Positions 1 to 64,000 of a stretch of DNA of 64,000 nucleotides are shown here, piece after piece. Both the position numbers and the translations under genes were made by a program. The DNA lies in assembly GCA_016187125.1 (NCBI GenBank), contig JACPKF010000007.1, positions 835-64,834 of the forward strand, written 5' to 3'. Position 1 is the stretch's first letter; the number at the start of each line of letters is the position of its first letter. The notes beneath the pieces were generated by a model, which searched no databases, was not told where the DNA came from, and worked only from the letters and a program-made list of their open reading frames with translations. Source of the DNA: Candidatus Saccharimonadota bacterium (lineage in GTDB: Bacteria > Patescibacteriota > Saccharimonadia > Saccharimonadales > UBA10212).

Positions 1-378
1 CTCAAGCAGTGGGAGCGGTTGGAAAATTACTTTGTCAAAAAACCATTTATCGATAACAAATCAATCAGCGGTGAAGTGCCGGCCATGATCCCTAAAAAAC
101 GGCTGATTGATAGCTGGCGAAAAGAAATTGGCAGCTATTTTTACTCAACCCGACATTTTATAAGGCGCCTGGCCGTAAGGATGCTTAATTCGCGCCGAGC
201 TAAAGTCAGTACTTTGGTTGAGCACGTCCACTATGTGGCTGATCGCGGTGACCGGTATGCCTGGACGGTTCGTGGCACGATTGACTACATTTTAGTTAAG
301 ACCGCGACTGACACCTGGAAAATCTCTCAGATGATATTTAAGGTTACTGACCAAGCCGTGAGGCCTATTAGTGCTTAA
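1..378 (+). CDS. hypothetical protein, C-terminal part (ORF open at window start)
   Basis: Frame 1 has no stop from nt 1 to 378. No recognisable motif. Confidence 0.35.
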   Translation, partial: LKQWERLENYFVKKPFIDNKSISGEVPAMIPKKRLIDSWRKEIGSYFYSTRHFIRRLAVRMLNSRRAKVSTLVEHVHYVADRGDRYAWTVRGTIDYILVKTATDTWKISQMIFKVTDQAVRPISA

Positions 379-797
379 CGTATTAGGCTTTCTTCGCTAA
401 CGCCTTCAGCGACCAGATAGTTATAAAGAACCTCTCTGTCGGCTTCGTTTAAAATATATCTTTTGCCTTTATTATCTATTACCTCCCGCGTAGCATGGGC
501 TTGATAAGCCCAGTATCTACGGACAAACGTGGATACATCCTTGGGATGGATTCCAAAACTATCATAGTTTCTGAAATCCCCATAAAATTCTATATCTCTG
601 CCGAGATTTGGGTAGCCTTCTATCGCCCCATCTAGGTATCTGATAGCATACTGCGATTGTTGGTCCATTAAGACTGTAGCTATTCCATCAATACCGACAA
701 ATCCATCTGGGCCTAAGTCAAATTGTCTGCCTAGCTCATCGGTGTAGTGGTGGCCCCCTTCGGCTAATTTAAACTGCATAATTTTCAAACTATACAT
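375..797 (-). CDS. hypothetical protein (140 aa)
   Basis: Intact ORF convergent with the previous one. No motif recognised. Confidence 0.45.
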   Translation of the reverse strand: MYSLKIMQFKLAEGGHHYTDELGRQFDLGPDGFVGIDGIATVLMDQQSQYAIRYLDGAIEGYPNLGRDIEFYGDFRNYDSFGIHPKDVSTFVRRYWAYQAHATREVIDNKGKRYILNEADREVLYNYLVAEGVSEESLIR

Positions 798-872
798 TAA
801 AAATTAGCCTCTGTCAAAGATGAGCGTCTGAGCAAGTCTGCGTTACAATAAAGCAATAAAGGTGGGTACGAT

Positions 873-1541
873 TTGAACATACTGATTGTCTATGCGCACC
901 ATGAACCGTCGTCTTTTGTGGCGGCTATGAAGAACACCGCTATTGAGATTTTGTCCAGGGAAGGGCATAGTGTTGTAGTTAGTGACTTGTATGGACAAGG
1001 CTTTAGCGCGGTTGCCCAAAAGTGGGATTTTGTAACAACTTCAGGCAACCACTTTAACTATATGTTCGAGCAAAAACACGCCGCTAAGTTAGATTTAGCC
1101 TTTTCGCCTGATATTTTAAGCGAGATTCAGAAATTACAAACCGCCGATCTGGTGTTATTTGTATCACCGATATGGTGGTTTAGCGTCCCGGCAATCTTGA
1201 AAGGCTGGTTTGATCGGGTGCTGGCCATGGGCGTAGCTTGGGACGGTGGCAAAATTTATGAAAAAGGCCTACTGCGGGGCAAGCAAGCGATGCTGATAGT
1301 GGCTGGTGGCGGACCGACCGAGTATTACCAAGAAAGTGGTCGGCACAAAGCCACAGCGGTGCAAATTCTGCATCCCATCAACCACGGCACGCTGGCTTTT
1401 TGTGGCTTTGACGTCCATGATCCGTTTGTCGCCCTCAATGTTTTAGGCCTAAGCGATCAAGGCAGACTCAAACTTCTAACGGACCTGCAGTATAGGTTGC
1501 AGCATATGCTGGATAGCCCCAACTGGTTAATCCGATATTAA
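873..1541 (+). CDS. NAD(P)H dehydrogenase (quinone) / flavodoxin-like fold oxidoreductase
   Basis: N-terminus MNILIVYAHHEPSSF and the FVSPIWWFSVPAILKGWFDRV segment are typical of the Flavodoxin_2/NQO1-like family. SD aaggtggg precedes a TTG start. Confidence 0.75.
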   Translation: MNILIVYAHHEPSSFVAAMKNTAIEILSREGHSVVVSDLYGQGFSAVAQKWDFVTTSGNHFNYMFEQKHAAKLDLAFSPDILSEIQKLQTADLVLFVSPIWWFSVPAILKGWFDRVLAMGVAWDGGKIYEKGLLRGKQAMLIVAGGGPTEYYQESGRHKATAVQILHPINHGTLAFCGFDVHDPFVALNVLGLSDQGRLKLLTDLQYRLQHMLDSPNWLIRY

Positions 1542-1560
1542 ATAACAGATTAGAATATGT

Positions 1561-1661
1561 AAATAGATTCAGCGGGCCTACTTCGCCGTAGTAGCGCTTG
1601 GGCTACGATCCATTCTCCGTAGTACTACGAAGGATGAAAGGCTGAATCGCTGAATCTATTC
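1561..1661. repeat. MITE-like palindromic element with termini aaatagattcagcg / cgctgaatctatt
   Basis: Terminal inverted repeats enclose internal hairpins (cgtagtactacg). The same termini occur as a minimal hairpin at 41646-41683. The related core ttcagcgatcgctgaa occurs at 12792-12829 and 32187-32216. Confidence 0.7.
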
Positions 1662-1731
1662 CTAACCCTAAGTACTTGTCCGAACCAGCTTGCTACAAGG
1701 ATAATCCTTGTAGCACTCTTGTAGCACTAAC

Positions 1732-2011
1732 CTACTTTTCCAAAGTAGCAAACTATCCTACTTTTTGGTCCGTCAATCCGCCAGCTGGCGGAGCCGCAAA
1801 ACTCCCGGGATATTCGCAAAGCTAGATTGAGTCTAGTTGCAGACAAAAGCCGCACCAAAACAACTCCCTATGGTCGGTCTCGTTCTATTATCGGCGGAGG
1901 AACTCGACTCAGTTTTGGCTGGACTCGACTTTTGCCTGCCTAGCCTCATCTGTTTGCTCGAGTCCCGCAATTAAAAAAGGGTCCGCTCAGGGCTCAGCAG
2001 ATGCCCGGACC
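1732..2011 (+). repeat. copy A of a structured non-coding repeat family (A/B/C/D/E)
   Basis: Aligns block by block with 29683-29917 and 18340-18545: ctactttNNaaagtag, caaaactcccggg, gccgcNccNaaacaac, agtttNggNt, catctg...cagatgcccggacc. It ends 1 nt into the stop codon of the minus-strand ORF. Confidence 0.7.
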
Positions 2012-2355
2012 TACTTGTACTTACTGAGAAGTTCGTCTAGTTTTACTAGGATAGGGGAGCGCCAATCAAATTCAAGCTGTGTTCTTATAAACCGTACGAA
2101 CTCTTTATCTGTAGCCGATAAATTTTGTTTCTCTAACTGATGAATTTTACTAAGTATTTCGTAGTCTGTATCTGCGGCTAGGACATATTGATTAGCTTCT
2201 TCCGACGAAACTTCATTGCTTGCTTGAAGTTTTGACTTACGTTCTTTAAGAAGTTTTTGATATTCTCGATCATTTTCAAGTGCCTCGCGTAATTTATCAC
2301 CACTTAAGCCTTGATTAACGTAATAATTTTGCACTTGTTGGAGTGACTTAGACAT
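2011..2355 (-). CDS. hypothetical protein (114 aa), cassette-like ORF
   Basis: Intact ORF bracketed by direct repeats of gcccggacct (2003-2012 and 2511-2520). Confidence 0.5.
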   Translation of the reverse strand: MSKSLQQVQNYYVNQGLSGDKLREALENDREYQKLLKERKSKLQASNEVSSEEANQYVLAADTDYEILSKIHQLEKQNLSATDKEFVRFIRTQLEFDWRSPILVKLDELLSKYK

Positions 2356-2520
2356 GTCTCAATCATAGCAAATTCATCTGTCTGCTCCGGATCACAGCCT
2401 GAGCGGAGTAGCCCCGCCCATCTCGATAAGCGGGGTTATGGAGCTTCAAGTTTTAGTGCTCGGGTTTTTACTAATGCTTGCCGTGTAGTGAGCTTTGCTC
2501 TACTACTGCGGCCCGGACCT
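2356..2520 (+). repeat. copy D: 3' module only of the A/B/C/D/E repeat family
   Basis: Starts with tagcaaattcatctgtc and ends with gcggcccggacct. The central part is expanded relative to copy B. Confidence 0.6.
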
Positions 2521-2522
2521 GC

Positions 2523-3059
2523 TTAGCCGCTTTTTGTAATAGAAAGGGTTATTGAATTAGGAAGAGAGCCGAAAAGCTTGCCGGGCACAAGTAACTTTGA
2601 CTTCTTTATCCCACTACCGATTACCACTTTCTCTGTTTCTAGCACCGCAGTATCTACTAACAAAGACCAGTCAGCGGGTAGGCCGATCGGTGTAATACCG
2701 CCGAACTCCATTCTTGTTAGCAAGACGGCTTTATTCGTGGGTGCAAAAGAGGCTTTTCGCGCCTCCAAATGCCTGCGGATTATACCGTTAATATCGGCTC
2801 TAGCGGTTGCTAAAATCAGGCAGGCCGCGTACCACACTTTATCTGCCCGCTTTGCTTCAACTATTACGCAATTAGCCGATACTTCCATGTTTATATTGTA
2901 ATGCTTGCAGAAGGCTGCTGTATCTGTTAACTGAGGATTTATTTCTGCTACCAGTACATCAGTAAGATTATTTGTTTTGGTACTTTCATTAACCGAGCTT
3001 GCAATTAAATCTAATCGTTCCTCAACAGGAACGAACTCTAATTTACCAAGTTTCATCAT
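2523..3059 (-). CDS. YbaK/EbsC-like aminoacyl-tRNA editing (deacylase) domain protein
   Basis: The segment CVIVEAKRADKVWYAACLILATARADINGIIRRHL...FGGITPIGLP matches the YbaK/ProRS-associated domain pattern. Confidence 0.65.
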   Translation of the reverse strand: MMKLGKLEFVPVEERLDLIASSVNESTKTNNLTDVLVAEINPQLTDTAAFCKHYNINMEVSANCVIVEAKRADKVWYAACLILATARADINGIIRRHLEARKASFAPTNKAVLLTRMEFGGITPIGLPADWSLLVDTAVLETEKVVIGSGIKKSKLLVPGKLFGSLPNSITLSITKSG

Positions 3060-3274
3060 TACTCCTTAAATTTAAAATACTCCGATTTGATCGGATTTAA
3101 CTCAGACAGTCGGGGTAATTAGAATCCTTTAAATGTTGCCATGTTTATTAACATATTAGCAAAGCCTACTGTTTTTGGAAGGCGGTCCGGAGGCGGAGGA
3201 TTTCACCCAGCATTTTGTTAGGATTTTCATTTTGTAATAATCAGCCCGCAATAGCTAACCTATTGCCAGTAAAC

Positions 3275-3856
3275 TTACTTGGCGCGGGCAGCGCTAAGGG
3301 CGTCGCTGTACCACCTCAACTCCTCTAGCAGACTGTGCAGCGCTGCAGCCGGCCCGTAAGGCTGGGCTTTAACCTCTTCGCTTAGCTCTCCTTCCTCGTT
3401 AAGTTTTTCAGCAGCTGCGCTAAGTGCGACTTGGCGCGGTGTTATTGCCGCGCCCGACTCACTCAAAACTTCCTTTAAGTGGACAATCGCCCGGGCTCCG
3501 CCAACGGAGCCTTGCGACACCACGGTTGCCGGTTTCTTAGTAAGTTCTACGGTTATATAATCCAGAGCGTTTTTTAAGACTCCCGGGATTGAGTGGTTAT
3601 ATTCCGGCGTGACAAAAACGTAAGCCTCGCCCTCGGCAATTTTATCCATCCATTTTTGGACTACAACGCTTGGTTTTCTCTCGGGGTTGTAGCGTGGACT
3701 TTTGGGTTCGTCAAAAAGGGGCATAGGGTAGTCTTTGAGGTCAACTAAGTCTACTTTGGTACCAGGCAGGTTGGCAGCTTCTTTGGCCACCCATTTAGCA
3801 ACTCGCTCGCTTACACGTCCAGGGCGTGTGCTGCCGATAACTACTATTAGTTTCAT
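3275..3856 (-). CDS. NADPH-dependent FMN reductase
   Basis: N-terminus MKLIVVIGSTRPGRVSERVAKWV and the FVTPEYNHSIPGVLKNALD motif are typical of the FMN_red family. Confidence 0.8.
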   Translation of the reverse strand: MKLIVVIGSTRPGRVSERVAKWVAKEAANLPGTKVDLVDLKDYPMPLFDEPKSPRYNPERKPSVVVQKWMDKIAEGEAYVFVTPEYNHSIPGVLKNALDYITVELTKKPATVVSQGSVGGARAIVHLKEVLSESGAAITPRQVALSAAAEKLNEEGELSEEVKAQPYGPAAALHSLLEELRWYSDALSAARAK

Positions 3857-3869
3857 AAAATCCTTTCGA

Positions 3870-4157
3870 TTACAGTTTATTTACGTTAATGCCGCTACGC
3901 AGCAGCAGGGCTTTATTCAAAGTATAGTTTTTGGCTGCACCGGCCTTCGATTCTATAATTACTCCGGATTCAACCAGTCGTTGAAAATGATGGCTGAGCG
4001 TCGGCTGGCTGAGGATGCTTTTTTGGCACAGTGCCTCGCCGCTGGTGCCGGCAGGGCAGGCGGCTAATTTGCGCACCATCGAAAGGCGCGTTGGGTCGGC
4101 CAAGGCCTTCAAAACTTTAATTGTACCGCTTTGTTTGGGGGCCATTACTTGATTCAT
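3870..4157 (-). CDS. ArsR/SmtB-family winged-helix transcriptional regulator
   Basis: LKALADPTRLSMVRKLA ... QPTLSHHFQRLVESGVI is the ArsR HTH signature. The start was chosen at the internal Met (ORF extends to 4202). Confidence 0.75.
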   Translation of the reverse strand: MNQVMAPKQSGTIKVLKALADPTRLSMVRKLAACPAGTSGEALCQKSILSQPTLSHHFQRLVESGVIIESKAGAAKNYTLNKALLLRSGINVNKL

Positions 4158-4333
4158 TACTCTTACACTACTTACTCTACTTACTTTATATAAACATGTC
4201 AATATTTAAATATAGAAATGTTTCAATGAAATGAAGGAAGCTGTAGAAGTGTGTGCAAAAGTGAGAATGAAGAGAGGCAGAAAGTGAATACGATGCGGGG
4301 AGGGTGAGTTGAAACTGAGATATAATTCAAGAT

Positions 4334-5005
4334 ATGAGTTTAAGCGGGGTGGAAAAGAGATACTTGCAGATGCTGGGACTGCTCAGCGGGCTATGCCTGA
4401 GCTTATTTAGCCTTAGGCTGCTGGCAACGGGTGTGTCGCGCTACTGGTTTGTACCGGAAAACTTGCTGCTGGCCTGGTTGGCACTAATTTTTGGCTGGCT
4501 TTTGATGAGGCAGCTGGACCGTAGCGGTTGGCGCAACTGGCGGGCTCTTGTTTTAACTGGGTTTTGGCTACTATTCTTACCGAATGCTTGGTACGTCATG
4601 ACCGATTTTATCCATGTCTTTGACAGCGGGGAGATAAGCTATATTTATGATATTGCCATGATCAGCACGCTGACACTAACCGGTTTTTTGCTGGGCTTTA
4701 CCAGTTTATTTATGGTACATCGACAAATGCTCAGGCGTATGGGCTATTTATCGGGCTTTGTGGTGATAGAAATAGTCATATTGCTGGCCAGCTTTGCTAT
4801 TTATCTAGGCCGCGATCTCCGCTGGAACACCTGGGATATCCTAACTAACCCCAGCGGCTTGATCTTAAGCATTACCGACCGGCTGATAAATCCCTTTGGT
4901 TTTCCGCGAGCGGTGAACGTTACGGCCATTTTCTTTGTAGTTATCAGTATTATGTACCTAGCTATCTGGCTGTTCCTTAAGCCAGTCGCAACCAGAAAGA
5001 CCTAA
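4334..5005 (+). CDS. polytopic membrane protein, DUF1361-like
   Basis: Multiple hydrophobic helices. The LFLPNAWYVMTDFIHV motif resembles the DUF1361 PNAPY..TD..H motif. Confidence 0.6.
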   Translation: MSLSGVEKRYLQMLGLLSGLCLSLFSLRLLATGVSRYWFVPENLLLAWLALIFGWLLMRQLDRSGWRNWRALVLTGFWLLFLPNAWYVMTDFIHVFDSGEISYIYDIAMISTLTLTGFLLGFTSLFMVHRQMLRRMGYLSGFVVIEIVILLASFAIYLGRDLRWNTWDILTNPSGLILSITDRLINPFGFPRAVNVTAIFFVVISIMYLAIWLFLKPVATRKT

Positions 5006-5021
5006 CTGGTATGATATCTCC

Positions 5022-6755
5022 ATGGACGAGTTAAAGGAGGTAGTCAAAAAAGCCTCCAAAGATCTTTTTGGTGTTGATATTGAACCGGAACTGGCGCGGC
5101 CGGAAGAGCAGTTTGGCGATTACAGCACCAACGTGGCTTTGCAATTGGCCGCCCAACTAGATAATCCACCAGCAGGCGGACCTCGCGAAATCGCCGAGCA
5201 ACTAAGCAAAAGTGTGATAGGTTTAACCTATCACATTAAAAAGGTTAAGGTGGCTGGGCCAGGATTTATTAATTTTTGGTTGGCTGACAGTGTCTTGTTG
5301 GACGAGCTTAGTAAAGTAGACTCCAGTTATGGCAAAAACCAGCTTCACGCTGGCAAAACGGTAGTTGCTGAATATTCCGATCCAAATCCGTTTAAAGTTC
5401 TGCATGTAGGACATTTATATACCAGCGTGGTTGGTGACAGCATTGCCAAATTATTTGAAGCCGCTGGTGCCAATGTCCACCGTGTCAATTTTGGCGGCGA
5501 TGTTGGCCTTCATGTTGCCAAAACCATGTGGGCGATTATAGGTAAGTTAGAAGGAGAACATCCCGAAAAACTGGCAAAAATACCGGCCGAGAAACGCGCC
5601 GACTGGTTGGCCAAAGAATATGTCACAGGCAGTCTTGCGTATGGGGATGACAAGAGGATTGATGATGAAATCGAAGAACTGAACAAGCGAATTTATCAGA
5701 TACAAAATGACCAGGATAAAACTTCTGAGCTAGCCCGGATTTATTGGACTACTCGGCAGTGGAGCTACGACTATTTTGATGAATTTTATAAGCGTATTGG
5801 CTCAGGCTTTGAGAAATATTATCCAGAAAGTGCCACAGTTGAGCCTGGAATGAAAATAGTTAAAGCCAACATTGGCAAAGTTTTTGAAAAATCAGACGGT
5901 GCGGTTGTTTTTAAGGGCGAAGTCCACAACATGCATACTCGAGTATTCATAAATAGCCAAGGGCTGCCGACTTACGAGACTAAAGATGTTGGGCTAATCC
6001 TCAAAAAGTGGGAAGATTACCATTTTGATCGCTCGGTTGTAATTACGGCCAATGAAATCTATGAGTATATGCAGGTGGTTTTGAAAGCAGTTGAGCAGTT
6101 TGCACCCGATCTGGTTCAGAAAACTACTCATATTACGCATGGCTTAGTAAAGCTGGCTGCTGAAAGTCCTGAGCAAGGTCGAAGGAGCGGCACAAAAATG
6201 AGCAGCCGCAGTGGCAACATTATTGGGGCTGAGGAGGTGTTGGATGCGGCCATGACCGCTAATAAACAGATTAACCAGCAAGAAAATGCCGATACGGCTC
6301 TTGGTGCTGTCAAATATGCCTTTTTGAAAAATCGCATCGGCGCCGATATTATTTTTGACCCGGCCGAATCAGTCAGTCTGCAAGGTAACAGCGGGCCGTA
6401 TCTTCAATATGCGCTTGTTCGCGCAAAAAGTATTTTGCGCAAGTCCTCAGTCCCTAGTCCTCAGTCCCTAGCTAAAGACTCTCAGCTCACAGCTCTGAAC
6501 TCTTCCGAGCGATCTCTCGCTAGGAAGCTCGGTGAATACCCGGAAGTGGTTGAAAAAGCCGTAACCGAATTGATGCCGCATCATGTCTGTACCTATTTAT
6601 ATGAGCTGGCACAGATTTTTAATCGGTTTTATGAAAGTAATCACGTGATTGGCGATCCTCGGGAAAGTTTGCGCCTAAAACTTGTTCAAGCCTATGCCCA
6701 AGTTTTAAAAAATGGCCTGGGGTTGCTCAACATTCCAGCGCCAGAAAGGATGTAG
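5022..6755 (+). CDS. argS: arginine--tRNA ligase
   Basis: 577 aa with a class I HIGH motif (HVGHLYTSVVGD) and the ArgRS anticodon-binding C-terminus. It contains a tandem-repeat insert at 6441-6500. Confidence 0.95.
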   Translation: MDELKEVVKKASKDLFGVDIEPELARPEEQFGDYSTNVALQLAAQLDNPPAGGPREIAEQLSKSVIGLTYHIKKVKVAGPGFINFWLADSVLLDELSKVDSSYGKNQLHAGKTVVAEYSDPNPFKVLHVGHLYTSVVGDSIAKLFEAAGANVHRVNFGGDVGLHVAKTMWAIIGKLEGEHPEKLAKIPAEKRADWLAKEYVTGSLAYGDDKRIDDEIEELNKRIYQIQNDQDKTSELARIYWTTRQWSYDYFDEFYKRIGSGFEKYYPESATVEPGMKIVKANIGKVFEKSDGAVVFKGEVHNMHTRVFINSQGLPTYETKDVGLILKKWEDYHFDRSVVITANEIYEYMQVVLKAVEQFAPDLVQKTTHITHGLVKLAAESPEQGRRSGTKMSSRSGNIIGAEEVLDAAMTANKQINQQENADTALGAVKYAFLKNRIGADIIFDPAESVSLQGNSGPYLQYALVRAKSILRKSSVPSPQSLAKDSQLTALNSSERSLARKLGEYPEVVEKAVTELMPHHVCTYLYELAQIFNRFYESNHVIGDPRESLRLKLVQAYAQVLKNGLGLLNIPAPERM

Positions 6756-6883
6756 CACCCGCCGAAACTTTTTATCAGTAAATGTCGCGTGGGTCATACA
6801 AAGTAGCTGATTTTCATTTCGTTAAAGACAATAAGTAGTGAGAGAATCAATCCATAAGACGATAAAAAGTTTAGGAGGGTAAA

Positions 6884-7300
6884 ATGGCAAAGAAGTTTAG
6901 GGATGAAGAGTTAAAGAAAAAACTTACGCTGGAGCAGTACCATATCCTGCGCGAAAAGGGGACAGAGGCTCCATTTACCGGCAAATATCTCGACCACAAA
7001 GAAGCCGGCATGTACACCTGCGCTGTCTGCGGCGCGGAACTTTTCAGCTCAAAATCTAAGTTTGAGTCCACGGCTCCGGGTCTGGCCGGTTGGCCAAGCT
7101 TCAGTGAGGCGACTAGTAACAAAGCTTTGGAACTAAAAGAGGATAATAGCAATGACCTGAACAGGATAGAAGTTACATGTGCTAACTGCGGCAGCCACTT
7201 GGGACATCTCTTCAAGGATGCACCCGACCATCCCTCCGGCAGGCACTTTTGCATTAACTCTGCCTGTCTGGGATTTGCGCCGACTGAAGATAAAAAATGA
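6884..7300 (+). CDS. msrB: peptide-methionine (R)-S-oxide reductase
   Basis: Contains CAVCGAELFSS...GWPSF...CANCGSHLGHLF, i.e. the SelR/MsrB Zn-Cys and catalytic motifs. Confidence 0.9.
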   Translation: MAKKFRDEELKKKLTLEQYHILREKGTEAPFTGKYLDHKEAGMYTCAVCGAELFSSKSKFESTAPGLAGWPSFSEATSNKALELKEDNSNDLNRIEVTCANCGSHLGHLFKDAPDHPSGRHFCINSACLGFAPTEDKK

Positions 7301-7600
7301 AGCCTCCACGGGTTTACCCCACGCACCAGAAGGCCACCGACTCCTGTCGGTGGATGATAGTTGGCGCATTGGCCTTCGGTGCGGGGTTTCGCACCGTAAT
7401 CTGGGAAGCCGCCAACTCCTGTTGGCGGTGCTTCACACCCGTGGTATCCTTCATTTCTTCGGCGGAATCCGCCGAAGCACCCTCCTTCGCTTTCCAAGCT
7501 TCGGAGGGTCCACCGTTTGCCTTCATCCATGGGCTTAGGCCCATGGTCTTTGTGCGAATGCGGATAAGCATAAAGAGGTTGCTAATAAGTAGGCTTAGGC
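7301..7600. other. hairpin-dense GC-rich non-coding block (candidate structured RNA or nested small repeats)
   Basis: Hairpins: ccaccgac-TCCT-gtcggtgg (7334-7353), gccaac-TCCT-gttggc (7411-7426), cttcggcgg-aat-ccgccgaag (7457-7477), catgggcttaggcccatg. Overlapping ORFs on both strands have no coding signal. Confidence 0.5.
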
Positions 7601-7639
7601 GTACATTTACAGTATAAGTATTAAGGAGGGGCGAAGGTC

Positions 7640-7867
7640 ATGAACGAGTTCAATAAAATGTTAAAAAACCAAACAGTTAATAATCTTGCCACGGCTTTTA
7701 TTTTTGGGGGAGCCACGCTAGGCTTCTTTACTAGCGTTGGTAACACGCTCTTTGGTAGTCTATTTAGTACTGGTGCTACTTGGGAATGGAAGCCATTTTT
7801 TACTGAACTAGTCGTCTATGTAGTCCTCATCGGCATCGCTTGGTGGGTCAATTTACAAGCCCGATAA
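7640..7867 (+). CDS. small membrane protein (75 aa)
   Basis: Two hydrophobic helices. SD aaggagg lies upstream of the ATG. Confidence 0.45.
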   Translation: MNEFNKMLKNQTVNNLATAFIFGGATLGFFTSVGNTLFGSLFSTGATWEWKPFFTELVVYVVLIGIAWWVNLQAR

Positions 7868-7946
7868 GAAATTTGCGCTGTAACTGGAGCCCTTGACTTC
7901 TTCGATAGAAGGCAGTTAGTCAACGACATTTGTTAAAATTGGCTAT

Positions 7947-8282
7947 ATGACGCATAAGCAGGTGGAAAAATATATATTGAGTATGCCTGGCGCTGAGCTA
8001 GATTATCCGTTTGGCGAAGACGTGGCGGTATATAAAGTCGGTCCGGCAGCTGCCGGTAAAATGTTCGCGCTAATTGCTGAAAATAAAGAACCAGTCCAAC
8101 TAAGTCTAAAATGCGATCCGCTGCTGGCCGAAACCCTGCGTGCCAAATATGAAACCGTTCTGCCGGGCTATCACTTAAATAAAAAACACTGGAACACAAT
8201 TTTACTCACTGGCCAGCTTTCCTGGGACGAAATTGAGGACTTAATCCGTCATAGCTACAACCTCGTCGCAGACTCGAAGTAG
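7947..8282 (+). CDS. MmcQ/YjbR-family protein
   Basis: The pattern YILSMPGAELDYPFGEDVAVYKV...LPGYHLNKKHWNTI matches the YjbR family. Confidence 0.7.
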   Translation: MTHKQVEKYILSMPGAELDYPFGEDVAVYKVGPAAAGKMFALIAENKEPVQLSLKCDPLLAETLRAKYETVLPGYHLNKKHWNTILLTGQLSWDEIEDLIRHSYNLVADSK

Positions 8283-8291
8283 CTTGTTGTA

Positions 8292-8333
8292 AGTACCCCA
8301 CTTTTGGTCCGATCGGACCAAAAGTGGGGTACT
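8292..8333. terminator. bidirectional hairpin terminator, perfect 42-nt palindrome centred on CCGATCGG
   Basis: agtaccccacttttggtccga|tcggaccaaaagtggggtact lies between convergent genes. A sister palindrome is at 25249-25288. Confidence 0.7.
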
Positions 8334-8346
8334 TTAGTATCTTAAT

Positions 8347-8961
8347 CTATTTGAATTGGGGCGCTGATAGAATTTGCTGAGTGCTGCTATAAGCCTCTTT
8401 TAAGGTCACGCCTAAATCCTTAGGGGCGCTAGCGTAAGCATTGTTAAGAGCCGAACTATAGTCCGCTAAATTTGTTTTTAGGTAGTTCAAGTAGGTTTTG
8501 TCATAATTGTTATTTTGCGACGCGGCTTGCAACTCGTCATCAGTAGATTTATTATGCCTAGCGTTTAATTTTTTAGGATCGGTCTTTATTTTATGAGCTT
8601 TTAAATATTTGGCTATTTCCTGCTTCTCGCTACTTAAAGAGTCGCCGGTAGTTAGAGCTAGAGCTTTAGTGTCGTCGGCCGTAGCTTGCTGACGGGCAAG
8701 CGTACTGACACGGGAAATCTCCTGAGCTCGAGCCATAATATCAATTAACTGAGCACTATTACTTACCCGTTTGCCAAAAAGGAGCGAAAATAGCAGAATA
8801 CCTATAATTAAAACTAAAGACACTCCAGCTATCAGCACGGCCGGTTTTGGTAAGCCAGACCAAGGGAAATGCCGGGGAGGTTTAGGCGAATCTTTTAAAA
8901 TAAAATCAAATTGCCCAGGAGCGGGGGAAGCTGGCTGCGTGTTTTGAGATGACATAAGCAC
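8347..8961 (-). CDS. membrane-anchored hypothetical protein (204 aa)
   Basis: Single N-terminal TM helix (AVLIAGVSLVLIIGILLFSLLF) followed by a polar domain. Confidence 0.5.
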   Translation of the reverse strand: MLMSSQNTQPASPAPGQFDFILKDSPKPPRHFPWSGLPKPAVLIAGVSLVLIIGILLFSLLFGKRVSNSAQLIDIMARAQEISRVSTLARQQATADDTKALALTTGDSLSSEKQEIAKYLKAHKIKTDPKKLNARHNKSTDDELQAASQNNNYDKTYLNYLKTNLADYSSALNNAYASAPKDLGVTLKEAYSSTQQILSAPQFK

Positions 8962-9063
8962 TATTGTAACAGGGGATTAGTGCTTGTAGGTAGGTCGAAA
9001 ATAATACCGATATCAATGCTGCTTAAGCTGTACGCTGAACCCTTCACGCTGTACGCTATTTAT

Positions 9064-10881
9064 ATGGATGCGGTGAGCGAAGTAAAATCTAGACTGAATA
9101 TTGAAGACGTGATTTCAGAGTACGTCCAACTGAAGCGAGCCGGGCGAAACTTTAAAGGCTTGAGCCCCTGGACCAATGAAAAAACGCCGAGTTTTATAGT
9201 TAGTCCGGAAAAGCAAATCTGGCATGATTTTTCCTCTAGTCGGGGCGGCGACATGTTTAGCTTTGTTATGGAAATGGAAGGTCTTGATTTTCGCGGTGCG
9301 CTGGAGCATTTAGCCAGGAAAGCCGGAATAGATCTAGAACAATTCCAAAGCTCAACAGCCGGTGCCAATAGCAAGTTTAAGGCTCGGGTTAGTGAAGCTT
9401 TAAGCTTGGCTGCCAAATTTTATCAAAAGCAGCTAACAGTTAATTACGCGGCTCTTTCATATCTGTTGAGTGTTAGAAAATTTAGTAAAAAAACGCTGCT
9501 TGATTGGCAGTTGGGCTATAGTCCTAATACCAGCCGCGGGCTGACCGATTTTTTATCTAAAAAGGGCTTTGAAGCTAGTGAACTGAAAGCCGCTGGACTA
9601 ATTACACAACGCCGCGATGGTAGTAACGCTGATATGTTCCGTGGACGGATAATGATCCCGCTGTGCGACAGCCGCGGCAATGTAATTGGCTTTACAGCCC
9701 GGTTTTTAGAAACCAGCCTTTCGCCAGCTGGCGAAGCCCCCAAATATATTAATACGCCCAGTACCCCGCTTTATGATAAAAGCCGTCATGTATTCGGACT
9801 GCATTTGGCCAAAGAAACTACCCGCAAGGCCGGTTTTGTGGTGGTGGTCGAAGGCAATATGGACGTTATTGCTTCTCATCAAGCCGGCGTGACTAACGTT
9901 GTAGCTACTGCCGGTACAGCCATGACCACGCAGCATCTGCGTGAGCTTAAACGTTTTACAGGTGATATTCGTCTATGTTTTGATTCCGATCAAGCCGGCA
10001 TCACAGCTACCGAGCGGGTTATACCGTTGGCTCAAAAAGTTGGCGTAAACTTAAACATTGTTAGCATAGATTCCAAAGACGGTAAAGACGCTGATGAACT
10101 GGTTCAAAAAGACCCGCAGCTATGGCAAAAAGCTATCAAACAAGCCAAGTATGCGCCGGATTGGTTAATCGAACACTACAAAGATTCTCTGGATCTGTCT
10201 TCGGCGCAGGGCAAGCGGGCTTTTACCGACGCGCTGCTAGTGACTATCAGACGCTTGAGCGACCCGGTAGAGAAAGAACACTACCTAAAAACTATCGCCG
10301 AAGCCACTAACACTAGCCTAGAGGCGATTAAGTCAAAATTGAGTGCCAGTGTTTCAGACGACTCGTTCGTGCCAAGAAGAAAAGTAGCGCCTCAGTCTCA
10401 GATTTTGGATCAAAGCGCCGTAGAATACCAAAGACTGCAGGATCATTTTTTAGCCAATGTGCTTATGCAACCTAAATTACGCGACTTACTGGATAATCTT
10501 AAGCCTGAGTATTTTAGCGAGGGCCCAGCCCGAACCACTTTTAAGTTCCTAGAGAAATATCCTGACTTTAAAGGGTTAAAAAAGGCCGCCTCGCCCGCCA
10601 ATCCGTCCAAGGCGGATCAGGAGAGCAAGGAGTTGCAGGAGATTGCTGATTATGTTAAAATTATATCATTACAGTTTGAGGAGCTCTATCAAGATCTGAG
10701 CCTGGAAGATTTAAGAATTCAGGCAGCTAGTCTCAAGAAACGCTTAATAGAGCGCTACGTAAAAAGCCAAAAGAGGCAAATTTCAGTTGCCATGCAAACA
10801 GAGGTTGATGAAAAGAAGCTGCAGGGGCTTATCCAAAAAGTTGATCAACTTAACAAACTGATCAACCCGCCCAAAAAATGA
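9064..10881 (+). CDS. dnaG: DNA primase
   Basis: Zn-ribbon region (KGLSPWTNEKTPSFIVSPEKQIWHDFSS) plus TOPRIM (VVVVEGNMDVIASHQAG...DSDQAG). The start was set at the ATG at 9064 rather than the ORF-track start. Confidence 0.9.
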   Translation: MDAVSEVKSRLNIEDVISEYVQLKRAGRNFKGLSPWTNEKTPSFIVSPEKQIWHDFSSSRGGDMFSFVMEMEGLDFRGALEHLARKAGIDLEQFQSSTAGANSKFKARVSEALSLAAKFYQKQLTVNYAALSYLLSVRKFSKKTLLDWQLGYSPNTSRGLTDFLSKKGFEASELKAAGLITQRRDGSNADMFRGRIMIPLCDSRGNVIGFTARFLETSLSPAGEAPKYINTPSTPLYDKSRHVFGLHLAKETTRKAGFVVVVEGNMDVIASHQAGVTNVVATAGTAMTTQHLRELKRFTGDIRLCFDSDQAGITATERVIPLAQKVGVNLNIVSIDSKDGKDADELVQKDPQLWQKAIKQAKYAPDWLIEHYKDSLDLSSAQGKRAFTDALLVTIRRLSDPVEKEHYLKTIAEATNTSLEAIKSKLSASVSDDSFVPRRKVAPQSQILDQSAVEYQRLQDHFLANVLMQPKLRDLLDNLKPEYFSEGPARTTFKFLEKYPDFKGLKKAASPANPSKADQESKELQEIADYVKIISLQFEELYQDLSLEDLRIQAASLKKRLIERYVKSQKRQISVAMQTEVDEKKLQGLIQKVDQLNKLINPPKK

Positions 10882-10918
10882 TAGAAATTTTACCAGTTAG
10901 AGGACATAATTAACAATA

Positions 10919-12088
10919 ATGCTAAAAAAGAAGACTAACGATCAATCGGCTGCCAAGCCCGATAAAGTTAAAAAACCGGGGCGAACTCCAAGAATGAAAT
11001 CGTTCGACCGAGAAATGGAGCAGCTGGTTACTCGGGGCAAAAAAGAGGGCAAGATTGAGCAGCGCGATGTTTTTGAACTAATTCCAGACACTCCGGCCAA
11101 CCTTGAAGTTTTGGACCAGCTGTATAACGAGCTGGCGGAAGCCGAAATTGAACTTATAGAAGTTGTTGAACCCAGCGTTACCGAGATTAGTGATGAGTGG
11201 GAAGAAGACGAGCCGGCAGCTGTAGTAGCACCGGTCAATACCACTTATCTAGACGATGTTTCAGACGACTCGGTCCGGCTTTATCTGCGTGAAATCGGCA
11301 AAATTCCGCTTCTGACAGCCGAAGAGGAATTAGCCCTGGCCAAAAAAGTTGTTACCGGCGACAAGCGCGCCAAAGACGCCATGGCCGAGGCTAATATGCG
11401 CCTGGTGGTTTCGATTGCTAAACGCTACGTTGGCCGAGGACTGGATCTACTGGATCTTATTCAAGAGGGCAATACTGGTCTATTGCGGGCCGTCGAAAAA
11501 TTTGATCCGGACCGGGGCTTCAAGTTCAGTACTTATGCCACTTGGTGGATTCGCCAGGCTATAACTCGGGCCATTGCCGATCAAGCCCGCACCATCAGAA
11601 TTCCAGTGCACATGGTCGAGACCATTAACAAGCTGCTACGGACTCAGCGCCGCTTGACCCAAGAGCTCAACCGCGAGCCAACCAACGAAGAAATCGGCGC
11701 CGCTATGGAAATGGACGTTGATAAAGTTGAGCACATTATGAAAATCAAGCAGGATATTTCCAGTCTTGATGCCAGCGTCCGCGACGACGAAGAAGACAGC
11801 GTGCTGGGCGATTTTATAGAGGATGAAGACACTAAAACGCCTACCGAGTCAGCCTCCGAACAGTTGCTCAAAGAACAAGTTAAAAGGATTTTAGGCACAC
11901 TGACCGAGCGCGAGCAAAAAATCCTCAAGCTTCGCTTTGGACTGGAAGACGGCAAAAGCCACACGCTGGAAGAAGTTGGCCAGGAATTTAGCGTTACTCG
12001 CGAGCGCATCCGTCAAATCGAGGCTAAAGCTCTGGCCAAGTTAAGAAAACATAAGGACACTAGAAAGCTTCATGAATATCTTCAATAG
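10919..12088 (+). CDS. rpoD: RNA polymerase primary sigma factor (sigma-70 family)
   Basis: Regions 1.2-4.2 are present: [56 protein letters not shown]. Confidence 0.95.
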
Positions 12089-12173
12089 TCATAGCACAAA
12101 CCCCGCATATTTTCATGGCGTTTCGCAATCCGCCGCAGGCGGACTGCTCCACCCAGAAAATTGGCGGGGCAGG
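12089..12173 (+). repeat. 85-nt hairpin element (family F1) with core cgcaatccgccgNaggcggactgctccaccc
   Basis: Outer inverted repeat ccccgcatattttc / gaaaattggcgggg with an inner hairpin tccgcc/ggcgga. A second copy is at 14733-14808. It sits between the two rpoD 3'-end copies. Confidence 0.75.
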
Positions 12174-12206
12174 GACACCCGCAAGTTGCATGAGTATTTG
12201 CAGTAG
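12174..12206 (+). pseudogene. displaced duplicate of the rpoD 3' end ([10 protein letters not shown])
   Basis: gac acc cgc aag ttg cat gag tat ttg cag tag encodes the same 10 aa as 12056-12088. Six codons differ, all synonymously. Its TAG abuts the ATG of the next gene. Confidence 0.85.
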
Positions 12207-12776
12207 ATGAGAATTATTGGACTTGCCGGCACCAACGGTTCAGGGAAGGATAGTTTGGGCCAGATTTTGGCTGATGGTTATGGTTACATGTTTGTGTCGG
12301 TAGCTGATTTTTTAAGGGACGAGGCTAAAAAACGCGGCTTGCCGATTGAAAGGGAAGTTTTGCGGACAATCAGCGCCGAGTGGCGCCGTGAGTACGGACT
12401 GGGGGTTTTAGTTGATAGGGCAGTAGAATTATTCCAAAAATCCGGCAAGAACTATAAAGGTTTGGCAATCAGCCCGATGCGTAACGGCGGCGAGGCCGAC
12501 AGATTAAAAGAGCTAGGCGGCAGATTAGTTTGGATAGACGCTGATCCTAAAATTCGTTACGGGCGAATAACCAATCGTGCCCGTAGCACCGAAGATAAGA
12601 AAACTTATGAGCAATTTTTAGCCGAGGAACAAGCCGAAATGCAGCCCAGCGGCGACGAGGCCACCTTGAGCTTGAGCGATGTTAAAAAACGAGCCGACAT
12701 TTTTATTCAAAATGATGTTGAATCTTTGGAAGATTTCCGCCAAATCATCGACCAAAAATTAGCTCAACTTTTGTAA
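12207..12776 (+). CDS. P-loop nucleotide/nucleoside kinase-like protein (dephospho-CoA kinase / dNMP kinase-like)
   Basis: Walker A motif GLAGTNGSGKDS at the N-terminus in a small 189-aa protein. The exact substrate is not inferable. Confidence 0.55.
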   Translation: MRIIGLAGTNGSGKDSLGQILADGYGYMFVSVADFLRDEAKKRGLPIEREVLRTISAEWRREYGLGVLVDRAVELFQKSGKNYKGLAISPMRNGGEADRLKELGGRLVWIDADPKIRYGRITNRARSTEDKKTYEQFLAEEQAEMQPSGDEATLSLSDVKKRADIFIQNDVESLEDFRQIIDQKLAQLL

Positions 12777-12791
12777 TTAACAGATCAAATT

Positions 12792-12829
12792 ATAGGAATA
12801 AATTCAGCGATCGCTGAATTTATTCCTAT
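12792..12829. terminator. perfect 38-nt palindrome centred on GCGATCGC, likely terminator
   Basis: ataggaataaattcagcga|tcgctgaatttattcctat lies 16 nt after the kinase stop. Confidence 0.6.
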
Positions 12830-13091
12830 GCAGCCTATTGACGCAAGGCGGGAAAATGCTGTATAAACTGACGCATGAGTTATTTACTCAGTCAGAATCA
12901 ATTGTTTTTTAGCTCCTCACGCGGGGGCTTAGCTTCATTTTGTAAGTAAACATAACTAAATAAAGTCAATCACAAGCCCCCAACAGGGGCTTTTTTAATA
13001 TTTAAATTTAACCCGCCATCCGCCTGAGGTGGATTGCGGGCTTGGCCGCACAAACTTCCAAAGAAGTTTAGGTGGCCGAAGGGAGAAAGAA

Positions 13092-13979
13092 ATGATCGAA
13101 ACTTACCAAAATATTCCGGTATATCACGTTGGCTCCAACGGCTCATATAGTCAAATCAATGCTGAGCGCTTGTTTGCCACAACCAGAGGAATTGAGTTTG
13201 TCCCCCAGCGAACATTTGATGATATTGCCGATGCTTTGGCAGAGAACTCTCGAGCATTGGCAGTGCTTCCCATTGAAAATAATAGCTCTGGCCGTGTGCA
13301 CGAAGTATCGGATATTTTGTTCGAAAGAAGACTAATCGTAGTCGGTGCTAATTGGCTAAGGATTCCTATGCACCTAATAGGTGTAGAAGGTGCTTCGGAA
13401 GAAACTGCGCAGATTGTGGTGTCGCAAAACCAAGCTTTAAAACAATCCAAAATATATATAGATAGTATGGATTTGAAAAGAAAACGCTATGACAGTACTT
13501 CTGAAGCAGCTCAATTTGTCGCCGCGGAAAACGATCCGCGGGTTGTTTGTCTGGGTGGTTTAACATTGGCAAGAGAAGCAGGGCTGCAAGTCATAAGAGA
13601 GCATGTTGCAAATAAAGGCGAAAATAATAAGACTAAATTCTATGTTGTCCGTGGTCGGCAAGGTGATGAAGTTCCGGAAATTCCCAAACCGAATGGTGAC
13701 GATTTAATGGTAACAATGGTGGTCGGCTTGAAAGACCGCAAAGGCTCACTCGGCCACTTCTTAGTCGAACTAGAAGATTCTGACTTACGAACAACTGTAT
13801 CTAACCCAGACCCGGAAGACGATGGCAGCCATCCGGACGAAGGCGACCACCTGTTCTGGATAGATTTTCAGGCAGCAAGTTTGGACGTTAGAAGATTATT
13901 AGAAATAGCAAGAAATAGATCACACACATTTGATTTGTTAGGTGTATATAAGTTGGGCGAAGATCAATTTGCTGAATAG
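13092..13979 (+). CDS. prephenate dehydratase-like protein (PDT domain plus C-terminal regulatory-like domain)
   Basis: GSNGSYSQINAERLF ... ALAVLPIENNSSGRVHEV matches the PDT pattern (G.GS.S, P.ENS..G.V). The start was set at the ATG preceded by gaagggag. Confidence 0.65.
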   Translation: MIETYQNIPVYHVGSNGSYSQINAERLFATTRGIEFVPQRTFDDIADALAENSRALAVLPIENNSSGRVHEVSDILFERRLIVVGANWLRIPMHLIGVEGASEETAQIVVSQNQALKQSKIYIDSMDLKRKRYDSTSEAAQFVAAENDPRVVCLGGLTLAREAGLQVIREHVANKGENNKTKFYVVRGRQGDEVPEIPKPNGDDLMVTMVVGLKDRKGSLGHFLVELEDSDLRTTVSNPDPEDDGSHPDEGDHLFWIDFQAASLDVRRLLEIARNRSHTFDLLGVYKLGEDQFAE

Positions 13980-14077
13980 AGCATCTCCTTATGATGTACT
14001 TGGTATCTACAAACCCAGACAAACCTACCCCAGCGAGTAAGAGCAGTTTTTTACGACCTACATAAACCATTCTAATA

Positions 14078-14107
14078 TTCTTAAGAATAATAGAATAGGA
14101 ATAATTA
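14078..14107. repeat. copy of the ttctaatattcttaagaatattagaa palindrome family (imperfect)
   Basis: cattctaatattcttaagaataatagaata lies about 45 nt upstream of ORF 14153. Other copies are at 48498-48523, 48780-48807 and 51421-51452. Confidence 0.7.
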
Positions 14108-14152
14108 AAGCATAAGTAGTCGCCGAGAAAACCCTGGGTTTATAATTGAAAT

Positions 14153-14692
14153 ATGTCAGAGGATTACACAGGCCCACTTCAGGTAGAAGAAATTCCTTTT
14201 AACCCTTTAAACAAAACGGGTTGGGAAAAAGAAGACGGACAAATAAATGAAGTTGTGATACGAGGAGAGCGAAAGCCAGTTCATCCAACAAATAACCTTC
14301 GAATGATTTTCGGTTTCCATAAAAGGCTAATTAGTGGCGATCGTACCGATCCTTTTATGCAGGTATACAAAGGTGTATTTCAAACAAATAGGCTAGGTGA
14401 AATTTTGGAACACTTTGGTAAAAAGTTTCCTCTTCTATATGCAAGAATGAGTGAGATTAGCGAGCAACATTATCAGAACGCGCAAGATCGGAATAATGCA
14501 TTAGTGAAGCTTGGGCCCAACTCCCCAGAATATGAGACTTTTGTCAAAAAACAAGGGCGCACTGTCGAAGAAGCGGTTGAGCAAGATTACATTTTTTCCA
14601 TGGGCTATGATGGTTTAGCCGAGTCAGCGGTTGAACTTGATCCCGAATATCCAGTAGAAAATCTTCGGGTGCTCACCGGCTATAACGGCTAA
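14153..14692 (+). CDS. hypothetical protein (179 aa)
   Basis: Intact ORF. A TATAAT (14141-14146) lies 6 nt before the ATG. No motif recognised. Confidence 0.45.
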   Translation: MSEDYTGPLQVEEIPFNPLNKTGWEKEDGQINEVVIRGERKPVHPTNNLRMIFGFHKRLISGDRTDPFMQVYKGVFQTNRLGEILEHFGKKFPLLYARMSEISEQHYQNAQDRNNALVKLGPNSPEYETFVKKQGRTVEEAVEQDYIFSMGYDGLAESAVELDPEYPVENLRVLTGYNG

Positions 14693-14732
14693 AATACCTA
14701 CCTACTATCTGTCTGGCGTATAATTTTAAGTA

Positions 14733-14808
14733 ACCCGCAGATCTTTTTGGGGAGTTGCGCAATCCGCCGAAGGCGGACTGCTCCACCCTGAAAAGGTATG
14801 GGGCAAGT
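14733..14808 (+). repeat. second copy of the F1 hairpin element
   Basis: The core gcgcaatccgccgaaggcggactgctccaccc (14757-14788) and flanking inverted repeats align with 12089-12173. Confidence 0.75.
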
Positions 14809-14819
14809 GGCAGAGACTT

Positions 14820-14852
14820 ATGAGTGAAAGAAAGAAATTAGCGATTATAGAC
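14820..14852 (+). pseudogene. displaced duplicate of the polA 5' end (MSERKKLAIID)
   Basis: atg agt gaa aga aag aaa tta gcg att ata gac parallels the real start gtg agc cgt aag aaa ttg gct atc ata gac at 14953. Differences are synonymous, apart from ATG vs GTG at the start codon and one extra codon. Confidence 0.8.
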
Positions 14853-14927
14853 CCCAGCACCAAAATCTTGAAATTCTGCAATAGGGATATTCTCCCTCTT
14901 CTGCATTCAGGATTTGGTGCGGGGCAG
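14853..14927 (+). repeat. 75-nt MITE-like element (family F2), termini cccagcaccaaaatc / gatttggtgcggggcag
   Basis: Inverted termini. The first 20 nt (23 counting the preceding gac) and the last ~20 nt are near-identical to 24539-24611. The centre is variable. Confidence 0.8.
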
Positions 14928-14952
14928 GTCGCGGCTATAGAAAGTTGGCGAA

Positions 14953-17643
14953 GTGAGCCGTAAGAAATTGGCTATCATAGACGGAAAGAGCGTTTTCTAT
15001 AGAGGGTACTACGCCTTGCCGAATTTAAGTACCAAAGACGGAATTCCGACTGGTGGAGTTTATGGTTTCGCGTCTATGAGCCTGGAGCTTATTAAAAAAC
15101 TCAAACCGGATTATGTGGCCGTAGCTTGGGATAAACCCAAAACCAACATTAGAGCCCGGCTAAAAATGTATCCGGAGTATAAGGCCGGCCGCAAACCGGC
15201 GCCGCCGGATTTTTACACCCAAATCCCGATTTTGCATGAACTGCTAGAAGCCTTCGGTTGGCCACTGTATGAACTGGACGACTATGAAGCCGACGATATT
15301 ATGGGCACCTTGGCAGTCCAGGCCCGTAAAAAAAATATCGAAACCCAGCTTATAACCTCCGATCTTGACGCCCTGCAGCTGATCAACGGTCACGTCAAGG
15401 TCTATGCCCTAAAAAAAGGCTTCTCTAATATCGAAGAGTTTCATACCGAGAGTTTTGAAGCCAAATACGGCCTCAAAGCCGAGCAATTTTTGGATCTAAA
15501 ATCTCTAAAAGGTGACAGCTCCGATAATATTCCCGGCGTACCAGGCGTGGGTGAAAAAACAGCTATTGCTCTGCTTCAACAATACAAAACCCTGGACGGA
15601 GTTTACAAAAACTTGGAGTTAGTTAAAGACAGCCTACGCAAAAAACTTGAGGACGGCAAAGACTTAGCCTATTTGAGCAAGCAACTAGCTAAACTTTGGA
15701 CTAATGCGCCGCTTAAATTGAACCTGGAGGCGATGGACACCAGTAAATGTGATACCGACCGTCTGCGGAGTTTGCTGCAGGAACTGGAATTTCGCAGTTT
15801 GCTGAACAACTTGCCGGAGAATATGCGGGTTACACCCGCAGTAACAAGTAATATGCCCCAAGCAAAAAGCGGAGATAAATTAAAGCTCCAGGAACATAAA
15901 TTAATTGATTCAGACGCTAAACTGGCTGAAATCAAGTTGGCTGGCGATAAGATTTTTATTCATTCTCGAGCTGCCGGCCGGCACGGTGCCGACCCGCAGG
16001 TTTTGATTATCGGCACCGACAAAATTTCTTACACGCTTGATTTAACCAAGCTGGACCATAAAAAGGTCCAGCAAGCTATCAGCCATCAGCTAAAGGTTAG
16101 TAGTTCGGTGGTTGGCTATGACTTGAAATCTGATATTAAAGTTTTAAAAAACCTTGGTATCCAACCGCCGCCTGTGGCTCATGACGTCCTGGTAGCGGCC
16201 TTTTTGCTAAATCCCTTAATGCGAGTTCAAACTTTGACCGAACTGGCCACGGTAAATTTGGGCTACGGCGGCACGAGCTTAGAAGATTTGCCAACTGAAG
16301 ATTTTATAGAACGCTCCGCCGAGCTTATGGCAATTCTCATTAAGCTTTACCACGTCCAGCAACACGAATTTGGCGAGGCGCCAACGCTCGAGCGCTTAGC
16401 TAAACAAATCGAATGGCCGCTTATTCCGGTGTTAGCCGATATGGAATACCGCGGTATTAAACTCGACGTTAAGTATCTGAAAAATTTTTCCAAAAAAATA
16501 GAAGATTCGATTAGCGATCTGGAGCAAACCATTTATGGCCACGCCGACTACGAGTTTAATATCAGCTCGCCGGCCCAGCTAGCAGACGTACTATTTACCA
16601 AACTCAATCTTCCCAAGCAGGGAATTAAAAAAGGCAAAACCGGCTTGTCAACGGCGGCCAGCGAGCTGGAAAAATTGCGCGGCCTGCATCCGATTATTGA
16701 TTTAATTAGCCAGTACCGCGAAGTAACTAAGCTCAAAAATACCTACGTTGACGCCTTGCCGGCCTTAGTGGACGCCAGTAGCCGCATTCACACTACTTTT
16801 AATCTGACAGTTGCTCAAACCGGCCGGCTATCGAGTGCCGATCCGAATTTGCAAAATATTCCGGTCCGCACCGAGCTGGGTAAAAATATCCGCACCGCTT
16901 TTATAGCGGAGCGCGGCAATGTTTTTGTCAGTGCCGATTACAGCCAGTTCGAAATAAGGCTAGCGGCCGCCTTTTCGGGCGACCAAGATATGATTGACGC
17001 TTTTAACCAAGATATGGACATTCATGCCGAAACCGCCGCGCTGGTGTTGGGTATCCCGGTTGATAAGGTAACTAGCGAACAGCGTTATGCGGCTAAAGCC
17101 GTCAATTTTGGCATCATGTACGGCCAAGGCCCGCATGGTCTGAGTGTTGGTACGGGTATGGATTACACAGCGGCCCGGGAATTTATTGCCAGATATTTTG
17201 AAGTGCGGCCCAAACTCAAAGAATATATAGATTCGATTCGTAGGGAAGCCGAAGAGCAGGGCTTTGTAGAGACAATCCTAGGCCGCCGCCGGCCAACTCC
17301 GGACGTTAAATCTTCTAACTTCGCGGTCCGCGAGGCTGCTTATCGGGCGGCAATAAACATGCCATTGCAAGGCAGTGCCGCCGATCTCATGAAAATGGCG
17401 ATGGTAGCGGTGAACAAAGAATTTGAGAGCCGCTACCATCGCCATCCTGAGCGGAGCGATAGCAGAGTCGAGGGATGGCCTCGAATGTTACTTCAGATCC
17501 ATGACTCTATACTTGTTGAAACCCCTGAGTCGTTAACTAAACAAGTGGGCGATTTGCTTAAGGACACCATGGAAAACATCCACAAACTACCCGTGAAGTT
17601 GGCAGTAGATATTTCTGTAGGTAAAAATTGGGGCGAACTCTAG
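14953..17643 (+). CDS. polA: DNA polymerase I
   Basis: 896 aa with a 5' nuclease N-terminus, a 3'-5' exo-like domain and pol motifs (DYSQFEIRLAA, KAVNFGIMYG, QIHDS). GTG start. Confidence 0.95.
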   Translation: MSRKKLAIIDGKSVFYRGYYALPNLSTKDGIPTGGVYGFASMSLELIKKLKPDYVAVAWDKPKTNIRARLKMYPEYKAGRKPAPPDFYTQIPILHELLEAFGWPLYELDDYEADDIMGTLAVQARKKNIETQLITSDLDALQLINGHVKVYALKKGFSNIEEFHTESFEAKYGLKAEQFLDLKSLKGDSSDNIPGVPGVGEKTAIALLQQYKTLDGVYKNLELVKDSLRKKLEDGKDLAYLSKQLAKLWTNAPLKLNLEAMDTSKCDTDRLRSLLQELEFRSLLNNLPENMRVTPAVTSNMPQAKSGDKLKLQEHKLIDSDAKLAEIKLAGDKIFIHSRAAGRHGADPQVLIIGTDKISYTLDLTKLDHKKVQQAISHQLKVSSSVVGYDLKSDIKVLKNLGIQPPPVAHDVLVAAFLLNPLMRVQTLTELATVNLGYGGTSLEDLPTEDFIERSAELMAILIKLYHVQQHEFGEAPTLERLAKQIEWPLIPVLADMEYRGIKLDVKYLKNFSKKIEDSISDLEQTIYGHADYEFNISSPAQLADVLFTKLNLPKQGIKKGKTGLSTAASELEKLRGLHPIIDLISQYREVTKLKNTYVDALPALVDASSRIHTTFNLTVAQTGRLSSADPNLQNIPVRTELGKNIRTAFIAERGNVFVSADYSQFEIRLAAAFSGDQDMIDAFNQDMDIHAETAALVLGIPVDKVTSEQRYAAKAVNFGIMYGQGPHGLSVGTGMDYTAAREFIARYFEVRPKLKEYIDSIRREAEEQGFVETILGRRRPTPDVKSSNFAVREAAYRAAINMPLQGSAADLMKMAMVAVNKEFESRYHRHPERSDSRVEGWPRMLLQIHDSILVETPESLTKQVGDLLKDTMENIHKLPVKLAVDISVGKNWGEL
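17442..17478 (+). repeat. in-frame hairpin insert (family F4, CCTGAGC...GTCGARGG) inside polA
   Basis: ccatcctgagcggagcgatagcagagtcgagggatgg is translated as HPERSDSRVEGW just upstream of the QIHDS motif. Related units are at 24445-24508 and 62650-62790. Confidence 0.65.
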
Positions 17644-17646
17644 CTT

Positions 17647-18285
17647 ATGAATAACTCGATTCCTGATCAAAGAGATTTTTGGAATAGAAGACACGGTAAT
17701 GAGCTAGAGGAAGACAGAGACGTTAATCCATTCGCTATCCTTGCTGAGCAAAGTTTTCAACCGCATTCTAAAGTTTTAGATTTGGGCTGTGGAAGGGCAA
17801 GCGATGCGGTTTATTTTGCGAGTAAAGGCCACAGTGTTTTAGCAACTGACTTTTCAGAGACAGTAATCGATCATAACAAAAAAACTTTGAGTAATTCTGG
17901 AGTTGATTTTCAAGTTTTTGATTTACGCCAGTCGCTTCCAGCAGGATCGGAAAGCTTCGACGCCGTTTATTCTAGCCTATCTCTTCATTACTTTGGCGAT
18001 AAAATTACCAAAGGAATCTTTAGTGAGATTCACCGAGTACTCAAGACTGGCGCGACTTTTGCTTTTAGTTGCAAGTCTGTCAACGATCAGCACTACGGCG
18101 AAGGAAGCGAAATAGAAAAGAATGTTTTCATATCCCCTAAAGGCTACCTTAGACATTTCTTTTCTGAGAGTTATGTAAAAGAACTTTTAGCTGATGGCTT
18201 CGAAATTGATCTGCTTGAAGAAGTGCAAGAGGATTATGTGGGAGAGGATTCACATATTATCCACTGTATTGCCCGGAAGTTATAA
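17647..18285 (+). CDS. class I SAM-dependent methyltransferase (cassette between two polA 3' ends)
   Basis: Motif I is VLDLGCGRASDAVYFASKGHSVLATDFS. The ATG lies 3 nt after the polA stop. Confidence 0.85.
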   Translation: MNNSIPDQRDFWNRRHGNELEEDRDVNPFAILAEQSFQPHSKVLDLGCGRASDAVYFASKGHSVLATDFSETVIDHNKKTLSNSGVDFQVFDLRQSLPAGSESFDAVYSSLSLHYFGDKITKGIFSEIHRVLKTGATFAFSCKSVNDQHYGEGSEIEKNVFISPKGYLRHFFSESYVKELLADGFEIDLLEEVQEDYVGEDSHIIHCIARKL

Positions 18286-18291
18286 ATTGTA

Positions 18292-18339
18292 AAACTCAAA
18301 GTCGATATCTCCACCGGCAAAAACTGGGGCGAACTATAA
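18292..18339 (+). pseudogene. displaced duplicate of the polA 3' end (KLKVDISTGKNWGEL*)
   Basis: Parallels 17596-17643 (KLAVDISVGKNWGEL*) with 9 synonymous and 2 replacement codon differences. Confidence 0.85.
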
Positions 18340-18545
18340 ATATCTTCCATTTTGTTTCGGCAAAACGGAAGCCAAAAACCGACGGACATTCGAAAACACT
18401 ATCGAATTTACTAACGCTGTCTGCCGCGCCAAAACAACGCAAGCGGTCCCTCACTTTCTAGGGCAGAGGTTCGGGATTGAGTTTCGGCTGGACTCGCCAG
18501 CCAGCTACCAAATTCATCGGTTTTCTCGAGTCCGGAGACAGAAAG
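18340..18545 (+). repeat. copy C of the A/B/C/D/E structured repeat family
   Basis: ctgccgcgccaaaacaacgcaagcggtccctc ... gagtttcggctggactcgccagccagctaccaaattcatcggttttctcgagtccgg aligns with copies A and B. Confidence 0.65.
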
Positions 18546-18659
18546 ATTCTTTTGTTAGGACGGTTTAACACTAAATCCAGAGAAGATAATCTCTTCGATC
18601 TCTCAGGGTATAATTTGATTAAGGAGCCAGGTATAAATAACGACTTCATTTTGCCGGAA

Positions 18660-19646
18660 ATGCGATCAAGATTTTCTGAAATCCGTTTGGGATTTGAACA
18701 ACTTAAGATTATTGGCCTAGAAACTGGCGATCGTTTTTTTGAAACATATGGCCCAGGTAATTTAATTGAAGGAATGGATCGTCCATACGAAAGATTTCAC
18801 GACTACGAGCTGCTGCTAGTAATTATTCAGGGTATTGACCCAGATAAATACCTGCACATACATAAAGGTACACCTTTTTACTTTTTGGCTTGGTTGGCAT
18901 TTGCAATCAGGGATTACGAAAAGGCGGTATTTTATATGGACTCTGCGCTATCGGAAGACAAAAGAAAAAGCCCAACTGAGCAATTTTCTTCTTGGATACA
19001 AAACCCTGCTGGCAAATTTTTCTGCCTTAATCCAAAAGATCACACTGCGAGGATCATTACACAGCAGTTAAAGGACATACTAGAAAGTCAGTTTACGAGA
19101 TTCAATACAATTTCTAACTTGCCCACTCTGCTTAATGTTGATAGTTGGGTAGGAAATTTCGTACATCCTATGATAAAGGCGGAGAAGTTTCCTTTCGTAA
19201 CTTCAATTTATAGCTATCTTTTAGAGTTTAAAGACCGGCACCAGATGTTAAACCTCAAACCATTACTTGATGGATCTACCGAACCATATACAGTGCATCT
19301 TTTTAAGGGAGGTTTAATATTTGAATCTCTAATGAAACACTATTACGAATCTAGAGCCAAAAAACTCAGTGAATGCCTAAAGAATGAAGATTTTAAAAGG
19401 GACTTCTCTTTGAAATTAGTTGATACTTCAGCTAACAGCCTACGAGAAATACTTGATAAGATTATTGATAATACTGCAGCAACTAGCTTCAATACAACAT
19501 CAAAGCTTCGAAATACTACGGGGCACAAGCTAGTCTGGGATAAAGTCTTTAATCTGCCAGAAAACTACCAGAAACTGTTTGAGCAAGAACTTAACGCAAT
19601 TTTTTTCGTTATCGGGAAGCAAATTGAGAAAGGCCTAGCTATATAA
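18660..19646 (+). CDS. hypothetical protein with a C-terminal HEPN-like RNxxxH motif (AbiD/Abi_2-like signature)
   Basis: KLRNTTGHKLVWD resembles the hRNxxAHHxxLWN signature of Abi_2 HEPN proteins. The start is uncertain: the ORF extends to 18477 but overlaps repeat C. Confidence 0.45.
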   Translation: MRSRFSEIRLGFEQLKIIGLETGDRFFETYGPGNLIEGMDRPYERFHDYELLLVIIQGIDPDKYLHIHKGTPFYFLAWLAFAIRDYEKAVFYMDSALSEDKRKSPTEQFSSWIQNPAGKFFCLNPKDHTARIITQQLKDILESQFTRFNTISNLPTLLNVDSWVGNFVHPMIKAEKFPFVTSIYSYLLEFKDRHQMLNLKPLLDGSTEPYTVHLFKGGLIFESLMKHYYESRAKKLSECLKNEDFKRDFSLKLVDTSANSLREILDKIIDNTAATSFNTTSKLRNTTGHKLVWDKVFNLPENYQKLFEQELNAIFFVIGKQIEKGLAI

Positions 19647-19704
19647 AACTTACAGGATTTTGAATAAATCCAGCGAAAGTATGACCATTGGAGGAATATT
19701 CTCT

Positions 19705-20454
19705 TTATTCCTTTGTGAATGCTTGTTTGGCGATTTGAGGTGCAACAAATAGTTTGATTGTTTGCACGATATCTTCAATTTCGCTTTCCGTCATCTCAAT
19801 TTTCATGCCTTTTTTTATAAGACTTGATTGTTCTGCAGTTTTGACGGCTATTGTAGTGTTTTTCAGAATTGTGGGTTTGTTTAAGAGCATAGGCTTTCCG
19901 CCTACTAGATACTCCATATGATAAAGGTTCATCTTAATATCCTTTTGGGCAACACCTTTGTGATGTTCGATAGTGGATCGAAGATCGAAATACCCATCAA
20001 CTGCGTCAGCTAAAAATTTCTTCAGTTTTCCCAAAATAGCTATTTTCTGAGGTTTTGAAAGATGCCCATCCTTGCCAATCTTCTGTGCCTTCATAGATAT
20101 TTGCTGGCTTATGTATTCGTCGAGCTCGACTTTAGTATGGATATCTCTATCTACCTTCTGAGGCATGGAGCAGAGTTTTCTAATAGCAAGCAACTCATCA
20201 ATAAAATCATTAAAGGAACGAATAATTGAACAGTAGGCATTACGAATTTCATTTTGAGCAGCGATTGAACTATTAATTTGTCTAGTTATTGCTATATTCG
20301 TCGGGCTATTTTCAGAAAGTACTCCTCTCTCGGCATAGCCCCCGCTTTCAATAGAACGTAAAACGCTACGTAAAGACAGAAGTTGTTCATCGAGCCGGCG
20401 ATATAGTTGGTCAACGTAATGGTTAACATTGATATTAATATTCATCCCCCCCAT
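19705..20454 (-). CDS. hypothetical protein with an Rx4H motif (LRSTIEHH)
   Basis: Intact ORF convergent with the previous one. It contains a possible HEPN-type Rx4H motif. Start chosen at an internal Met. Confidence 0.4.
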   Translation of the reverse strand: MGGMNININVNHYVDQLYRRLDEQLLSLRSVLRSIESGGYAERGVLSENSPTNIAITRQINSSIAAQNEIRNAYCSIIRSFNDFIDELLAIRKLCSMPQKVDRDIHTKVELDEYISQQISMKAQKIGKDGHLSKPQKIAILGKLKKFLADAVDGYFDLRSTIEHHKGVAQKDIKMNLYHMEYLVGGKPMLLNKPTILKNTTIAVKTAEQSSLIKKGMKIEMTESEIEDIVQTIKLFVAPQIAKQAFTKE

Positions 20455-20602
20455 TCTATACCTACGGGTCTTTAAATAAATCCGGCAGAATAACACTTTA
20501 TGCGGCAGGTCTGGATTTGGGTTTGGGGAAGTAGCGGCGGAGACAAGGCAGATAGAAAACGGGTAATCCCACCCCGTTGGTACAAGTCCATGTAAAAGCG
20601 TG

Positions 20603-20632
20603 TTGACTTTTCAGGATACTTATTGTAAAAAT
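20603..20632 (+). promoter_or_regulatory. sigma-70-type promoter TTGACT-17-TAAAAA, 8 nt before the ATG
   Basis: TTGACT (20603-20608), 17-nt spacer, a TG-extended A/T-rich -10, then the ATG at 20640. Confidence 0.45.
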
Positions 20633-20639
20633 ATCAATT

Positions 20640-21257
20640 ATGAGCATCTCATCTCCAACGGATATGAAGGTATTTAACCCACGTGATCTTAATGGACAAC
20701 CTCAAACAGCGTTCATTGAAGCAACTAGGCAAGCTCATATGAGGTTTGGAGTATTCCCAGAATTCGTGGGTTTGGCGTTAAGAGGTTCTCTGACCAAGGG
20801 TTATTCAACTGAGGGCTCTGATGTTGACGCAATAATGCTGTGGGACTCATTTTTGTCTAGTCAAAAATTGGCTCTTCAAGAACTTGCGCAAGCTGACTTT
20901 AAGTTCATGGTGGATGGGACTCCAACAGTTAATCTACAAGCTGAAGACATAAATGTTGCAGTAATTTTAGAGGACGTTATGTATTATCCGTCCAAACTCT
21001 CTAATATTTTTCGGCCTGTAACAGGGAAAAAAGTAGATCTTTATAGAAAATACTGGGCAATTCACTTGGCTGGTTTGCCGGAGTCTGAAAGACAAATTAT
21101 AATTCGCGGAATGGCGATAAGCCTTGCAAGGGACGACCTTCTTGGGTGGAGTAAAATGGTTGAAAGAGTGTCATCTGTACCAGGTCCACAAGACTACCGT
21201 AGACATAGACTGGAACTCTGGCTTGGAAGACTAGACCACTTCTTAGCAGAGCAATAG
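20640..21257 (+). CDS. minimal nucleotidyltransferase (MNT/pol-beta superfamily) domain protein
   Basis: LRGSLTKGYSTEGSDVDAIML fits the GS-x10-DxD NTase signature. Confidence 0.65.
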   Translation: MSISSPTDMKVFNPRDLNGQPQTAFIEATRQAHMRFGVFPEFVGLALRGSLTKGYSTEGSDVDAIMLWDSFLSSQKLALQELAQADFKFMVDGTPTVNLQAEDINVAVILEDVMYYPSKLSNIFRPVTGKKVDLYRKYWAIHLAGLPESERQIIIRGMAISLARDDLLGWSKMVERVSSVPGPQDYRRHRLELWLGRLDHFLAEQ

Positions 21258-21355
21258 AGAAATATGTAAGTATAAGCCCGGTAGTAGACCTGCCTAGGGC
21301 GGACTCACTACCGGGTAAGCACCTAGTTTTTGTCGACATCCGTACCTAGGATTTA

Positions 21356-21958
21356 TTAAGGTTTTAGAATTACTCTTTTACTGTGTCCAGGAGAATGAGA
21401 TCTATCAAATCGCGCTATTGGAAACTCTGGAGTTCCGGATACCACTGCATCAGCAAACTCCATTAAATCTGAATCCTCGGGTGTATAACGAAAGGCCGCA
21501 ACCTTTCCTAAGTAGCGACTCACACCAAAGCCACTTGCTCTATGGCTCCTCCTCTCCAAAACGGCATAGCCGGTTTCTCCTAGGCCACGCTCGCCAAGGT
21601 CAGATAAACCAAATAAGTCTCTAATAGCTTCCCCTACCGGCCTTTCGGGCTGGTAGTGAAGCTCTGCTAGGTTAAAGTAGCCTAGCAACACATCTTTATT
21701 GGCGCCCATTGGTGTGAGGTCAACCCTATGGCGACCTACGCTAAAATCAGTATTTAAAACGCCCAGCTTAGGGTACTCTCTACTCCCATCATATTGGGCC
21801 ATAAAATTTGCAACTGAAGCTAGATGACCAACAGCTTGAAAACGCTCGAACAGAGCCCTCTCCGCTTCAGCAATATGAATAACTGGGAATCCCGCGTGGA
21901 ATTCAAGTGGTGGACTTTGAACACTCAAAACTCCTGATCTTTCTATAGTTTTTAGCAT
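21356..21958 (-). CDS. hypothetical protein (200 aa)
   Basis: Intact ORF. No motif recognised. Confidence 0.4.
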   Translation of the reverse strand: MLKTIERSGVLSVQSPPLEFHAGFPVIHIAEAERALFERFQAVGHLASVANFMAQYDGSREYPKLGVLNTDFSVGRHRVDLTPMGANKDVLLGYFNLAELHYQPERPVGEAIRDLFGLSDLGERGLGETGYAVLERRSHRASGFGVSRYLGKVAAFRYTPEDSDLMEFADAVVSGTPEFPIARFDRSHSPGHSKRVILKP

Positions 21959-22083
21959 ACTAACTCCTTTGAATAGATAATAGTCTAAAAAGCTAGGAAC
22001 GCAAGCATAAGCACCTCTGTTTTTTTGTTGAAATGAATGATGAAAATAATAAACAGGATATAATTATGTCCGAGCAGGAGTTT

Positions 22084-22902
22084 ATGAATATCCCAAATTT
22101 GAAGATGAATAACGAGCAGAAGATTCCGCAAGTTGGGCTGGGCCTTTGGATGAACAAAGACGGTGAGGCTTGCAGGCAATCAGTTAAATTCGCGCTGGAA
22201 GCCGGATATCGGCATTTTGATTCGGCTCAGGCTTATGATAATGAGCAATTTTTGGGTGAAGCTATCAAAAAGGGCGGGGTCCCGCGTGAAGAATTGTTTA
22301 TTACCACTAAAATCTTGAATGACAACCAGTGGTGGAACGATATTATTCCCAGTTTCGAAAAATCGCTGGAAAATTTACAGACGGACTACGTCGATTTACT
22401 GTTACTTCATTTTCCGGTCACCGAAACACGTCGGCCGGCTTGGCGCAGAATGGAAGAAATTTATAAATCCGGCCGGGCCAAATCCATCGGCGTTAGCAAT
22501 TATATGATCCATCATCTTGAGGAACTGCTAAAAGAAGGTGATATTAAACCGGCAGTTAACCAAGTTGAACTCCATGTCTTTCTGCAACAGCCAGAGCTAG
22601 TAAAGTTCTGCCAGAAAAACGACATCGTGGTTGAAGCTTATTCGCCGCTGGCTCACGGTAATGGAATGGATGACCCGGTGCTGGCTAGTATTGCCAAAAA
22701 ACACGGAAAATCCACGGCTCAAATTATGATCCGCTGGTGTATCGAGATGGGAACGGTGCCTCTGCCAAAATCGACTCATCAGGGACGTATAAAAGAGAAT
22801 ATTGATATTTTTAATTTTAAGCTTGATAAGCAAGACATGGCCGATATCGCCAAGCTTGACCGCGATTTTAGAACCTGCTGGGATCCAACTCACGTACCAT
22901 GA
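22084..22902 (+). CDS. aldo/keto reductase
   Basis: IPQVGLGLW, GYRHFDSAQAYDNE, LLLLHFP and AYSPLAHG are AKR signatures. The ORF extends to 22033 and the start was chosen by N-terminal length. Confidence 0.8.
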   Translation: MNIPNLKMNNEQKIPQVGLGLWMNKDGEACRQSVKFALEAGYRHFDSAQAYDNEQFLGEAIKKGGVPREELFITTKILNDNQWWNDIIPSFEKSLENLQTDYVDLLLLHFPVTETRRPAWRRMEEIYKSGRAKSIGVSNYMIHHLEELLKEGDIKPAVNQVELHVFLQQPELVKFCQKNDIVVEAYSPLAHGNGMDDPVLASIAKKHGKSTAQIMIRWCIEMGTVPLPKSTHQGRIKENIDIFNFKLDKQDMADIAKLDRDFRTCWDPTHVP

Positions 22903-23804
22903 TGACTACTCAAGATAACCAAAAATTTGTCGAGTTAATTAAGTCCCACGAGCCCACGGCTGGGGATATTGAGTTTGTAGAACATGGCTACGACAACATT
23001 GTGGCGGTTGTTGATCGCCAGAAAGTTTTCCGCTTTCCGCGAACCGAAGTTGATAAGTACCGTCTTTGGTTCGAGGCCGAGCTTTTACAAAAAATGGCTG
23101 GCAAAATACCTAAAACGCCGCGAGTTATTAGGCTCAATCAACGACCATTTTACGCAGTTTATAGCTATCTTCCGGGCAACCATCTAAGCGAGGAAGAGAT
23201 TGGCGGCTTATCTGCTAAAGACCAGGCGGAGATTGGCAATCAGTTAGCCGACTTTATAGCTAGCTTTAATAAACTTATTTCGCCCAGCGAAGTATTATCA
23301 CTGCGCAGCAGTTCAGGCCTAGCTGCCCAACCGGGTGAAGAAACTTGGCCAATTTATTTAAAACGGGTTCTTGGCGATTCTTCTTTCCCCAGCAACCCAA
23401 AAATCGAACAACTAGCTAAAGATTACTATCAAAAATGGCTAAATTTAAAAGACGATTTGCCAATAATTACCGTCCATGACGATTTACATGCCGGAAATTT
23501 ACTTTTTAGCGATGGCCAAATAAGCGGCATCTTTGATTTTGGCAATGCTAGCGCTGGTACGGCTACTCAAGAAATGCGCAACATATTGAGGTTGGGAGAC
23601 GATGTTTTACGAGCCTCAATAAGTCGTTACCAGGACTTAACAGGCCAGACAGTAGATCCGGAAAAAGCCCGTTTCTGGATGATTGTTAACGATCTAGCCT
23701 CTATTTGTCTGCGCCTATTAGACGGCAAAACAGATGCTCCTGGCTTTGCCCGGGCCCAAAAAAATCTAAAAAAATGGGGAGTAATAAGCGATGTGGCGGG
23801 ATAG
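22899..23804 (+). CDS. aminoglycoside/choline-kinase-type phosphotransferase (APH family)
   Basis: HDDLHAGNLLF and GIFDFGNA are the Brenner and DFG-like APH motifs. Confidence 0.75.
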   Translation: MMTTQDNQKFVELIKSHEPTAGDIEFVEHGYDNIVAVVDRQKVFRFPRTEVDKYRLWFEAELLQKMAGKIPKTPRVIRLNQRPFYAVYSYLPGNHLSEEEIGGLSAKDQAEIGNQLADFIASFNKLISPSEVLSLRSSSGLAAQPGEETWPIYLKRVLGDSSFPSNPKIEQLAKDYYQKWLNLKDDLPIITVHDDLHAGNLLFSDGQISGIFDFGNASAGTATQEMRNILRLGDDVLRASISRYQDLTGQTVDPEKARFWMIVNDLASICLRLLDGKTDAPGFARAQKNLKKWGVISDVAG

Positions 23805-24522
23805 AGCTGAAGCTGGGCAGGAACTAGCTGGAGCCCTTATGAAATATAAAGACAGGAACGCGGTGGTTTATGGGCTGCCGCGGGGCGGAGTAGTGGTAGC
23901 GGCCGAAGTTGCCCATGCACTTAACGCCCCTTTGGATCTGATTATTGCTAGAAAAATCGGTCATCCGGCTCACGCGGAATACGCCATCGCCGCCGTAACC
24001 GAGGACTCAGAACCTGTAGTAAATGAAGCAGAAGTTGCTTCGATTGGCAAAGACTGGTTTGAGCGAGCCCTAAAAGAACAAAGAGTCGAGGCCAAGCGCC
24101 GCCGGGAGCTTTATTTAGGTGGTCGCAGACATATTTCACCGAAAGGCAAAATCGCAATCGTGGTTGATGATGGTATAGCTACCGGTTTAACGCTCCAAGC
24201 GGCAATTAAGAGCTTAAAGCCCCGGCGTCCAGCTAAAATTGTGGTGGCCGTGCCAGTGGCGCCGGATGATACAGTAGCTGAAATAGAAGCTGAAGTAGAT
24301 GAGATGGTATGCTTGCATAAGGAAAAAGATTTTTTTGGCGCCGTTGGCAGCTATTATCAATTTTTTGAGCAAGTAGAAGACAGCGAAGTTATTGATCTTC
24401 TGCAAGAGTTTGATACGTACGACCCATTCGATAAAACTCAGGCTCGTCCTGAGCAACGTCGAACGGACGACGAGCTCAGTATCAATCCTGAGCATAGTCG
24501 AAGGATTGAAAATGAGCATTGA
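23791..24522 (+). CDS. phosphoribosyltransferase-family protein
   Basis: The PRPP loop IVVDDGIATGLT is present. The N-terminus RDRAEAGQELA..YGLPRGGVVVA is typical of putative PRTases. The C-terminal ~30 aa are encoded by F4 repeats. Confidence 0.7.
   Translation: MWRDRAEAGQELAGALMKYKDRNAVVYGLPRGGVVVAAEVAHALNAPLDLIIARKIGHPAHAEYAIAAVTEDSEPVVNEAEVASIGKDWFERALKEQRVEAKRRRELYLGGRRHISPKGKIAIVVDDGIATGLTLQAAIKSLKPRRPAKIVVAVPVAPDDTVAEIEAEVDEMVCLHKEKDFFGAVGSYYQFFEQVEDSEVIDLLQEFDTYDPFDKTQARPEQRRTDDELSINPEHSRRIENEH
24445..24508 (+). repeat. two tandem F4 hairpins forming the C-terminal tail of the PRTase
   Basis: The hairpins are cgtcctgagcaacgtcgaacggacg and caatcctgagcatagtcgaaggattg. Confidence 0.65.
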
Positions 24523-24538
24523 AGCCGTAATATTCGAC
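24512..24538 (+). pseudogene. displaced duplicate of the HAD-hydrolase 5' end (MSIEAVIFD)
   Basis: atg agc att gaa gcc gta ata ttc gac overlaps the stop of the upstream gene. It parallels the real start gtg att aaa gcc gtg ata ttt gac at 24630. Confidence 0.8.
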
Positions 24539-24611
24539 CCCAGCACCAAAATCTTGAAGCTCCATAATCTGATTGCAGACTACTTAAGCTCAGGATTTGG
24601 TGCGAGGCAAG
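24539..24611 (+). repeat. second copy of the F2 MITE-like element
   Basis: cccagcaccaaaatcttgaa ... tcaggatttggtgcgaggcaag has the same termini as 14853-14927. Confidence 0.8.
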
Positions 24612-24629
24612 TTGCTTTGGGGTATCGCA

Positions 24630-25202
24630 GTGATTAAAGCCGTGATATTTGACTGCTTCGGTGTCTTAACGAAGGATTGGTGGCGGGAATTTTGTGCCTC
24701 AGTACCGCCCGGCCCGGGTCTGCAAAAAGCCAAAGAGCTCAACCACCTCTATGACGCCGGACTTATAAGCTTGAAAGAATTTGTAGCCGGTGTTGAACAA
24801 GTCACGGGCCGTGAACCCCAACCGATCGAAGACATTTTTGCTAGTCCCGAGCCAATTAAAAACACTACTTTGCTTGAATATATAAAAAGCTTAAAAACTG
24901 GCTACAAGATTGGCATGATTAGCAACGTGGGCACTAATTGGGTGAGGGATTATTTTTTGAGCCCTGAGGAGCAAAGGCTTTTTGACGATATGGTGTTTTC
25001 TTTTGAGGTCGGAACTACCAAACCTGACCCCAGGATTTACGAGCTAGCTACCAAGCGTCTGGGCCTTAAGCCCCAGGACTGCGTTTTTATAGACGATATT
25101 GAAAGATATTGCGAAGCCGCTCGGGCCACAGGCATGAAGGCTATCCTATACAAAGACTTTGAACAGATGAAAACTGAGCTCGATAAGCTTCTTCAGGCCT
25201 GA
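24630..25202 (+). CDS. HAD-superfamily hydrolase (subfamily IA-like)
   Basis: Motif I AVIFDCFGVLT, later SNVG and the DD motif FIDDIERY. GTG start; the ORF track starts at 24597 inside the F2 element. Confidence 0.75.
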   Translation: MIKAVIFDCFGVLTKDWWREFCASVPPGPGLQKAKELNHLYDAGLISLKEFVAGVEQVTGREPQPIEDIFASPEPIKNTTLLEYIKSLKTGYKIGMISNVGTNWVRDYFLSPEEQRLFDDMVFSFEVGTTKPDPRIYELATKRLGLKPQDCVFIDDIERYCEAARATGMKAILYKDFEQMKTELDKLLQA

Positions 25203-25248
25203 CCTTTAGTTTTGAGTAATCACGAAAAGTTTGCTGGCAGATAGTAAA

Positions 25249-25288
25249 TTACCCCAAAAAGTGTCCGATCGGACACTTTTTGGGGTAA
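25249..25288. terminator. bidirectional hairpin terminator, perfect 40-nt palindrome centred on CCGATCGG
   Basis: ttaccccaaaaagtgtccga|tcggacactttttggggtaa lies between convergent genes. Confidence 0.7.
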
Positions 25289-25305
25289 AATCATACTTTG
25301 ATTAA

Positions 25306-25557
25306 CTAAGAACTGTTTCTGATAACTAATTTTTTACCACCCAAATTACACTTTTTTATAAGTAGTTGTTTTTCCAGCTGCAAGGTGGCGGCCAGGCCCG
25401 AGCCAGGCACACTCAGGATAAAAGCTTCACGCTCTAATTTAACTTTGCAGCTGACGTTATATTTCCGCCGAACGTAATCTTTAATTACTGCCATTTCGTC
25501 CGGTGGCAAGGCTATTTTTCGACTACCTAAAATTTTCCTTAAGCTTTCCACACTCAT
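25306..25557 (-). CDS. DUF721/DciA-like small protein
   Basis: An ~83-aa basic protein whose layout resembles DUF721. Start at the internal Met, with TGcTATACT 6 nt upstream. Confidence 0.45.
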   Translation of the reverse strand: MSVESLRKILGSRKIALPPDEMAVIKDYVRRKYNVSCKVKLEREAFILSVPGSGLAATLQLEKQLLIKKCNLGGKKLVIRNSS

Positions 25558-25651
25558 GCTGCCAGTATAGCAATATAGATCAGCTGAACCCCCCAATTTA
25601 TCTGAAAAAAAGATTGCTAAAATAGCTAATCTGTGCTATAATTTACTAACC

Positions 25652-26638
25652 GTGACACAAAATCCAAATAATTTAGGATCTACCACTTTACCGGAAAATT
25701 TTGCCGGCCAAGTTGAATTAAGAACGTCTTTTGGCGAACAAGGGTCAGTAAGTTACAAAATTTTTCAAGGCGATAACAGTAAACCACCGGTTTTTATTGT
25801 TCCGGGTTTTCCCTTAGGCACTACGCAACTTGATAACTTTGCAGCTACGCTTAACAGATTAGGCAACAGAACAGTTATTTCACCTAACGAAATAGATTTG
25901 AAGGGCTTCAATGCGCCAACAGTAGAGAAAGAGGCAGATTTATACTTAGGTATAATCCAGCGAGAGGGGTTGGCTGATAGTGATGTTCAAGTCGTAACCC
26001 ATTCTTACGGCGCTGCGGTCTTTTCGAAAATGGCTGAACAAGCCGACAATAAAATTATTGGATGTTTCAAAGGCGAACATTCACGTGTGGTTATGATTGC
26101 TCCAGTTGGTACAACCAGTGAAGAAAAGTTTCCAAAGCTAGCCAAACGACTCGGTCGGTTCTTAAAAACAGGCGTGTCAAATGGCATTATTTCCGACGTT
26201 TTGCTGGCCCCTAGTAGACCGAGTTTATATAAAGAAAATATTAGAACAATTGTAGCTCATCCATGGAAAACTGCGGGTGAAATTCGGGCAATTAAAAAAA
26301 CCAAACTTGATTTTGAAAAATTAGGTCAGCTTGCCTGTTCACCAGACATCTTAATTTACCCGGTTGATCCAATGTTCGGCGAGAGCGTGCCAGAGGTAAA
26401 AGAGGGAATAGAAGCTCAAGCTGAACATATTGCTGGTGTTAGTATGCCAGTAAGAATAGGTGAAAATCTAGCATATCCATATGCAAGCGAAACTTGGTCT
26501 TATAAAAACGGACTAAGGACAATCTCACGTTCGAGCCATCTTGCCAGGCATGATGAACTTATAATGGATCCTGAAAGTACAGCTGGCGCTGTGCTAAATT
26601 GTCTTGAGCCTGATAGGCTTTTAAAAAACATAGACTAA
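25652..26638 (+). CDS. alpha/beta-hydrolase-fold protein
   Basis: Nucleophile-elbow-like VVTHSYGAAVF with a lipase/esterase-like layout. Confidence 0.5.
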   Translation: MTQNPNNLGSTTLPENFAGQVELRTSFGEQGSVSYKIFQGDNSKPPVFIVPGFPLGTTQLDNFAATLNRLGNRTVISPNEIDLKGFNAPTVEKEADLYLGIIQREGLADSDVQVVTHSYGAAVFSKMAEQADNKIIGCFKGEHSRVVMIAPVGTTSEEKFPKLAKRLGRFLKTGVSNGIISDVLLAPSRPSLYKENIRTIVAHPWKTAGEIRAIKKTKLDFEKLGQLACSPDILIYPVDPMFGESVPEVKEGIEAQAEHIAGVSMPVRIGENLAYPYASETWSYKNGLRTISRSSHLARHDELIMDPESTAGAVLNCLEPDRLLKNID

Positions 26639-26683
26639 TTTTAACGCTGGCTAAGAAGTTTATGCGCTATATATAATTAGTAA

Positions 26684-27796
26684 ATGCCTGAGCTTCCTGA
26701 AGTTGAGATTATAAAACAAGGCTTATCTAAACTATTGCCCGGGCGGATTATTGCCGACGTTTGGCACAACTGGCAAAAATCTTTTCCGAACGCGCCAGCG
26801 GATGTGGCCCGATTTTTGGTGGATGCCAAGATCATATCAGTTAAACGTCGGGCCAAAGTCTTGATAATTGAACTTTCCAGCGGCTACTCGCTGGTTGTCC
26901 ATTTAAAAATGACAGGGCAACTAGTTTTTGTGCCAAAAACCAGCGAGCAAAAAGCCCGCCTTCGCCAAAGCTACGGTCGACAGGCAAAAAGCAAAAAGCA
27001 AAAAGCCGAAAAAAAGTTTGGTGGTGGGCATCCGACCAAAAGCTTAATAGGTAAGCTGCCGGACAAATCAACCCGAGTCATTGTTGAGTTTTACCCCCCG
27101 AAAGGCGCGCGGGACATACGCTTGAGTACGTTGCAAGGAAAAGTTGAGCAACGGACTAAGCCGTATATGAAATACGGTGAAGGAGTAGCGCAGACTTTGA
27201 CACAGCAAAGTGCCAAGAGTGTCGCCGGAGTGCCAGGGCGACAGCCCGAGCAGCAGGGCGACACGGCGCATGGTCCGCGACTTTTTTTTAATGATCAGCG
27301 TAAGTTTGGCTGGATGCGCCTGCTGCCGACGGTTGAGGTGCCCCAGATTGACTTTATGAAAAAAGTCGGCCCGGAGCCGCTGGAAGATAATTTTACGGTT
27401 GGTGTGTTTATTGAAAGACTCAACCGCCGAAAAAACAGCTCGATAAAAGCTATGCTGCTGGATCAAACCGTGCTGGCTGGAGTGGGGAATATCTATGCTG
27501 ACGAATCCTTATTTGCCGCTAAAATCCATCCAGCTACCCCGGTTTTTAAAGTTTCTAAAGCAAAATTAGTAATGCTCCATAATGCCCTGCGCCAAATACT
27601 GCAGCAGGCAATAGATAAAGGCGGCAGCACGGACCGAAATTACGTTGATGTCAAAGGTAAAAAGGGGAGTTATCTGAACTTTGCCCAGGTTTTTAGAAGA
27701 CAAGGCCAAGTGTGTTCCCGCTGCGGAGGCGTCATACAGAAGATACGCGTAGCTGGAAGAGGTACTCACATATGTCCAAGGTGTCAAAAACGTTAA
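26684..27796 (+). CDS. mutM: formamidopyrimidine-DNA glycosylase with a ~62-aa internal insert
   Basis: N-terminal MPELPEVE, H2TH (GVGNIYADESLF) and a C-terminal zinc finger (CSRCGG...CPRCQ). It is 370 aa against about 270-290 aa for typical Fpg. Confidence 0.88.
   Translation: MPELPEVEIIKQGLSKLLPGRIIADVWHNWQKSFPNAPADVARFLVDAKIISVKRRAKVLIIELSSGYSLVVHLKMTGQLVFVPKTSEQKARLRQSYGRQAKSKKQKAEKKFGGGHPTKSLIGKLPDKSTRVIVEFYPPKGARDIRLSTLQGKVEQRTKPYMKYGEGVAQTLTQQSAKSVAGVPGRQPEQQGDTAHGPRLFFNDQRKFGWMRLLPTVEVPQIDFMKKVGPEPLEDNFTVGVFIERLNRRKNSSIKAMLLDQTVLAGVGNIYADESLFAAKIHPATPVFKVSKAKLVMLHNALRQILQQAIDKGGSTDRNYVDVKGKKGSYLNFAQVFRRQGQVCSRCGGVIQKIRVAGRGTHICPRCQKR
27092..27277 (+). repeat. in-frame translated insertion element (family F3) inside fpg
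   Basis: The core gagtacgttgcaagg...ccgtatatgaaatacggtgaaggagtagcgcag aligns with 37493-37583 in the UDG gene. Contains hairpins ccgtatatgaaatacgg and gtcgccggagtgccagggcgac. Confidence 0.75.
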
Positions 27797-28257
27797 GTTT
27801 TAAGCTCTTTAGAGTAAAATCGGCGATGGGTAACAAACAATACACTTGCAAGCAAGAGTGTAACTGACAAAAACCGCAGGATACGTGCATCTGCGATGCT
27901 AGAAGTAATAATGGCATACATAGTAGTTGCTATACCGCCAAGCGCCACACCTTCGCCAATGACATCTGAGCGCTTCAACCAATATGAACCGCCAACCACA
28001 AACACCACGGCCAACGGTAGTACTGCCAGAGTTACATTACGCTGGTATGCTTTCTCTTTTTTATCATAGGCTTCGGTGGCTTTTTCAAATTCCTTTTGCT
28101 GCTGTTGGTAAACTGTGTCATCAGCTGAGACTGAATTGTAATTGGGATATTGGGGATACTTTGGCGGCTGGTAGAAGGAATAAATACCTAATCCAACAAA
28201 AGTAACTACTGCCCCCGCGATTAGCAGTGCGTATAATAATCTAATCAATGCGTTCAT
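27793..28257 (-). CDS. membrane protein (154 aa)
   Basis: Four predicted hydrophobic helices. No family recognised. Confidence 0.5.
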   Translation of the reverse strand: MNALIRLLYALLIAGAVVTFVGLGIYSFYQPPKYPQYPNYNSVSADDTVYQQQQKEFEKATEAYDKKEKAYQRNVTLAVLPLAVVFVVGGSYWLKRSDVIGEGVALGGIATTMYAIITSSIADARILRFLSVTLLLASVLFVTHRRFYSKELKT

Positions 28258-28332
28258 TCTTAAACTGCTTTCTAGGTAAGCTCAATTGTACACCAAGTAC
28301 ATTCTTAAACTATAGACTGTTAAAATATCCTT

Positions 28333-29247
28333 ATGATCTTTGCGTTGATCGGGAGTAATTCCTTTGCGCTGAAACGACGACTTGATGAACTTATAAGTGC
28401 TTTTGTTACAAAAAATGGGGGTTTGGCGCTGGAGCGGATTGACGGCGAAGAAGTCGAGCCTCAAGCTATTCTTGAGGCTTTGCAAAACCTGCCATTTCTG
28501 GCAAAAAAAAAGATGGTAATCGTCAGAGATCCAAGCAAAAATAAAAAAATAGTTGAACAAATCGAACAAATAATTAGCTCAACAAAAGACGATGTGGATT
28601 TGATTTTTGTAGATCCTGAGATAGATCGCCGGACCAGCTATTTTAAGGTGTTAAAATCCCGAACTCGACTCGAAGAATTTAATGAACTTGACAGTCCAGG
28701 CTTGGCAAGATGGCTGGTTAACGAAGCCAAAAAACGGGGCGGTCAACTTAACCTTTCTGATGCTATTTATATGGTTGAGCGGTTGGGCACCAACCAGGCT
28801 TTACTAGCTAATGAGTTAGATAAATTATTGATTTATAAACCAGAAATAACGCGGTCTACAATTGATCTACTGACCACCGCAAATCCGCAAAGTAAAATTT
28901 TTGAGCTTCTGGATGCTGCCTTTAACGGTAAAAAACAAGCGGCACTTGATCTATATGATGAGCAACGAGCCCAAAGAGTTGAACCGCAAGCCATACTGGC
29001 CATGATCAGCTGGCAGCTTCAACAGATTGCAATCGCTAAATACGCAGAAGGTAAATCAGCCGGGGAAATAGCTAAAGACAGCGGCATGAAAGATTATCCC
29101 GTGAGGAAAGCTATGGGTTTGGCAACCAAATTAGAAGCAGAAAAACTTAAAAAACTGGTATCGGCTGCCCTCAACATTGACTTAAAAGCTAAAACTAGTG
29201 GCCTAGACATGGACGAAGCCCTAAAAACTTACATTGCTACAATGTAG
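28333..29247 (+). CDS. holA: DNA polymerase III subunit delta
   Basis: The N-terminal pattern IFALIGSNSFALKRRLDEL...LPFLAKKKMVIVRD and the size (304 aa) fit HolA. Confidence 0.7.
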   Translation: MIFALIGSNSFALKRRLDELISAFVTKNGGLALERIDGEEVEPQAILEALQNLPFLAKKKMVIVRDPSKNKKIVEQIEQIISSTKDDVDLIFVDPEIDRRTSYFKVLKSRTRLEEFNELDSPGLARWLVNEAKKRGGQLNLSDAIYMVERLGTNQALLANELDKLLIYKPEITRSTIDLLTTANPQSKIFELLDAAFNGKKQAALDLYDEQRAQRVEPQAILAMISWQLQQIAIAKYAEGKSAGEIAKDSGMKDYPVRKAMGLATKLEAEKLKKLVSAALNIDLKAKTSGLDMDEALKTYIATM

Positions 29248-29268
29248 GTTACAGTTTACAGTTTACAG

Positions 29269-29643
29269 TTATTTTTTTGCAACAGGTTTCTTAGCAGGCT
29301 TTTTTGTGGCAGGCTTTTTGATCGGAGTTTTTTTAGCTGCTTTTGGCGTGATGACTTTAGGGGTAGCTTTGGAAGGTTTTACGCCGGCGGATTTGGCTTG
29401 GGAAGCTAATCTGGCTTTTTGGCGGGCGGCCTTATTTTTATGAATAACATTTTTCTTGGCTGCCGTATCAATAGCGCTCGTGGCCTGGTTTTGGGCTTTG
29501 ACAATACCGGCAGCTTTACCGCTCTCCATAGCTTTGGCAAAGCCTTTTAAGGCTTCACGCAAATTGCGCCTGGTCCTGGTATTGCGAGCATTAGCTTTGG
29601 CAGCTGTCTTGACGCGCTTTTTAGCAGACTTGATTATTGGCAT
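29269..29643 (-). CDS. rpsT: 30S ribosomal protein S20 with a Lys/Pro/Ala-rich C-terminal tail
   Basis: MPIIKSAKKRVKTAAKANARN is the S20 N-terminus. The protein is 124 aa and ends in PKAAKKTPIKKPATKKPAKKPVAKK. Confidence 0.9.
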   Translation of the reverse strand: MPIIKSAKKRVKTAAKANARNTRTRRNLREALKGFAKAMESGKAAGIVKAQNQATSAIDTAAKKNVIHKNKAARQKARLASQAKSAGVKPSKATPKVITPKAAKKTPIKKPATKKPAKKPVAKK

Positions 29644-29651
29644 AGGAGGTT

Positions 29652-29680
29652 ACTATACAGAGTGGAGCCCCTCTTGTCAA
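29652..29680 (-). promoter_or_regulatory. rpsT promoter TTGACA-17-TATAGT, 8 nt before the ATG (leaderless type)
   Basis: Minus strand reads ctcTTGACAagaggggctccactctgTATAGTaacctcctATG. No SD is present. Confidence 0.55.
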
Positions 29681-29682
29681 AG

Positions 29683-29917
29683 AGTCGGAAGACCTACTTT
29701 GTAAAGTAGGCAAACATTTCGCAACCTTTAACCGTAAAGGTTGCGCCAAACTCCCGGGCGCAGTAAAAACCAGATTGAATATGCCTCAACGGCGACTGCC
29801 GCGCCGAAACAACGACAAGCGGTCTCGTTCGTTAAACATCGGAGGAACGAGACAAAGTTTCGGTTTTACCCGCCAGCCACCTAGCAAATTCATCTGTTTT
29901 CACTGATGCCCGGACCC
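29683..29917 (+). repeat. copy B (most compact) of the A/B/C/D/E structured repeat family
   Basis: Hairpins cctactttgtaaagtagg, gcaacctttaaccgtaaaggttgc and gtctcgttc...gaacgagac. It ends with aattcatctgttttcactgatgcccggaccc. Confidence 0.7.
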
Positions 29918-29993
29918 AAGAAATTATCCTCTTGCGTACTCATACTCCTTATGGTACTGTTTGAGCATAAACTACAAAACTAAAAAATAAAAA

Positions 29994-30110
29994 ATGGATC
30001 CCGTTAGAACTCAAAAGACCAACAAAAATCACAAAGTGTTTGAAACCTCTACTGCTTTTCAATCGTTAATCAACACTAGAAAGTTAAGTGAGTTCTAACG
30101 GGATGGATCC
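29994..30110 (+). mobile_element. 101-nt MITE with 12-bp terminal inverted repeats and an 8-bp target-site duplication ATGGATCC
   Basis: Layout is ATGGATCC|cgttagaactca...tgagttctaacg(gg)|ATGGATCC. The right copy of the duplication is the start of the downstream gene. Confidence 0.7.
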
Positions 30111-31743
30111 AGCGGCAGCCAAGCAGCAAATAGTCGAGCGCATTAAACAAGCCTCTAATATTTTAGTGACGGTCAGTAATAATCCTTCGGTGGATCAACT
30201 GTCGGCTTGTATCGGCTTAACCTTGCTTTTAAACAAAATGGACAAGCATGCTACGGCTGTCTTTTCCGGGCAGGTTCCCTCGACTATCGAGTTTTTGCAA
30301 CCCGAGAAAACCATCGAAACCAACACCGACTCGCTGCAAGACTTCATAATTTCTCTCGATAAAAATAAAGCCGATAAACTGCGCTATAAAGTTGAAGATC
30401 AAGTAGTTCGCATATTTATAACACCGTATAAAACGTCTTTGAGTGAAAAAGATCTGGTGTTTAGCCTGGGTGACTTTAATGTCGAAGTGGTACTGGCTTT
30501 GGGTGTACAGGAACGCACTCAACTAGACGCCGCCATTACCACCCATGGCCGGATTTTGCATGATGCTACGGTTATCGCCCTGGAAGCCGGGAAGGGCAAT
30601 GCGCCCAACATTGGCCAAATTAATTGGCAAGATCCCACGGCCAGCAGCTTATCAGAGATGTTAGTTAGTATTAGCGAGGCTTTTGGTACGGGGCTGATTG
30701 ATAATCAGATGGCTACAGCCTTTTTAACCGGAATAGTAGCCGAGACCCATCGCTTCAGTAACGACAAAACCTCGCCTAGGGTTATGGCTATGGCTGCTCA
30801 ACTGATGGCCGCCGGCGCCAACCAACAGCTAATTGTTTCTAAACTAGAACCGCCACCGCCTCCAGCCGCACCGGTCGCCCAAAAATATACGCCGCCGCCC
30901 CCGCCGCCTGGGCCGTCCACCGGAGTCTTAAATGTTCCGCATAAGGCCGAGAAAGATGACAGCCAGGAAGTGGAAGTAAATTCCGGCGAGATTCACATAG
31001 ACGAAAAGGGCAACATTGTCAGCGATGAATTGCCAGCGGGGCCACCGCCTGGGCCCAAGATAACCCCAGCCCGAGCCTTACCAGAACCTGAGGATTTTAA
31101 GCCGCCAGCTCAGCCGATCTCTCAAAATACTCAAACGGCTATTCCTGGTCCTCATAGCTTACTCAATCCTCGTGAGCATCAACCGTCTATTAGCCCGCCA
31201 TTTACGGCTGACACCAAGCCGGAGTGGTACGATCCTTACAATACCGTGCCGCTTGACCCGTTAAGCGGTGTTTCCCGGCCGGACGACATCATTATTGACC
31301 AGGCAGGGAGCTTACAACCAGCCCAGGCAGAGCCAAGCGCTTCTTCTGGGCAGACTTCTGCGCCGACCGCGCCGACTGTTAACAGTAGTGAAACTGAGCC
31401 GCCATCTGATTTGCCTACCCAAGCCGGTACGGCACAGGCTCAATTACCGGCGGCTCCGCCTCCAATCAAAAACTCGGCGGGAACGCCTGGGATCGATAGC
31501 GCCAGGGGAGCAGTCCAAGGCGCAATAGATGCGGCACCATTTGACCCTAGCGGAAAGCCACTAACAGCTCTCGGGGCTCAACCCCTGAGCTCTGATTTAC
31601 ATGGTAAGATGGCGCCTCCAACCGATCAAAAGCCGGCTGATTCTTTGCCTCCACCGCCGCCTCTACCACCGCCTCTAACACCTTCACCTGGAGTGGTTAT
31701 TCCTGATCCGGCGCCTAGCGCAGGGCAGAATAAGCCAAAATAA
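30103..31743 (+). CDS. degenerate DHH-like N-terminal domain protein with a long proline-rich C-terminal region
   Basis: The N-terminal ~240 aa have an NrnA/DHH-like layout, but the DHH catalytic residues are not evident. The C-terminal part has PPPPP runs. The ORF track starts at GTG 30088. Confidence 0.45.
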   Translation: MDPAAAKQQIVERIKQASNILVTVSNNPSVDQLSACIGLTLLLNKMDKHATAVFSGQVPSTIEFLQPEKTIETNTDSLQDFIISLDKNKADKLRYKVEDQVVRIFITPYKTSLSEKDLVFSLGDFNVEVVLALGVQERTQLDAAITTHGRILHDATVIALEAGKGNAPNIGQINWQDPTASSLSEMLVSISEAFGTGLIDNQMATAFLTGIVAETHRFSNDKTSPRVMAMAAQLMAAGANQQLIVSKLEPPPPPAAPVAQKYTPPPPPPGPSTGVLNVPHKAEKDDSQEVEVNSGEIHIDEKGNIVSDELPAGPPPGPKITPARALPEPEDFKPPAQPISQNTQTAIPGPHSLLNPREHQPSISPPFTADTKPEWYDPYNTVPLDPLSGVSRPDDIIIDQAGSLQPAQAEPSASSGQTSAPTAPTVNSSETEPPSDLPTQAGTAQAQLPAAPPPIKNSAGTPGIDSARGAVQGAIDAAPFDPSGKPLTALGAQPLSSDLHGKMAPPTDQKPADSLPPPPPLPPPLTPSPGVVIPDPAPSAGQNKPK

Positions 31744-31822
31744 GCCAAAATAGAAGTAGAAAGACCGTATTTACAAGGAGGCTCCTTGTAAATACGGAAA
31801 ATATTGTATAGTAGCTAACCAC

Positions 31823-32593
31823 ATGGATGGATTTTTGTTAGTTGATAAGCCAATTGGTATGACGTCGCATGATATTGTAGCGAGAGTGCGCGGCGTGCTA
31901 CGCACAGTCGCCAGTCAATACTCAACAGTCGCCAGTCGAAAAAAACTAGGGACTAAGGACTATCGACTAGTGACTCCTTCGGCGAAGCCGAAGGTTGGTC
32001 ACACTGGAACTCTGGATCCGCTGGCCACGGGATTGATGATTTTAGTGATCGGCAGTTATTGTAAACGGGCTAGCGAATTTAGCAAATTGGACAAAACTTA
32101 TGAAGTAGAACTGACGTTAGGAGCTACCAGTACAACCGGTGATACCGAAGGTCACATAACTTCAACTTCAGATAAGCACAACCTAAACAGAATTCAGCGA
32201 TCGCTGAATTCTGTTCCGAAAATAACGGAGGTGCTTAAGACATTTATTGGCGAAATTAAACAGGTTCCTCCAGCCTATAGTGCCATCAAAGTGGGCGGAC
32301 AAAGGGCCTATAAATTGGCGCGGCAAGGGAAGCCAGTCAAAATTGAGCCGCGAAAGGTTATGATCTACGAAATACGATCTACGATCTACGAGTACCCGAA
32401 GCTGTGTTTCACAGCCAGGGTGTCTAGTGGTACATACATCCGGTCACTGGCCGAAGATATCGGTAAAAAACTCGGCACCGGCGCTTATGTTTCAGCTCTG
32501 CGCCGCACCAAAGTTGGAGGCCTTAATATAGAAAATGCTCTCGAAATTGACAAGTTCTCGCTTCCAAACATCGAAAATCACTTGCAAAAGTAG
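31823..32593 (+). CDS. truB: tRNA pseudouridine(55) synthase with repeat-derived inserts
   Basis: Contains GFLLVDKPIGMTSHDIV, KVGHTGTLDPLATG and SSGTYIRSLAEDIG. Confidence 0.9.
   Translation: MDGFLLVDKPIGMTSHDIVARVRGVLRTVASQYSTVASRKKLGTKDYRLVTPSAKPKVGHTGTLDPLATGLMILVIGSYCKRASEFSKLDKTYEVELTLGATSTTGDTEGHITSTSDKHNLNRIQRSLNSVPKITEVLKTFIGEIKQVPPAYSAIKVGGQRAYKLARQGKPVKIEPRKVMIYEIRSTIYEYPKLCFTARVSSGTYIRSLAEDIGKKLGTGAYVSALRRTKVGGLNIENALEIDKFSLPNIENHLQK
32187..32216. repeat. perfect 30-nt palindrome (aacagaattcagcga|tcgctgaattctgtt) inside the truB CDS
   Basis: It has the same ttcagcgatcgctgaa core as 12792-12829 and is translated as NRIQRSLNSV. Confidence 0.75.
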
Positions 32594-32633
32594 CCAAAGT
32601 GTGATACTATAGAGCAGTTAAATCAAGACAAAA

Positions 32634-33635
32634 ATGACAGAAAGATACACTACAGCTCTATCCGACCCAGTCGAGACAGCCCAACCTGTGGCCGAAACCA
32701 CTGGTAGGATGTCTAAAATCGGTCGCCTTAAGCAGAGACTGGGACGATCAACAGCTCTCCAGCAGCTGGCTTCCTCTAGGTTGTCGGTAACTGAAGATAA
32801 CAACTCTGGGATAACCGCTGATTTACACCCCGGCACCGACCCGGAACCTAGTAAAGTATCCGATTACGAAACTGAAACTCGGGAGGAAGCGGCTGAGGAA
32901 AAATTGCACAGAGAGGACTTAGTGCGTCCCACGCCAAAAGAGCAGGCTTTGCTTTCAGGCAATATTGTTCGTGAGGAGTTCCGTGGAGGAGGGCAGCATT
33001 ATGTGGAGCTGGATAACGGCGAAGCGGGGTTATATTGGCCAGACATGAACACAACTGGCGGTAAGTATCGCAACGAGCGGGCTACTTATTTGGTAGATCG
33101 CGCTTGGCAATTCGGACTAGTCCCAACAACGGTTATGAGAGAAGTTACATATAAGTATGGGAAGAAGGACACAGTCAGCTTCCAAGAGTATATTCCTGAT
33201 GCGATTGACTCCAGAGAAATTAAGGATTTTGAAGCCGCAGAACAATTCTATAATGATTTCTATAAATTATGGATTCTCAACTACAGTATATGGAATACGG
33301 ATCCCCATAAGGGCAACGTTATAGCAACTGATAGACTCTATGCAATTGACCACGAGCATGCCTTTTGGGAAAACAGTAATAGATGGCGCCACTCGTTTAT
33401 GGATATTTACATCTTGGGCGCTAGTGCACCAAAGGACGTAATAGCAGCAGCAGAAATATTTTTAAGTGATAAAGTTCGCCAGGAAGTGCTTGAAGAACAA
33501 CTAAAAGAGGCACTGCAGTGCCCTGATCACATTATCCAAGCTTGCTTGGCGCGCATGATACACGTAGCCGAGATTTTGACCACCAAAGGTAGAATCGAAA
33601 CTCTAGAGGAATTATCAGAATATTCACCAAACTAA
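32634..33635 (+). CDS. hypothetical protein, possible atypical kinase fold
   Basis: NTDPHKGNV ... YAIDHEHAF weakly resembles the DxHxxN / IDxG catalytic motifs of PI3/4-kinase-like proteins. Confidence 0.35.
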   Translation: MTERYTTALSDPVETAQPVAETTGRMSKIGRLKQRLGRSTALQQLASSRLSVTEDNNSGITADLHPGTDPEPSKVSDYETETREEAAEEKLHREDLVRPTPKEQALLSGNIVREEFRGGGQHYVELDNGEAGLYWPDMNTTGGKYRNERATYLVDRAWQFGLVPTTVMREVTYKYGKKDTVSFQEYIPDAIDSREIKDFEAAEQFYNDFYKLWILNYSIWNTDPHKGNVIATDRLYAIDHEHAFWENSNRWRHSFMDIYILGASAPKDVIAAAEIFLSDKVRQEVLEEQLKEALQCPDHIIQACLARMIHVAEILTTKGRIETLEELSEYSPN

Positions 33636-33680
33636 TTCTCGATTCAATAAGTTGACATAATACATAAGTTCAGAAACATA

Positions 33681-33709
33681 TTGTCAGGCTACCCCTAATG
33701 TGCTAGAAT
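33681..33709 (+). promoter_or_regulatory. rpsO promoter TTGTCA-17-TGcTAGAAT
   Basis: The -35 is at 33681-33686 and the extended -10 hexamer at 33704-33709. The ATG at 33721 follows, so the leader is very short. Confidence 0.5.
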
Positions 33710-33720
33710 TGAGTCCAAGA

Positions 33721-33987
33721 ATGATATCTAGCGAGAAGAAGGCCAAGATTGCTTCCGGTCTTGCCACCCACCAGAACGATACCGGCTCGCCGGCTGTGCA
33801 AGTTGGTATTATGACGGCCCGAATTGCCGAGCTAACAGATCATTTGAAAAAAAATAAGCACGACTACGCCGCCCGCCGAGCACTACTGCAGCTGGTTGGC
33901 AAACGAAAAAAACACCTTAAATACATCGCCGAAGGCAGCAGCGACGCCTATTTAGAACTTATTAAAAAACTTGGTATTAGACGTTAG
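33721..33987 (+). CDS. rpsO: 30S ribosomal protein S15
   Basis: Contains TGSPAVQVGIMTARIAELTDHLKKNKHDYAARRALLQLVGKRKKHLKYI. It is 88 aa from the internal ATG. Confidence 0.9.
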   Translation: MISSEKKAKIASGLATHQNDTGSPAVQVGIMTARIAELTDHLKKNKHDYAARRALLQLVGKRKKHLKYIAEGSSDAYLELIKKLGIRR

Positions 33988-34085
33988 AGCCTAGACGCTG
34001 GATGTTAGAAAACTAATATCCAAAATCTAGAAACTAAATTCTAGAATCATTAAATAATTTGGGTGATAAAGCACAGCTACTTCAA

Positions 34086-34167
34086 AGGTATAAGGTATGC
34101 CGTATGAGGTATAAAGTATTAGAAGAAAAATTCTATACCAAATACCTGATACCAAATACGAAATACG
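34086..34167 (+). promoter_or_regulatory. long imperfect hairpin in the rpsO-pnp intergenic leader, built from short repeats
   Basis: The left arm (ggtat/cgtat units) pairs with the right arm (atacc/atacg units) around the loop agaagaaaaattct. Confidence 0.5.
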
Positions 34168-34250
34168 CATTTGAATGGTTGGACCTTGTCACCCAATCGC
34201 CGAAATTTCAAAGAAATTTTTGCGAGTAAAAGAAAGGTGAATAAAAAATT

Positions 34251-36404
34251 ATGGCTGAGACCATAAACCCCTTTGGTAAAAAAGTAATTAGAGTATCAAC
34301 CGATTTTTGCGGCCGCGAGCTGTCACTAGAGGTAAATCGCGTTGGTTTCCGGACTTCAGCGTCTGTGCTGGCCCGTTATGGCGATACGGTGGTGCTGGGC
34401 ACGGCTATGGTTAGCGACGGCCAAGTACAGGGACTGGATTATTTCCCCTTGAGTATCGATTACGAAGAAAAATTTTATGCGGCTGGCAAAATCAGCGGCA
34501 GCCGTTTTATAAAAAGAGAGGGCCGTCCCAGCGATGAAGCCATTTTAATCGGCCGGTTAATCGATCGCCCAATCCGTCCGCTGTGGCCCAAAGGTTATCG
34601 TAACGAAGTTCAAGGTGTTGCAACGGTCCTTAGCATGGACCCGGGCTTCCGCCCCGACATGGTAGCCATGGTAGCCATGAGCGCCGCCTTTATGTTAACC
34701 GGAGCGCCGTTTGAAGGTCCGGTGGCCGGATTACGCATTGGTCTGGTTGATGGTCAACTTACGGCTTTTGCCAGTCCCGAGCAGCTGGATAAAGGCCCAC
34801 TGGACTTAGTAGTTGCTGGCACGAAGGACGGTATTATGATGGTTGAAGCCGGCGCCAATGAAGTTTCCGAGTCCCAAGTCGTTGAAGCTTTGGAATTTGC
34901 CCACAAGATGGTCCAGCCAGCCATTAAATTGCAGAAAGAACTGGTTGAAAAAGTCGGCGTGGTAGCCCGTGAATATGAACTGCTGAAGCCGGATAAGGAA
35001 ATTGTTGATCGGGTTGAGACTTGGCTAGCTGGAAAAATGGGCGCCAACCTTCGTGCCCCCCATCCGGAGCGCGGTGACATAGTTAAAAAGTTGCGCGATG
35101 CTATGTTTGAACATTTTGAAATGAATCCGCCAGCTGGCGGAGGTGATGATTTTGCCGCCCAAAAAGCCGACTTTGACGAAGCTTTTACTATGGCCCTGCA
35201 TCAAGATTTGCGCCAAGCGGTGCTGCATGAAAATATTCGTCCCGATGGCCGCAAGACTACCGAAATTCGGCCACTTTCCAGTGAAGTCGGCTTTTTGCCT
35301 CGAGCCCACGGCTCCAGCTTGTTTACCCGCGGCGTGACTCAGGCTATGAACATCGTTACCTTGGCGCCGCTTTCCTACGCCCAGATGGTAGACACTATGG
35401 AACGCCAGGGCGAACGACGCTATTTGCATCACTACAACGCGCCGGGCTATACGATAGGTGAAGTCCGACGACTGGGCAGCCCCGGCCGGCGTGAAATTGG
35501 CCATGGTTATTTGGCCGAGCGGGCCCTATTGCCGATGCTGCCAGACGAAGCCGATTTCCCATACACTATCCGCTCAGTAACCGAAATTATGAGTCAAAAC
35601 GGCTCAACTTCGATGGCTGCCACATGCTCCAGTACTTTGGCGCTGATGGACGCCGGGGTGCCGCTAAAAGCCCCAGTTAGCGGTATTGCCATGGGACTAA
35701 TGACCAATGGCACAAAGTCGGTAATTTTAAGTGATATTGCTGATGCCGAGGATTTTGCCGGCGATATGGATTTTAAAGTTGCCGGTACCACCAAAGGCAT
35801 CACAGCTCTGCAAATGGACATGAAAGTTCATGGCTTACCGGTAGAAACCTTGGCCAAGACATTGGAACAGGGCAAAGCCGGCCGGGCTGAGATTTTGCAG
35901 CACATGCTTAGCACTCTGCCTGAAGTCCGGCAACAAATGAGCCCCTACGCACCACGAGTTGAAACCATCATAATCAATCCCGAAAAAATCCGTGAAGTTA
36001 TCGGTAAAGGTGGTGAAACGATCAATAAAATCATTGCCGAAACCGGCGCCGAAATTGATATTAAAGATGACGGTATGGTGATGATTGCCAGTCCGGACAA
36101 AAAATCTATCGATGCCGCCCGCCAGTGGATAGAGAGCATCACGGCCGAACCGGAGGTCGGGCGTATTTACGAAAACGTACCAGTAGTTAACGTCATGGAT
36201 TTTGGCGCTTTTGTGCAGATTATGCCCGGTAAAGACGGACTGGTGCATGTCAGCGAAATGAGCGAGCAGCGGGTAGAAAAACCCAGCGACGTCGTTAAAG
36301 AAGGTGATAAAGTGACCGTTAAATTAGTCTCAATTGACGACCGTGGCCGCTTGCAGCTAAGCATGCGAGCGGCACAGCGAGAAATGAAAGAGAAGAAAGA
36401 CTAA
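34251..36404 (+). CDS. pnp: polyribonucleotide nucleotidyltransferase (PNPase)
   Basis: 717 aa with two RNase PH domains, KH (GKGGETINKI) and S1 (GAFVQIMPGKDGLVHVSE). Confidence 0.95.
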   Translation: MAETINPFGKKVIRVSTDFCGRELSLEVNRVGFRTSASVLARYGDTVVLGTAMVSDGQVQGLDYFPLSIDYEEKFYAAGKISGSRFIKREGRPSDEAILIGRLIDRPIRPLWPKGYRNEVQGVATVLSMDPGFRPDMVAMVAMSAAFMLTGAPFEGPVAGLRIGLVDGQLTAFASPEQLDKGPLDLVVAGTKDGIMMVEAGANEVSESQVVEALEFAHKMVQPAIKLQKELVEKVGVVAREYELLKPDKEIVDRVETWLAGKMGANLRAPHPERGDIVKKLRDAMFEHFEMNPPAGGGDDFAAQKADFDEAFTMALHQDLRQAVLHENIRPDGRKTTEIRPLSSEVGFLPRAHGSSLFTRGVTQAMNIVTLAPLSYAQMVDTMERQGERRYLHHYNAPGYTIGEVRRLGSPGRREIGHGYLAERALLPMLPDEADFPYTIRSVTEIMSQNGSTSMAATCSSTLALMDAGVPLKAPVSGIAMGLMTNGTKSVILSDIADAEDFAGDMDFKVAGTTKGITALQMDMKVHGLPVETLAKTLEQGKAGRAEILQHMLSTLPEVRQQMSPYAPRVETIIINPEKIREVIGKGGETINKIIAETGAEIDIKDDGMVMIASPDKKSIDAARQWIESITAEPEVGRIYENVPVVNVMDFGAFVQIMPGKDGLVHVSEMSEQRVEKPSDVVKEGDKVTVKLVSIDDRGRLQLSMRAAQREMKEKKD

Positions 36405-36422
36405 GCGCGGGGAATAAATAAT

Positions 36423-36710
36423 ATGAAACTCTTTAAAATGGGTCCAGAGCCAACTCCCCAAAAACAGTATGAGATGCAACAAAGAATAAGACGCTCAGAT
36501 AAATACATGATCCCTATTTTTATAGGCGGCGCAGTTATATCAGTTATTAATGTTCATAAATATGCTAGTAAGGGTGATGGTGGTAATGCGGTATGGGCTG
36601 CTGTCGCGGTGCTAGCTTTTGGCTTAATTATCGGTCAAATCATAGCCCAAAGAGCCCTAATGAAAGCCCTAAGTAATATAAGAAAAAAGAATGTTAAAAA
36701 AGATATTTGA
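36423..36710 (+). CDS. small membrane protein (95 aa)
   Basis: Two hydrophobic helices. SD-like ggggaataaataat lies upstream. Confidence 0.4.
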   Translation: MKLFKMGPEPTPQKQYEMQQRIRRSDKYMIPIFIGGAVISVINVHKYASKGDGGNAVWAAVAVLAFGLIIGQIIAQRALMKALSNIRKKNVKKDI

Positions 36711-36927
36711 ACAGACCCGAGGCCAGCAACTAATGCGCAAATGGTGGGGCAGGCTGCTACTGGCTGTAATCTTTTGGGCAATTTCCTATGGTTTTATTTC
36801 GCTGGCCATTGACTCCGGTAGCTTGATTGAATACGCCGCGACACTAATTTTCTTAGCCTACGGTGTCAAGTTTGCCATCCGCGCTATTTATCCAGACCAA
36901 AAAAGGTCCGACCTTGGGAAAAGATAG
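36691..36927 (+). CDS. small membrane protein (78 aa)
   Basis: Two hydrophobic helices. It overlaps the previous ORF by 20 nt, and its 3' end runs into repeat F7. Confidence 0.4.
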   Translation: MLKKIFEQTRGQQLMRKWWGRLLLAVIFWAISYGFISLAIDSGSLIEYAATLIFLAYGVKFAIRAIYPDQKRSDLGKR

Positions 36928-36981
36928 GTAAAATCTAGTGATTTTGCATAAAATCTCTTTGCTTTTTCCAAGGTCGGACCT
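36904..36981. repeat. 78-nt hairpin element (family F7): aggtccgaccttgggaaaag ... ctttttccaaggtcggacct
   Basis: 20-nt inverted arms around a ~38-nt centre beginning with aggtaaaa. A second copy is at 42733-42811. It ends directly at the SD of the UDG gene. Confidence 0.7.
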
Positions 36982-36992
36982 CAAGGAGTAAG

Positions 36993-37859
36993 ATGACCAA
37001 ACAAGAAGAACTTGCAAAAATTAAGGCTGATATTGTGAAGCAAAAAATTTGCCCAGACCTGGCCGCCGGTGCCACGCAACTGGTTTTTGGCGATGGTGAT
37101 CCGGACGCCGAGCTAGTCTTTATTGGTGAAGCGCCCGGTAAAAACGAAGATGAGCAAGGTCTGCCATTTGTCGGCGCGGCCGGTAAGTTTTTAAATGAGA
37201 TGCTAGCACTTATAGGGCTAAAACGTGAGGACGTATACATTACCAACATTGTTAAATATCGCCCGCCGGAAAATCGTGACCCATTGCCTGATGAAAAAAC
37301 GGTCTTTTTGCCGTTTTTGCATGCTCAGCTGGCAGTGATTAAGCCCAAAATTGTGGTAACGCTAGGCCGTCACAGCATGGAGTGCTTTTTGCCGGATCTG
37401 AAAATTAGTGTCTGTCACGGCCAAGCCAAAAGGATCAGAGTGGAGAATGGAGAGGGCAGAGTGAAGAAAGTCGTGGCAGGTGGCCAAGTGGCGAGTACGA
37501 TGCAAGGCGCAGGCGAGCAGCGGACTGAAACGTATGGAAAATACGGTGAAGGAGCAGCGCAGCCTGCAACACAGCAGCGTGCCGCAAGTGACAACAGTGT
37601 CGGTGGCTCTGCCGACGACCAGGTTGTTACGTCCTTGGTCATCCTGCCGTTGTTTCATCCGGCGGCGGCCTTATATAACGGCGGAATGCGCCAAACATTA
37701 ATAGACGATTTTATGAAGATACCGCGTATTTTAGCTAAACTTGAGCAGACGCCTAACTCTTTTGATAAACAAAAAACGCGGGAGGTGCAAGTTTCTGTCG
37801 TGTCTCAGCCAGAAGTTAAAAAAGCTGGCCCGAGCCAACTTCAATTAGGTATTAAGTGA
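36993..37859 (+). CDS. family-4 uracil-DNA glycosylase with a ~65-aa internal insert
   Basis: GEAPGKNEDEQGLPFVGAAGKFL and HPAAALYN are family-4 UDG motifs. It is 288 aa against about 190-210 aa typical. Confidence 0.85.
   Translation: MTKQEELAKIKADIVKQKICPDLAAGATQLVFGDGDPDAELVFIGEAPGKNEDEQGLPFVGAAGKFLNEMLALIGLKREDVYITNIVKYRPPENRDPLPDEKTVFLPFLHAQLAVIKPKIVVTLGRHSMECFLPDLKISVCHGQAKRIRVENGEGRVKKVVAGGQVASTMQGAGEQRTETYGKYGEGAAQPATQQRAASDNSVGGSADDQVVTSLVILPLFHPAAALYNGGMRQTLIDDFMKIPRILAKLEQTPNSFDKQKTREVQVSVVSQPEVKKAGPSQLQLGIK
37436..37638 (+). repeat. in-frame translated insertion element (family F3) inside the UDG gene
   Basis: gagtacgatgcaaggcgcaggcgagcagcggactgaaacgtatggaaaatacggtgaaggagcagcgcag is homologous to the fpg insert. 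The peptide is QGAGEQRTETYGKYGEGAAQ. Confidence 0.75.
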
Positions 37860-37863
37860 TGAA

Positions 37864-38059
37864 CCCATCTCACACCTCCACTCCAGCTTCGGAAACTTTG
37901 TGCGGCCTACAACAAGCATACCGCTCGCCCGGCCTTCGTAGCCAAGGCCACTTCGGCGGAGTAGGCTCACCATACCTTACAGGTATGCTTCCTCACCTGA
38001 TGCTTGTTTCGTCTACACCTAAAGGTTTCTCACTTAACAGACTGGAGATATGAAATGGG
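37864..38059. other. ~196-nt rod-like structured element (long imperfect terminal inverted repeats); ncRNA or MITE
   Basis: The 5' cccatctcacacctccactccagcttcggaaactttgtg pairs with the 3' cacctaaaggtttctc...gactggagatatgaaatggg. The internal module cgcccggccttcgtagccaaggccacttcggcggag recurs inverted at ~45940-45975. Confidence 0.5.
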
Positions 38060-38098
38060 CTCAATGAAAACTAAATTTAACAGGAAGGAAAATCATCA

Positions 38099-40186
38099 AT
38101 GGATGACAAAGCAAAAAATCTAGACAGTCAACCATCCAATCAGCCAAATAGTAGAACCGCGCCCGGTCGTAACTTGGTTACTTCAACCGGCCGAAATGTC
38201 TCTAGAGGGGCGGCCATCCGGGCCCAAAAACAAGCGGTTAACGATGCTAATCGGGTAGCTAGTCAATATCTTGATGCAGCCAATAAACATCCGCTGGCTA
38301 GCGGAGACCGGCCAAGACGTGCCAACGTTATTGATGATAATCCGCGGCTAAAAATTATTGGCTTGGGTGGCATGGATGGTGGCGGTTCTAAAAATATGCT
38401 GGTGATCGAATACCAAAATGATGCAATTGTGATTGATTGCGGCAATGATCTAGGCGTTGATCTGCCAGGCATTAACTACGGTATCGCTGATACGACTTAC
38501 CTCGATCAAATAAAAAATAAGCTAAGAGGTTTTGTCATAACCCATGGGCATCTGGACCACATGGGCGGCCTACCTCACATTTTACCCAAATATAACGTGC
38601 CGGTTTATGGCGGCCGTTTTACCATCGGACGGGTGGAGGAAATCTTTCAAAACTTTGGCCTGCCAATGCCCAAGGGCTTTGAGCTTAAAACTGTCATCAT
38701 GAACGAAACAACCCACGAACGTCTTAAAATTGGCGTGTTTTTCGTGGAATTGGTGCGAGTAACCCATGCCATCCCAGGCAGCACCATGGTAGTGGTTGAT
38801 ACACCGGTGGGTAGAATTATAAATACCGGTGACTTTCGCCTAGATCCCAATCCTTTGGATCACGAAAGAACGGATACGGCACGCATTGAGGAACTGTCTC
38901 GTGAAAATGTGCTGCTACTGATGAGCGAAAGTACTACCACCGAAACCCTTGGCCGTACGCTATCGGAAAGCCAAATCGAGAAAAGCTTTATAGACATTAT
39001 GGACCAGGCGCCCGGACGGATTTTCGTGGCTATTTTCTCGACCAATGTCAATCGCATCCAGATGATAGTTAACGCTGCTGTGCACCACGGGCGTAAAGTG
39101 GCGATTGATGGACGCAGCATGATTAGCACGCTGGAAATGGCCGTAAAAAACGGCTTTATGAAGATTCCCAAGGGTACATTTGTACCGATAGCTTCAGTGT
39201 CTAATCTCAAAGATGATCAAGTTGTGGTAGTCAGTACTGGAGCCCAAGGCGAACCGAACTCGGCGCTTCAACGCATGAGTACGGGGGATCATAAATACGT
39301 TGCATTAAAAGAACAAGACACCGTCATTCTGTCTAGCCGGGCTATTCCGTACACCGGCAATGACGCCTTAATACGCTCTATGGTTGATGAGCTCTTTAAA
39401 AAAGGAGTACACGTTTTTCGTCACGAAACCTACGAGCTGGACGGCGGTGGGCCACTGCACGTTTCCGGGCACGGCGGTCAAGAAGAATATCGGGATATGA
39501 TTAAAATGGTCAAACCAAAATTCTTTTTGCCCATTTACGGCGACTATACCGCCAAAAAATACCATATAGATATTGCTTTGGAGGAGGGAATTCCGCGGGT
39601 CAATACACTGAACGTTGACAACGGCCAAGTCATAACGCTTGCTAAAGACAAAATGCAGCTTGGTGGCGAGGTGCCGCATGGCACCATCTTGGTAGATCAA
39701 ACCGGGGCTGTGGTTAGCACGGTGGTGGTTAAAGACCGGGTCCTACTGGCCGAAGAGGGCGTAGTGGCGGTGGTGCTGACTATCGACAAAAAAACCGGCC
39801 AGCTTCTAACTAGCCCAGATATAATCAGCCGCGGCTTTATCTACATGAAAGAGAATGAAGAGCTAATGAATGCTTTTCGCGCCGAACTGCGCCGAGCGGT
39901 TAGCCAGCGCTTTAAGCGGGTTGATCTGGACCGCTTTAAGGCCGAGCTAAAAGACTACGTCACCCACTTTTTGTACGAGCAAACCCAACGCAGCCCAATT
40001 GTCATCCCAGTAGTTAACGTTATTGGCGGCCGGGCAGAAAAAGCCAATAATAATCTGCACGGTGCCGGCCAAGTTGCGCCCAGCGGTGAAACTCCCAAGA
40101 CGCCTGAAGAGATTGCTTTAGAACAGCAGCGCCGATTTGCACAGATGAGGCAACGACTGCTCAACCAAGACGCCCGTGTGGACTAA
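38099..40186 (+). CDS. rnj: ribonuclease J
   Basis: Metallo-beta-lactamase HGHLDHMGG, beta-CASP layout and the conserved HVSGHGGQEE. There is a ~90-aa polar N-terminal extension. Confidence 0.9.
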   Translation: MDDKAKNLDSQPSNQPNSRTAPGRNLVTSTGRNVSRGAAIRAQKQAVNDANRVASQYLDAANKHPLASGDRPRRANVIDDNPRLKIIGLGGMDGGGSKNMLVIEYQNDAIVIDCGNDLGVDLPGINYGIADTTYLDQIKNKLRGFVITHGHLDHMGGLPHILPKYNVPVYGGRFTIGRVEEIFQNFGLPMPKGFELKTVIMNETTHERLKIGVFFVELVRVTHAIPGSTMVVVDTPVGRIINTGDFRLDPNPLDHERTDTARIEELSRENVLLLMSESTTTETLGRTLSESQIEKSFIDIMDQAPGRIFVAIFSTNVNRIQMIVNAAVHHGRKVAIDGRSMISTLEMAVKNGFMKIPKGTFVPIASVSNLKDDQVVVVSTGAQGEPNSALQRMSTGDHKYVALKEQDTVILSSRAIPYTGNDALIRSMVDELFKKGVHVFRHETYELDGGGPLHVSGHGGQEEYRDMIKMVKPKFFLPIYGDYTAKKYHIDIALEEGIPRVNTLNVDNGQVITLAKDKMQLGGEVPHGTILVDQTGAVVSTVVVKDRVLLAEEGVVAVVLTIDKKTGQLLTSPDIISRGFIYMKENEELMNAFRAELRRAVSQRFKRVDLDRFKAELKDYVTHFLYEQTQRSPIVIPVVNVIGGRAEKANNNLHGAGQVAPSGETPKTPEEIALEQQRRFAQMRQRLLNQDARVD

Positions 40187-40354
40187 TATTTCCGGACGCT
40201 GCCTCGACTCGATATAGCTGTTGATTAAAAACAGGCTCGCTCGGGAACTCCTCGGAATTCATCCACTGGATAAATTCTTCGTCAAACAGCCCTCGCACCC
40301 AAGGACGCCTCTTTTCAACAACATCTACTCGGGCCTCGCCAGATGCCCGGAAAT
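40187..40354 (+). repeat. copy E (diverged) of the A/B/C/D/E repeat family, starting immediately after the rnj stop
   Basis: Begins atttccggacgctg and ends cgccagatgcccggaaat (inverted ends). It contains the aattcatcc module. Confidence 0.55.
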
Positions 40355-40475
40355 ATTAGTCCATCCTCCAAAAAATCGAAGCCAAGGACAGACTGTTTTA
40401 CGCTCGCCCGGCTTCAGGTTCGCTGCGCAGGCCTAGAATTCAAACCGTTGGCCACTCTATTGAAGGTTTAGAAAA

Positions 40476-40504
40476 TTGACAAAAGCACATAAATTTGCTA
40501 CAGT
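40476..40504 (+). promoter_or_regulatory. cassette-internal promoter TTGACA-17-TACAGT
   Basis: aaaaTTGACAaaagcacataaatttgcTACAGT is followed by the SD aaaagga and the ATG at 40531. Confidence 0.55.
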
Positions 40505-40530
40505 ATATCTATATTATAAAAAGGATACGT

Positions 40531-41019
40531 ATGACAACTCACGATCATCCACCTTCACCAGAACAACCAGCCACACCTAATTTACTTGGCCTTTTTGAAA
40601 GAGTTGGAATGCTAGTACAAGCGCAGACTGATGAGGACCGAGGTCTTTATCAATCAGACCCTCCTATTCATTATAAGGAGTTCACTCCTGATATAGAAGA
40701 TGGCGAAGACCGAGATCCGGATGTTACTAGCATCACTTGGCCGCTTAAACCTGAATATGATAAAGCCGACCGGTTTCTTCCTAGTGGAGAACTAATGGTA
40801 GGAACAGATGAAAAGGAAATTGTCTATACATTCGGTCGGGTAATCGCTGAAGATTTGGACCAACCAAATACACCAAAAATAAAGAAACGCCAAAAGCTTT
40901 ATAATGTTGCAAATCCCGAATGGGAATCGGAGAGAGAGTTGAGCGACGATGAAGTTGAAGAACTACAAGAAATTCAGAAAGTTCTAGCGGAAATCGAACA
41001 AAAATTAGCAGTAGACTAA
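40531..41019 (+). CDS. hypothetical acidic protein (162 aa), cassette 1 cargo
   Basis: Intact ORF with its own promoter and SD. No motif recognised. Confidence 0.5.
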   Translation: MTTHDHPPSPEQPATPNLLGLFERVGMLVQAQTDEDRGLYQSDPPIHYKEFTPDIEDGEDRDPDVTSITWPLKPEYDKADRFLPSGELMVGTDEKEIVYTFGRVIAEDLDQPNTPKIKKRQKLYNVANPEWESERELSDDEVEELQEIQKVLAEIEQKLAVD

Positions 41020-41020
41020 T

Positions 41021-41050
41021 CTTCTCAACCAAGACGCCCGGGTTGATTAG
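41021..41050 (+). pseudogene. second copy of the rnj 3' end (LLNQDARVD*)
   Basis: ctt ctc aac caa gac gcc cgg gtt gat tag versus the real ctg ctc aac caa gac gcc cgt gtg gac taa. All differences are silent. Confidence 0.85.
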
Positions 41051-41283
41051 CCCTGTTTGCGGTTCTTAAGGAATTCTTCGGTTGTTAGTCCAATATCTTT
41101 ACAAATCTGTCTGAGCAAAATTGGTGAGATATCCCGAGATCCATGAACCGGCACAGTTGTTGCCCGTCCGTCTGGATGCCTGAATTGTTGATGCGAACCG
41201 CGCTGGCGCGCCAAGCTAAAGCCCAGCCTTTCCAAAATGGCGATTACCCCTTTTGGCTTTAAGACAGGCAGCTTAACAGCCAT
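41047..41283 (-). CDS. hicA: HicA-family mRNA interferase toxin
   Basis: The pattern ILERLGFSLARQRGSHQQFRHPDGRATTVPVHGSRDISPILLRQICKDIG is the HicA (YcfA) pattern. Confidence 0.8.
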   Translation of the reverse strand: MAVKLPVLKPKGVIAILERLGFSLARQRGSHQQFRHPDGRATTVPVHGSRDISPILLRQICKDIGLTTEEFLKNRKQG

Positions 41284-41284
41284 T

Positions 41285-41503
41285 TTAGACTGCGACTAAT
41301 TGCGTACCGACGAAATATGATTCTGGCTTCTGGTTATTATCATCTTCGAGCACTAAAGCCACTACCTCTTTGAGATTTTTGTTCAATTCCTCCAGCGTTT
41401 CGCCCTGAGTGTGGGCGCCGGGCAAATCAGGCACATAGGCTACGTACAGACCAGTAGCTACATCCTTTTCAATAATTGCGGTATAGGCTTGCGCGGATTT
41501 CAT
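41285..41503 (-). CDS. hicB: HicB-like antitoxin (UPF0150 fold)
   Basis: YTAIIEKDVATGLYVAYVPDLPGAHTQGETLEELNKNLKEVVAL is the HicB N-domain pattern. It lies 1 nt upstream of hicA. TGtTATAAT is 7 nt before the ATG. Confidence 0.75.
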   Translation of the reverse strand: MKSAQAYTAIIEKDVATGLYVAYVPDLPGAHTQGETLEELNKNLKEVVALVLEDDNNQKPESYFVGTQLVAV

Positions 41504-41538
41504 AATAATAATTATAACACGTTTCGGCTGTGTTCGGG

Positions 41539-41595
41539 CGCCGCTTCGCCCAGATGCGCCAACGTCTGCTTAACCAAGACGCTCGCGTCGACTAG
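41539..41595 (+). pseudogene. third copy of the rnj 3' end (RRFAQMRQRLLNQDARVD*)
   Basis: Of 19 codons parallel to 40130-40186, 10 differ and all are silent (the stop changes TAA to TAG). Confidence 0.88.
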
Positions 41596-41645
41596 TCTCA
41601 ATCCGAGGTCCGAGACTTACTTCATAATAGATAACAGATCAAGAT

Positions 41646-41683
41646 ATGAGAATAGATTCAGCGTTCGCTGAATCTATTCTCAT
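41646..41683. terminator. palindromic hairpin atgagaatagattcagcg-tt-cgctgaatctattctcat
   Basis: An 18-bp stem 50 nt after the last rnj-end copy. It has the same termini as the element at 1561-1661. Confidence 0.6.
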
Positions 41684-41780
41684 ACTCTTTGTCCACCTGC
41701 AGAACCTAGTTATCGACGCGTCGAGTAAGTTAACTGCAAGGGAAGAGAATATTTAATTAGTTAAGTACTTAATGATTTAC

Positions 41781-42599
41781 CTAGTGCCTGCCCCATCTTC
41801 TGCCCAATTCAGCCTGTCTGTACTCCGTAAAAGAGTTGGCAAACCGCATTACCGGCCAACGAGTGAGGTGCGAGCTATCAGAATAGAGAACAAGCGGTGT
41901 ATCATCGAAAGGCCAAGTTTGGCAGAAATCTTTGCTTTTAAGCCAGACATGTAAGCTAGTTAGGTTGGCAAAGGATATTCTTGTCCCAGTCTCGGCAGTG
42001 TAACTTTGAAGGCGTTCGCCGAAGCCTATGCTAGTAACATCTGCTGCAATCCAGCTGACGGGCGTAGACCTAAGAGCTTCTTGAGTTCGGGCAAAACGAT
42101 CAAGATCGGTCCAGTGATAATCCCCATATTCACCAGCCTCTAAACCAATCATTTTTATCAAGTATTGAATATGTGAATAAGAATCTGAATTAGCTGGATC
42201 AAGCTTACTGCCTGCGTAGGCTTTATCCCACAAGCTCTTTATAACTTCGGCTGGCATATTGCTGTGACTAATAAGTTCAGCTAAATCTGCATTAAATGAC
42301 AAGACATGCGGGTTATAATCAACCATAAGTACTCTATCCAGCTGTAGCTCAGGCAAAATTGAAAGCATGCCCCCAGCGCCAATAAATAGACCTATCCCAC
42401 CTCTTATACTCCTTAGACGATCCTGAATAATAGGCGCCAAATCTTTAAAACCTTGATCATTTGATACTGCCCATTTTGGTTTGTCTGTTCTTAGACTTCC
42501 GTAGTCACCGGAAAGGCTAGGATCACCGGAAGAGAAATCGTCATTGTTTAGTCCTACTAAACCATCTATAGGGAAACGTTCAGGAGTAGGAGAATTCAT
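41781..42599 (-). CDS. hypothetical protein (272 aa)
   Basis: Intact ORF. A GxGG stretch (LFIGAGGMLS) hints at a Rossmann-like fold only. Confidence 0.45.
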   Translation of the reverse strand: MNSPTPERFPIDGLVGLNNDDFSSGDPSLSGDYGSLRTDKPKWAVSNDQGFKDLAPIIQDRLRSIRGGIGLFIGAGGMLSILPELQLDRVLMVDYNPHVLSFNADLAELISHSNMPAEVIKSLWDKAYAGSKLDPANSDSYSHIQYLIKMIGLEAGEYGDYHWTDLDRFARTQEALRSTPVSWIAADVTSIGFGERLQSYTAETGTRISFANLTSLHVWLKSKDFCQTWPFDDTPLVLYSDSSHLTRWPVMRFANSFTEYRQAELGRRWGRH

Positions 42600-42732
42600 A
42601 GTTTATAACTCTAGTATAATTTTATCAAATTGTCAAAAAGAAGGTTTTTGCCGGTTTTATTTTTTTTGAGGTCTGTCCTTGTAAAAAGCTAGGGAAGATG
42701 GTCCTGCCGCACCATACTTGACAGCTCACTTA

Positions 42733-42811
42733 GAGGTTCGACCTTAAGAAAAGAGAGGTAAAACCTTATAGTTTTATATTTTCAATCTTGCTTTTCCCAA
42801 GGACGGACCTC
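42733..42811. repeat. second copy of the F7 hairpin element
   Basis: gaggttcgaccttaagaaaag ... cttttcccaaggacggacctc. An extra half-site gaggtctgtccttgtaaaaag is at 42668-42688. Confidence 0.65.
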
Positions 42812-42863
42812 CTCACGCTGCCAGAACGGAAAATTGACAAAGGCAGCGTGAGTGTGTTATAAT
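42812..42863 (+). promoter_or_regulatory. ftsK promoter TTGACA-18-TATAAT with an 11-bp inverted repeat bracketing the -35
   Basis: ctcacgctgcc (42812-42822) and ggcagcgtgag (42842-42852) flank TTGACA (42834-42839). TATAAT is at 42858-42863. Confidence 0.5.
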
Positions 42864-42918
42864 TACAACATTATGCCTGCCTGTTTTGGCGGGCATAAAC
42901 GGGTTATAATAGGCAGGT

Positions 42919-45075
42919 ATGGCAAGAAAACGCAAATATACAAAACGCAAAAAAGCCGAGGATAAGCAAAAAACCTCTAATTTTTGGCGAGGTGTCGGCG
43001 GGGTTCTGCTAATAGTTGGCGGCGTTGTACTGGGTTTTGGCGCTTTTATCAATGCCCCAATCCCACAAGATTTCTGGCACGGCGCCTGGTGGGCCTTTGG
43101 CGTCGGTGCGGTAATTGCTCCCTTGGCGTTGATTTATCTTGGTTCACTAAAATTTCTGACCGAAGATCAACAGATACCTTTGCCAAAAATGCTTAGCGTC
43201 TTGGGGTTATTGACTTTTTTTGCCGCTTGGATGCACGTAGCCTTTGGGCGTGGCGGCAACGTCGGACAAACAGTAGGTGAGGTGCTAGAAAGCGCTATGG
43301 GGAACTTCTTGTCCTCGTTGGTCTTTTTTATTCTAAGTCTATTCTTTTTTTTGTTCACCTTGGCGATTGATCCCCGCTCACTACTTAAACTGGCAGCACT
43401 GTTTAAACGGCAGCCCCGTGAGGGTAAAGGAGAAGAAGACCTGGCGGCTTTAAAAAGTAAAATGAGTCCGGACTTTCAACTGCATGAGGGCGTGCCGGTA
43501 GAACATCACTCCGGCAGAGGTCTGAGCAGTCTGCGCAACACTGCCCAAAAACTGGCGCCTTCAGAAGACCACGCCGCGCTAACTGTAGCCAGCGATCCCG
43601 ACTGGCAATTTCCGCCGCTTAGTCTACTCAGTGATAAGCAAGATAAAGCCGACGCTGGTGATGTAACCGGCAATGCTCAAACCATAAAAGAAACTTTTAC
43701 CAACTTTAATATTGATGTGGAAGTCGAGGGCGCCAATGTCGGCCCGCGAGTGACTCAGTACACGCTTAAGCCGCCCACGGGCGTTAAATTGTCGCGTCTG
43801 ACGACTTTAGAAAACAACCTGGCGCTTGATTTGGCGGCCGACACCATCCGTATGGAGGCTCCGATTCCCGGTAAACGGGCGGTTGGCATTGAAGTGCCTA
43901 ATGTAAAAGCCGCCACAGTCTCGATTTATGGCCTACTGACCAGTTCGGAATGGCAAGAACTAAAGTCGCCGCTGGGAATTACCATCGGTAAAGACATTTC
44001 CGGGAACCCGGTGGTTGGCGATCTGGACAAAATGCCGCACTTGCTGATTGCTGGCCAAACCGGCTCTGGCAAAAGCGTTATGATCAACACCATACTAACC
44101 AGCTTACTTTATAAAAAGAGCCCATCCGAGCTTAAGCTTATCCTAGTTGATCCAAAGCAAGTTGAGATGAACCTTTATAGCGATATTCCCCATCTGTTGA
44201 GTCCAGTGATTCATGAGCCCGAAAAATGCATCAGCGCGCTTAAGTGGGCGGTAGCCGAGATGGAACGGCGCTTGAGAGCTTTTGCCGCGGTGGCTAAGCG
44301 CAACATCGGCGAATACAACGAGCTTAAGCAAGAAGAAGGCATGCCCTACATTGTTATTGTCATAGACGAGCTGGCCGATCTGATGATGATGGCGGCCCGC
44401 GATGTGGAGGCCCTAGTGGTACGTTTGGCCCAAAAATCCCGGGCGGCCGGCATACACCTAGTAATAGCTACCCAGCGGCCCAGCGTAGATGTTATTACCG
44501 GCCTGATTAAAGCTAACATCCCAGCTCGCATCGCCTTCACGGTTGTTAGCCAAGTGGACTCCAGGACTATTATCGACCAAGTAGGCGCCGAAAAATTGCT
44601 GGGCCGCGGCGATATGCTTTACAGCATTCCGGAATTTAGCAAGCCAAAGCGCCTGCAGGCCGCTCTTATCAGCGACGCCGAAACCAACAAAGTTTGTGAT
44701 TTTTTGCGCAATCAACGCCCGCCGCAATACGATGATGAGGTGGTCAGCCAGCCAGTTCAGCTAACTGGCCGAGCAGCCTCAGCCCTGAGCATGGAAGGGA
44801 CTGTAGATGATAGCGCCTGGAAAGACGCCGTTGAGGTTGTCATAAATAACAATAAGGCTAGTACTAGCTTGTTGCAGCGCAAGCTGCGGATTGGTTACGG
44901 CCGGGCTTCGCGTTTGATAGATATGATGGAGGAGCAGGATATAGTCGGGCCGTCCGAGGGCTCTCGTCCGCGGGCCGTTTTGGTCCGTAGTATCGATGAT
45001 GTTTTTGGCTCAAGTGAGACTGAGGCCTCTAAAGACGACATCTATGATGAGAATTTCCCCGACGAAAAAATCTAA
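42919..45075 (+). CDS. ftsK: DNA translocase FtsK
   Basis: N-terminal TM helices, Walker A GQTGSGKSV, Walker B IVIVIDELADLMM and the gamma domain LLQRKLRIGYGRASRLID. Confidence 0.92.
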   Translation: MARKRKYTKRKKAEDKQKTSNFWRGVGGVLLIVGGVVLGFGAFINAPIPQDFWHGAWWAFGVGAVIAPLALIYLGSLKFLTEDQQIPLPKMLSVLGLLTFFAAWMHVAFGRGGNVGQTVGEVLESAMGNFLSSLVFFILSLFFFLFTLAIDPRSLLKLAALFKRQPREGKGEEDLAALKSKMSPDFQLHEGVPVEHHSGRGLSSLRNTAQKLAPSEDHAALTVASDPDWQFPPLSLLSDKQDKADAGDVTGNAQTIKETFTNFNIDVEVEGANVGPRVTQYTLKPPTGVKLSRLTTLENNLALDLAADTIRMEAPIPGKRAVGIEVPNVKAATVSIYGLLTSSEWQELKSPLGITIGKDISGNPVVGDLDKMPHLLIAGQTGSGKSVMINTILTSLLYKKSPSELKLILVDPKQVEMNLYSDIPHLLSPVIHEPEKCISALKWAVAEMERRLRAFAAVAKRNIGEYNELKQEEGMPYIVIVIDELADLMMMAARDVEALVVRLAQKSRAAGIHLVIATQRPSVDVITGLIKANIPARIAFTVVSQVDSRTIIDQVGAEKLLGRGDMLYSIPEFSKPKRLQAALISDAETNKVCDFLRNQRPPQYDDEVVSQPVQLTGRAASALSMEGTVDDSAWKDAVEVVINNNKASTSLLQRKLRIGYGRASRLIDMMEEQDIVGPSEGSRPRAVLVRSIDDVFGSSETEASKDDIYDENFPDEKI

Positions 45076-45089
45076 AATTTTTAAACTGT

Positions 45090-45118
45090 TTGACAATTCG
45101 ACTGAATGCTGGTATTAT
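45090..45118 (+). promoter_or_regulatory. promoter TTGACA-17-TATTAT
   Basis: ctgTTTGACAattcgactgaatgctggTATTAT is followed by the SD aggag and the ATG at 45142. Confidence 0.55.
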
Positions 45119-45141
45119 CCTTTCAATAACAGGAGTAAAAT

Positions 45142-45687
45142 ATGAGTTCGATTGAAGAACTAGACCATATAGTCAACCCCGATTATCAAGCCTTTTCATC
45201 CGCAATATTCCCCGGTGGATTACCGGGGGAATATGATCCTATTTGGGAAGCCTATTGGCCCCTTGCGCCTGGGGTTGACGGTCAAGTTGTCCCTGTAGTA
45301 GAAGTTACGCTTGTTAAGGATCAATCAATCGAATTTCGTACTCAAGAAGAAATAGAACATATGTTAGCAACCAACGGCTTAAGAGCCACTGCATTGATTC
45401 GTGGTGGCAAACGACCCAAAGAAGCTTTACCACCAAAACACATCAGAGATGCCAGTCGAGAACCCAAGCTGCAACCTCCCACAAAAGAAGTAGAGGTGCG
45501 CGATGAAAAAACTGGAAAAGTCGTAAGATTGGAAACAGTCCCTATGAGACTTGATGAAAGGGCTAAGCCACCTAGCTATGCGAAACATGTGGGCGCAACA
45601 ATTACTCCCGAAGTACGAGAAAGTGCTATTGACGTACTTCAAAGAGACAGCGAAACACATAAAGACAATCGCCAAAGGGTTCGGTAA
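45142..45687 (+). CDS. hypothetical protein (181 aa)
   Basis: Intact ORF with a good promoter and SD. No motif recognised. Confidence 0.5.
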   Translation: MSSIEELDHIVNPDYQAFSSAIFPGGLPGEYDPIWEAYWPLAPGVDGQVVPVVEVTLVKDQSIEFRTQEEIEHMLATNGLRATALIRGGKRPKEALPPKHIRDASREPKLQPPTKEVEVRDEKTGKVVRLETVPMRLDERAKPPSYAKHVGATITPEVRESAIDVLQRDSETHKDNRQRVR

Positions 45688-45828
45688 GGCTCTATATCAT
45701 ATTTGACTAACAGGGGTAAGTTAGTTAAAATAAAACCATTGTCAACTCAGCTTGCGGCGAAAGGCGCGTAGGTCCACCCGCCTAAACTTCTTAGAAGTTT
45801 TGGTGGGCAAGTCTAAAGGAGGTTCTAT

Positions 45829-46488
45829 ATGAGTGCACGAGCAACGCAGACTGGTGCAATACAAGGCGCGGGTGAGGAGCGCAACGAAGATGTACAAAAT
45901 GGTACATCGAGTAAGCACCGCAGCCCGCAAGCCGACTCCGCCGAAGTAGCTTCGGCTACGAAGGCCGGGCGCACTAATGCGTCTGAAAGCGCTAGCAGAA
46001 TCGGCGGCTCAGCCAGTGAGCAGTACAGTGCGGTGCGTGGGTCGGTGAATCAATATGAGATTGCGGTGTTATACCATCCGGATCTGGAAATTGATCTGGG
46101 AAAAGCCTCTGCTAAGGTAGAACAGATCATCGCTACCAGCGGGGGTAAAATTACCAAAACTGACAATTGGGGCAAGCGCAAGCTGGCTTATCCCATTAAG
46201 AAAAATGACTTTGCGGTGTATGTTTTTTACGATGTGGCAATGGAACCATCAGGCGTAGCCAAAATCGAGCAAACTTTTAATATAACCGATGAGATTATCC
46301 GTTTTTTGATAACCCGGCCGGATTTTAAAGCCAAAGCCAAAGCCGAAGCTCTGGCCAAAGAAAAGGCTAAGAAAGCTGCCGAGAGAAGCGAAAAAGATGA
46401 CGAAGATAAGGACGACGAGCGAGAGACTGAAAAACCTCGTCGTAGTAGAATAATAGCTAAGAACTTGGGACTAGGGACTAAGGACTAA
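45829..46488 (+). CDS. rpsF: 30S ribosomal protein S6 with a repeat-derived 72-aa N-terminal extension (alternative start GTG 46045)
   Basis: The S6 core is YEIAVLYHPDLE...KTDNWGKRKLAYPIKK. A strong SD aaaggagg serves the ATG at 45829. The conventional S6 N-terminus begins at 46045. Confidence 0.85.
   Translation: MSARATQTGAIQGAGEERNEDVQNGTSSKHRSPQADSAEVASATKAGRTNASESASRIGGSASEQYSAVRGSVNQYEIAVLYHPDLEIDLGKASAKVEQIIATSGGKITKTDNWGKRKLAYPIKKNDFAVYVFYDVAMEPSGVAKIEQTFNITDEIIRFLITRPDFKAKAKAEALAKEKAKKAAERSEKDDEDKDDERETEKPRRSRIIAKNLGLGTKD
45832..46044 (+). repeat. F3-related insertion immediately after the rpsF start codon, in frame
   Basis: atacaaggcgcgggtgaggagcgcaacgaagatgtacaaaatggtacatc parallels the fpg/UDG insert core (peptide QGAGEER). 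It also carries the ctccgccgaagtagcttcggctacgaaggccgggcg module. Confidence 0.65.
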
Positions 46489-46523
46489 GGACTAAGGACT
46501 AAATCCGACAAAGGAGGATTTTT

Positions 46524-47042
46524 ATGGCACGAAGTTTTAATCAAGTAGTTTTGATGGGAAATCTCACCCGAGATCCGGATTTGCGGACTACGCCCAGCGG
46601 ACAAAGCGTCTGTAACTTTAGTTTAGCGCTGAACCGAAGCTATAAGGGCCAGGATGGTGAATGGAAAGAAATGACCGACTTTATTGACATTGTGGCTTGG
46701 GGTCCTTTGGGTGAGCGAGTCGCCCAATATTTAACTAAGGGCCGACCGGCGCTGGTTAGCGGCCGGCTGCAAAGCCGCAGCTGGGAGCAAGACGGCCAAA
46801 AGCGTAACAAAGTGGAAGTGGTAGCTCAGGATGTAACATTCTTGGGCAGTCCCAGCGGATCGGCGGCTAGTAGCCTAGCAACGGATGAGCCGACAGCCGC
46901 GGCAAGCGATGATAAAAAAGCCGTTCCGAAAAAGAAAAAAGATGATAAAAATCCGCCAGCTGTCGGAACTAAAGACGAGGAAGATGTTGTGATTGAGGAC
47001 ATCGGCGACGAACCGATTAATTTGGATGATATACCATTCTAA
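46524..47042 (+). CDS. ssb: single-stranded DNA-binding protein
   Basis: OB-fold N-terminus NQVVLMGNLTRDPDLRTTPSGQSV and an acidic tail ending in DDIPF. Confidence 0.92.
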   Translation: MARSFNQVVLMGNLTRDPDLRTTPSGQSVCNFSLALNRSYKGQDGEWKEMTDFIDIVAWGPLGERVAQYLTKGRPALVSGRLQSRSWEQDGQKRNKVEVVAQDVTFLGSPSGSAASSLATDEPTAAASDDKKAVPKKKKDDKNPPAVGTKDEEDVVIEDIGDEPINLDDIPF

Positions 47043-47180
47043 CAATTTTCAATGTCTAATTTTCAATTTTTATTCAATCTTCAAACCACTAATTTACAAA
47101 CGTTTGAGACATTGAGAATTGGATCATTGATTGAAAACTGGTAATTGTAAATTGATAATTCTCGACTGAAAGGAGCATAA
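47043..47180 (+). repeat. ssb-rpsR spacer made of short A/T-rich repeats forming a long hairpin
   Basis: The left arm ttttcaatgtct... pairs with agacattgagaa... Its right part (47121-47160) is the inverted complement of the rpsR-efp spacer (47390-47431). Confidence 0.6.
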
Positions 47181-47384
47181 ATGGCTAAAATATTTAAACA
47201 CCGAACCGACGTAGCTTTTTTTGACTACAAGGATTTTAAAACCTTGCAGCGCTATGTCAACCAATATGGACAGATAGAGCAACGTAAAAAGACTGGTTTA
47301 ACTGAAAGTAAACAACGCCAGCTGGCGCGGGCTATCAAACGTGCTCGCCACATCGCGCTGCTGCCGTTTGTATCTAACGGCTAG
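47181..47384 (+). CDS. rpsR: 30S ribosomal protein S18
   Basis: FFDYKDFKTLQRYVNQYGQIEQRKKTGLTESKQRQLARAIKRARHIALLPF is the S18 pattern. Confidence 0.92.
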   Translation: MAKIFKHRTDVAFFDYKDFKTLQRYVNQYGQIEQRKKTGLTESKQRQLARAIKRARHIALLPFVSNG

Positions 47385-47446
47385 TAAAGCAATTTACAAT
47401 TCTCAATTCACAATTTTCAATCAATGATCGATAACCAATTTTCAAA

Positions 47447-48013
47447 ATGGCTTTAAGTATTACGGAACTCAAGAAGGGGACTATATTTCAGATGGATGGA
47501 ATCCCATACCGAGTTATCGAGTACAGTCAAAAAGTGATGGGGCGGGGCGGTTCGACCGTTAACGTTAAAATTAAAAGTTTGGTTGATGGCAAAGTTCTAG
47601 CCAAAACTTTCCATGGCGGGGAAAAACTAGACTCTGCCGACATAGCTAACCGGCCGGTCCAGTATCTATACGAAAAAGGTGGGCAGTACCATTTCATGGA
47701 CGTTGAAAATTACGACCAGTTCAGTCTGTCGACCGAAGACACGGAGGGCAAAGGGGGATATTTGAAAGAGGGAGATACAGTGACTGCCCAATTTTTTGGC
47801 GGGCGGGTGATAAGCATCGAACTGCCCAAAAACGTGCCGCTAAAAGTTACTTATACTGAAGACGCAGTGAGAGGGGACACCAGCTCGTCTATCACCAAAG
47901 ACGCAACATTGGAAACTGGCGCGACTGTTAAGGTACCAGCTTTTATCAAACAAGGCGATATAATCTCGGTGGATACAACCAATGGCACCTACAAGCAGCG
48001 CGTCAAAAACTAA
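47447..48013 (+). CDS. efp: elongation factor P
   Basis: 188 aa. Contains ELKKGTIFQMDGIPYRVIEY and KVPAFIKQGDII. Confidence 0.95.
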   Translation: MALSITELKKGTIFQMDGIPYRVIEYSQKVMGRGGSTVNVKIKSLVDGKVLAKTFHGGEKLDSADIANRPVQYLYEKGGQYHFMDVENYDQFSLSTEDTEGKGGYLKEGDTVTAQFFGGRVISIELPKNVPLKVTYTEDAVRGDTSSSITKDATLETGATVKVPAFIKQGDIISVDTTNGTYKQRVKN

Positions 48014-48491
48014 CCAGCATCGCTACCTTATTGCCTACTTGTTAGATAGTTTAGAGATTGGAGACAAGTTCCAGCCCTCAGCGCTACATATTACAATTCT
48101 ACCGTGGTTCGCATTGGAAACGGATGAAGGGCCATTTTTGACATGGTTTTATGACCATTTTGACAGAGTGCCGGCTTTTAATGCCGAGGTTGGTACCAGA
48201 AAATTATTTGGCCCTGACAAAGACGTGCCGGTAAGTCTGATGGAGCCAGAGCGTAAGTTTATGCAGCTGCACCTGTTGGCACTGAGCTGGTTTGGCAAAG
48301 TTGGCGCCCGTTGGGCAGAGAAGGATCCCTACGTTGGTAATGATTATATACCCCACGTTGCTCAACGACGGGGTTTTGTTCTCAACGAGGGCGATATTTT
48401 ACCCATATCTTCACTAACCCTGTTTAAAGCCGCCCGTCGCGAAGACCAAATCCGCCGAGTCGCTGCCAAAGCCGTACTTAAACAAGGATAA
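47982..48491 (+). CDS. hypothetical protein, possibly 2H-phosphoesterase-like
   Basis: One clear HxT motif (LHITILPWF) and a weaker second one (PHVAQ). The start is uncertain and overlaps the efp end. Confidence 0.35.
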   Translation: MAPTSSASKTNQHRYLIAYLLDSLEIGDKFQPSALHITILPWFALETDEGPFLTWFYDHFDRVPAFNAEVGTRKLFGPDKDVPVSLMEPERKFMQLHLLALSWFGKVGARWAEKDPYVGNDYIPHVAQRRGFVLNEGDILPISSLTLFKAARREDQIRRVAAKAVLKQG

Positions 48492-48497
48492 CCAATT

Positions 48498-48523
48498 TTC
48501 TAATATTCTTAAGAATATTAGAA
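48498..48523. repeat. perfect 26-nt palindrome ttctaatattctt|aagaatattagaa just upstream of the HTH gene
   Basis: It ends 7 nt before the ATG at 48531 and belongs to the 4-copy palindrome family. Confidence 0.8.
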
Positions 48524-48530
48524 TGTAACT

Positions 48531-48809
48531 ATGAAAACTATCTATTCTTCTCAAGATCTAGCAGATATTTTAAAAGGGGGAGCCAATCATCACAGAATTA
48601 ATATCCTTTTTTTGCTTGATAAGCGAGGCAAGCTAACACTCGACGAAGTTGCTGAGGCATTAAGGGCAAATTATAAAACTATTGCTGTCCACCTTAGCCG
48701 CCTACATAAAAGTGGGCTGGTTACCAAGCGCTATAAAGCTTCAGCTGTCGAGCATGATTTAACACCACGTGCTCGCCATATTCTAAATTTCTTAAGAATA
48801 TTAGAATGA
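48531..48809 (+). CDS. small winged-helix (ArsR-like) DNA-binding protein
   Basis: A 92-aa protein with HHRINILFLLDKRGKLTLDEVAEALRANYKTIAVHLSRLHKSGLV, an HTH pattern. The gene is bracketed by two copies of the palindrome. Confidence 0.6.
   Translation: MKTIYSSQDLADILKGGANHHRINILFLLDKRGKLTLDEVAEALRANYKTIAVHLSRLHKSGLVTKRYKASAVEHDLTPRARHILNFLRILE
48780..48807. repeat. imperfect copy of the palindrome spanning the HTH gene stop and the tlyA start
   Basis: attctaaatttcttaagaatattagaat encodes ILNFLRILE* and contains the tlyA ATG (48806). Confidence 0.75.
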
Positions 48810-49531
48810 CGAGTCTTAAAAGGGTAAGATTGGATCAAAGACTAGTGCAGCTTAGATATACTCCGACGCGTAGCCAGGCAGAAAATTATATTCGACTGGG
48901 TTTTGTAGAAGTCAATGAAAAAGCAGTAACTAAAGCCGGCTTTTTTGTTGCGGATAAAGACAAAATTAGATTAACTAACCCTGAGCATTATGTTAGCCGG
49001 GCCGGTTTAAAACTATCCGATGCTAACAAGTATCTAAAAGTAGACTTTAGCAATAAAGTAGTGCTTGATGTAGGTAGCAGCACGGGTGGTTTTACGGACT
49101 ATGCTCTGCACAAGGGGGCCAAAAAAGTTATTGCCGTGGATGTCGGTACCGACCAACTGCATCTAAAACTTCGTGCAGATGAAAGAATTGAGCTTTACGA
49201 AAAAACCGATATTAGAGACTTTAAGCTAAAATCTGCCCCCGACATTATTATGGTGGATGTCTCGTTTATTTCACTAAATTTGATATTACCTCATTTAGCA
49301 CGATTAAGCAGTTCCAAGACTATAATCATAACCTTACTTAAACCCCAATTTGAGGCTGGAAATGAGCAAATTAACAGGGGTATCATCAAAAATGATAGTA
49401 TACGCCGGACTATCCTAAAGGATTTCGAAAATTGGACAAAAAATTTGTTCAATATTGTCGGCAAAGTTGATAGTAATATTACCGGCTCCAAAGGCAATCG
49501 GGAGCGTTTTTACTTACTTAAAAAACTATAA
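48806..49531 (+). CDS. tlyA: TlyA-family rRNA 2'-O-methyltransferase
   Basis: S4-like N-terminus RLDQRLVQLRYTPTRSQAENYI and FtsJ motif VLDVGSSTGGFTDYALHKGAKKVIAVDVG. Confidence 0.85.
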   Translation: MTSLKRVRLDQRLVQLRYTPTRSQAENYIRLGFVEVNEKAVTKAGFFVADKDKIRLTNPEHYVSRAGLKLSDANKYLKVDFSNKVVLDVGSSTGGFTDYALHKGAKKVIAVDVGTDQLHLKLRADERIELYEKTDIRDFKLKSAPDIIMVDVSFISLNLILPHLARLSSSKTIIITLLKPQFEAGNEQINRGIIKNDSIRRTILKDFENWTKNLFNIVGKVDSNITGSKGNRERFYLLKKL

Positions 49532-49571
49532 GTACTTTTGATAGCCGTTTTTGTTTGTTTAAATTAACGTC

Positions 49572-50759
49572 ATGAGTCAGTCAAAGCAGCAAATAATATT
49601 TTCGCTTATTGGACTACTCCTATTAGTAAGTGGACTTTTCTTTTTAAGAACGTTTCATATTTTCGGAATATTTCCCAAGCAGGATTCTGCTTTAACCGAT
49701 CAACCCAAAACTTCACCACCTACTAAAACTTCTATCATGCAAGCAAGTTATCTAATCTCTGGCGATGTTTTTTGGGGAAGGGGCATTGATTACTTTGCCC
49801 AACAGAGCCCACTTAAATATGATTGGCCGTTTTCTCGCCTTAGTGAGTTTAACCCCGATAAATATGATGGCTGGATCGCCGACATAGAGTGCCCGGTAAC
49901 GGATAAGAAAATTCCATATCAAGTTCAGGTTGATTCATTAATTTTTGCTTGTTCGCCGGATTATTTGCCGGCAGCCAGCAAGTGGTTTGATGTTTTTACA
50001 CTTGCCAATAACCACACCAGCAATACCGGTCCTGACGGATTTGCCGATACCCGCACCAATCTGGCCAAAGCCGGGCGGCAGTTTTTTGGCCATTGGGATT
50101 TGTCCCAAAGACAGGATCTTTGTGAAGTAATAGCGCTTAAGGTAAAAGTTGATAGCCAAGCCAAAAAACTGCCGATTGCCATGTGCGGCTACCACTGGTT
50201 AGCCCGAATGCCCTCGGACGATGAACTGGCTCAAATTAGCCAATACGCGGCTTATTTCCCGGTTTGGGTTTTTCCACACGGGGGAACTGAATATTCCACC
50301 GTCGCCACGCCTGCTCAACAGGAACTGTACCGCAAGATGATTGATCTCGGTGCCGACGCTGTTTTTGCGGATCATCCTCATGTTGTAGAGCCAACCGAGG
50401 CTTACAAAGGCAAGTTAATCGTCTACAACTTGGGCAATCTAATCTTTGATCAGTGGTTTGATCAAGAAGTAACTAAGTCGTTAATTGTTAATGTGGCGCT
50501 GTCAGCTAGCGTGGATAAGAATCTTCAAGCTTATTTGGATATGGGCGAGTCCTGCGCAGTCTTTAAGGACAACTGTCTTGAGACCGCTCAAACTAAGGGA
50601 CTTAAAGCTTATAAGTTAAAATATTCATATAGTATTATTGCCGGTGATAGCTCAAACGCCAGCAGTGATGATCGCCTCAAACACCTCGGTAGCCCCACGG
50701 TTCAGGAGTGGCTGCTTAAGCGGACTAATTGGCCAACAACTCTCTCCGGTCTAAATTGA
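49572..50759 (+). CDS. CapA/PGA_cap-family metallophosphatase-like protein, membrane anchored
   Basis: N-terminal TM helix, LANNHTSNTGPDGFADT and the later FPHGGTEY, ADHPHV motifs typical of CapA. Confidence 0.7.
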   Translation: MSQSKQQIIFSLIGLLLLVSGLFFLRTFHIFGIFPKQDSALTDQPKTSPPTKTSIMQASYLISGDVFWGRGIDYFAQQSPLKYDWPFSRLSEFNPDKYDGWIADIECPVTDKKIPYQVQVDSLIFACSPDYLPAASKWFDVFTLANNHTSNTGPDGFADTRTNLAKAGRQFFGHWDLSQRQDLCEVIALKVKVDSQAKKLPIAMCGYHWLARMPSDDELAQISQYAAYFPVWVFPHGGTEYSTVATPAQQELYRKMIDLGADAVFADHPHVVEPTEAYKGKLIVYNLGNLIFDQWFDQEVTKSLIVNVALSASVDKNLQAYLDMGESCAVFKDNCLETAQTKGLKAYKLKYSYSIIAGDSSNASSDDRLKHLGSPTVQEWLLKRTNWPTTLSGLN

Positions 50760-50884
50760 TCTTAAACTATCGGGAAAATAGCCCGAGATGCGGATTCATT
50801 CCGCACCCGGCGTGATAATCGGGGTCCCCATGAAATTTATTTCATGGGGTATGGTAAGAAACCCCGAAGGGGTGTCTTATAGTT

Positions 50885-52021
50885 CTAGACATTGAAACGG
50901 AATTCGACTACGTCGTCGGGTTGCATAATGTAGTCTTTACCCTCGGTGCGCACCTTGCCAGCGGCCCGGGCGCCCGCTACTGAACCGGCAGTAATTAAAT
51001 CCTGGTAATTTATGACTTGAGCGGCGATGAAACCTCTCTGAAAGTCGGAATGAATAACCCCTGCGGCTTGTGGGGCAGTGGACCCTTTGCTAATTGTCCA
51101 GGCCCGAACTTCTTTTTCGCCGGCGGTCAAGAAACTCTGCAAGCCCAAAACACCATATGCGGCATGAATTAACTGAATTAGCCCACTCTCATTTTGTCCA
51201 TAACTGGCAAGGAGTTCCTGACGGTCAGTTTCGTCAAGTCCCCGTAGCTCACTTTCTAATTTTGCGCAAATAAATACGGCTTTTGCGGGCGCAATTAGAT
51301 CTGTTAATTCCTTTTGCAGGGATTGTCCCTGCAAACTGGCTTCGTCGATGTTAAACACGTAAATTACTGGCTTAGCAGTTAGCAGCTGGAGTTCGTCCAA
51401 GAAAACTGACTGGTCCTTATCCATTCTAATATTCTTAAGAATATTAGAATGGGACAGGGAAGAGTTGGTTTGTAGGTGGGTATTGATAGAATTTAGGGCG
51501 TCGAGTTGAGGTTTTAGTTTTGGGTTGGCTTTAGTTTCTTTTTCCAAACGGGGCAGGCGTTTATCAACCGTTTGCAGGTCGGCAAGTACCAGTTCGGTAT
51601 TTATTATTTCTATATCCTCCGACGCTCCGACCACTAAGTCGGAAGTCGGAGCCCCGATCGAAGCGTCGGGGTTTTTCACGCGGGCTACATTTGGATCATC
51701 AAAGGCTCTTACTACGTGGCAAATGGCATTTGCTTGTCTAATGTGGGATAAAAATTGGTTGCCCAAACCCTCGCCTTGGCTGGCGCCAGCGACTAAACCG
51801 GCAATATCTACAAATGTCACCGTGGCTGGCACGATTTTTTCGGTTTTATAAATCTCGGCCAGTTTTTGCAAGCGCGAGTCGGGAATCGGCACGATGCCGG
51901 TATTTGGCTCAATGGTCGCAAAAGGGTAATTAGCAATCAGGGCATTAGCGTCTGTCAACGCATTAAACAGCGTAGACTTACCGACATTGGGGAGGCCAAT
52001 AATTCCAATACTAAGACTCAA
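50885..52021 (-). CDS. ychF: redox-regulated ATPase YchF
   Basis: GIIGLPNVGKSTLFNALT, the TGS domain and the C-terminal DDVVEFRFNV. It carries a palindrome insert at 51421-51452. Confidence 0.95.
   Translation of the reverse strand: MSLSIGIIGLPNVGKSTLFNALTDANALIANYPFATIEPNTGIVPIPDSRLQKLAEIYKTEKIVPATVTFVDIAGLVAGASQGEGLGNQFLSHIRQANAICHVVRAFDDPNVARVKNPDASIGAPTSDLVVGASEDIEIINTELVLADLQTVDKRLPRLEKETKANPKLKPQLDALNSINTHLQTNSSLSHSNILKNIRMDKDQSVFLDELQLLTAKPVIYVFNIDEASLQGQSLQKELTDLIAPAKAVFICAKLESELRGLDETDRQELLASYGQNESGLIQLIHAAYGVLGLQSFLTAGEKEVRAWTISKGSTAPQAAGVIHSDFQRGFIAAQVINYQDLITAGSVAGARAAGKVRTEGKDYIMQPDDVVEFRFNV
51421..51452. repeat. perfect 32-nt palindrome ccattctaatattctt|aagaatattagaatgg inside the ychF CDS
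   Basis: It is translated on the minus strand as SHSNILKNIRMD in the helical insertion domain and belongs to the same family as the 48.5-kb copies. Confidence 0.85.
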
Positions 52022-52208
52022 AATTGACTCCTATATTCATCTGTTAATCATAGCACGATAGGGAAAACACTTGCAAAAATAGAGAAAACGTGCTATTTTA
52101 TATATGAGAGTTAAGTAATAAACAAAAATGGCAATATCGTATTCACAAGATAAAATAACCCCATCGTTATTATTTGTGCTAATGTAACAACATAGGATAA
52201 ATACAAAA

Positions 52209-53837
52209 ATGTCTACTTTGCCTATAGAAGTGTTGCGCGGAGAAACAAATGGTCTTCGTCTGGGCGATCCGGCTCCTCGTATTCTACCGGGCGAGCGTAT
52301 ACTCTCAATAGTATATCCAGGTATTTCATATCCAAAAGAGCACCCTCCTGCAACTGTCGTTCTTATGCAATTAACGGGAGTAAAAAAGCCTGAGGATATT
52401 GGCAACAATGGTCCCAGCATTGCTGCTACAGCCAGTGCCGAAAATGAGCATATAGAAATCCTGAATAATCTTAAGGCTTTATATGGCAGAGATTCATTAA
52501 TAGTAGGTAATTATGTAAGCGGGATTTTCCCCAAACTGCAGCAAGCAACTGTAATAAGGTTGGCTGAACTTCAAGGCATTGATTATAATTCTCTAGCCGA
52601 AGAAGAGCCTGGCCGTATTATTCATGAAGATCGCCCACCAGACAGTCCCATAGCCGTCCAAGCCACCGAAAAGTCTGGTTGGCAGTGGCCATATTATGGC
52701 AGCATTGACGCCACACCTTTATTCATAAGTGCTACTATTGATTGCACAAAAAACGAAATTCTCTTTCTTAAGAGACGGTTTGAGGGACGCGATGGTAAAA
52801 CCCATACGCTAGAAGAAAGCCTAGAAAATTCAGTTGGCTGGTTGATGCGTAAGCTGGATAGCAATCAGGAGAGTTTACTGGAATTTAAGCCGAGCTTTGA
52901 TGGTAGTATAGAAAATCAGGCTTGGAAGGATTCCTGGGATTCATATTTCCATAAAGATGGCACCATTGCTAATCACAGGCAAGGCATTGCTTCGGTTGAG
53001 GTCCAAGCCTTCGCCTATGACGCTTTATTGGATGTAGTAGAATTTTATAACTCTCGTTTAGAGGCTATTACTGATCCTTCAGAGAAATCGGTATTACAGC
53101 AAAAGATTGAAGGCCTGCAGTTACGAGCTGACAAACTAAAGCGGACAGTAATGGACAAGTTCTGGGTTGAAGATGAGAGGGGTGGTTATTTTGCTCTCGG
53201 CACGGATCGTGATGAAGATGGTAAATTGCGGCCTCTAGAAATCAGAACTTCCAACATGGGCTATTTGCTGGATTCGCGAATGTTAGACAGCAATGATCCG
53301 GAAATTGTTAGGCGGCGTGAGGAAGTTATAAAAACTTTGTTCTCTGAAGAGATGCTGGCTGAAGCTGGTATTCGAACACTTTCAAATCGGGAAGTGCGTT
53401 TTCGATCAGGGGCTTATCATAATGGTAGTGTTTGGCCGCATGATACTTACCGTATAAGCCGCGGTTTGGCTAAATGCGGCTACTACGGGCTAGCCTATGA
53501 TTTAGTTCAACGGATTAAAGGGGTCGTAGAGAAAACAAATATGTACGTAGAATTTGCCCGCGGCGGTGAGTCTGGGGATGAGCCCATAAACCGGCGAATA
53601 GTTGATGTATGGGATGAAAAATTAAGCCGGGAAAATAGAATTGAGGAACCGCCTAAAGAGCCCCAAGCTTGGGATGTTGCCGCAAATGTGGCGATTGACT
53701 ACTTTTACAATTCGTCAAGCCCCAAAAAGGCGTTACCAACACAAGCCACCGATCCAGCAAAGCAATTGTTTGAAGAAGCAATTCTATCTCAAATTCACAG
53801 ATCATATCCCCACCCCGAACGCCTACTAGCGGGTTAG
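52209..53837 (+). CDS. amylo-alpha-1,6-glucosidase / glycogen-debranching-enzyme-like (GDE_C) protein
   Basis: YGSIDATPLFI, ENQAWKDSWDS, GIASVEVQAFAYDAL and AYHNGSVWPHDT are typical of the six-hairpin GDE_C family. The N-terminal start is uncertain. Confidence 0.7.
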   Translation: MSTLPIEVLRGETNGLRLGDPAPRILPGERILSIVYPGISYPKEHPPATVVLMQLTGVKKPEDIGNNGPSIAATASAENEHIEILNNLKALYGRDSLIVGNYVSGIFPKLQQATVIRLAELQGIDYNSLAEEEPGRIIHEDRPPDSPIAVQATEKSGWQWPYYGSIDATPLFISATIDCTKNEILFLKRRFEGRDGKTHTLEESLENSVGWLMRKLDSNQESLLEFKPSFDGSIENQAWKDSWDSYFHKDGTIANHRQGIASVEVQAFAYDALLDVVEFYNSRLEAITDPSEKSVLQQKIEGLQLRADKLKRTVMDKFWVEDERGGYFALGTDRDEDGKLRPLEIRTSNMGYLLDSRMLDSNDPEIVRRREEVIKTLFSEEMLAEAGIRTLSNREVRFRSGAYHNGSVWPHDTYRISRGLAKCGYYGLAYDLVQRIKGVVEKTNMYVEFARGGESGDEPINRRIVDVWDEKLSRENRIEEPPKEPQAWDVAANVAIDYFYNSSSPKKALPTQATDPAKQLFEEAILSQIHRSYPHPERLLAG

Positions 53838-54020
53838 CTATTTAGTGGACGTAGAGTTGTGATTTTAACTTTAATATCCTCGGAAAGTACAGCCCGTCTT
53901 TGGTTTGGGGGTGAGCAGGAGCGGTCCCACTCAATTTGAATCAAATTGGGTGGGATTCGGACTTATTCCGAAAGCGACGATGAGAGAGGGAGTCGCCGCC
54001 TCTCATGAGCCGAAGGTGCT

Positions 54021-55655
54021 TTAGTGGGCATAAAAACCGCGGGCGGTGGCGTCGGGCAGAGTATAAAAAGCCACGCCGGCTTTTTTTAAGGCTTCGACTA
54101 CTTTATGGTCATTAACGGAGCCACGGGTGGCAAATATGGCCTTGATGCCGGCTTTGGCCAGCGTTTCCGCACCGTCAGGGAACGGAAAGAAACTGTCGCT
54201 ATAGGCTACGGCTCCATCGGTGTCGTGGCCAGCATCCCGGGTGCGTTTGAGCGCCAGCTGGGCCGCCGAAACTCTATCTTGCTGGCCGACGCCGTTGCCA
54301 ATTAACATGCCATTTTTAACTAAGGTTATAGTGTTGCTGTTACTGGTGCTGCCGATGGCCCAAGCTAGCAGCATATCTTTCTCCTCGTTTGCGAGACCGG
54401 GCCTCGCAAACGAGGATTGGCTGGCTTTTTCCAGCTCGGCTGATTTAAAATCTAGAACAAAGTCGTAGTTTTGCTGGGCCAAAACGCCGCCGCGGACGTA
54501 TCTAAAACGCCGTGCAATATCGAGTGATTTTTGGTTTAACTGCCCGAGAGCCGAGTTTTTAACCAGGCGTAGTTTGCCGCCCCTTCTTTGCAAAATTTCC
54601 ATGGCTTTATCCGTAAAGTCGGCAGCTGCCACTACGTCCAAAAGTCGTTTACCGCCGTTCATGGCATGCTCAAGTAGCAAGTTTGCTTCATCTTCATCAA
54701 CCGCAAAATTGATCATAACGCAGCCGCCAAAAATCGCTCGGCTGTCTCCTTCCAGCATTTTTTTAATAGCTTCATCCGGATTTTCTGAAACGGCAGCCCC
54801 GCAGACATTGCCGTGCTTGGCCCCCAGTGCAATCGCCGGTACTTGGTTAAAGTTTTTATCGAAGCCGGCGGCTATATGGGTAATGGTTTGCAGCAGCCGA
54901 TCAATATCAGCGTAGTTGTTATAGCTAAGCCCGGTGCCGCCAACTTGTGCAAAGTTGGCAATGGACAGAGGGTCTTGATCACTCCGTCTGGCATAAAGTC
55001 CGGCGCCACCTTGCCACGGATTTTCGCCGTATTTAGCCTGGGCGATTTGATTGCCTATAAAGCCAAAGGCTTCTGAGCCGTTTAGGTATTTAGCCGACTC
55101 TAAGATGTAGCGAGCAACTTCTAGTTCCGCGGCGGCGGCTAAGCTTTTAATAAATTGCTGCTCGTTCGGCCGGCCGGCTTTTAGCCAATCTAACACTGTT
55201 TGTCTTTGGCTGGGTTTGGATAGCACTATGCGGCGGCCTTTGGCCGCCGCATGTAGCAGAGTCGGGCCGCCGACATCGGTTTTTTCTATAATTTCGCTTT
55301 CTGGGGCTCCGTTGTTGATGGCCTCAGTCAGTGGGTACATATCAACACAAACTAAATCAATCCGCGGAATCCCCAAGCGTTTTAGTTCGGCGGCTTGCTG
55401 TTTGGTGTTATCGGCCAAAATGCCGGCGTGGATCTCGCGCGACAGAGTTACCACTCGGTGGCCTAAAATGGCCTGGCCACCGACCAGCTCGGAAACATCA
55501 GTAACTTTAACACCAGATTTTTTAATTGCTTGGGCCGTGCCACCGGACGCGTAAATTTTCCAGCCCAAATCAGCCAGTCCGTGGGCAAATTCCTCTATGC
55601 CGGTTTTGTCATAAACCGAAATAAGAGCATTAGGCTGGACTTGGTTCTCCATCAT
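54021..55655 (-). CDS. purH: bifunctional AICAR formyltransferase / IMP cyclohydrolase
   Basis: MGS-like N-terminus ALISVYDKTGIEEFA...ASGGTA and the AICARFT domain. The C-terminus ends in RGFYAH. Confidence 0.9.
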   Translation of the reverse strand: MMENQVQPNALISVYDKTGIEEFAHGLADLGWKIYASGGTAQAIKKSGVKVTDVSELVGGQAILGHRVVTLSREIHAGILADNTKQQAAELKRLGIPRIDLVCVDMYPLTEAINNGAPESEIIEKTDVGGPTLLHAAAKGRRIVLSKPSQRQTVLDWLKAGRPNEQQFIKSLAAAAELEVARYILESAKYLNGSEAFGFIGNQIAQAKYGENPWQGGAGLYARRSDQDPLSIANFAQVGGTGLSYNNYADIDRLLQTITHIAAGFDKNFNQVPAIALGAKHGNVCGAAVSENPDEAIKKMLEGDSRAIFGGCVMINFAVDEDEANLLLEHAMNGGKRLLDVVAAADFTDKAMEILQRRGGKLRLVKNSALGQLNQKSLDIARRFRYVRGGVLAQQNYDFVLDFKSAELEKASQSSFARPGLANEEKDMLLAWAIGSTSNSNTITLVKNGMLIGNGVGQQDRVSAAQLALKRTRDAGHDTDGAVAYSDSFFPFPDGAETLAKAGIKAIFATRGSVNDHKVVEALKKAGVAFYTLPDATARGFYAH

Positions 55656-55703
55656 CTAATCTAATTATTGGGGAGCTGAGCAGGGAATACAAGCTCAATT
55701 CTG

Positions 55704-56222
55704 TTATGCAGCTAGAGCTTCTGGCTCTGGTATATAAATACCGGCAATCCTAGCAAATGAACGGAATAAACGGGCATTGGCTGGATCCAGAGCTACAGCA
55801 GCTTGCTTTGCGTAGTCTCTCTCGACTACGTACCCCAAAATTTCTCTTGGTTTTAACTGACTAACGTTGCCCGGCCGCCTATTGGGCCGATCATTGTTGA
55901 ATATCAGACCGAGACGGTTAAAATACTCAGTTGGTGTATTTGCGTATTGACCTTTGAGCATTAAATTTGTCCAACGCAGGTCCAAAGCCGTCCATCCAAT
56001 CCGTTGATTGTTGGGATTGATATTGGCTACTACGGGAGCAAATTCTACTGCGTATGTCTTAACATCACTTAGTGCGTGGCGCAAAACACCAAGCTCTTGG
56101 CCATTTCTTACTCTTTTCTCAAGTACATCCAACCGCACGGCATGTGCTGTCCCAGCTAGAAACTCCTCGGGAGAAACAACGCCCTGATAAAAAATGGGCA
56201 GGGATTCTGGAGGTAAACTCAT
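55704..56222 (-). CDS. hypothetical protein (172 aa)
   Basis: Intact ORF. No motif recognised. Confidence 0.45.
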   Translation of the reverse strand: MSLPPESLPIFYQGVVSPEEFLAGTAHAVRLDVLEKRVRNGQELGVLRHALSDVKTYAVEFAPVVANINPNNQRIGWTALDLRWTNLMLKGQYANTPTEYFNRLGLIFNNDRPNRRPGNVSQLKPREILGYVVERDYAKQAAVALDPANARLFRSFARIAGIYIPEPEALAA

Positions 56223-56311
56223 AATATTAGCTCTATCTTATAACTTTAGACGTGATAGATTATCACAATTTAGCACAAGACGCAACGCTTGTAGTGGTCC
56301 AATACACTTGC

Positions 56312-56340
56312 TTGCGCCTGTAGGAGTAGCAACTTATAAT
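56312..56340 (+). promoter_or_regulatory. promoter TTGCGC-17-TATAAT, 8 nt before the ATG at 56349 (leaderless type)
   Basis: cTTGCGCctgtaggagtagcaactTATAATgcttatgtATG. Confidence 0.45.
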
Positions 56341-56348
56341 GCTTATGT

Positions 56349-57605
56349 ATGTCCAGTAGTAGACCCCGTAGTGAGCTTTTGCGACCATCCGCTAAAGCGG
56401 ATGCTAAGCCAACCTTCGGTTGGCAACGCAAAAGTCTACTACGGGGCTCACTACTGGATATGAAACGAGCCAAAAAAATCTCGGCTCTGGCCTTAGGCAT
56501 TATCTATTTATTTCTTAGTTCTGGCTTGGCTTTGGCCGACAGCCGGCCGTATTTTAAAGTTTTTGGCGGCGATGTCTTTAGTGGCGGCTGGTTCAATAGC
56601 GGCACCAACTGCGATACAGCCACTAGCTCTTTTTACCAATACCCTAGTTATCAGCCGGCCGGTTATAATCAAGACGATCGAACTGGCGGCATTTTGAGTT
56701 TTGCCAAGCAAAACGGTGATGGCAATTCGCTGGGCGGTGCCAGCTCGCAATATGGCGCTTTTGCCCTAGGCATTATTGAAGGCTCTGCCGCTGGTGATGC
56801 CAGTAGCCACGGATTTTATAGCGCTGGCGCCCAAGCGGCCACCGGGACACCTACCTCAAGAAATTTGCTAAGTTTTGCTAACGCTGGTAGCTCGGCTAGC
56901 GTCTGGGGCGGTAAGTTTGATGGCGATGTGCCTCAAAGTAATTGCATCGCAGATTATTATGCTAAATTCCCAGATCCCGCGCCGCCGGCTCTGGCTTCAC
57001 TTGATTCGTCTACGGCTTCGGGGGTCTATAGCGCATCGGCTGGCAGTGGCACGACTTATAGTCTAAACGTCTCAGCCGTTAGTTTAAGACCTGGCACCAA
57101 AATAACCATTTACGTTAACGGCAATGTGTTTATAAGCCAAAATATTGTTTATCAGCTTGACAAGGTAGACAACGTGCCCAAGTTCGCACTAGTAGCCAAG
57201 GGTAATATCTATATAGATCCGGGTGTTACTCAACTAGACGGAGTTTATATCGCCCAACCCACAAGCGGCACCGACGGCGGTGATATCTGGACTTGCCATC
57301 CCAATAACACCGACGTTGTGTTATACACCTATCCCAGTAGCTGCACCAACCAGTTAGTGGTTAACGGATCTTTGATAGCCAAACGGGTAGCCTTGCTGCG
57401 GATCAAAGGCGACGTGACCGCCGCCTCAACCAGTGAGGATAATCTCAGTACTGTCGCGGCTTGCACGTCTGCTCCTGGCAGTTGCAATATCGCCGAGATA
57501 ATTAACTATCCGCCGGCCATGGTTGTAGGCGGACCGTTTTTCAACCCGCCTCCGCCCCCCGGCTTGCCAGTTGATAGCCTGATTGCTTTACCACCGGTGT
57601 TTTAA
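56349..57605 (+). CDS. secreted/cell-surface protein preceded by a repeat-encoded 37-aa extension (alternative start ATG 56460)
   Basis: A signal-peptide-like MKRAKKISALALGIIYLFLSSGLALA begins at 56460. A Gly/Ser/Thr-rich body follows, with a PPPPPG C-terminus. It lies directly upstream of the pilus genes. Confidence 0.55.
   Translation: MSSSRPRSELLRPSAKADAKPTFGWQRKSLLRGSLLDMKRAKKISALALGIIYLFLSSGLALADSRPYFKVFGGDVFSGGWFNSGTNCDTATSSFYQYPSYQPAGYNQDDRTGGILSFAKQNGDGNSLGGASSQYGAFALGIIEGSAAGDASSHGFYSAGAQAATGTPTSRNLLSFANAGSSASVWGGKFDGDVPQSNCIADYYAKFPDPAPPALASLDSSTASGVYSASAGSGTTYSLNVSAVSLRPGTKITIYVNGNVFISQNIVYQLDKVDNVPKFALVAKGNIYIDPGVTQLDGVYIAQPTSGTDGGDIWTCHPNNTDVVLYTYPSSCTNQLVVNGSLIAKRVALLRIKGDVTAASTSEDNLSTVAACTSAPGSCNIAEIINYPPAMVVGGPFFNPPPPPGLPVDSLIALPPVF
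56353..56457 (+). repeat. 105-nt three-way-junction element inserted right after the ATG at 56349
   Basis: Outer arms ccagtagtagaccccgtagtgagc / tctactacggggctcactactgg, then stem ttttgcg/cgcaaaa, then hairpins catccgc-taaa-gcggatg and gccaacc-ttc-ggttggc. Confidence 0.7.
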
Positions 57606-57680
57606 GGAGCAAAACTAGCAAGCAACAGGGGAAGGAAAGATTAAGAAAGCACAGCGCTCATGCTATAATCGGAATCAATT

Positions 57681-58721
57681 ATGCATATACTAGGTGGGAC
57701 GTCGGACTTCTTTGGCTTAGACATGGGAGTCAGCGCAGTTAGGGTAGTGCAACTCAAAGGAACAGGACCCACTAAGACGCTGGATCGCTACGGGCAGACG
57801 CCTATCACTGGCACTGTGGCTCTGAGTGACTCTAAGGCCGACCGCCAAAGGATCGCCCAGGTGATCCATGAGTTAACGACGCGGGTAGGTATATCAACTA
57901 AAAATGTGGCGGCTAATTTACCCTCTAGCCGGGTGTTTACGACAGTTATTGATATAGATCGTCTACCGCCTGAAGAGCTTGCCAAGACCATAAGCTATCA
58001 AGCCGAGTCGTATATTCCGACTCCCTTGTCTCAGTCTAAAATTGACTGGGCAATTATTGGTAACTCGCCTAAAGACCCTGGCAAAATTGAACTCCTGCTA
58101 TCTAGTGTGCCCAATGATTTCATCGAAAGGCGGCTCGAGATATTGGAATCCATAGGTCTCAATGTAGTGGCTTTTGAGCCTGATAACATGGCTCTAGTGC
58201 GAGCTATTACTTCACCTGATACGGCTGCTCCTTGGCTAATACTTGATATTGGCAATGCTGCGACGGATTTGGTAGTTGTAGTTGGCGGTATGCCACACTT
58301 GGCTCGTTCTATTCCTATGGGTCAGCAAGCTTTTGTCCGGGCAGCTATTCAAGGTTTGGGAGTTGATCCTTCTCAGGCGGAGCAGTTTGTGTTTAAGTTT
58401 GGCCTGTCTCGCGACAAGCTAGAAGGCCAGGTCTATGACGCCATAATTGGGACTATTGACGGTCTGGTGGCGGAGATCGAAAAATCTATTAAATTCTTTG
58501 GCGAGCGCTACAGAGGCGCCAAGTTGGAGGGGATAGTTGTAACTGGTGGCGCTTCGACATTACCTGAACTGCCGCTTTATCTGGCTAATAAATTTAACTT
58601 GAATGTCGAAATTGGCAACGCTTGGCGGAATGTTAATGTGCCAACCGAACGGCAAAACGAGGTGCTGGCGGTTTCTAACCACTTTGCCGTAGCCGTAGGC
58701 CTGGCGGAGAGAGAGACATGA
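57681..58721 (+). CDS. pilM: type IV pilus assembly protein PilM
   Basis: Actin-like ATPase fold: FGLDMGVSAVRVVQLKG ... LDIGNAATDLVVV ... VVTGGAS. Confidence 0.85.
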   Translation: MHILGGTSDFFGLDMGVSAVRVVQLKGTGPTKTLDRYGQTPITGTVALSDSKADRQRIAQVIHELTTRVGISTKNVAANLPSSRVFTTVIDIDRLPPEELAKTISYQAESYIPTPLSQSKIDWAIIGNSPKDPGKIELLLSSVPNDFIERRLEILESIGLNVVAFEPDNMALVRAITSPDTAAPWLILDIGNAATDLVVVVGGMPHLARSIPMGQQAFVRAAIQGLGVDPSQAEQFVFKFGLSRDKLEGQVYDAIIGTIDGLVAEIEKSIKFFGERYRGAKLEGIVVTGGASTLPELPLYLANKFNLNVEIGNAWRNVNVPTERQNEVLAVSNHFAVAVGLAERET

Positions 58722-58844
58722 CTACGTCATTCCCGTTCACCGTTCACCGTGCACCGTTCACCGTTAATACATGGTCAACGGTCAATGGCAAATGTAAGGT
58801 AAATGGTAGATGGCTAATTGTAAATGCCTCCGAAGGAGGATCTT
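58722..58844 (+). repeat. pilM-pilN spacer: (ttcaccg)n / (cggtaaa-like)n heptad hairpin plus an SD-sequestering hairpin
   Basis: tcccgttcaccgttcaccgtgcaccgttcaccgtta ... caacggtcaatggcaaatgtaaggtaaatggtagatgg, then cctcc-gaa-ggagg (58827-58839). It is homologous to 63863-63997. Confidence 0.75.
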
Positions 58845-59555
58845 GTGGCTAGGATTCAATTTAACCTGCTGCCGGACGTTAAACTGCAATTTGATAAGGC
58901 CAAACGTGTCCAGAATCTAGTCTTTAGGGTAGCTACTGCTGCCAGCGCTACCATGCTGGGTCTCTTTTTGGTGATGCTGGTCGTGGTCCATGTAGTCCAA
59001 AAATCGCAGCTCAGTAGCGCTGCTAAGGCCCAAGATACACTTAGTAGCCAACTAAGCAATATCCCAAATCTAGGACAAATTATAACTATTCAGAATCAGC
59101 TCAAGACATTGGTTGGGTTGCATCAAGCCAAGCACGTTAGCTCGCGCATCTTTACATACTTACCCCAGGTAACTCCGTCAAATGCCAGTATTGGCAAGCT
59201 CGATATAGATCTGGCGGGCAGTACTATGAGCATATCGGGCAATGCCGATTCACAAAAAACGGTTAATACCTTCATTGATACTCTAAAGTTCACGACTTAC
59301 ATGGTTGGTGACCAAGATACCCCTCATAGCGCTTTTACTTCAGTGGTGGAAAGTACCTTTGCCATTAATGCCACCAATGTTAGCTATACCTTAGACATTA
59401 GCTTTGACCCCCAGCTTTTTGCCAACAACTTACTTGACAGCCAAGATCATCCCCAGGAGCCTAAGTTGTCCGTGCCTAAACTTACGACTACCAAGTCGGG
59501 AGTTAATGATGCCAACAATCCAATATTTAAAACTCAATCTGGCGGAGGACAATAA
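58845..59555 (+). CDS. pilN: type IV pilus assembly protein PilN-like
   Basis: N-terminus VARIQFNLLPD followed by a TM helix. GTG start 5 nt after the SD aaggagga. The ORF track start at 58824 lies inside the hairpin. Confidence 0.7.
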   Translation: MARIQFNLLPDVKLQFDKAKRVQNLVFRVATAASATMLGLFLVMLVVVHVVQKSQLSSAAKAQDTLSSQLSNIPNLGQIITIQNQLKTLVGLHQAKHVSSRIFTYLPQVTPSNASIGKLDIDLAGSTMSISGNADSQKTVNTFIDTLKFTTYMVGDQDTPHSAFTSVVESTFAINATNVSYTLDISFDPQLFANNLLDSQDHPQEPKLSVPKLTTTKSGVNDANNPIFKTQSGGGQ

Positions 59556-60238
59556 TGGCAATCGTTTTATCTAAAAAACGACTACAAATAGACAAAACTC
59601 AGTCTAGAATGCTGATAGTAATTGCCCTGTCTACGGTAGTCATTGTTTTTTGCTTGGTGAGCGCTAAAGCACTGCTGGCCCGCGCTACTTACCAAAACCG
59701 GGTGATTAATGCCCGCCACGCAGCCATTAAACAAATCGAGCAGAATATTAAAAACGCGAACACTTTAGTTACTCAATATAATGATGTTTTTGTAGGTACT
59801 AACCCAACTAATATCATTGGCGGGAAGAATGATCCTAGCCCCAATGCCTTGCCGCCAGACGGCGATAACGGCCGGATTGTGCTTGACGCCCTGCCGATAA
59901 GCTATGACTTTCCAGCGTTGCTGACAAGCGTCTCTAAAATACTGGCCAATAATAGTATAGGTGGACCGGCGATTGGCGGCAGCGATCAAAGCTCGGCGGT
60001 AAATAGCGACCCCTCAGCTCACCCAAGTCCAGCTAAAATCGACTTGTCAATTAGCGGCGGCGGCAGTTACCAGGGCGCCCAGACTCTCATTAAAGATTTC
60101 GAAAGATCTATCCGGCCTTTTGATATTACTAAACTATCGCTTTCGGGCAGCGAATCCAGTCTGGCTATAACGATTGGCCTTAATACTTATTTCCAACCGG
60201 CCAAGTCCCTAATGATAACTAGCAAGGAGATCCGCTAG
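59555..60238 (+). CDS. PilO-like pilus assembly membrane protein
   Basis: N-terminal TM helix, a coiled segment and an operon position after pilN. Assignment is by context only. Confidence 0.45.
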   Translation: MAIVLSKKRLQIDKTQSRMLIVIALSTVVIVFCLVSAKALLARATYQNRVINARHAAIKQIEQNIKNANTLVTQYNDVFVGTNPTNIIGGKNDPSPNALPPDGDNGRIVLDALPISYDFPALLTSVSKILANNSIGGPAIGGSDQSSAVNSDPSAHPSPAKIDLSISGGGSYQGAQTLIKDFERSIRPFDITKLSLSGSESSLAITIGLNTYFQPAKSLMITSKEIR

Positions 60239-60505
60239 ATGAAACACAAGGACATGGCAGTTTTAATTACGGTGGCTGTTATCACTGGCTTTATTTCCTT
60301 GATAATGGCCAGCATTTTCTTTAGCGTACCCCAAACCCGAAGCTCCAAAGTACCAGTGGTCGACACTATTACCACGTCCTTGCCTGATATTAAAAATGAG
60401 CCTGTTTATCAATCTATTTTTAACTCCAAGGCGCTCGATCCGGCCCAGCCGGTCCAAATCGGCAATACTCAAAACAACACGCCCTTCAACAGCCGTGGAC
60501 GCTAA
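60239..60505 (+). CDS. small membrane-anchored protein (88 aa) in the pilus operon
   Basis: Single TM helix AVLITVAVITGFISLIMASIFF. The ATG abuts the previous stop. Confidence 0.45.
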   Translation: MKHKDMAVLITVAVITGFISLIMASIFFSVPQTRSSKVPVVDTITTSLPDIKNEPVYQSIFNSKALDPAQPVQIGNTQNNTPFNSRGR

Positions 60506-60777
60506 GTTTGATAACGGAAGATTAGTAGCATGAATCCTATTAGACTCCAAAAAGATACGGGGGGGATTAATCCCGTTAGACCTATAGCAGAGAATTTCAC
60601 ATTTCACATTTCACATTTCACATTTATTTTACATTTACCATTTGACAGTTTAGACCAATGGTCAATGCTAAATACCAAATCATTGTCTTCGACTCTGAGG
60701 GATGAGACCTCAGGCTCAGACTCGAACGAGAAAATTGGTAATTGTAAATTGGTAATTGCCTCCAAAGGAGGCTGGGG
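60506..60777 (+). repeat. spacer upstream of pilB with (tttcaca)n heptads, an F4-like unit and an SD-sequestering hairpin
   Basis: Contains tttcacatttcacatttcacattt, gactctgagggatgagacctcaggctcagactcgaa and gcctcc-aaa-ggaggc (60758-60772) before the ATG at 60778. Confidence 0.7.
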
Positions 60778-62568
60778 ATGAATATTTTATCGCCTACAAC
60801 TCAACAAAACGTGGAAGGCGAGCTGATTGCTGACGGTCTGGTGTCCGAAAACCAACTTAATCTTTTAAAGAATGAAGCCAAAAAACAAAACCAATCAATC
60901 TTTAGCTTTCTTATTAAAGAGGGTCATATAACTGACGAACAGCTGACTAAAGCGCTAGCCGGTGCCAGCAATGTCCCATATGTAAATTTAAGCCGTGCCC
61001 GAATTAACCCGGCAATACTGGACTTGCTGCCTCAAGATATAGCCTCACGTTACATGGCTGTCCCCTTAGGAGAAATGCAAAATCGTTTAGTGGTGGCTAT
61101 GCTGGATGCCGACAATGTGCAGGCGGTGGATTTCTTGAGTAATAAAATCGGCCGTCCGCTGAAGGTTTACGTCGCCAGCGAAGCTGGTATTCGTTACGTG
61201 CTTGGACAATACGACAGCGCTAGGAGCATTAATAAAATGCTGAATCTGCCTAAAGAGGTAGAGGCCGAAACTAAGGCCGCGTCGGTCTCGCACGTCGGCA
61301 CACCCAATCAAAAAATTCAAACAATCGTTCAAGACTCGCCAATTAGCAAGGCTCTTAGCGCCATCATGGATTACGCCGCCAAAAACCGGGCTAGTGACAT
61401 CCATATCGAGCCGCTGGAAAAGGAATTAAAAATCCGCTGCCGAGTTGACGGTGTTCTGCGTGAAGTCATGAAATTGCCCAAAAGCGCCGAACTGCCACTG
61501 ATCAGCCGCATTAAAATATTGGCCAACCTAAAAATTGACGAGCACCGTATTCCTCAAGACGGCCAATTTTCGATTTCTGCCAGCGGACGGCCGATAGACA
61601 TCCGTGTGGCCATTAGCCCCACCGTTTGGGGAGAGCAGGTGGTTTTGCGGTTGCTGGATAAAACCGGTACTAGCATGCAGCTGGAAGACATGGGCTATAT
61701 CGGTCGGGCCTTACGCATGATTCGTCTAGGCTTGCAGCAGCCTCATGGCATGATCTTAACATCAGGACCGACGGGCTCTGGTAAATCTACTTCGATGTAC
61801 GCCATGATTTCTGAAATAAAGACCGACTCGGTTAATATAGTTACTCTTGAGGACCCGGTTGAATATAAGATTGAAGGCGTCAACCAGATTCAGGTAAATC
61901 CCGACGTCGGCTTAACTTTTGCTACCGGCCTGCGTTCGATTCTGCGTCAGGACCCCGACGTGGTCATGGTAGGTGAAATTCGCGATCGCGAAACAGCCAG
62001 TCTAGCGGTCCAGTCGGCCCTAACCGGACATCTAGTTTTTAGCACCTTGCACACCAATTCGGCAGCTGGCATTTTGCCCAGGTTGCTTGATATGGGCATC
62101 GAACCTTTCTTAATCGCCAGTACAGTTCATACGGTAATTGGCCAGCGTCTACTGCGCCGAACTGTGCCCGGCGGTGAAACTTATTCATCAAGCCTTAGTG
62201 AAACTAAGGCCATCAAAGCTACCATTGGTCATCTATTGCCTAAAACTCCAGCCGAAGTAAAACCGGTAGGCGAGAATCTAGGTTACAGTAACTTGCCACT
62301 AGCCGGCCAAAGCGCTTATACTTTGGTTAAGGGAAAGCCCACGCCCGAAAATAAATTGGGCCTGTCTGGACGCATGGGCCTTTATGAGGTATTTACTGTT
62401 ACTGATAAGATCCAGGATTTAATCTTAAAAAGGGCCACTAGCAATATGATCCAGCAAGTAGCCATTGCCGAGGGTATGATCACCATGCGTCAGGACGGCT
62501 ACCTCAAAGCCCTGGCCGGCCTAACTACTTTACTGGAAGTTAATCGAGTGGCATCAATAGAAGCCTAA
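60778..62568 (+). CDS. pilB: type IV pilus assembly ATPase PilB (GspE family)
   Basis: T2SSE N-domain, Walker A SGPTGSGKSTS, Asp box, Walker B VVMVGEIRD and His box TGHLVFSTLHTN. Confidence 0.9.
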   Translation: MNILSPTTQQNVEGELIADGLVSENQLNLLKNEAKKQNQSIFSFLIKEGHITDEQLTKALAGASNVPYVNLSRARINPAILDLLPQDIASRYMAVPLGEMQNRLVVAMLDADNVQAVDFLSNKIGRPLKVYVASEAGIRYVLGQYDSARSINKMLNLPKEVEAETKAASVSHVGTPNQKIQTIVQDSPISKALSAIMDYAAKNRASDIHIEPLEKELKIRCRVDGVLREVMKLPKSAELPLISRIKILANLKIDEHRIPQDGQFSISASGRPIDIRVAISPTVWGEQVVLRLLDKTGTSMQLEDMGYIGRALRMIRLGLQQPHGMILTSGPTGSGKSTSMYAMISEIKTDSVNIVTLEDPVEYKIEGVNQIQVNPDVGLTFATGLRSILRQDPDVVMVGEIRDRETASLAVQSALTGHLVFSTLHTNSAAGILPRLLDMGIEPFLIASTVHTVIGQRLLRRTVPGGETYSSSLSETKAIKATIGHLLPKTPAEVKPVGENLGYSNLPLAGQSAYTLVKGKPTPENKLGLSGRMGLYEVFTVTDKIQDLILKRATSNMIQQVAIAEGMITMRQDGYLKALAGLTTLLEVNRVASIEA

Positions 62569-62797
62569 AGACAATGAACAAAGAACAATGAACACAGAAC
62601 AAAGAATCTGCAGCCCACTGCTCACTGCTCACTGCTCACTGCTTATTGTAGCGACCGGTCATTCGACTCTGCCCATTCGACATGCTCAGGGCAGCCTGAG
62701 CGATAGTCGAAGGCTGAGGGATGGGCTCTCCGTTCGACGGCCTGAGGCCGCTCACGGCTCGAAGGCAGGCTCAGACTCGAAGAGAGGGAGCGTCTAA
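62569..62797 (+). repeat. pilB-pilT spacer with (gaacaaa)n and (cactgct)n heptads and three F4-like units
   Basis: Contains gaacaaagaacaatgaacacagaacaaag, cccactgctcactgctcactgctcactgct and gcctgagcgatagtcgaaggc. Confidence 0.7.
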
Positions 62798-63862
62798 ATG
62801 CAGCAACCAAAAATTGAAAGCCTGCTCGACGAGGTAGTCAAGCGCAAGGCATCTGATCTGCATCTTCAGGTAGGTTTGCCGGCTGTGATTCGGATTGATG
62901 GTAGTTTGACTTTCTCTCAAAACACCACTGCCTTGAGCGAGCAGATGGTCGAGGTAATGGTTTTCTCACTGCTTGATGAAGACCAAAAACAGATTCTGCT
63001 GCGCGACAAAGAGTTTGATTTTAGTTTTGCCTTTGGTGATCTAGGCCGTTTTCGCGTCAACGCCTTCCATGAACGCGGTAATCTGGCCGCCGCTATGCGT
63101 CTGATTCCTAACGAAATCCGGTCTATCGAACAGCTTGGCTTGCCTAAGGTCCTCAACAGTTTTGCCGACTATCCCCGGGGCTTGGTCCTGGTTACCGGTC
63201 CTACCGGTTCGGGTAAATCCTCGACTCTGGCGGCTTTGATAGACAAGATAAATAACGAACGGCCGGTACATATTATTACTGTCGAAGATCCTATTGAGTA
63301 CACCCATAAGTCCAAAAAAGCGGTGGTGGTGCAAAGGGAGGTTCACTATGACACCTATAGTTTTTCGGCAGCCCTTAGGTCAGCTCTACGCGAAGATCCA
63401 GATGTTGTTTTAATTGGCGAAATGCGCGACCTAGAAACAATTGCCGCCGCCATCACGATTGCCGAAACCGGCCATCTGGTGTTTGCCACCCTCCATACCA
63501 ACAGCGCCAGCCAAAGCATTGATCGCATAGTCGATGTTTTCCCGCCGCACCAACAGCCGCAAGTCCGGTCGCAACTAGGTAATATTTTAATGGCCGTGGT
63601 TTCCCAACGCCTGATTCCGGCGCTCGGTGGCGGCCGGGTGCCAGCCACCGAAATTATGGTTGCCACACCCGCCGTCCGCAATATTATCCGCGAAGGTAAA
63701 AACTATCAACTAGACGCTGTTATCCAAACTGGTGCTGAAGCCGGCATGCAAAGCATGGACAAAACGCTGGTTAGTATGATTCATTCTGGAGTGGTAAGTT
63801 ATGACGAAGCTCGAAATGTAGCTGTTGACGTTGAAGAACTTGACCGTCTGATGAGAGGCTAA
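62798..63862 (+). CDS. pilT: twitching-motility ATPase PilT
   Basis: 354 aa. Walker A TGPTGSGKSST, VVLIGEMRD, TGHLVFATLHTNSA and the PilT-type AIRNIIREGK-like motif AVRNIIREGK. Confidence 0.95.
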   Translation: MQQPKIESLLDEVVKRKASDLHLQVGLPAVIRIDGSLTFSQNTTALSEQMVEVMVFSLLDEDQKQILLRDKEFDFSFAFGDLGRFRVNAFHERGNLAAAMRLIPNEIRSIEQLGLPKVLNSFADYPRGLVLVTGPTGSGKSSTLAALIDKINNERPVHIITVEDPIEYTHKSKKAVVVQREVHYDTYSFSAALRSALREDPDVVLIGEMRDLETIAAAITIAETGHLVFATLHTNSASQSIDRIVDVFPPHQQPQVRSQLGNILMAVVSQRLIPALGGGRVPATEIMVATPAVRNIIREGKNYQLDAVIQTGAEAGMQSMDKTLVSMIHSGVVSYDEARNVAVDVEELDRLMRG

Positions 63863-63997
63863 AGTCGTGACTGCGTCACTCCCGTTCACCGTTCACTGTT
63901 CACCGTTCACCATTAAGGCACGGGTAATAGTTAACGGTAAATGCACGGTAAATGGTAAAAGGCTAATGGTAAATGTGGCTTCGAAGGGAGCCGTCTG
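63863..63997 (+). repeat. spacer after pilT, paralogous to the pilM-pilN spacer
   Basis: tcccgttcaccgttcactgttcaccgttcaccatta ... ttaacggtaaatgcacggtaaatggtaaaagg, then ggcttc-gaag-ggagcc (63977-63992) sequestering the SD before the ATG at 63998. Confidence 0.75.
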
Positions 63998-64000
63998 ATG

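Follow-up and report, generated by a model that had tools for sequence, protein, structure and literature searches.

Arrays in which the 3' end of a gene is displaced are described for Rhs, CDI and type VI secretion system (T6SS) loci. As far as the account in Kirchberger et al. 2017 goes (PMC5361080; Jackson et al. 2009 cited there), homology-facilitated illegitimate recombination was proposed as the origin of such arrays at Vibrio T6SS and Rhs loci. A further source on this process in naturally transformable bacteria is PMC3240628. Genomic islands are also found in the 3' ends of tRNA and protein genes, where site-specific recombination places them, e.g. PAISt at the bacA 3' end (PMC4057263).

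The 3' end of polA was compared with these systems in the window (the whole stretch of DNA analysed, 64,000 nucleotides from a Candidatus Saccharimonadota bacterium). The polA case is probably a variant of the known displacement process. As in the Rhs, CDI and T6SS arrays, the upstream part is shared, the 3' end is replaced, the former one is retained further downstream, and successive events leave the newest unit proximal. Unlike in those arrays, the anchor is an essential housekeeping gene and not a polymorphic toxin, and only the last 18-64 nt, without any functional domain, are displaced. The genes gained are unrelated small enzyme genes (methyltransferase, RibD_C-like, Nudix, aldo-keto reductase) and a toxin-antitoxin pair, and the polA relic apparently preserves the stop/start junction with the gene that follows instead of an immunity gene.

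Homology-facilitated illegitimate recombination was reportedly obtained in marker-selected laboratory experiments by de Vries & Wackernagel (2002), Prudhomme et al. (2002) and Meier & Wackernagel (2003), all cited in PMC5361080. The polA locus resembles this process in having one homologous anchor and one illegitimate join of variable position in a competent group (PMC10633639). Unlike the laboratory events, its footprints are natural, old, spread over several lineages and recurrent at one gene end.

As in islands at 3' ends, the incoming DNA makes the target end whole again, and part of that end recurs as a direct repeat at the far side; like attL and attR, both copies hold an identical core, here the 11-nt block TGGGGCGAACT, and polA is complete. 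Unlike in such islands, the insert measures 0.64 kb and comprises one gene without an integrase, the copies share the 11-nt block only as identical sequence, and the flanking copies vary in length between events.

Anatomy of the polA 3' end

polA carries the Pfam domains 5_3_exonuc_N, 5_3_exonuc and DNA_pol_A, the last of which is completed by the live 3' end (END1) up to model position 381/381. At least 80 Saccharimonadales polA homologues were recovered, and more than 160 Saccharimonadales loci carry the gene in a syntenic position, making it a possible homologous anchor. The 5' ends of polA and of a HAD gene are duplicated, each with a common insert of ~100 nt.

The initial annotation had described END1, a 212-aa class I methyltransferase gene (MT) with its ATG 3 nt past the polA stop, a second polA end differing from the first by nine silent and two replacement codons, and a repeat directly behind. 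Sequence and ORF list bore out this anatomy, Pfam agreed on the MT, and the repeat proved to be a ~200-nt element beginning at 18340. The second end (18292-18339) closes with the stop codon TAA and belongs to a longer relic (END2; Table 1). An independent codon count gave eight silent sense changes plus the stop codon (TAG/TAA), i.e. nine silent differences, and two replacements (A/K and V/T).

Table 1. Features at and behind the polA 3' end, in window positions.
Feature	Position	Strand	Basis and remarks
polA (DNA polymerase I, 896 aa), intact	14953..17643	+	ORF list, Pfam
END1, live polA end, KLAVDISVGKNWGEL, stop TAG	17596..17643	+	sequence, ORF list
Spacer CTT, polA stop TAG to MT start ATG	17644..17646	+	3 nt; proposed termination-reinitiation junction
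MT, class I SAM-dependent methyltransferase, 212 aa	17647..18285	+	ORF list, Pfam
END2, relic attributed to the displaced end of the resident polA gene, (Y K L. V) KLKVDISTGKNWGEL, stop	18280..18339	+	non-coding; alignment
Repeat C, ~200-nt non-coding repeat abutting the relic	18340..18540	+	repeat family D4, alignments
Hairpin, 11-bp stem	18344..18371	+	4 nt past relic stop; -6.8 kcal/mol, z = -2.6
Lineage-specific low-GC segment, four ORFs (389, 263, 205, 200 aa)	18477..21958	.	GC 0.406
Aldo-keto reductase (AKR) gene	22033..22902	+	Pfam Aldo_ket_red 9.7e-60

Residues 43-140 of the MT matched Methyltransf_25 (66.4 bits, cut-off 27; E-value 3.7e-18) and Methyltransf_11 (65 bits, cut-off 21.2; E-value 1e-17). 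It contains the glycine-rich SAM-binding motif I (LDLGCGRASD, residues 44-53) and the acidic residue after strand 2 (ATD, 66-68). L44, L46, G47, C48, G49, D53 and A66-T67-D68 were invariant across 14 homologues, relative to which the protein is full length. NCBIfam returned nothing above cut-off (top match MduS, 96 bits with 380 required), and matches in PDB were generic small-molecule methyltransferases (E >= 1e-10). These matches do not place the MT with any named enzyme of known substrate.

MT nucleotide identity to the relative L081 was 95.5% over 357 nt (third positions 0.95), against a background of 69-75% for argS, dnaG-sigma70 and polA. The MT is also AT-richer than polA (GC 0.399 vs 0.475; GC3 0.34 vs 0.51). 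On both grounds it appears to have been exchanged recently. The tract of high identity starts sharply at ~17627, within END1, at AATTGGGG. The final ~17 nt of END1 (AATTGGGGnGAACTCTAG) are common only to other MT-bearing genomes. The polA 3' end of the window is a mosaic of L081-like and L082-like patches, and the three polA proteins (window, L081, L001) lie at equal distances from one another (73-75% aa).

The junction CTCTAG(C/T)TTATGA(A/G)TAA is kept in the window, L081, L082 and L084. Promoter-like sites were no commoner than in shuffles (12 vs 13.6 +/- 3.5). Since the 3-nt gap recurs in four lineages, no promoter stands out above shuffles and the old hairpin lies beyond the relic, we infer that the MT is co-transcribed with polA and translationally coupled to it. 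The orientation and tight spacing of the cargo ORFs fit promoter-less genes read from upstream.

Alignment with the live L001 polA end places the relic start at ~18280 (TTATAAATT and GTAAAACTC, separated by a 4-nt deletion). The relic therefore takes in the final codon of the MT, and it is END2 that supplies the MT stop codon. A repeat search paired the two ends as D18 (17604-17642 and 18300-18338, 77% nt). Of 16 positions (15 aa and the stop), the relic matches the polA end at 14; the highest value in a shuffled control (100 window shuffles, six frames) was 9/16, so a chance match is excluded. Alignment scores of the relic were 77, 73, 67 and 66 against the live ends of L001, L003, L166 and L081, respectively, and 42 against its own END1. 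Its 15 amino acids are those of the L001 live end, and all eight nucleotide differences are synonymous. The end that fits the relatives is thus the relic and not END1, and the second copy is not part of an unrelated gene. Folding of END1 gave no hairpin (z = +1.93 vs shuffles), and for the relic neither strand outdid its shuffles (z = +1.07 and +0.68).

The hairpin behind the relic was also recovered in the terminator scan, where it was entered on the minus strand, and is probably the one that originally stood behind polA. In L165, the polA stop lies at TGGGGTGAACTATAA and is followed by 3 nt, a hairpin and a GCCAAAC motif; the relic (TGGGGCGAACTATAA) and hairpin of the window repeat the architecture of this live end. 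The Repeat C family is apparently structured (RNAalifold, three copies: 47 pairs, 14 with compensatory changes) and was without match in Rfam.

The low-GC segment sits between the relic and the AKR gene and is missing in every relative fetched, with no tblastn match against 80 loci. Its four ORFs gave nothing credible in Pfam, NCBIfam, PADLOC or PHROG; the 205-aa ORF had one NCBIfam match (AraC-type), far below cut-off. In L085, an analogue of an empty site, the live polA end overlaps the AKR start (ATGA), and in L084 the relic after the MT forms the same ATGA junction with AKR. As a homologue thus abuts a relic in one relative and a live polA end in another, AKR is likely a former neighbour of polA. 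Further along the window, the N-termini of the ORFs at 57681-63862 look, on inspection, like those of type IV pilus genes.

Relatives with the same arrangement and with other cargo

The order polA, 3-nt gap, MT was found in three other independent assemblies, namely L081 (to the contig end), L082/L083 and L084. A relic follows the MT in L084 (44/48 nt) and L082 (37/48 nt), both with a homologous right junction, and homology between loci ends exactly at the relic stop codon. As it is common to the window, L082 and L084, the underlying event would be old. The nearest relic-free polA-MT arrangements (L002, L094 and the P0005 contig, from other Saccharimonadales) carry MT homologues of just 43-47% identity directly behind polA. 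Judging by this layout, the source of the cargo was probably a relative in which an MT already adjoined polA. Synteny, identity and the comparison of ends therefore support the initial annotation in its view of the MT as a gene inserted behind polA.

Other cargo was found at the same spot. In L001, polA is followed by a RibD_C-like gene and a 27-nt relic, then by three genes, AKR among them, and a 21-nt relic; L003 has polA, a gene without assigned function plus a Nudix gene, 27-nt relic. In L082 the order is MT, 47-nt relic, repeat, 18-nt relic, PhD-PIN (toxin-antitoxin pair), 24-nt relic. With each cargo followed by its own relic, gene gain is traceable at this position. Relic lengths of ~18, 21, 24, 27, 47 and 60 nt show that junction positions vary. 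All relics hold a core of ~15-18 nt (AAYTGGGGCGARCTRTRR), and no sequence past the stop is conserved across the relic copies. The ATGA or GTGA of the relic forms the start of the next gene in L084, L001 and L003. The L003 Nudix matches that of L085 up to GI(Q/K)EY, after which the relic TSQNWGEL and stop replace the natural LELVNEN and stop; the final seven codons of this cargo were lost at the junction. Relic motifs numbered 11 on the plus strand downstream of polA, compared with one upstream and one on the minus strand (twice the sequence). Beyond the sub-clade of the window, no relics were found in the ~160 Saccharimonadales loci scanned.

These loci bear on a duplication of the polA end in place, with unrelated arrival of the MT, and on an assembly chimera, which together are largely refuted and held to be very improbable. 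Replication errors can give direct repeats around an insert, and END1 and the relic differ disproportionately at third positions (10/15, p = 0.0085), a pattern also expected from a duplication in place with long later divergence, so that it does not prove import of END1. However, the changes between the relic and the L001 live end are synonymous only, features of END1 are common only to MT-bearing genomes, and the MT is discordant with its flanks in composition and identity. The same anatomy with other cargo in L001, L003 and L082 also argues against an origin in place. A chimeric join, which the initial annotation had considered, is excluded: NCBI, JGI (two samples) and Logan contribute four independent assemblies that agree.

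In L082, the two end copies are identical over 33-35 nt, showing that copies recombine or convert within a genome. This would suit a RecA-dependent Campbell-type route, in which the end copies recombine to release a small circle of cargo with one polA end and, once a relative has taken this up, a single crossover in its polA end restores two copies. Direct repeats of the polA end around the cargo, each potentially a hybrid, are what a single crossover gives, and the 930-nt contig L118, which bears a piece of the polA 3' end, looks circular. Competence of Saccharibacteria (PMC10633639) is a further point in its favour. We nevertheless regard this route as improbable. The repeats (18-60 nt, 70-85% identical between lineages) are very short for RecA, transforming DNA comes in as linear single strands, and assembly looping across a tandem repeat would explain L118 equally well. 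The route would account for the spread of a unit of cargo plus relic, not for the first one.

Proposed recombination at the polA end

One-sided homologous recombination anchored in polA, combined with an illegitimate join, is on balance the probable origin of the arrangement. The incoming DNA would have been that of a diverged relative with the MT gene already directly behind polA. One of its ends would have found a homologous partner in the conserved 3' region of polA, and the other would have been joined illegitimately ~64 nt ahead of the resident polA stop, i.e. by homology-facilitated illegitimate recombination as proposed for Rhs and T6SS C-terminal displacement. The expected outcome is polA with an imported END1, the MT, the resident ~60 nt as a non-coding relic, and the old hairpin. 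The MT would be read from the polA transcript, with ribosomes stopping at the polA TAG and probably restarting 3 nt on. The relic may persist because it holds the stop/start junction and ribosome-binding context for the gene behind polA. Ordinary homologous recombination would later have exchanged the MT allele between lineages once more (96% identity to L081), and repeated events of the same kind in relatives would have stacked small enzyme genes behind polA with one relic each. Saccharibacteria are naturally competent and recombine linear DNA, as shown in cultured members (PMC10633639).

Several points weigh against one-sided recombination. The cargo genes stop within a few codons of their natural end and two are fused in frame with the relic; these ends are tidier than random illegitimate joins predict, so a strong selective filter would be needed. 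Homology-facilitated illegitimate recombination is rare in experiments (PMC5361080), and relics were confined to the sub-clade of the window among the ~160 Saccharimonadales loci scanned. The constant core of ~15-18 nt is what a recombination site would look like, and the sharp start of the identity tract within END1 fits a crossover at this core.

The last two points lead to a site-specific cassette system, an explanation that we consider unlikely. The last ~18 nt of polA (AAYTGGGGCGARCTRTGA) would be the attachment site of a recombinase encoded elsewhere. Promoter-less genes carrying a 3' mimic of the site would be inserted, and perhaps excised, with the newest adjoining polA and served by the polA promoter in integron-like fashion. 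Like integron cassettes (attI/attC, IntI), the cargo consists of small, single, putatively promoter-less ORFs that lie downstream of a fixed point, all face the same way, would be expressed from upstream and end at or in a repeat that marks the 3' end of the unit. Arrays hold up to three units whose order differs between genomes, and the polA-adjoining gene varies among genomes, as if drawn from a shared pool. The core is common to all relics, its 11-nt block is identical in END1 and the relic, and the tract of 96% identity to L081 starts exactly there. L118 could pass for a circular unit.

Unlike in integrons, no IntI was found in the ORFs scanned (the 64-kb window; L001, L003 and L082; the L081-L083 lists). 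Pfam detected no recombinase family in ~37 distinct ORFs (27 in the 64-kb window, the rest from L001, L003 and L082), covering the tested window ORFs and those beside the arrays, or in the Pfam lists of L081-L083, and the insert is the MT ORF alone, without an integrase gene. In contrast to attC, the polA repeat is a coding piece without hairpin potential or palindrome, and its length is not constant (18 to ~64 nt; 320 nt in L118). Conservation does not extend past the stop codon, which would put the end of the supposed site exactly at the coding boundary. One cargo, the L003 Nudix, is truncated at the junction by its last seven codons, the viral contigs carry no mimic of the polA end, and most Saccharimonadales have no relics. 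An undescribed, recombinase-driven cassette system of Saccharimonadales at the polA stop region, lacking attC hairpins and coupling its cargo to polA, is quite improbable; the duplicated 5' ends of polA and the HAD gene could be a second face of such machinery.

Gene gain in Patescibacteria

Patescibacteria have tiny genomes with few recognisable mobile elements, and natural competence has recently been shown for them. To our knowledge, little has been established about how they acquire genes. The serial relics of the polA end are a readable record of single gene-gain events, giving the start and end of each insert and the order of arrival. They show incoming genes plugged into an essential operon, apparently without expression signals of their own. 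If a recombinase were involved, a new gene-capture system would be at hand, and were the cassette reading true, it would be an integron-like gene-capture device in ultra-small bacteria. If one-sided recombination is the true origin, the polA locus would provide natural, multi-lineage evidence that a rare laboratory process shapes gene content, and any conserved gene with a stop/start overlap may be a landing pad.

polA, the methyltransferase gene and the second polA end

Relatives of polA placed the window in the Saccharimonadales (Saccharibacteria, Patescibacteria); the polA protein of the closest reference genome, L001, was only ~75% identical. Synteny was conserved upstream (dnaG, sigma-70, AAA_18 kinase) and downstream (HAD hydrolase, fpg, holA, rpsT). 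The interval from polA to HAD/fpg was different in almost every genome, with a MazG-like, Nudix, aldo-keto reductase (AKR), methyltransferase (MT), RibD_C-like or unknown gene touching the polA stop. An ATGA stop/start overlap with polA was often seen.

Pfam searches of polA returned 5_3_exonuc_N, 5_3_exonuc and DNA_pol_A, the last match reaching the final model position. The protein encoded by the next gene was complete and was assigned to the class I SAM-dependent methyltransferases (Pfam Methyltransf_25, 3.7e-18; Methyltransf_11, 1e-17). It matched no NCBIfam model at its cut-off, its PDB relatives were generic, and an exact look-up found no record.

The second polA end matched the live end at 14/16 positions; 100 shuffles, searched in six frames, reached at most 9/16. 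The pair was recovered as repeat D18 in the repeat search of the window (77% nucleotide identity). The initial annotation had described an MT cassette inserted between two versions of the polA 3' end. Both ends, and the MT start 3 nt past the first, were present in the sequence and ORF list, and recounting gave the same 9 silent (stop included) and 2 replacement codon differences. Placed against the live polA end of a relative, the second end, hereafter the relic, extended back to ~18280 and read TTATAAATT and GTAAAACTC on either side of a 4-nt deletion. The relic consequently covers the last MT codon and supplies the MT stop codon.

Read-through of the MT stop into the relic was ruled out: although in frame in the window, the relic lies in the +1 frame in two other MT-bearing loci (L084, L082). 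Rfam gave no match across the whole window at gathering thresholds and none at E ≤ 1 in 14000-25000. ARAGORN found neither tRNA nor tmRNA, and a tRNA-type att site was discarded on that basis.

Features of the window and of related polA loci
Sequence	Feature	Position	Remarks
Window	~200-nt repeat (A-E family; D4)	1783-1965, 18340-18525, 29722-29905	+ strand
Window	74-nt direct repeat (D6)	12098-12171, 14732-14805	77% identical; just upstream of the AAA_18 kinase gene and of the polA relic start, respectively
Window	Prephenate dehydratase gene and 179-aa ORF	13029-14692	between AAA_18 kinase gene and polA
Window	Palindrome (C)CATTCTAATATTCTTAAGAATATTAGAATGG	14067-14100, 48495-48528, 48778-48811, 51421-51454	28-34 bp, near-perfect; four good copies
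Window	Duplicated polA 5' end	14820-14990	
Window	polA (DNA polymerase I, 896 aa, intact)	14953-17643	ORF list and Pfam; live GTG start at 14953 (MSRKKLAIIDGK)
Window	In-frame extra polA segment	17385-17487	contains RYHRHPERSDSRVEGWPRM
Window	Live polA end	17596-17643	KLAVDISVGKNWGEL, stop TAG
Window	MT ORF, 212 aa	17647-18285	start 3 bases past polA stop
Window	Second polA end (relic)	18292-18339	KLKVDISTGKNWGEL, stop TAA
Window	Hairpin after relic	18344-18371	
Window	Low-GC block (0.36-0.41)	18477-21958	four ORFs (389, 263, 205, 200 aa)
Window	Counterpart of duplicated 5' end (HAD hydrolase gene)	24512-24660	relic ATG at 24512 (MSIEAVIFD); live GTG at 24630 (VIKAVIFD)
L001	polA, RibD_C-like gene (ATGA-overlap start)		C-terminus …SGKNWGGL, then stop, is relic
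L001, after first relic	GTGA-overlapped membrane ORF, 214-aa ORF, AKR		relic GACTGGGGCGAACTATGA; relic ATG starts HD-domain gene
L003	polA, unknown gene, Nudix gene		Nudix C-terminus …TSQNWGEL, then stop, is relic; relic ATGA starts next gene
L082	MT, relic, CPR-type repeat, relic, PhD-PIN toxin-antitoxin pair, relic		second relic …GACTGGGGCAAACTATAA; third relic GGCAAGAATCGGGGCCAGCTTTAA
L118 (MWWK01014361.1)	Metagenome contig of 1061 nt	1-1061	terminal 131 nt identical at both ends

Recurrence of the arrangement and ancestry of the relic

In a collection of 5.8 billion proteins, the closest MT homologues were 92% (partial), 84% and 78% identical, and the next ≤48%. All three lay 3 nt past polA, in an NCBI MAG (L081), two JGI samples (L082/L083) and a Logan assembly (L084). 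The relic directly followed MT in L084 (KLRVDISTGKNWGEL, then stop) and in L082 (K(F)KVDISTGKNWGEL, then stop); the L081 contig stops inside MT. A four-way alignment showed homology from polA through MT to the relic stop codon, beyond which the loci were unrelated. Because independent assemblies share the arrangement, homologous through to the relic stop, the chimeric join that the initial annotation had named as a possible source of error was excluded. The two polA-end copies of L082 were identical over 33-35 nt, so such copies interact within a genome.

Comparison with relatives indicates that the relic is the ancestral version of the polA end. Its 15 amino acids were those of the live end of L001, and all 8 nucleotide differences were synonymous or stop-for-stop. 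Alignment scores of the relic to the live ends of L001, L003, L166 and L081 were 77, 73, 67 and 66, against 42 for the window's own live end. On the annotation's question of which end matches relatives, both the identity to L001 and these scores gave the relic, not the live end. All four MT-bearing genomes had AATTGGGGnnAnCTCTAG followed by (C/T)TTATG at their live ends, a feature absent from relics and from MT-free relatives.

Synteny, also raised there, agreed. In L085, a relative with AKR behind polA, AKR starts within the live polA end (…AACTGGGGCGAACTATGATCCCA), and the relic-AKR junction after MT in L084 is the same (…AACTGGGGCGAACTATGATACCA); the pair serves as a comparison of unoccupied and occupied sites. 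In L165 a hairpin and a GCCAAAC motif come 3 nt past the live polA stop (TGGGGTGAACTATAA), and the window has this layout after its relic (TGGGGCGAACTATAA), with the hairpin at 18344-18371. Third-position differences between the two ends were in excess (10/15, p = 0.0085; in L084 12/16, p = 0.0008). This is compatible with two once-functional alleles and also expected after in-situ duplication with one copy kept under selection; as proof of two imported alleles it was set aside, since a live copy under selection yields equal bias.

A relic regular expression found 11 copies (8 non-redundant) downstream of polA on the coding strand, and elsewhere in 2.1 Mb one upstream copy (a contig-end repeat) and one minus-strand copy. 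Relics were confined to the window's sub-clade, with no general enrichment over about 160 loci. No polA end duplicated at ≥9/16 amino acids was found in 80 reference loci, a threshold too strict for shorter relics, which surfaced only in nucleotide and regex scans. A role as a genome-wide ribosome-binding motif was rejected, the motif being found only at polA and downstream of it. Viral contigs held no polA-end mimic. In a protein search with the polA C-terminus, the matches listed were all partial proteins at ≤72% identity, and three fetched contexts lacked a relic; L165 came from this search. A metagenome scan by C-terminal polA alignment, queried with the most conserved polA peptides, gave among the matches listed only distant relatives (≤61% identity) and the contig L118. 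The circular-looking 930-nt unit of L118 comprises the last ~320 nt of a polA gene, the 70 nt beyond it and an unrelated ORF of 163 aa. The unit represents either a tandemly arranged, long polA-end relic or a circle that was excised.

Acquisition and exchange of the methyltransferase gene

The MT gene is foreign and moved a second time later on. Its GC content was 0.399 (GC3 0.343), against 0.475 (GC3 0.513) for polA. Nucleotide identity of the window to L081 was 75% for argS, 69% for dnaG-sigma70 and about 73% for polA; the first 357 nt of MT were 95.5% identical (third positions 0.95). Both measures are discordant with polA, and identity also with the flanking genes, which favours the initial annotation's reading of MT as cargo. 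The high-identity tract runs from ~17627, inside the last six polA codons, to the L081 contig end. The three polA proteins, from the window, L081 and L001, are equally far apart (73-75% aa identity), yet L001 has another gene in the place of MT. Between the window and L082, MT identity (81%) was on par with the background set by polA (about 79%), which dates the first insertion to before the split of these lineages; the similarity to L081 reflects later allele exchange. Homologues of MT (43-47% identity) directly behind polA with no relic (L002, L094, P0005 contig) show that donor-type arrangements exist.

The polA 3' end is a patchwork. The in-frame extra segment, in a loop variable and low-complexity in relatives, was 95-100% identical to L081, against about 70-75% for flanking polA; 17479-17595 was 87% L082-like. 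Either the segment was exchanged as a patch of its own or it is a small mobile insert that preserves the reading frame.

No recombinase family was detected among the roughly 37 different ORFs that were scanned, in the window and beside the arrays, or in the precomputed domain lists of L081-L083. The relic and live end had no secondary-structure potential (z = +0.7 to +1.9), and an attC-like hairpin was rejected on these values. Relic copies showed no conservation right of the stop codon, and their lengths varied between ~18 and ~60 nt. Homology of the L003 Nudix cargo to the L085 Nudix ends at …GI(Q/K)EY and the relic replaces the natural last seven codons, a switch that reads as the signature of an illegitimate join. 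The lack of a recombinase among the ORFs scanned, the lack of a hairpin and of conservation past the stop, the variable relic length and the L003 junction fit a one-sided homologous exchange. Donor DNA would pair with the conserved 3' region of polA and carry along the gene behind the donor's polA; the other end would join illegitimately, slightly upstream of the resident stop codon, and selection would retain only joins sparing the resident stop/start junction for the next gene. Natural competence is established for Saccharibacteria, which take linear DNA into their genomes by homologous recombination (PMC10633639). For Vibrio T6SS and Rhs loci, whose arrays carry displaced 3' gene ends, this same mechanism has already been put forward (PMC5361080).

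Against this exchange stand the tidy joins, with MT complete and two cargos fused in frame to the relic, the constant relic core of ~15-18 nt, and the 96% tract to L081, which begins exactly at that core. For these reasons two rivals were kept: a site-specific cassette system at the polA end, which we consider unlikely, and a RecA-dependent circle-integration route, to which we give the same low weight. Under a site-specific or loop-out mechanism, empty sites and circles would be cut at TGGGGCGAACT.

The polA 5' end is also duplicated. A ~100-nt insert (CCCAGCACCAAAATCTTGAA...TCAGGATTTGGTGCGGGGCAGGTCGC...) separates the polA relic start (ATG AGT GAA AGA AAG AAA TTA GCG ATT ATA GAC, MSERKKLAIID; relatives MAERKKLAIID) from the live GTG downstream. 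The HAD hydrolase gene carries the same insert at its 5' end with the same left junction, GAC|CCCAGC. In both relic ORFs the reading frame across the insert is conserved (PSTKILK..N.....L.SGFGA.QVA), and each ends at a TAA 5-8 nt past the live GTG, which would suit reinitiation. The window has only two copies of the insert; the fetched loci and the viral contigs had none. Random illegitimate joins would not readily produce the same left junction in two genes.

Surrounding elements, expression and comparison with known systems

The low-GC block lies between the relic and AKR, which abuts the relic in L084, and was in none of the relatives fetched. Its four ORFs had no credible Pfam, NCBIfam, PADLOC or PHROGs match; the sole match of the 205-aa ORF, to NCBIfam, was far below cut-off. 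Defence and phage libraries gave no match for the neighbouring ORFs. The prephenate dehydratase gene and 179-aa ORF had no counterpart in 80 reference loci and form a second insertion specific to the lineage, this one upstream of polA. One palindrome copy is just upstream of this 179-aa ORF (repeats D1, I4-I9); the palindrome looks like a putative operator or other protein-binding site. The 74-nt repeat contains the hairpin TCCGCC(G/A)(C/A)AGGCGGA and is a candidate for a common promoter or leader element. In the ~200-nt repeat, differing hairpins hold the 5' position and conserved blocks follow. RNAalifold on three copies predicted 47 pairs, 14 with compensatory changes, and Rfam gave no match to the repeat, which may represent a structured RNA or leader not described so far.

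Promoter-like sites in 14000-22200 were not in excess (12 vs 13.6 ± 3.5 in shuffles). The TAG-YTT-ATG junction was kept in four lineages, and the sole stable hairpin was located after the relic. Co-transcription of polA and MT with termination-reinitiation would be the simplest reading of this layout.

Integrons give a similar outcome, but their defining features, IntI and an attC hairpin, were not found in the ORFs scanned and the polA ends folded here. C-terminal displacement of polymorphic toxin genes and laboratory homology-facilitated illegitimate recombination would work alike. Unlike these, the polA case affects an essential polymerase gene, displaces just its last codons and imports unrelated small enzyme genes, and its relics double as translational junctions.

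Follow-up and report, generated by a model that had tools for sequence, protein, structure and literature searches.

Bacterial MITEs and palindromic repeats (Correia/NEMIS, RPE of Rickettsia, ERIC/IRU, REP/BIME) are short, non-coding, multi-copy and hairpin-forming, are located at gene boundaries, are present or absent at orthologous sites, form modular subfamilies and may be co-transcribed and even translated. The same applies to F2, a hairpin-forming, MITE-like repeat of about 75 bases in Saccharibacteria, which was analyzed in a DNA stretch of 64,000 nt (the window) and in further genome and metagenome contigs. Unlike these repeats, F2 does not generate a short target-site duplication of fixed type (e.g., TA), the window and about 250 kb of loci contain no autonomous element sharing its ends, F2 is associated with gene-terminus duplications of 36-45 nt, the two copies of which stem from diverged lineages, and the same module recurs at the same gene across genomes.

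Integrative elements that restore their target gene are known from phage 21 and e14 in icd and from islands and prophages in tRNA 3′ ends. As in the composites of F2 and a duplicated gene end described below, a second, element-associated copy of the terminus makes the insertion harmless, the copies differ by synonymous or compensated substitutions, tRNA T-loops are among the targets, and integration of a circle by one crossover results in the same topology. These elements are kilobases long, encode an integrase and have their duplicated ends at opposite element ends, whereas the F2 composites comprise about 115 nt, encode nothing and carry the hairpin inside the spare copy. In addition, the F2 crossover point seems to be variable (dnaJ L043 vs. 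the others).

Integron attC sites and CTX phage attP(+) share with F2 an imperfect hairpin in which bulged bases are conserved and the apical region varies, a stem that is better on one strand (conserved T.G pair) and insertion beside a short motif that is of the G|T type on the opposite strand. Unlike integron attC, F2 lacks RYYYAAC / GTTRRRY boxes (no GTTRRRY was seen at its ends by inspection) and targets gene ends instead of attI or dif; its copies are solitary without cassette arrays, and no tyrosine recombinase (IntI/Xer) is present among the scanned ORFs. Elements derived from IS200/IS605 resemble F2 in their hairpin-defined ends, in oriented insertion 3′ of a short motif, in the lack of a classical target duplication and in a single-strand logic that would suit incoming transforming DNA. 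They carry a pair of unlike subterminal hairpins and insert at a fixed tetra- or pentanucleotide, whereas F2 has one long hairpin and an A|C preference with a single conserved flank base (A); no Y1 transposase was found in the sequences examined.

In mitochondria, a mobile insertion with an endonuclease ORF supplies a replacement for the C-terminus of Allomyces atp6, and mobile GC-cluster/double-hairpin elements are known. Inter-lineage transfer that leaves foreign and resident terminus copies side by side, as well as the mobility of small hairpin elements in compact genomes, are common to these cases and the F2 composites. The mitochondrial examples have a homing endonuclease gene or no gene-end duplication, whereas F2 combines a non-coding hairpin with a duplication, in bacteria. 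A literature search for a described equivalent of the composites yielded nothing relevant.

Anatomy of the HAD Locus

According to the original prediction, the 5′ end of a HAD-family hydrolase gene is duplicated around an F2 copy, with a pseudo-start ATG that overlaps the stop of the upstream phosphoribosyltransferase gene. Every described feature is present in the sequence, and the following elements were annotated:

23791-24522, + strand: phosphoribosyltransferase (PRTase) gene (ORF; Pfam Pribosyltran on the identical product)
24512-24537, + strand: outer (pseudo) copy of the HAD start, left part (alignment to 24633-24652 of the real gene)
24512-24637, + strand: upstream ORF of 41 codons, running from the pseudo-start across F2 in its sole open frame, stop TAA at 24635-37
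24538-24611 (left edge 24538/9), + strand: F2 hairpin, CCCCAGCACCAAAATCTTGA ... TCAGGATTTGGTGCGAGGCAAG (fold, covariance model and copy comparison)
24612-24629, + strand: right part of the pseudo-copy (TTGCTTTGGGGT = codons CFGV) and 5-6 nt (alignment spanning the in-silico excision point)
24630-25202, + strand: functional HAD-family phosphatase gene with GTG start, MIKAVIFDCFGVL... (ORF and homologues)

The PRTase TGA stop (24520-22) is overlapped by the ATG at 24512, from which the left part of the outer copy (ATGAGCATTG..; ATG AGC ATT GAA GCC GTA ATA TTC GA, peptide MSIEAVIFD) runs up to the left end of the hairpin (CCCCAGCACC..). It differs from 24633-24652 mostly in third codon positions. 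The real start (segment ..GCCGTGATATTTGA) reads GTG (24630-24632) ATT AAA GCC GTG ATA TTT GAC TGC with the peptide MIKAVIFD, and the N-terminal consensus MIKAIIFDCFGVL of 867 HAD homologues matches this copy.

The predicted layout of F2 (24539-24611), 18 nt and GTG was found as well, whereas the 18 nt are no neutral spacer. Their first 12-13 nt (TTGCTTTGGGGT, relic end ..GGGGTATCGCA) extend the pseudo-copy and match CTGCTTCGGTGT in the real gene; therefore, the hairpin lies inside an extra gene-start copy of about 42 nt and not between two copies. This foreign-looking copy with F2 within corresponds to the first 14 codons of the phosphatase gene. The relic segment 24612-24629 contains an SD-like GGGG 7-10 nt upstream of GTG 24630 and now forms the leader of the real HAD start. 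In the upstream ORF, the stop codon follows 5 nt behind the first base of the real start (polA: 8 nt, dnaJ: 5 nt), and the stop/start overlap geometry is also seen in L041-L044.

In the relative L039, the orthologous PRTase-HAD junction is empty, with neither element nor duplication, and the PRTase stop directly overlaps the HAD ATG. This bears out that F2 is a repeated, inserted element. The closest HAD orthologue is 74% identical, with saturated synonymous sites.

Composites at the polA and Sigma-70 Genes

Further composites in the window are located at the 5′ end of polA and the 3′ end of a sigma-70 gene:

14820-14851, + strand: polA pseudo-start, ATG AGT GAA AGA AAG AAA TTA GCG ATT ATA GA
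14852-14928, + strand: second F2 copy (fold and covariance model)
14929-14952, + strand: leader from F2 to the real polA start (by inspection)
14953-17643, + strand: DNA polymerase I gene, polA (ORF)
12056-12206, + strand: sigma-70 3′ end composite (functional tail, 12 nt, F1, pseudo-tail)

The polA layout (14820-14953) is the same as at the HAD locus: pseudo-start, F2, real start. The pseudo-start peptide (ATG 14820) is MSERKKLAIID and the real one (GTG 14953) MSRKKLAIID, with five differing synonymous codons, no amino-acid change and one extra codon. The stop of the upstream ORF (14820-14963) follows the first base of the real start by 8 nt. At both the HAD and the polA locus, the junction reads ..GAC|CCCAGCACC.

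The sigma-70 composite comprises the functional tail (12056-12088), the F1 element (12101-12173) and the pseudo-tail (12174-12206), which directly borders on the ATG (12207) of the gene that follows. The two tails encode the same amino acids and differ by six synonymous codon changes. Here, the intact gene is located on the other side of the element, and 12 nt are unmatched.

The F2 and F1 Hairpin Repeats

In total, 26 distinct F2 copies were identified in the genome and metagenome contigs searched, all of them in Saccharibacteria-like contigs and every one between ORFs. F1 is a sibling with the same termini and the same apical module, of which three copies were found, each with different flanks. 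The covariance model detected five members of the F family within the 64-kb window. The F2 copy at the HAD locus (24538-24611) has a minimum free energy of −36.2 kcal/mol (z=−3.5) and a covariance model score of 82.6 bits, the copy at the polA locus (14852-14928) −45.7 kcal/mol (z=−3.8) and 86.9 bits; across the F2 copies, folding z-scores range from −3.5 to −5. In the family alignment, the arms pair over 16 consensus pairs, 11 of which show compensatory changes, and the ends of F2 read A|CCCC(N)GCACC ... GGTGCGGGGCARG(C/T). The element is open in one reading frame only. A 59-nt core of the HAD-locus copy is identical to the copy L004 at an unrelated locus of another genome; the closest sequenced relative of that genome, 47_16b, has a HAD that is only 74% identical.

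F2 and F1 are best modeled as non-autonomous, hairpin-forming mobile repeats of Saccharibacteria that insert at A|CCCC-type junctions. As expected for MITEs, F2 and F1 occur as dispersed copies with conserved ends in unrelated contexts, the arms of F2 pair to form an overall hairpin, and the presence/absence polymorphism at an orthologous site is given by the empty junction of L039. A short, fixed-length target-site duplication is not found: no direct repeat of 2-10 nt is common to the F2 copies, and instead diverged duplications of 36-45 nt occur at a third of the sites. A search for a full-length partner revealed no arm pair 0.5-3 kb apart in the window and about 250 kb of loci.

Rfam 15 at gathering thresholds gave no match in the window, and a permissive scan of 11900-25400 only chance-level miRNA matches (E up to 5), none on an F element. 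No tRNA or tmRNA was found in the window. A phage origin of F2 was rejected since the scan of viral contigs yielded no match. Likewise, a role of the F elements as intrinsic terminators or promoters was dropped, as there was no terminator-like call on them and only one chance-level promoter match (24506-24534).

Junction Preference and Insertion Contexts

Sequence-specific targeting of an Asp codon in an hhhhD motif had been suggested. The junction preference stood and the codon did not: in a logo of the left flanks of 25 F2 copies, only the A before CCCC (1.4 bits) and the element's own C are conserved, resulting in the junction A|CCCC. The C of the "GAC" is the first base of the hairpin stem. 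Junctions are located in a Tyr codon of dnaJ (TA|C; L031, L041-L043), in Asn codons (P0124, P0125), in the D-loop and T-loop of one tRNA-Leu (L015), at gene 3′ ends on the opposite strand (L006, L009, L010, L033) and in plain spacers. Besides GAC, which also precedes the element in L006 and L008, the triplets TAC, AAC, GAA and TTT occur. The recurrence of GAC in the window is explained by RA|C as the preferred dinucleotide context together with the conserved ..ID/..FD N-termini of both targets, which lie within about 30 nt of the start codon.

Duplicated Gene Ends

The expectation that every F2 copy is paired with a duplicated gene start failed: a gene-end duplication of 36-45 nt is clear at six and probable at three of the 26 copies, 3′ ends and tRNA ends included, and 17-20 copies have no detectable duplication. 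In the window, the flank duplications reach z=5.5 and 6.3-6.5 against shuffled flanks, and an amino-acid-level scan of 63 window ORFs found duplicated termini only beside F elements, with no match in a five-fold control space. Therefore, the pattern is not due to chance. Composites were found at HAD, polA, sigma-70, dnaJ (five genomes), ychF, pnp (two genomes), the L006 gene and the tRNA-Leu 5′ and 3′ ends; in total, the architecture was seen in 15 or more contigs, which stem from different projects and assemblers, and at nine or more different genes. The HAD locus is one case of this wider pattern, in which hairpin repeats land at gene and tRNA ends without breaking the genes.

After in-silico removal of the hairpin, the outer copy runs 6-16 nt beyond the insertion point (HAD, L006, L009 and both L015 tRNA-Leu ends); for dnaJ, about 14 nt were read from the sequence. 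Thus, the hairpin lies inside the extra, non-functional copy, and at HAD, L006, dnaJ and the tRNA 5′ end it is found within one copy and not between copies. The composite period is 109-118 nt in six of eight composites, the outliers being polA (130 nt) and L006 (142 nt). Most often, both copies agree fully over the 3-7 nt that immediately precede the hairpin. In L015, neither of the pseudo tRNA ends (5′ and 3′) pairs with the other or with the resident T-stem. The pnp composites common to L010 and L033, the tails of which are of low complexity, look vertically inherited, so that some composites appear to be old.

Divergence of the Two Copies

Of 43 differences between the two copies, counted across composites, 33 fall on third and only one on a second codon position. 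This corresponds to 34.5 synonymous differences per 36.7 sites vs. 8.5 nonsynonymous differences per 134 sites (P~1e-15). For example, the L006 copies have 13 identical residues and 10 changed codons, and no composite with identical or near-identical copies was found. Since the differences are almost only synonymous, the copies originate from diverged lineages and not from local duplication and decay. A diversity-generating retroelement with a template/variable repeat pair was excluded, as the copy differences are not adenine-specific.

In the dnaJ composites of five genomes, the module is more conserved than its host gene, with 83-91% identity vs. 43-56% at the saturated third positions of dnaJ. 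One common pseudo-start allele lies beside different resident alleles in four of the genomes. In L043, the two alleles are swapped and the loss of similarity coincides with the insertion point, which is what a crossover at the opposite homology end should produce; together, the allele patterns suggest crossovers at either end. Alternatively, the conserved dnaJ pseudo-start could reflect selection on the initiation region of the upstream ORF.

Origin of the Composites

Several explanations for the composites were considered. Recognition of the Asp codon of the hhhhD motif, or of AT(A/T)(ATA/TTC)GAC, with a duplicated gene start at each insertion would account for the ..AT. ... GAC|CCCAGC context of both window copies and for the GAC in L006 and L008, but this is highly improbable in view of the flank logo, the other junction triplets, the insertions in tRNA loops, antisense strands and spacers and the majority of copies lacking a duplication. 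Just as improbable is a translational device evolved in place, i.e., GAC-to-GAC ribosome bypassing of the T4 gene 60 type or a leader-peptide attenuator. GAC does precede the hairpin and end the second copy at HAD and polA, and the hairpin is stable with an upstream ORF open through it, but the dnaJ codons are TAC/TAT, the take-off codon is not followed by a stop, and the gene proper is equipped with a start codon and an SD-like motif of its own. In addition, the element is missing at the orthologous site, and element and duplication also occur at tRNA and gene 3′ ends, where translation plays no part. An assembly artefact, in which contigs were mis-joined through the multi-copy repeat and flanks of two strains or loci juxtaposed, deserves consideration, as four short-read assemblies of the same species end inside F2 at the HAD locus, with none of the four spanning the join across it. 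It is nevertheless very unlikely, since mis-joins would not yield homologous gene ends to both sides of the element at a constant period, and the same architecture recurs across projects, assemblers and genes.

A long target-site duplication generated in situ by staggered cuts about 40 bp apart, with later divergence of the copies, agrees with the nearly constant duplicated length (~36-45 nt), with the [copy][hairpin][copy] appearance of the sigma, L009 and pnp composites and with the composite shared by L010 and L033, which suggests long persistence. A silent copy should change at all codon positions, but third positions predominate and synonymous sites are saturated at identical amino acids; in addition, identical or near-identical copies were found in no composite and the hairpins of HAD, L006, dnaJ and the tRNA 5′ end lie inside one copy, so that this origin is improbable. 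A classical target-site duplication was rejected for the position of the hairpin within one copy and the non-identity of the copies. Somewhat less improbable, though still unlikely, is a rescue by a patch, in which the end of the resident gene is disrupted by the hairpin. Transformation would then supply a homologous piece of DNA from a diverged relative, which would be joined a few nucleotides downstream by homology-facilitated illegitimate recombination (one end illegitimate, the other by homology within the gene). The outer copy would then be the resident gene end, and the inner copy and part of the gene body would be foreign. In agreement with this, the outer copy forms one continuous piece of gene end, interrupted only by the inserted hairpin, and keeps an ancestral-looking overlap with the neighboring gene (HAD, pnp), the copies differ like orthologues, and pilus and competence-type genes are present. 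On the other hand, the host would have to survive the disruption of sigma-70, polA, dnaJ and tRNA-Leu, duplication lengths should vary whereas the period is nearly constant, the pseudo tRNA ends of L015 do not pair, and the four dnaJ composites with a shared outer allele and a host-varying inner copy are the opposite of what is predicted.

The explanation we prefer, tentatively and with slightly less than even confidence, is a module of hairpin and gene-end fragment that spreads horizontally and integrates in the manner of a small circle, with subsequent translation of the gene by coupling to the upstream ORF. At gene ends, the mobile unit would comprise about 110-118 nt, i.e., the hairpin and about 40 nt of gene terminus distributed over both hairpin sides, the latter being the sequence into which the hairpin once inserted. 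It would pass between diverged genomes, plausibly as taken-up DNA, because the host organisms encode type IV pilus machinery; pilus genes are present within the window. A circular or unit-length intermediate would integrate at the homologous gene end by one crossover or one copy-choice turn within the shared 20-30 nt, possibly with the help of a recombinase acting in trans. Such a circle-like topology would necessarily lead to a tandem gene-end duplication with the hairpin in one copy. Since the gene survives only if the outer copy is the one that contains the hairpin, no other products would be seen. At the HAD locus, the outer copy would retain the old ribosome entry point at the PRTase stop. 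Ribosomes would pass through the hairpin within the upstream ORF of 41 codons, reach its stop 5 nt into the real start and initiate anew at GTG 24630, aided by the GGGG of the relic segment. Observed in support of this model are the repeat family and its hairpin, the vacant orthologous site, the tandem arrangement with a roughly constant period, the synonymous character of the copy divergence, the higher conservation of the module relative to the host gene and the stop/start overlap, whereas the intermediate, the guidance by homology, the transfer via DNA uptake, the coupling and the trans-acting recombinase are inferred.

Ordinary RecA recombination requires longer homology than the shared 20-30 nt at ~80% identity, so that the module model must assume another mechanism. 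Given at least nine different targets, the formation of new modules cannot be rare in this model. No circle or excision product of the module was seen. Among the roughly 40 window ORFs and the 10 ORFs adjacent to other copies that were scanned with Pfam, no transposase was detected, the sole recombinase match being one large serine recombinase beside L007. The gene-restoring unit of ~115 nt has no integrase and no ORF except the read-through upstream ORF; its second terminus copy keeps the gene intact and is of a different evolutionary origin. The sigma-70/F1 composite fits the module model only as a special case with the hairpin at the edge of the homology.

Whether these composites constitute a previously undescribed class of "homing modules" that are ultra-small (~115 nt), protein-less, made up of a hairpin and a split fragment of their own target gene and colonizing the termini of essential genes, is more doubtful, though possible. 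The carried fragment would guide the insertion to the same gene end in distant genomes and repair the damage, so that a selfish repeat could occupy sigma-70, polA, dnaJ and tRNA termini in streamlined, naturally competent CPR bacteria.

Implications for Dense Genomes and Their Annotation

The genomes of Saccharibacteria and other CPR bacteria are tiny and so densely packed with genes that insertions find hardly any space. Provided that the module model holds, a non-coding repeat spreads in such genomes by carrying a copy of the target gene end. This would be a third route to harmless insertion, requiring only about 115 nt, beside introns and inteins, which are removed after transcription or translation, and integrase-encoded islands. 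If the carried homology guides integration, the modules would represent short-homology-directed insertion as it occurs in nature. Saccharibacteria have reportedly been transformed in culture recently. From the duplicated ends, an exchange of DNA between lineages with saturated synonymous sites is directly evident. In genome annotation, F2 composites would lead to mis-called starts, stops and small ORFs, and the repeat breaks assemblies.

Remaining F Elements in the Window

Two additional F elements were annotated in the window:

2380-2465, − strand: degenerate F2-like copy with decayed right arm, in a spacer (covariance model, 30.6 bits, E 1e-5)
14733-14808, + strand: F1 element in the polA leader, termini and apical module as in F2 (covariance model, 56.7 bits)

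Downstream of the polA F2 copy, the leader 14929-14952 shares the motif CTATAGA with codons 17-19 of polA, a match found by inspection that has no statistical support on its own and is a weak sign that the leader may prolong the pseudo-copy.

Composite gene ends in the window

At the 5′ end of the HAD-family phosphatase gene (HAD), the original prediction described a pseudo-start, a copy of the repeat F2, 18 nt and the true start, and this layout is present as described; F2 is a hairpin-forming mobile repeat of about 75 nt. Its second F2 locus was likewise found, between the pseudo-start and the real start of polA. A third case, a sigma-70 tail duplicated around the sibling repeat F1, was brought to light by an amino-acid-level scan of all window ORFs.

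Features of the composites and a further F2-like copy in the window (coordinates, strand, feature)
2380–2465, −: decayed F2-like copy, located in the spacer that separates a YbaK-type editing-domain gene from a 114-codon ORF
12056–12206, +: sigma-70 3′ end composite, last 10 codons and stop present twice around F1 (12101–12173)
14820 (ATG), +: polA pseudo-start, MSERKKLAIID (sequence)
14852–14928, +: second F2 copy, between polA pseudo-start and real start (sequence)
14953 (GTG), +: polA real start, MSRKKLAIID (sequence)
24512 (ATG), +: HAD pseudo-start, overlaps the stop of the phosphoribosyltransferase gene (PRTase), reads MSIEAVIFD (sequence)
24520–24522 (TGA), +: PRTase stop (ORF reading)
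24538–24611, +: F2 copy at HAD, 74 nt, then 18 nt before the true start (sequence)
24630 (GTG), +: HAD true start, MIKAVIFDCFGVL; the N-terminus agrees with the consensus of hundreds of orthologues

The sigma-70 copies encode an identical protein with 6 codons changed synonymously, and the ATG of the next gene follows the pseudo-tail directly. The flank similarities (z = 5.5–6.5) are far beyond shuffled controls. In the amino-acid-level scan, duplicated termini were found only next to F repeats and none in a five-fold control space.

A further small inverted-repeat element (CCATTCGATAAAACTCAGG ... CCTGAGCATAGTCGAAGG; 24424–24505, +) lies in frame in the PRTase 3′ end and makes the protein about 35 residues longer than its orthologue in a relative (L039); a fragment of this repeat (CCATTCGACTATGCTCAGGG) is present in the composite spacer of L006. 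Directly 3′ of HAD, an 18-bp perfect hairpin with T-runs on both strands (25249–25288) is probably a bidirectional terminator.

The F1/F2 repeat family

F2 forms a single long imperfect hairpin (−36 to −46 kcal/mol, z −3.5 to −3.8). A pattern made from both hairpin arms was searched in species-representative genomes (10 loci), metagenomes (23 loci) and viral contigs (no match). The host taxonomy rests on the titled records of the genome collection (L001–L010), all of which are Saccharibacteria or Patescibacteria, and many metagenome contigs are the same contigs as these. After duplicate removal, 26 distinct F2 and three F1-type copies remained. Both types have common termini, (A)CCCC(N)GC ... 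GCGGGGCA(A/G)G, and a common apical module (..AAT-small hairpin-ACT(A/G)C..), with compensatory changes in 11 of 16 consensus pairs and a T·G pair conserved on one strand. A covariance model recovered five members in the window, including a decayed one. All 29 copies are located between ORFs, mostly less than 50 nt from a gene end, and none within a long ORF. No terminators were called on F elements, no T-runs follow them and no Rfam family matches the repeat. F1/F2 is a new hairpin repeat family.

Three observations speak for mobility of F2. At the PRTase-HAD junction of L039 the element is missing and the PRTase stop overlaps the HAD ATG. The HAD copy shares an identical 59-nt core with a copy at an unrelated locus of genome RIFCSPHIGHO2_12_FULL_47_17, while the closest HAD orthologue found, in its close relative 47_16b, is only 74% identical. 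Finally, four independent assemblies of the source species (L034–L037, Logan contigs with identical PRTase) stop inside F2, 50–56 nt past the PRTase stop, which is a repeat-induced assembly break.

Between the near-identical strains of L002 (6846–6925) and L011 (8753–8827), the F2 flanks are the same and the apical module differs (CCCCGCCAGAGGCGGG vs TCTGATTACAG), implying that the tip was replaced or converted at a fixed site. In L007 (6196–7991), F2 lies beside a five-tRNA-gene cluster and a gene for a large serine recombinase with Recombinase and Zn_ribbon_recom domains; no other recombinase was seen near any F copy.

Insertion junction

The original prediction placed the F2 junction immediately after the Asp codon of an hhhhD motif and saw in this a suggestion of sequence-specific targeting. 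A left-flank logo of 25 copies contradicts this: only one flanking position is conserved, an A (1.4 bits) immediately before the CCCC of the element, and not an Asp codon. The C of ‘GAC’ is the outermost stem base, which in L004 co-varies with its partner (T..A). The same A|CCCC junction occurs at a dnaJ Tyr codon, at Asn codons, in the D-loop and T-loop of tRNA-Leu, on the antisense strands of gene 3′ ends and in spacers. That both window junctions fall in an hhhhD motif is a coincidence of the two targets, which are conserved ..ID/..FD motifs less than 30 nt from the start codon. An Asp-codon model is therefore unlikely, and targeting gives way to a broader pattern of gene-end duplications.

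Architecture of the duplications

Only some of the F2 copies are paired with a duplicated gene end: duplicated termini are clear at six and probable at three of the 26 copies, and two F1-type copies, one at sigma-70 and one at the 5′ end of tRNA-Leu, add to these. The duplicated ends are protein N-termini (HAD, polA, dnaJ), protein C-termini (ychF, L009; a GGGVKC-type enzyme, L006; pnp, L010 and L033; sigma-70) and both ends of one tRNA-Leu(tag). In this tRNA locus (L015, 1–520), an F1-type element and a pseudo 5′ end lie upstream, and F2 and a pseudo 3′ end downstream; the pseudo-end acceptor halves do not pair, either mutually or with the live tRNA.

After in-silico removal of the element, the outer (spare) copy runs on 6–16 nt beyond the insertion point in five composites, e.g., ..ATA TTC GA^T TGC TTT GGG GT vs the real ..ATA TTT GAC TGC TTC GGT GT in HAD and GTGGCGAAA^TTGGTAGACACGTTAG vs GTGGCGAAACTGGTAGACGCGTCAG in the tRNA. 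For dnaJ, automatic alignment gave only 3 nt past the junction; the codons read ..TAT TA^C GAA GTT TTG GGG, a relic of YYEVLG. The structure is therefore a short tandem gene-end duplication with the hairpin inside the outer, non-functional copy. Homologous positions are 109–118 nt apart, hairpin included, in six of eight composites, so the duplicated segment is about 36–45 nt; the exceptions are polA (130 nt) and L006 (142 nt, containing a 27-nt piece of another repeat). In-gene insertions lie only within about 30 nt of the gene boundary, because only there does the short spare segment hold a complete terminus.

In L045 (1190–1310), F2 in the ftsA leader is flanked by a duplicated leader segment (AAGTAAAAAGCAGTATG / AAGTAAAAAACAAATG), which suggests that non-coding targets undergo the duplication too, normally without its being recognisable.

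Divergence of the two copies

The copies of six coding composites (57 codons) were compared by Nei-Gojobori counting and a binomial test. Of 43 differences, 33 are at codon position 3 and one at position 2, corresponding to 34.5 synonymous differences per 36.7 sites and 8.5 nonsynonymous per 134 sites (P ~1e-15); in L006, 13 residues are identical and 10 codons changed. Silent decay in place would alter all positions, so both copies evolved as functional gene ends until recently, and local duplication followed by drift is excluded. Judged by this coding-type divergence, the two copies must stem from diverged lineages with saturated synonymous sites.

Searching with a profile of three upstream-ORF peptides gave nine small ORFs, and four of these are further dnaJ composites (M[A/T]KRDYY|P[S/A]TKILK...). 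Across the five dnaJ composites the protein is 68–80% identical and third positions of conserved codons 43–56% (saturated); the 112-nt unit of pseudo-start, hairpin and relic (the spare-copy piece beyond the hairpin) is 83–91% identical. Four genomes have the pseudo-start allele GCC AAG CGT GAY TAT TAC in common, with a different resident allele and upstream gene context in each. L043 shows the swapped arrangement: the shared allele occupies the first 20 nt of the real dnaJ gene (19/20 matches), similarity ends at the insertion point and the pseudo-start is of the resident type. The relic accompanies the hairpin in all dnaJ composites and has acquired GGGG or GAGG 7–10 nt before the real ATG. 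These comparisons indicate that hairpin and gene-end fragment move together.

Expression geometry

In HAD, polA and dnaJ, the element is inserted after codon position 2, so the pseudo-start ORF enters the only open frame of F2 (PSTKILK...). It ends 5, 8 and 5 nt, respectively, past the first base of the real start codon, and L041–L044 have the same stop/start overlap. This geometry is that of termination-reinitiation coupling, which may operate here: ribosomes entering at the former initiation site would open the hairpin and pass to the new start.

Possible mechanism

An explanation has to account for a hairpin within a gene-end fragment, an adjacent intact copy, a near-constant period, copies of different lineages, stronger conservation of the unit than of its host gene and allele swapping. 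A horizontally moving module of about 115 nt, guided to its target and repairing it, is the favoured, quite possible but still tentative, source. A small circle of hairpin, relic and gene-end fragment would integrate by one crossover in the homology on the gene-boundary side, matching the composite topology exactly; a single turn of copy-choice synthesis would lead to the same product. With a crossover near the gene boundary, the outer copy would end up with the incoming allele (four dnaJ genomes); with one next to the hairpin, the inner copy would (L043). A crossover beyond the hairpin would break the gene, and such products were not seen. The unit-length intermediate, the homology-guided integration and the route by DNA uptake are presumed, and neither circle nor enzyme was observed in the loci and ORFs scanned. 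Genes for PilM, PilN and a PilB/PilT-type ATPase of a type IV pilus (57681–63862, +) bear on DNA uptake.

The moving module has difficulties of its own: RecA would need longer and less diverged homology, the origin of modules for at least nine different targets is not accounted for, sigma-70/F1 fits only as a special case with the hairpin at the homology edge, and the pnp composite common to two species looks old. Its main rival, in which foreign DNA taken up by the cell rescues a resident gene that was disrupted, agrees with the contiguous outer copy but with neither the constant period nor the dnaJ allele pattern, and is rather unlikely. A long target duplication in situ fails the codon test and is improbable; ribosome bypassing and assembly error are unlikely sources of the arrangement as well.

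Comparison with known systems

F1/F2 resembles MITEs in copies, hairpin and empty site, but has neither a short target duplication nor a known autonomous partner. Phage 21 (icd) and tRNA-targeting islands bring along a substitute for the gene end that they disrupt. F1/F2 is alike in effect but lacks an integrase, is smaller by two orders of magnitude and is inserted inside the spare copy. Integron attC and CTX attP(+) share the bulged hairpin with variable tip, whereas their defining boxes are absent in F1/F2. Among eukaryotic organelles, the foreign atp6 C-terminus of Allomyces comes closest. No account of this arrangement was found in the literature, an absence that is weak evidence.

Other repeats in the window

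A 98-nt repeat (77% identical; 27124–27221 and 37493–37590, +) lies in frame in two DNA-repair genes, Fpg (26684–27796, exceeding its L039 orthologue by about 50 residues) and a UDG-family gene (36993–37859, Pfam match interrupted), and looks like a translated insertion similar to the Rickettsia palindromic elements. A 34-nt perfect-type palindrome, TTCTAATATTCTTAAGAATATTAGAA, occurs four to five times (14067–14100, 48495–48528, 48778–48811, 51421–51454) and may be an operator or another repeat family. A 113-nt repeat is present at 58714–58826 and 63863–63975.

Follow-up and report, generated by a model that had tools for sequence, protein, structure and literature searches.

Within the window (the whole 64-kb stretch of DNA analysed here), the Fpg/MutM gene lies on the plus strand at 26684..27796 and encodes a 370-aa protein, recognised from the open reading frame list and Pfam domains PF01149, PF06831 and PF06827, which is identical to NCBI protein HYW35_03575 (Candidatus Saccharibacteria bacterium). 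It retains an intact catalytic N-terminus (MPELPEVE), H2TH domain and zinc finger. Compared with solved Fpg/MutM proteins (271-274 aa) the protein carries an extra block bounded by ...STRVIVEF and RLFFNDQRKFG, as an earlier sequence-only reading of this DNA had proposed; in our alignment, query residues 81-198 replace approximately 22 residues of L. lactis Fpg. Alignment of Fpg orthologues defined the insert and revealed that most, including the closest relative (P0002), are without it, so the block is not a stretch of protein conserved as such across the phylum.

Full-length element copy 1 (27105..27281, plus strand, 177 nt) was delineated with covariance model R1 (156.8 bits, E = 1.5e-37) and corresponds to in-frame Fpg residues ~141-199, read in the standard frame without a stop codon. 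Measured from P1 to P1, the two strands of its terminal stem, it extends over 27109-27278; the range first proposed, 27092-27277, identified the right locus but was slightly offset. When the model alignment is mapped to window coordinates, the 5' strand of P1 (GCGGGACATACG; 27109..27120) is followed by the long irregular hairpin P2 (27121..27217, apical stem-loop 27162-27176), with conserved purine-rich internal loops GAGCAACGGACUAAG and GGUGAAGGAGUAGCGCAG, by the P3 hairpin (27219..27264), which displays compensatory changes among six orthologous Fpg inserts, and by the 3' strand of P1 (CGCATGGTCCGC; 27267..27278), which directly adjoins the conserved host residues (R)LFFNDQ. On the left, comparison by hand of the filled site in the window with the empty site in L019 (P0002) delimits a linker (YPPK-; 27092..27104, plus strand) that is probably a remnant of the host's own five-residue beta-turn (TDxxK in insert-free orthologues), outside the element.

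A second copy resides in the gene for a family-4 uracil-DNA glycosylase (UDG; 36993..37859, plus strand, 288 aa, PF03167), where it occupies 37474..37647 in frame (174 nt = 58 codons; model R1, 160.1 bits), with P1 at 37478-37489 / 37633-37644, P2 at 37490-37586 and P3 at 37588-37630. The syntenic UDG orthologue in locus L046 is 188 aa long and lacks the insert, the empty site reading KRYKGQ/VYLPLFHP (slash at the insertion point) and the filled site KRIRVENGEG...VVTSLVILPLFHP. Homology between the two inserts at the DNA level, as claimed previously, is borne out by blastn (27124-27214 versus 37493-37583, 78% identity, E = 3e-16), and each DNA core motif is present at exactly two places in the window (27124/27176 and 37493/37545) against chance expectations of 0.35 and 0.12 matches. 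The shared peptide EQRTxxYxKYGEGxAQ is likewise in frame in the Fpg and UDG ORFs and absent elsewhere in the six frames of the window.

The suggested relation to the N-terminal block of rpsF also stands, in a weaker and degenerate form. The rpsF (S6) ORF (45829..46488, plus strand, 219 aa) contains an S6 domain from residue 75 (PF01250, residues 75-163), and direct reading of the sequence places a strong AAGGAGG ribosome-binding site upstream of its ATG at 45829. Its 5' region (45862-46048) represents a degenerate third copy, comprising a P2 part within the N-terminal extension (45862..45934, plus strand; R1, 30.4 bits, E = 5.6e-6) and a part covering P3 and the 3' strand of P1 (45947..46048, plus strand; R1, 20.1 bits, E = 0.002), between which a window self-blast locates a nested fragment of a different repeat (45930-45971). 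The P2 hairpin is the same as in the other copies, with a compensated apical stem (AUGUAC/GUACAU), so that this long hairpin is common to all three window copies; searching the 64 kb with the covariance model, filters off, returned no others.

Fold and distribution of the element

The internal hairpins that had been noted in the Fpg insert are real (folding z = -4.1), but they are not simple hairpins. Instead, the full-length unit of ~174 nt (58 codons) forms a three-helix fold: P1, the terminal stem, encloses a tight three-way junction from which P2 (~97 nt) and P3 (~45 nt) emerge; a form of ~128 nt without P3 is also present. RNAalifold predicted 53 pairs, 42 of them with compensatory changes. 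Across 38 copies, and bearing in mind that model-fitted alignments lean towards structure, 94.4% of pair cells are paired, compared with 27-42% when partners are slid, and both sides have changed in 47 of the 53 pairs, a value reached in none of 500 shuffles, while every one of the 12 pairs of P1 covaries. Even the six orthologous Fpg inserts alone contain compensatory changes at 25 of 53 pairs (1-6 with partners slid). Furthermore, G-U pairs outnumber A-C pairs on the element's plus strand (119 versus 25), and do so too in copies antisense to neighbouring genes (34 versus 5). Comparison with Rfam 15 yielded nothing at gathering score for the window, only noise at E <= 10 for 27000-27350, with group I/II introns and known self-cleaving ribozymes included in the search, and zero matches at E <= 1 for four canonical copies.

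Through pattern scans and the covariance model we recovered ~45 further copies, nearly all from Saccharibacteria/Saccharimonadales. DNA pattern scans contributed 14 genome loci and 26 metagenome loci of the same taxonomic composition, and the model added extra copies in loci already found (2-4 per 8-21 kb), with E-values down to 1e-44. Because copies were partly gathered by an exact 21-nt pattern, the apparent conservation of that stretch is inflated; copies outside this selection still carry the loop motifs, more loosely. Pattern matches in L015 (a Verrucomicrobia MAG), L020, L021 and at L010:2303 were unconfirmed by the model and were rejected as chance or fragments, and viral contigs gave zero matches to the DNA pattern. 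The family appears to be confined to Saccharibacteria (Saccharimonadia), and in the literature on Saccharibacteria, Patescibacteria or CPR palindromic, MITE or in-frame elements we found no paper on it.

Reading frames and host proteins

At least 16 copies lie within genes in sense orientation and in frame, all in one frame, alongside one antisense in-frame copy and ~20 intergenic copies. Copies in genes are devoid of stops and measure 174 or 177 nt, whereas those between genes (172-176 nt) carry stops and frameshifts, run antisense (11 copies) or sense (6 copies) to the genes beside them and in many instances adjoin gene starts or ends. With open frames in many hosts, the Fpg block conforms to the earlier description of an in-frame, read-through copy of a repeat dispersed at the nucleotide level. 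Fpg and UDG do both carry the element, but DNA-repair glycosylases are not its targets, as host families number at least 25 and are unrelated housekeeping families. On Pfam and motif evidence these include Fpg, UDG, FolD, TruB, UvrD, Mur ligase, TatD and YchF, together with DnaG, RNase J, S6, an RluA-type synthase, PrmC, DHFR, DinB, MetK, NrdR, malic enzyme, MsrA, MGMT, a GTPase and PilM; the antisense in-frame copy is hosted by ArgRS and encodes a different peptide. These hosts emerged from an exhaustive peptide-profile search (175 protein clusters, about two-thirds of them small spurious ORFs), while a word-based profile search retrieved only small stand-alone ORFs, which are intergenic copies, and missed the large hosts.

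The peptide specified by the sense frame is hydrophilic, with a high content of G, Q, E, A and S. In an AlphaFold2 model of modest overall quality (mean pLDDT 62, 22-sequence alignment), Fpg residues 141-195 have a pLDDT of 24-29 and no secondary structure, and are placed between two strands; empty-site orthologues position the inserts of Fpg, UDG, YchF, TruB and DnaG at variable loops. Since the open frame has been kept, we infer that the insert is translated, and in Fpg it is most likely a transcribed and translated disordered surface loop at the tip of a beta-hairpin (STRVIVEF / RLFFND) that the enzyme tolerates. An intein was considered and rejected: the insert is 58 aa long compared with at least 130 aa, splicing blocks and any Pfam hit are absent from it, and it starts with GARDIRL or VAGGQVA and ends with ...HGPR or ...SLVIL, where an intein needs an N-terminal Cys/Ser and a C-terminal His-Asn followed by Cys/Ser/Thr.

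Among Fpg genes the insert is found at an identical site in six assemblies that were produced independently in different projects, and on a crude neighbour-joining tree the insert-bearing sequences are scattered. To give such a scatter, the insert would have to have been lost precisely many times, the filled allele to have spread by recombination, or the element to have entered the same site again. Filled alleles have an 'IIEF' flank in common.

Selection on resident copies and competing explanations

Third codon positions are 70% identical in the six orthologous Fpg inserts versus 41% in flanking Fpg (four-fold sites, 38% identical, stand beside the latter figure), which indicates that constraint acts on nucleotides, in place. 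The same pattern is seen in a Mur ligase (90% in the element versus 47% in the host gene) and in a pilin-like gene (86% versus 50%), and variability is nearly equal at codon positions 1, 2 and 3 (0.868, 0.860 and 0.862 bits), with no sign of codon periodicity. Taken together, these sequence comparisons indicate that evolution is conserving the nucleotide fold of the element, not the peptide, and that purifying selection acts at the nucleotide level on resident copies where they sit, unlike in a decaying selfish insert. Identity is 64-91% among orthologous inserts but only ~60% (58-61%) among copies of one genome, and copies cluster by host gene, a distribution that points to insertions that are old; the lack of homogenisation within a genome also means that no conserved master copy is rewriting them. 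Part of the maintenance of stems could come from template-switching correction of quasi-palindromes during replication and not from selection, although correction of this kind cannot account for the conservation of primary sequence at third positions.

On this evidence we consider it likely that the family is an old, small, non-autonomous and highly structured repeat, represented in Fpg by one resident copy. A further possibility, which we regard as tentative, is that the element is foremost a functional structured RNA or ssDNA module under host-level selection, for which the peptide would be a tolerated by-product and the term mobile element would describe origin only; such a module might stabilise the mRNA or direct its processing, offer proteins a binding platform or act as a small RNA. 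Third positions in resident copies that are far more conserved than the host gene, compensatory changes among orthologous copies, internal-loop motifs kept in copies outside pattern selection, the lack of homogenisation and the many intergenic copies next to gene ends or starts are all consistent with this explanation. However, intergenic copies stand in both orientations, and G-U pairs remain in excess on the element's own strand even in antisense copies, such that a single sense-RNA function cannot fit all copies; in addition, an Rfam match is absent and close relatives manage without a copy in Fpg and UDG.

An intron-like intervening sequence, in which P1 would join the ends, the element would be excised from the RNA, the ends religated and the peptide never made, is far less probable. 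Ends paired by P1 at a tight three-way junction, a patchy same-site distribution among orthologues that is reminiscent of homing elements, and conservation of the nucleotide fold would agree with it. Yet every in-gene copy is open and a multiple of three while intergenic copies contain stops and frameshifts, and the keeping of an open frame is not expected under selection if the element is excised; moreover, Rfam group I/II introns and known self-cleaving ribozymes are unmatched at E <= 10, and an endonuclease or maturase ORF is absent. We give even less credence to a protein-level module, that is, a loop or linker domain particular to the lineage, under selection for its peptide and spread by domain shuffling with incidental hairpins: the EQRTxxYxKYGEGxAQ motif does recur in many proteins, but third positions are not relaxed, the same sequence is found between genes in both orientations with stops and frameshifts, covariation is strong in all helices, the peptide is predicted by AlphaFold2 to be disordered, and the antisense ArgRS copy encodes another peptide. 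Finally, although the window derives from a metagenome-assembled genome, chance similarity or a chimeric or misassembled contig is scarcely credible given the same Fpg site filled across independent projects, E-values as low as 1e-44 and intact reading frames.

Spread, known systems and implications

The assignment of the element as a strict MITE is not supported. Direct repeats indicative of target-site duplication are absent around 38 copies, the flanks of which tend to be A-rich on the left and T-rich on the right; P1 provides a terminal inverted repeat of at least 12 bp in every copy, but its sequence varies while complementarity is kept; and no transposase or autonomous partner was seen beside any copy (up to 21 kb around each). 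The element may no longer move. In our proposed scenario for the structured repeat, it would have spread via a folded single-stranded intermediate (DNA or RNA, the element's plus strand), with an enzyme acting in trans that would recognise the conserved P2 loops, as opposed to a classical transposase with terminal repeats and target duplications. Insertion would occur both between and within genes, and within genes the survivors would be stop-free copies of a multiple of three, nearly always in one sense frame. Because selection keeps the fold, we infer that it may act in cis in resident copies, through mRNA stability or processing or protein binding.

We also considered a target-derived P1, arising by insertion into an existing hairpin or inverted duplication of a flank. 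The UDG P1 3' strand overlaps a host-like V-I-L and intergenic flanks extend the complementarity, as such an origin would have it; against it, a hairpin is missing from the empty Fpg site, and for Fpg and YchF the inserted sequence itself includes P1. A dependence on orientation relative to replication was considered and is disfavoured by L046, where 21 kb of co-oriented genes contain copies on either strand.

The earlier analogy to Rickettsia palindromic elements (RPEs) is upheld by the combination of intergenic and in-frame intragenic copies, a single frame and placement in surface loops. Like RPE-1/2/3 and the Wolbachia palindromic elements, the element is small and strongly paired with ends that pair 5'-3', is expected at tens of copies per ~1 Mb genome, forms in-frame fusions in conserved housekeeping genes that are not destroyed as well as intergenic copies, contributes a solvent-exposed peptide at the same site in orthologues (here by the AlphaFold2 loop and alignments), and inhabits reduced-genome, host-dependent bacteria (PMC2229807, PMC3767692, PMC10969869). 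ERIC/IRU, the 107-bp form of Correia/NEMIS and YPAL also resemble it in their size (100-200 bp), stable stem-loop transcripts, occasional in-frame ORF fusions and long and short variants, and intercistronic copies of such MITEs can affect mRNA stability (PMC2229807). They differ in having terminal inverted repeats of conserved sequence, target duplications of TA and, in some cases, a cognate transposase, none of which was found here. Caulobacter/Brucella CIRs share a two-armed RNA model, structure conservation across species and partial MITE traits (PMC2229807), but are strictly intergenic, with stops in six frames and a GANTC methylation motif. RAYT-mobilised REP/BIME sequences are similarly palindromic, defined by structure, located at gene ends and acting on folded single strands; however, REPs are extragenic, 20-40 bp long and tagged with GTAG or CGTC (PMC3733652), and membership was rejected for an element of 174 nt that is often intragenic and has ends without a GTAG/CGTC tag.

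In comparison with RPEs, all confirmed copies of the present family occur in Saccharibacteria/Saccharimonadales/Patescibacteria, a separation that is based on host and description. The element is longer (174 nt versus 105-146 nt), with a three-helix junction in place of a single long stem-loop and a terminal stem that is not sequence-conserved, and its resident copies show clear purifying selection at the nucleotide level, with compensatory changes. Amiri et al. in 2002 are said to have described RPEs as proliferating and then deteriorating.

The literature surveyed presents in-frame 'protein-coding palindromes' as a trait peculiar to Rickettsia and Wolbachia. Here we describe a separate family in the Candidate Phyla Radiation which shares no host lineage with them, suggesting that the phenomenon recurs in reduced, host-dependent genomes. 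The element accounts for part of the extra length of many Saccharibacteria housekeeping proteins, as well as for a set of spurious 'hypothetical proteins' of 50-100 aa found in metagenome annotations. With a fold conserved beyond the synonymous sites of its hosts, it offers a tractable case of the co-evolution of structure and reading frame, bearing on the question of whether such inserts are neutral passengers or functional, and genetic tools now exist for some Saccharibacteria. Should resident copies prove to be a functional three-helix RNA or ssDNA domain with conserved purine-rich loops, selected and yet translated in dozens of essential housekeeping genes, a prospect to which we assign rather less than even weight, they would constitute a phylum-specific, dual-coded structural module, which might influence how mRNA is processed or how stable it is, or provide a platform for a protein specific to Saccharibacteria.

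The Fpg insert and its copies in the window

The Fpg gene of the window (26684-27796, + strand), whose product is identical to NCBI HYW35_03575 of a Candidatus Saccharibacteria MAG, encodes 370 aa, compared with 271-274 aa for Fpg/MutM of solved structure. Relative to L. lactis Fpg, residues 1-80 match 1-80 and residues 199-369 match 103-271, so that 118 residues take the place of the usual 22. An alignment of 22 Fpg orthologues placed the extra block between ...STRVIVEF and RLFFNDQRKFG, as proposed by the sequence-only reading, and AlphaFold2 modelled residues 141-195 as a disordered loop (pLDDT 24-29) flanked by strands 130-136 and 199-204, within a model of moderate overall quality (mean pLDDT 62). 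Only 7 of 120 close homologues carry the insert, and it is missing from the nearest relative, P0002 (90% identical over aligned columns); the block is therefore not a conserved protein feature of the orthologues, which confirms the original observation.

Each of the two DNA motifs described earlier as the shared core of the repeat matches exactly twice in the window (chance expectation 0.35 and 0.12), in Fpg and in the family-4 UDG gene (36993-37859), and the two copies are 78% identical across 91 nt (blastn, E = 3e-16). Both genes encode EQRTxxYxKYGEGxAQ in frame, and the six-frame translation of the window contains no further instance of this peptide. The relationship claimed for rpsF also held, in degenerate form: all three copies share one long imperfect hairpin fold, with stem sequences that differ and stay complementary, and a covariance model detected exactly three copies in the window, in UDG (37474-37647, 160 bits), in Fpg (27105-27281, 157 bits) and, in two parts, at rpsF (45862-45934, 30 bits; 45947-46048, 20 bits).

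Several further features were observed in the window. Upstream of the element, Fpg residues ~84-111 (26933-27016) form a second, Lys/Gln-rich block of variable length, with 30 extra nt (ARLRQSYGRQ) compared with P0002 and a recurring 'NSQFPIPNSSEA' segment at this position in the orthologues P0006, P0008, P0010 and P0016; it may be another in-frame repeat. An antisense ORF of 132 aa (27068-27466, - strand) spans the Fpg copy and is probably spurious, and shows that antisense frames of the element are able to stay open. The UDG C-terminus (37745-37859) bears a tail of ~37 residues missing in the 188-aa orthologue from locus L046. A 42-nt stretch midway in the degenerate rpsF copy (45930-45971) is 90% identical, in inverted orientation, to one just downstream of UDG (37926-37967), and has the appearance of a second repeat family lying inside that copy. 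A direct repeat (63868-63987 and 58719-58836; 120 nt, 80% identity, E = 5e-23) is unrelated to the element. Palindromes 26-50 nt long, perfect or nearly so, are located at the ends of genes (8291-8334, 12792-12829, 14067-14100, 25249-25288, 31765-31797, 32186-32215, 41641-41689, 48498-48525, 51421-51452 and 54382-54416), some sharing sequence (51421 with 14067 and 48498; 41632 with 12778), and are likely bidirectional terminators of a short REP-like family.

Architecture, distribution and hosts of the element

A profile of the insert peptide at first retrieved only stand-alone ORFs of 45-106 aa, the DNA of which proved to be intergenic copies of the element, one of them between atpB and atpE. 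Exact-pattern scans yielded 14 loci in 185,579 species genomes and 26 in JGI metagenomes, nearly all from Saccharibacteria/Saccharimonadales. The RNAalifold consensus of 25 aligned full-length copies, from which the covariance model was derived, comprises 53 pairs arranged as a terminal stem (P1), a ~97-nt irregular hairpin (P2) and a ~45-nt hairpin (P3) with almost no junction nucleotides, and 42 of these pairs show compensatory changes. Across 38 copies, 94.4% of pair cells hold standard pairs, compared with 27-42% with slid partners, and both sides change in 47 of the 53 pairs, a figure that none of 500 shuffles reached. A short form of ~128 nt, with P1 and P2 and lacking P3, is found only between genes (L018 6818-6945, L031 9684-9812, L010 4257-4381, L036 2317-2443, L026 193-320, L047 18130-18257). 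No matching family was found in Rfam. Pairs of G-U exceed A-C on the element's own strand (119 vs 25), including in copies antisense to flanking genes (34 vs 5), which indicates that the plus strand folds regardless of the direction of host transcription. The covariance model added further copies in the fetched loci, at 2-4 per 8-21 kb, implying tens of copies per ~1-Mb genome; L046, from a related genome, holds four in 21 kb, two of which (9388-9562, +; 9798-9973, -) stand inverted on either side of a conserved hypothetical gene of 80 aa just upstream of Fpg.

Copies within genes measure 174 or 177 nt and are stop-free in one particular sense frame, whereas intergenic copies (172-176 nt; 11 antisense and 6 sense to their neighbours) contain stops and frameshifts, and are often directly adjoined by stop or start codons. 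Hosts identified by Pfam or clear motifs are Fpg, UDG, FolD, TruB, UvrD/PcrA, Mur ligase, TatD, YchF and DnaG, with N-terminal copies in RNase J, S6 and a pilin-like protein. An exhaustive peptide-profile search gave 175 clusters, roughly two-thirds being small ORFs that are spurious, and, again on Pfam or motif evidence, added RluA-type pseudouridine synthase, PrmC (three clusters), DHFR, Y-family polymerase, MetK, NrdR, malic enzyme, MsrA, MGMT, GTPase, PilM, Dus and DNA methylase. Judged from empty-site orthologues, insert positions are variable loops: KRYKGQ/VYLPLFHP becomes KRIRVENGEG...SLVILPLFHP in UDG, LIAPAKA/VFICAKLE becomes LVNSESRD...TRVPC/LFICAKLE in YchF, and TruB and DnaG are similar. 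The element is thus a dispersed structured repeat, in frame at loops of many proteins. One antisense in-frame copy (L007 5887-6053, +) interrupts the catalytic domain of ArgRS (L007 4587-6530, -) and codes for a different, Ser-rich peptide. Where a sense intergenic copy directly precedes a gene, the Shine-Dalgarno of that gene lies in the 3' strand of P1 or immediately beside it (L001 3180-3200, GAGGAGG..ATG; L004 3185-3215, AAAGGAG..ATG), a placement through which the fold could mask or present the ribosome-binding site.

Age of the insertions and constraint on sequence and fold

A tree of the elements clusters them according to host gene, bringing together five of the six copies in Fpg, both Mur copies, those in FolD and those in the pilin-like gene; copies within L046 are only 58-61% identical to one another. 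These patterns indicate that the insertions are old and that concerted evolution within a genome is lacking. Among Fpg orthologues, a crude neighbour-joining tree puts the insert-bearing sequences at five separate positions, and the sister of each lacks the insert. The inserts share ancestry and the flanking 'IIEF' and 'HGPR' features, and loops without the insert have five residues throughout (TDGSK-like). This patchiness fits either the spread of a filled allele through homologous recombination or many precise losses.

In-gene copies have nearly identical entropy at codon positions 1, 2 and 3 (0.868, 0.860 and 0.862 bits), with no codon periodicity, and their conservation profile correlates with the intergenic one (r = 0.64). 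Third-position identity is far higher in the element than in the host gene: 70% vs 41% (38% at four-fold sites) in six orthologous Fpg genes, 90% vs 47% in the Mur ligase pair and 86% vs 50% in the pilin-like pair. When only the six Fpg inserts are considered, pairing is kept in 92.5% of cells, and compensatory double changes are seen at 25 of the 53 pairs, compared with 1-6 for slid partners. The flat codon entropy, conserved third positions and compensatory changes together identify the conserved object as the nucleotide sequence and its fold rather than the peptide, and the fold of resident copies is under purifying selection. Quasi-palindrome correction by template switching could contribute to stem maintenance, but cannot account for the conservation of third positions and loops.

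Spread, translation and relation to known elements

The insert would be translated as part of its host protein, given the open frame and the multiple-of-three length kept only in genes. The preference for the sense frame may stem from the hydrophilic nature of its peptide; the antisense peptide is rich in Leu, Cys and Phe. The sequence-only reading saw a resemblance to a MITE. Classical MITE transposition is not supported, since neither target duplication, a sequence-conserved terminal repeat nor a linked transposase was found at the copies. We suggest instead that the element may have spread through an intermediate in the form of a folded single strand, with recognition at the purine-rich P2 loops. 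These conserved loops can still be made out in copies that the search pattern did not select.

Our literature search found no description of this Saccharibacteria element. The closest analogues are the palindromic elements of Rickettsia (the likeness drawn by that reading) and Wolbachia (PMC2229807, PMC3767692, PMC10969869), which share with it residence in frame, in a single frame and at surface loops, in reduced genomes. The Saccharibacteria element differs in phylum and length, in its three-helix architecture with a terminal stem variable in sequence, and in the clear purifying selection acting on its resident copies.
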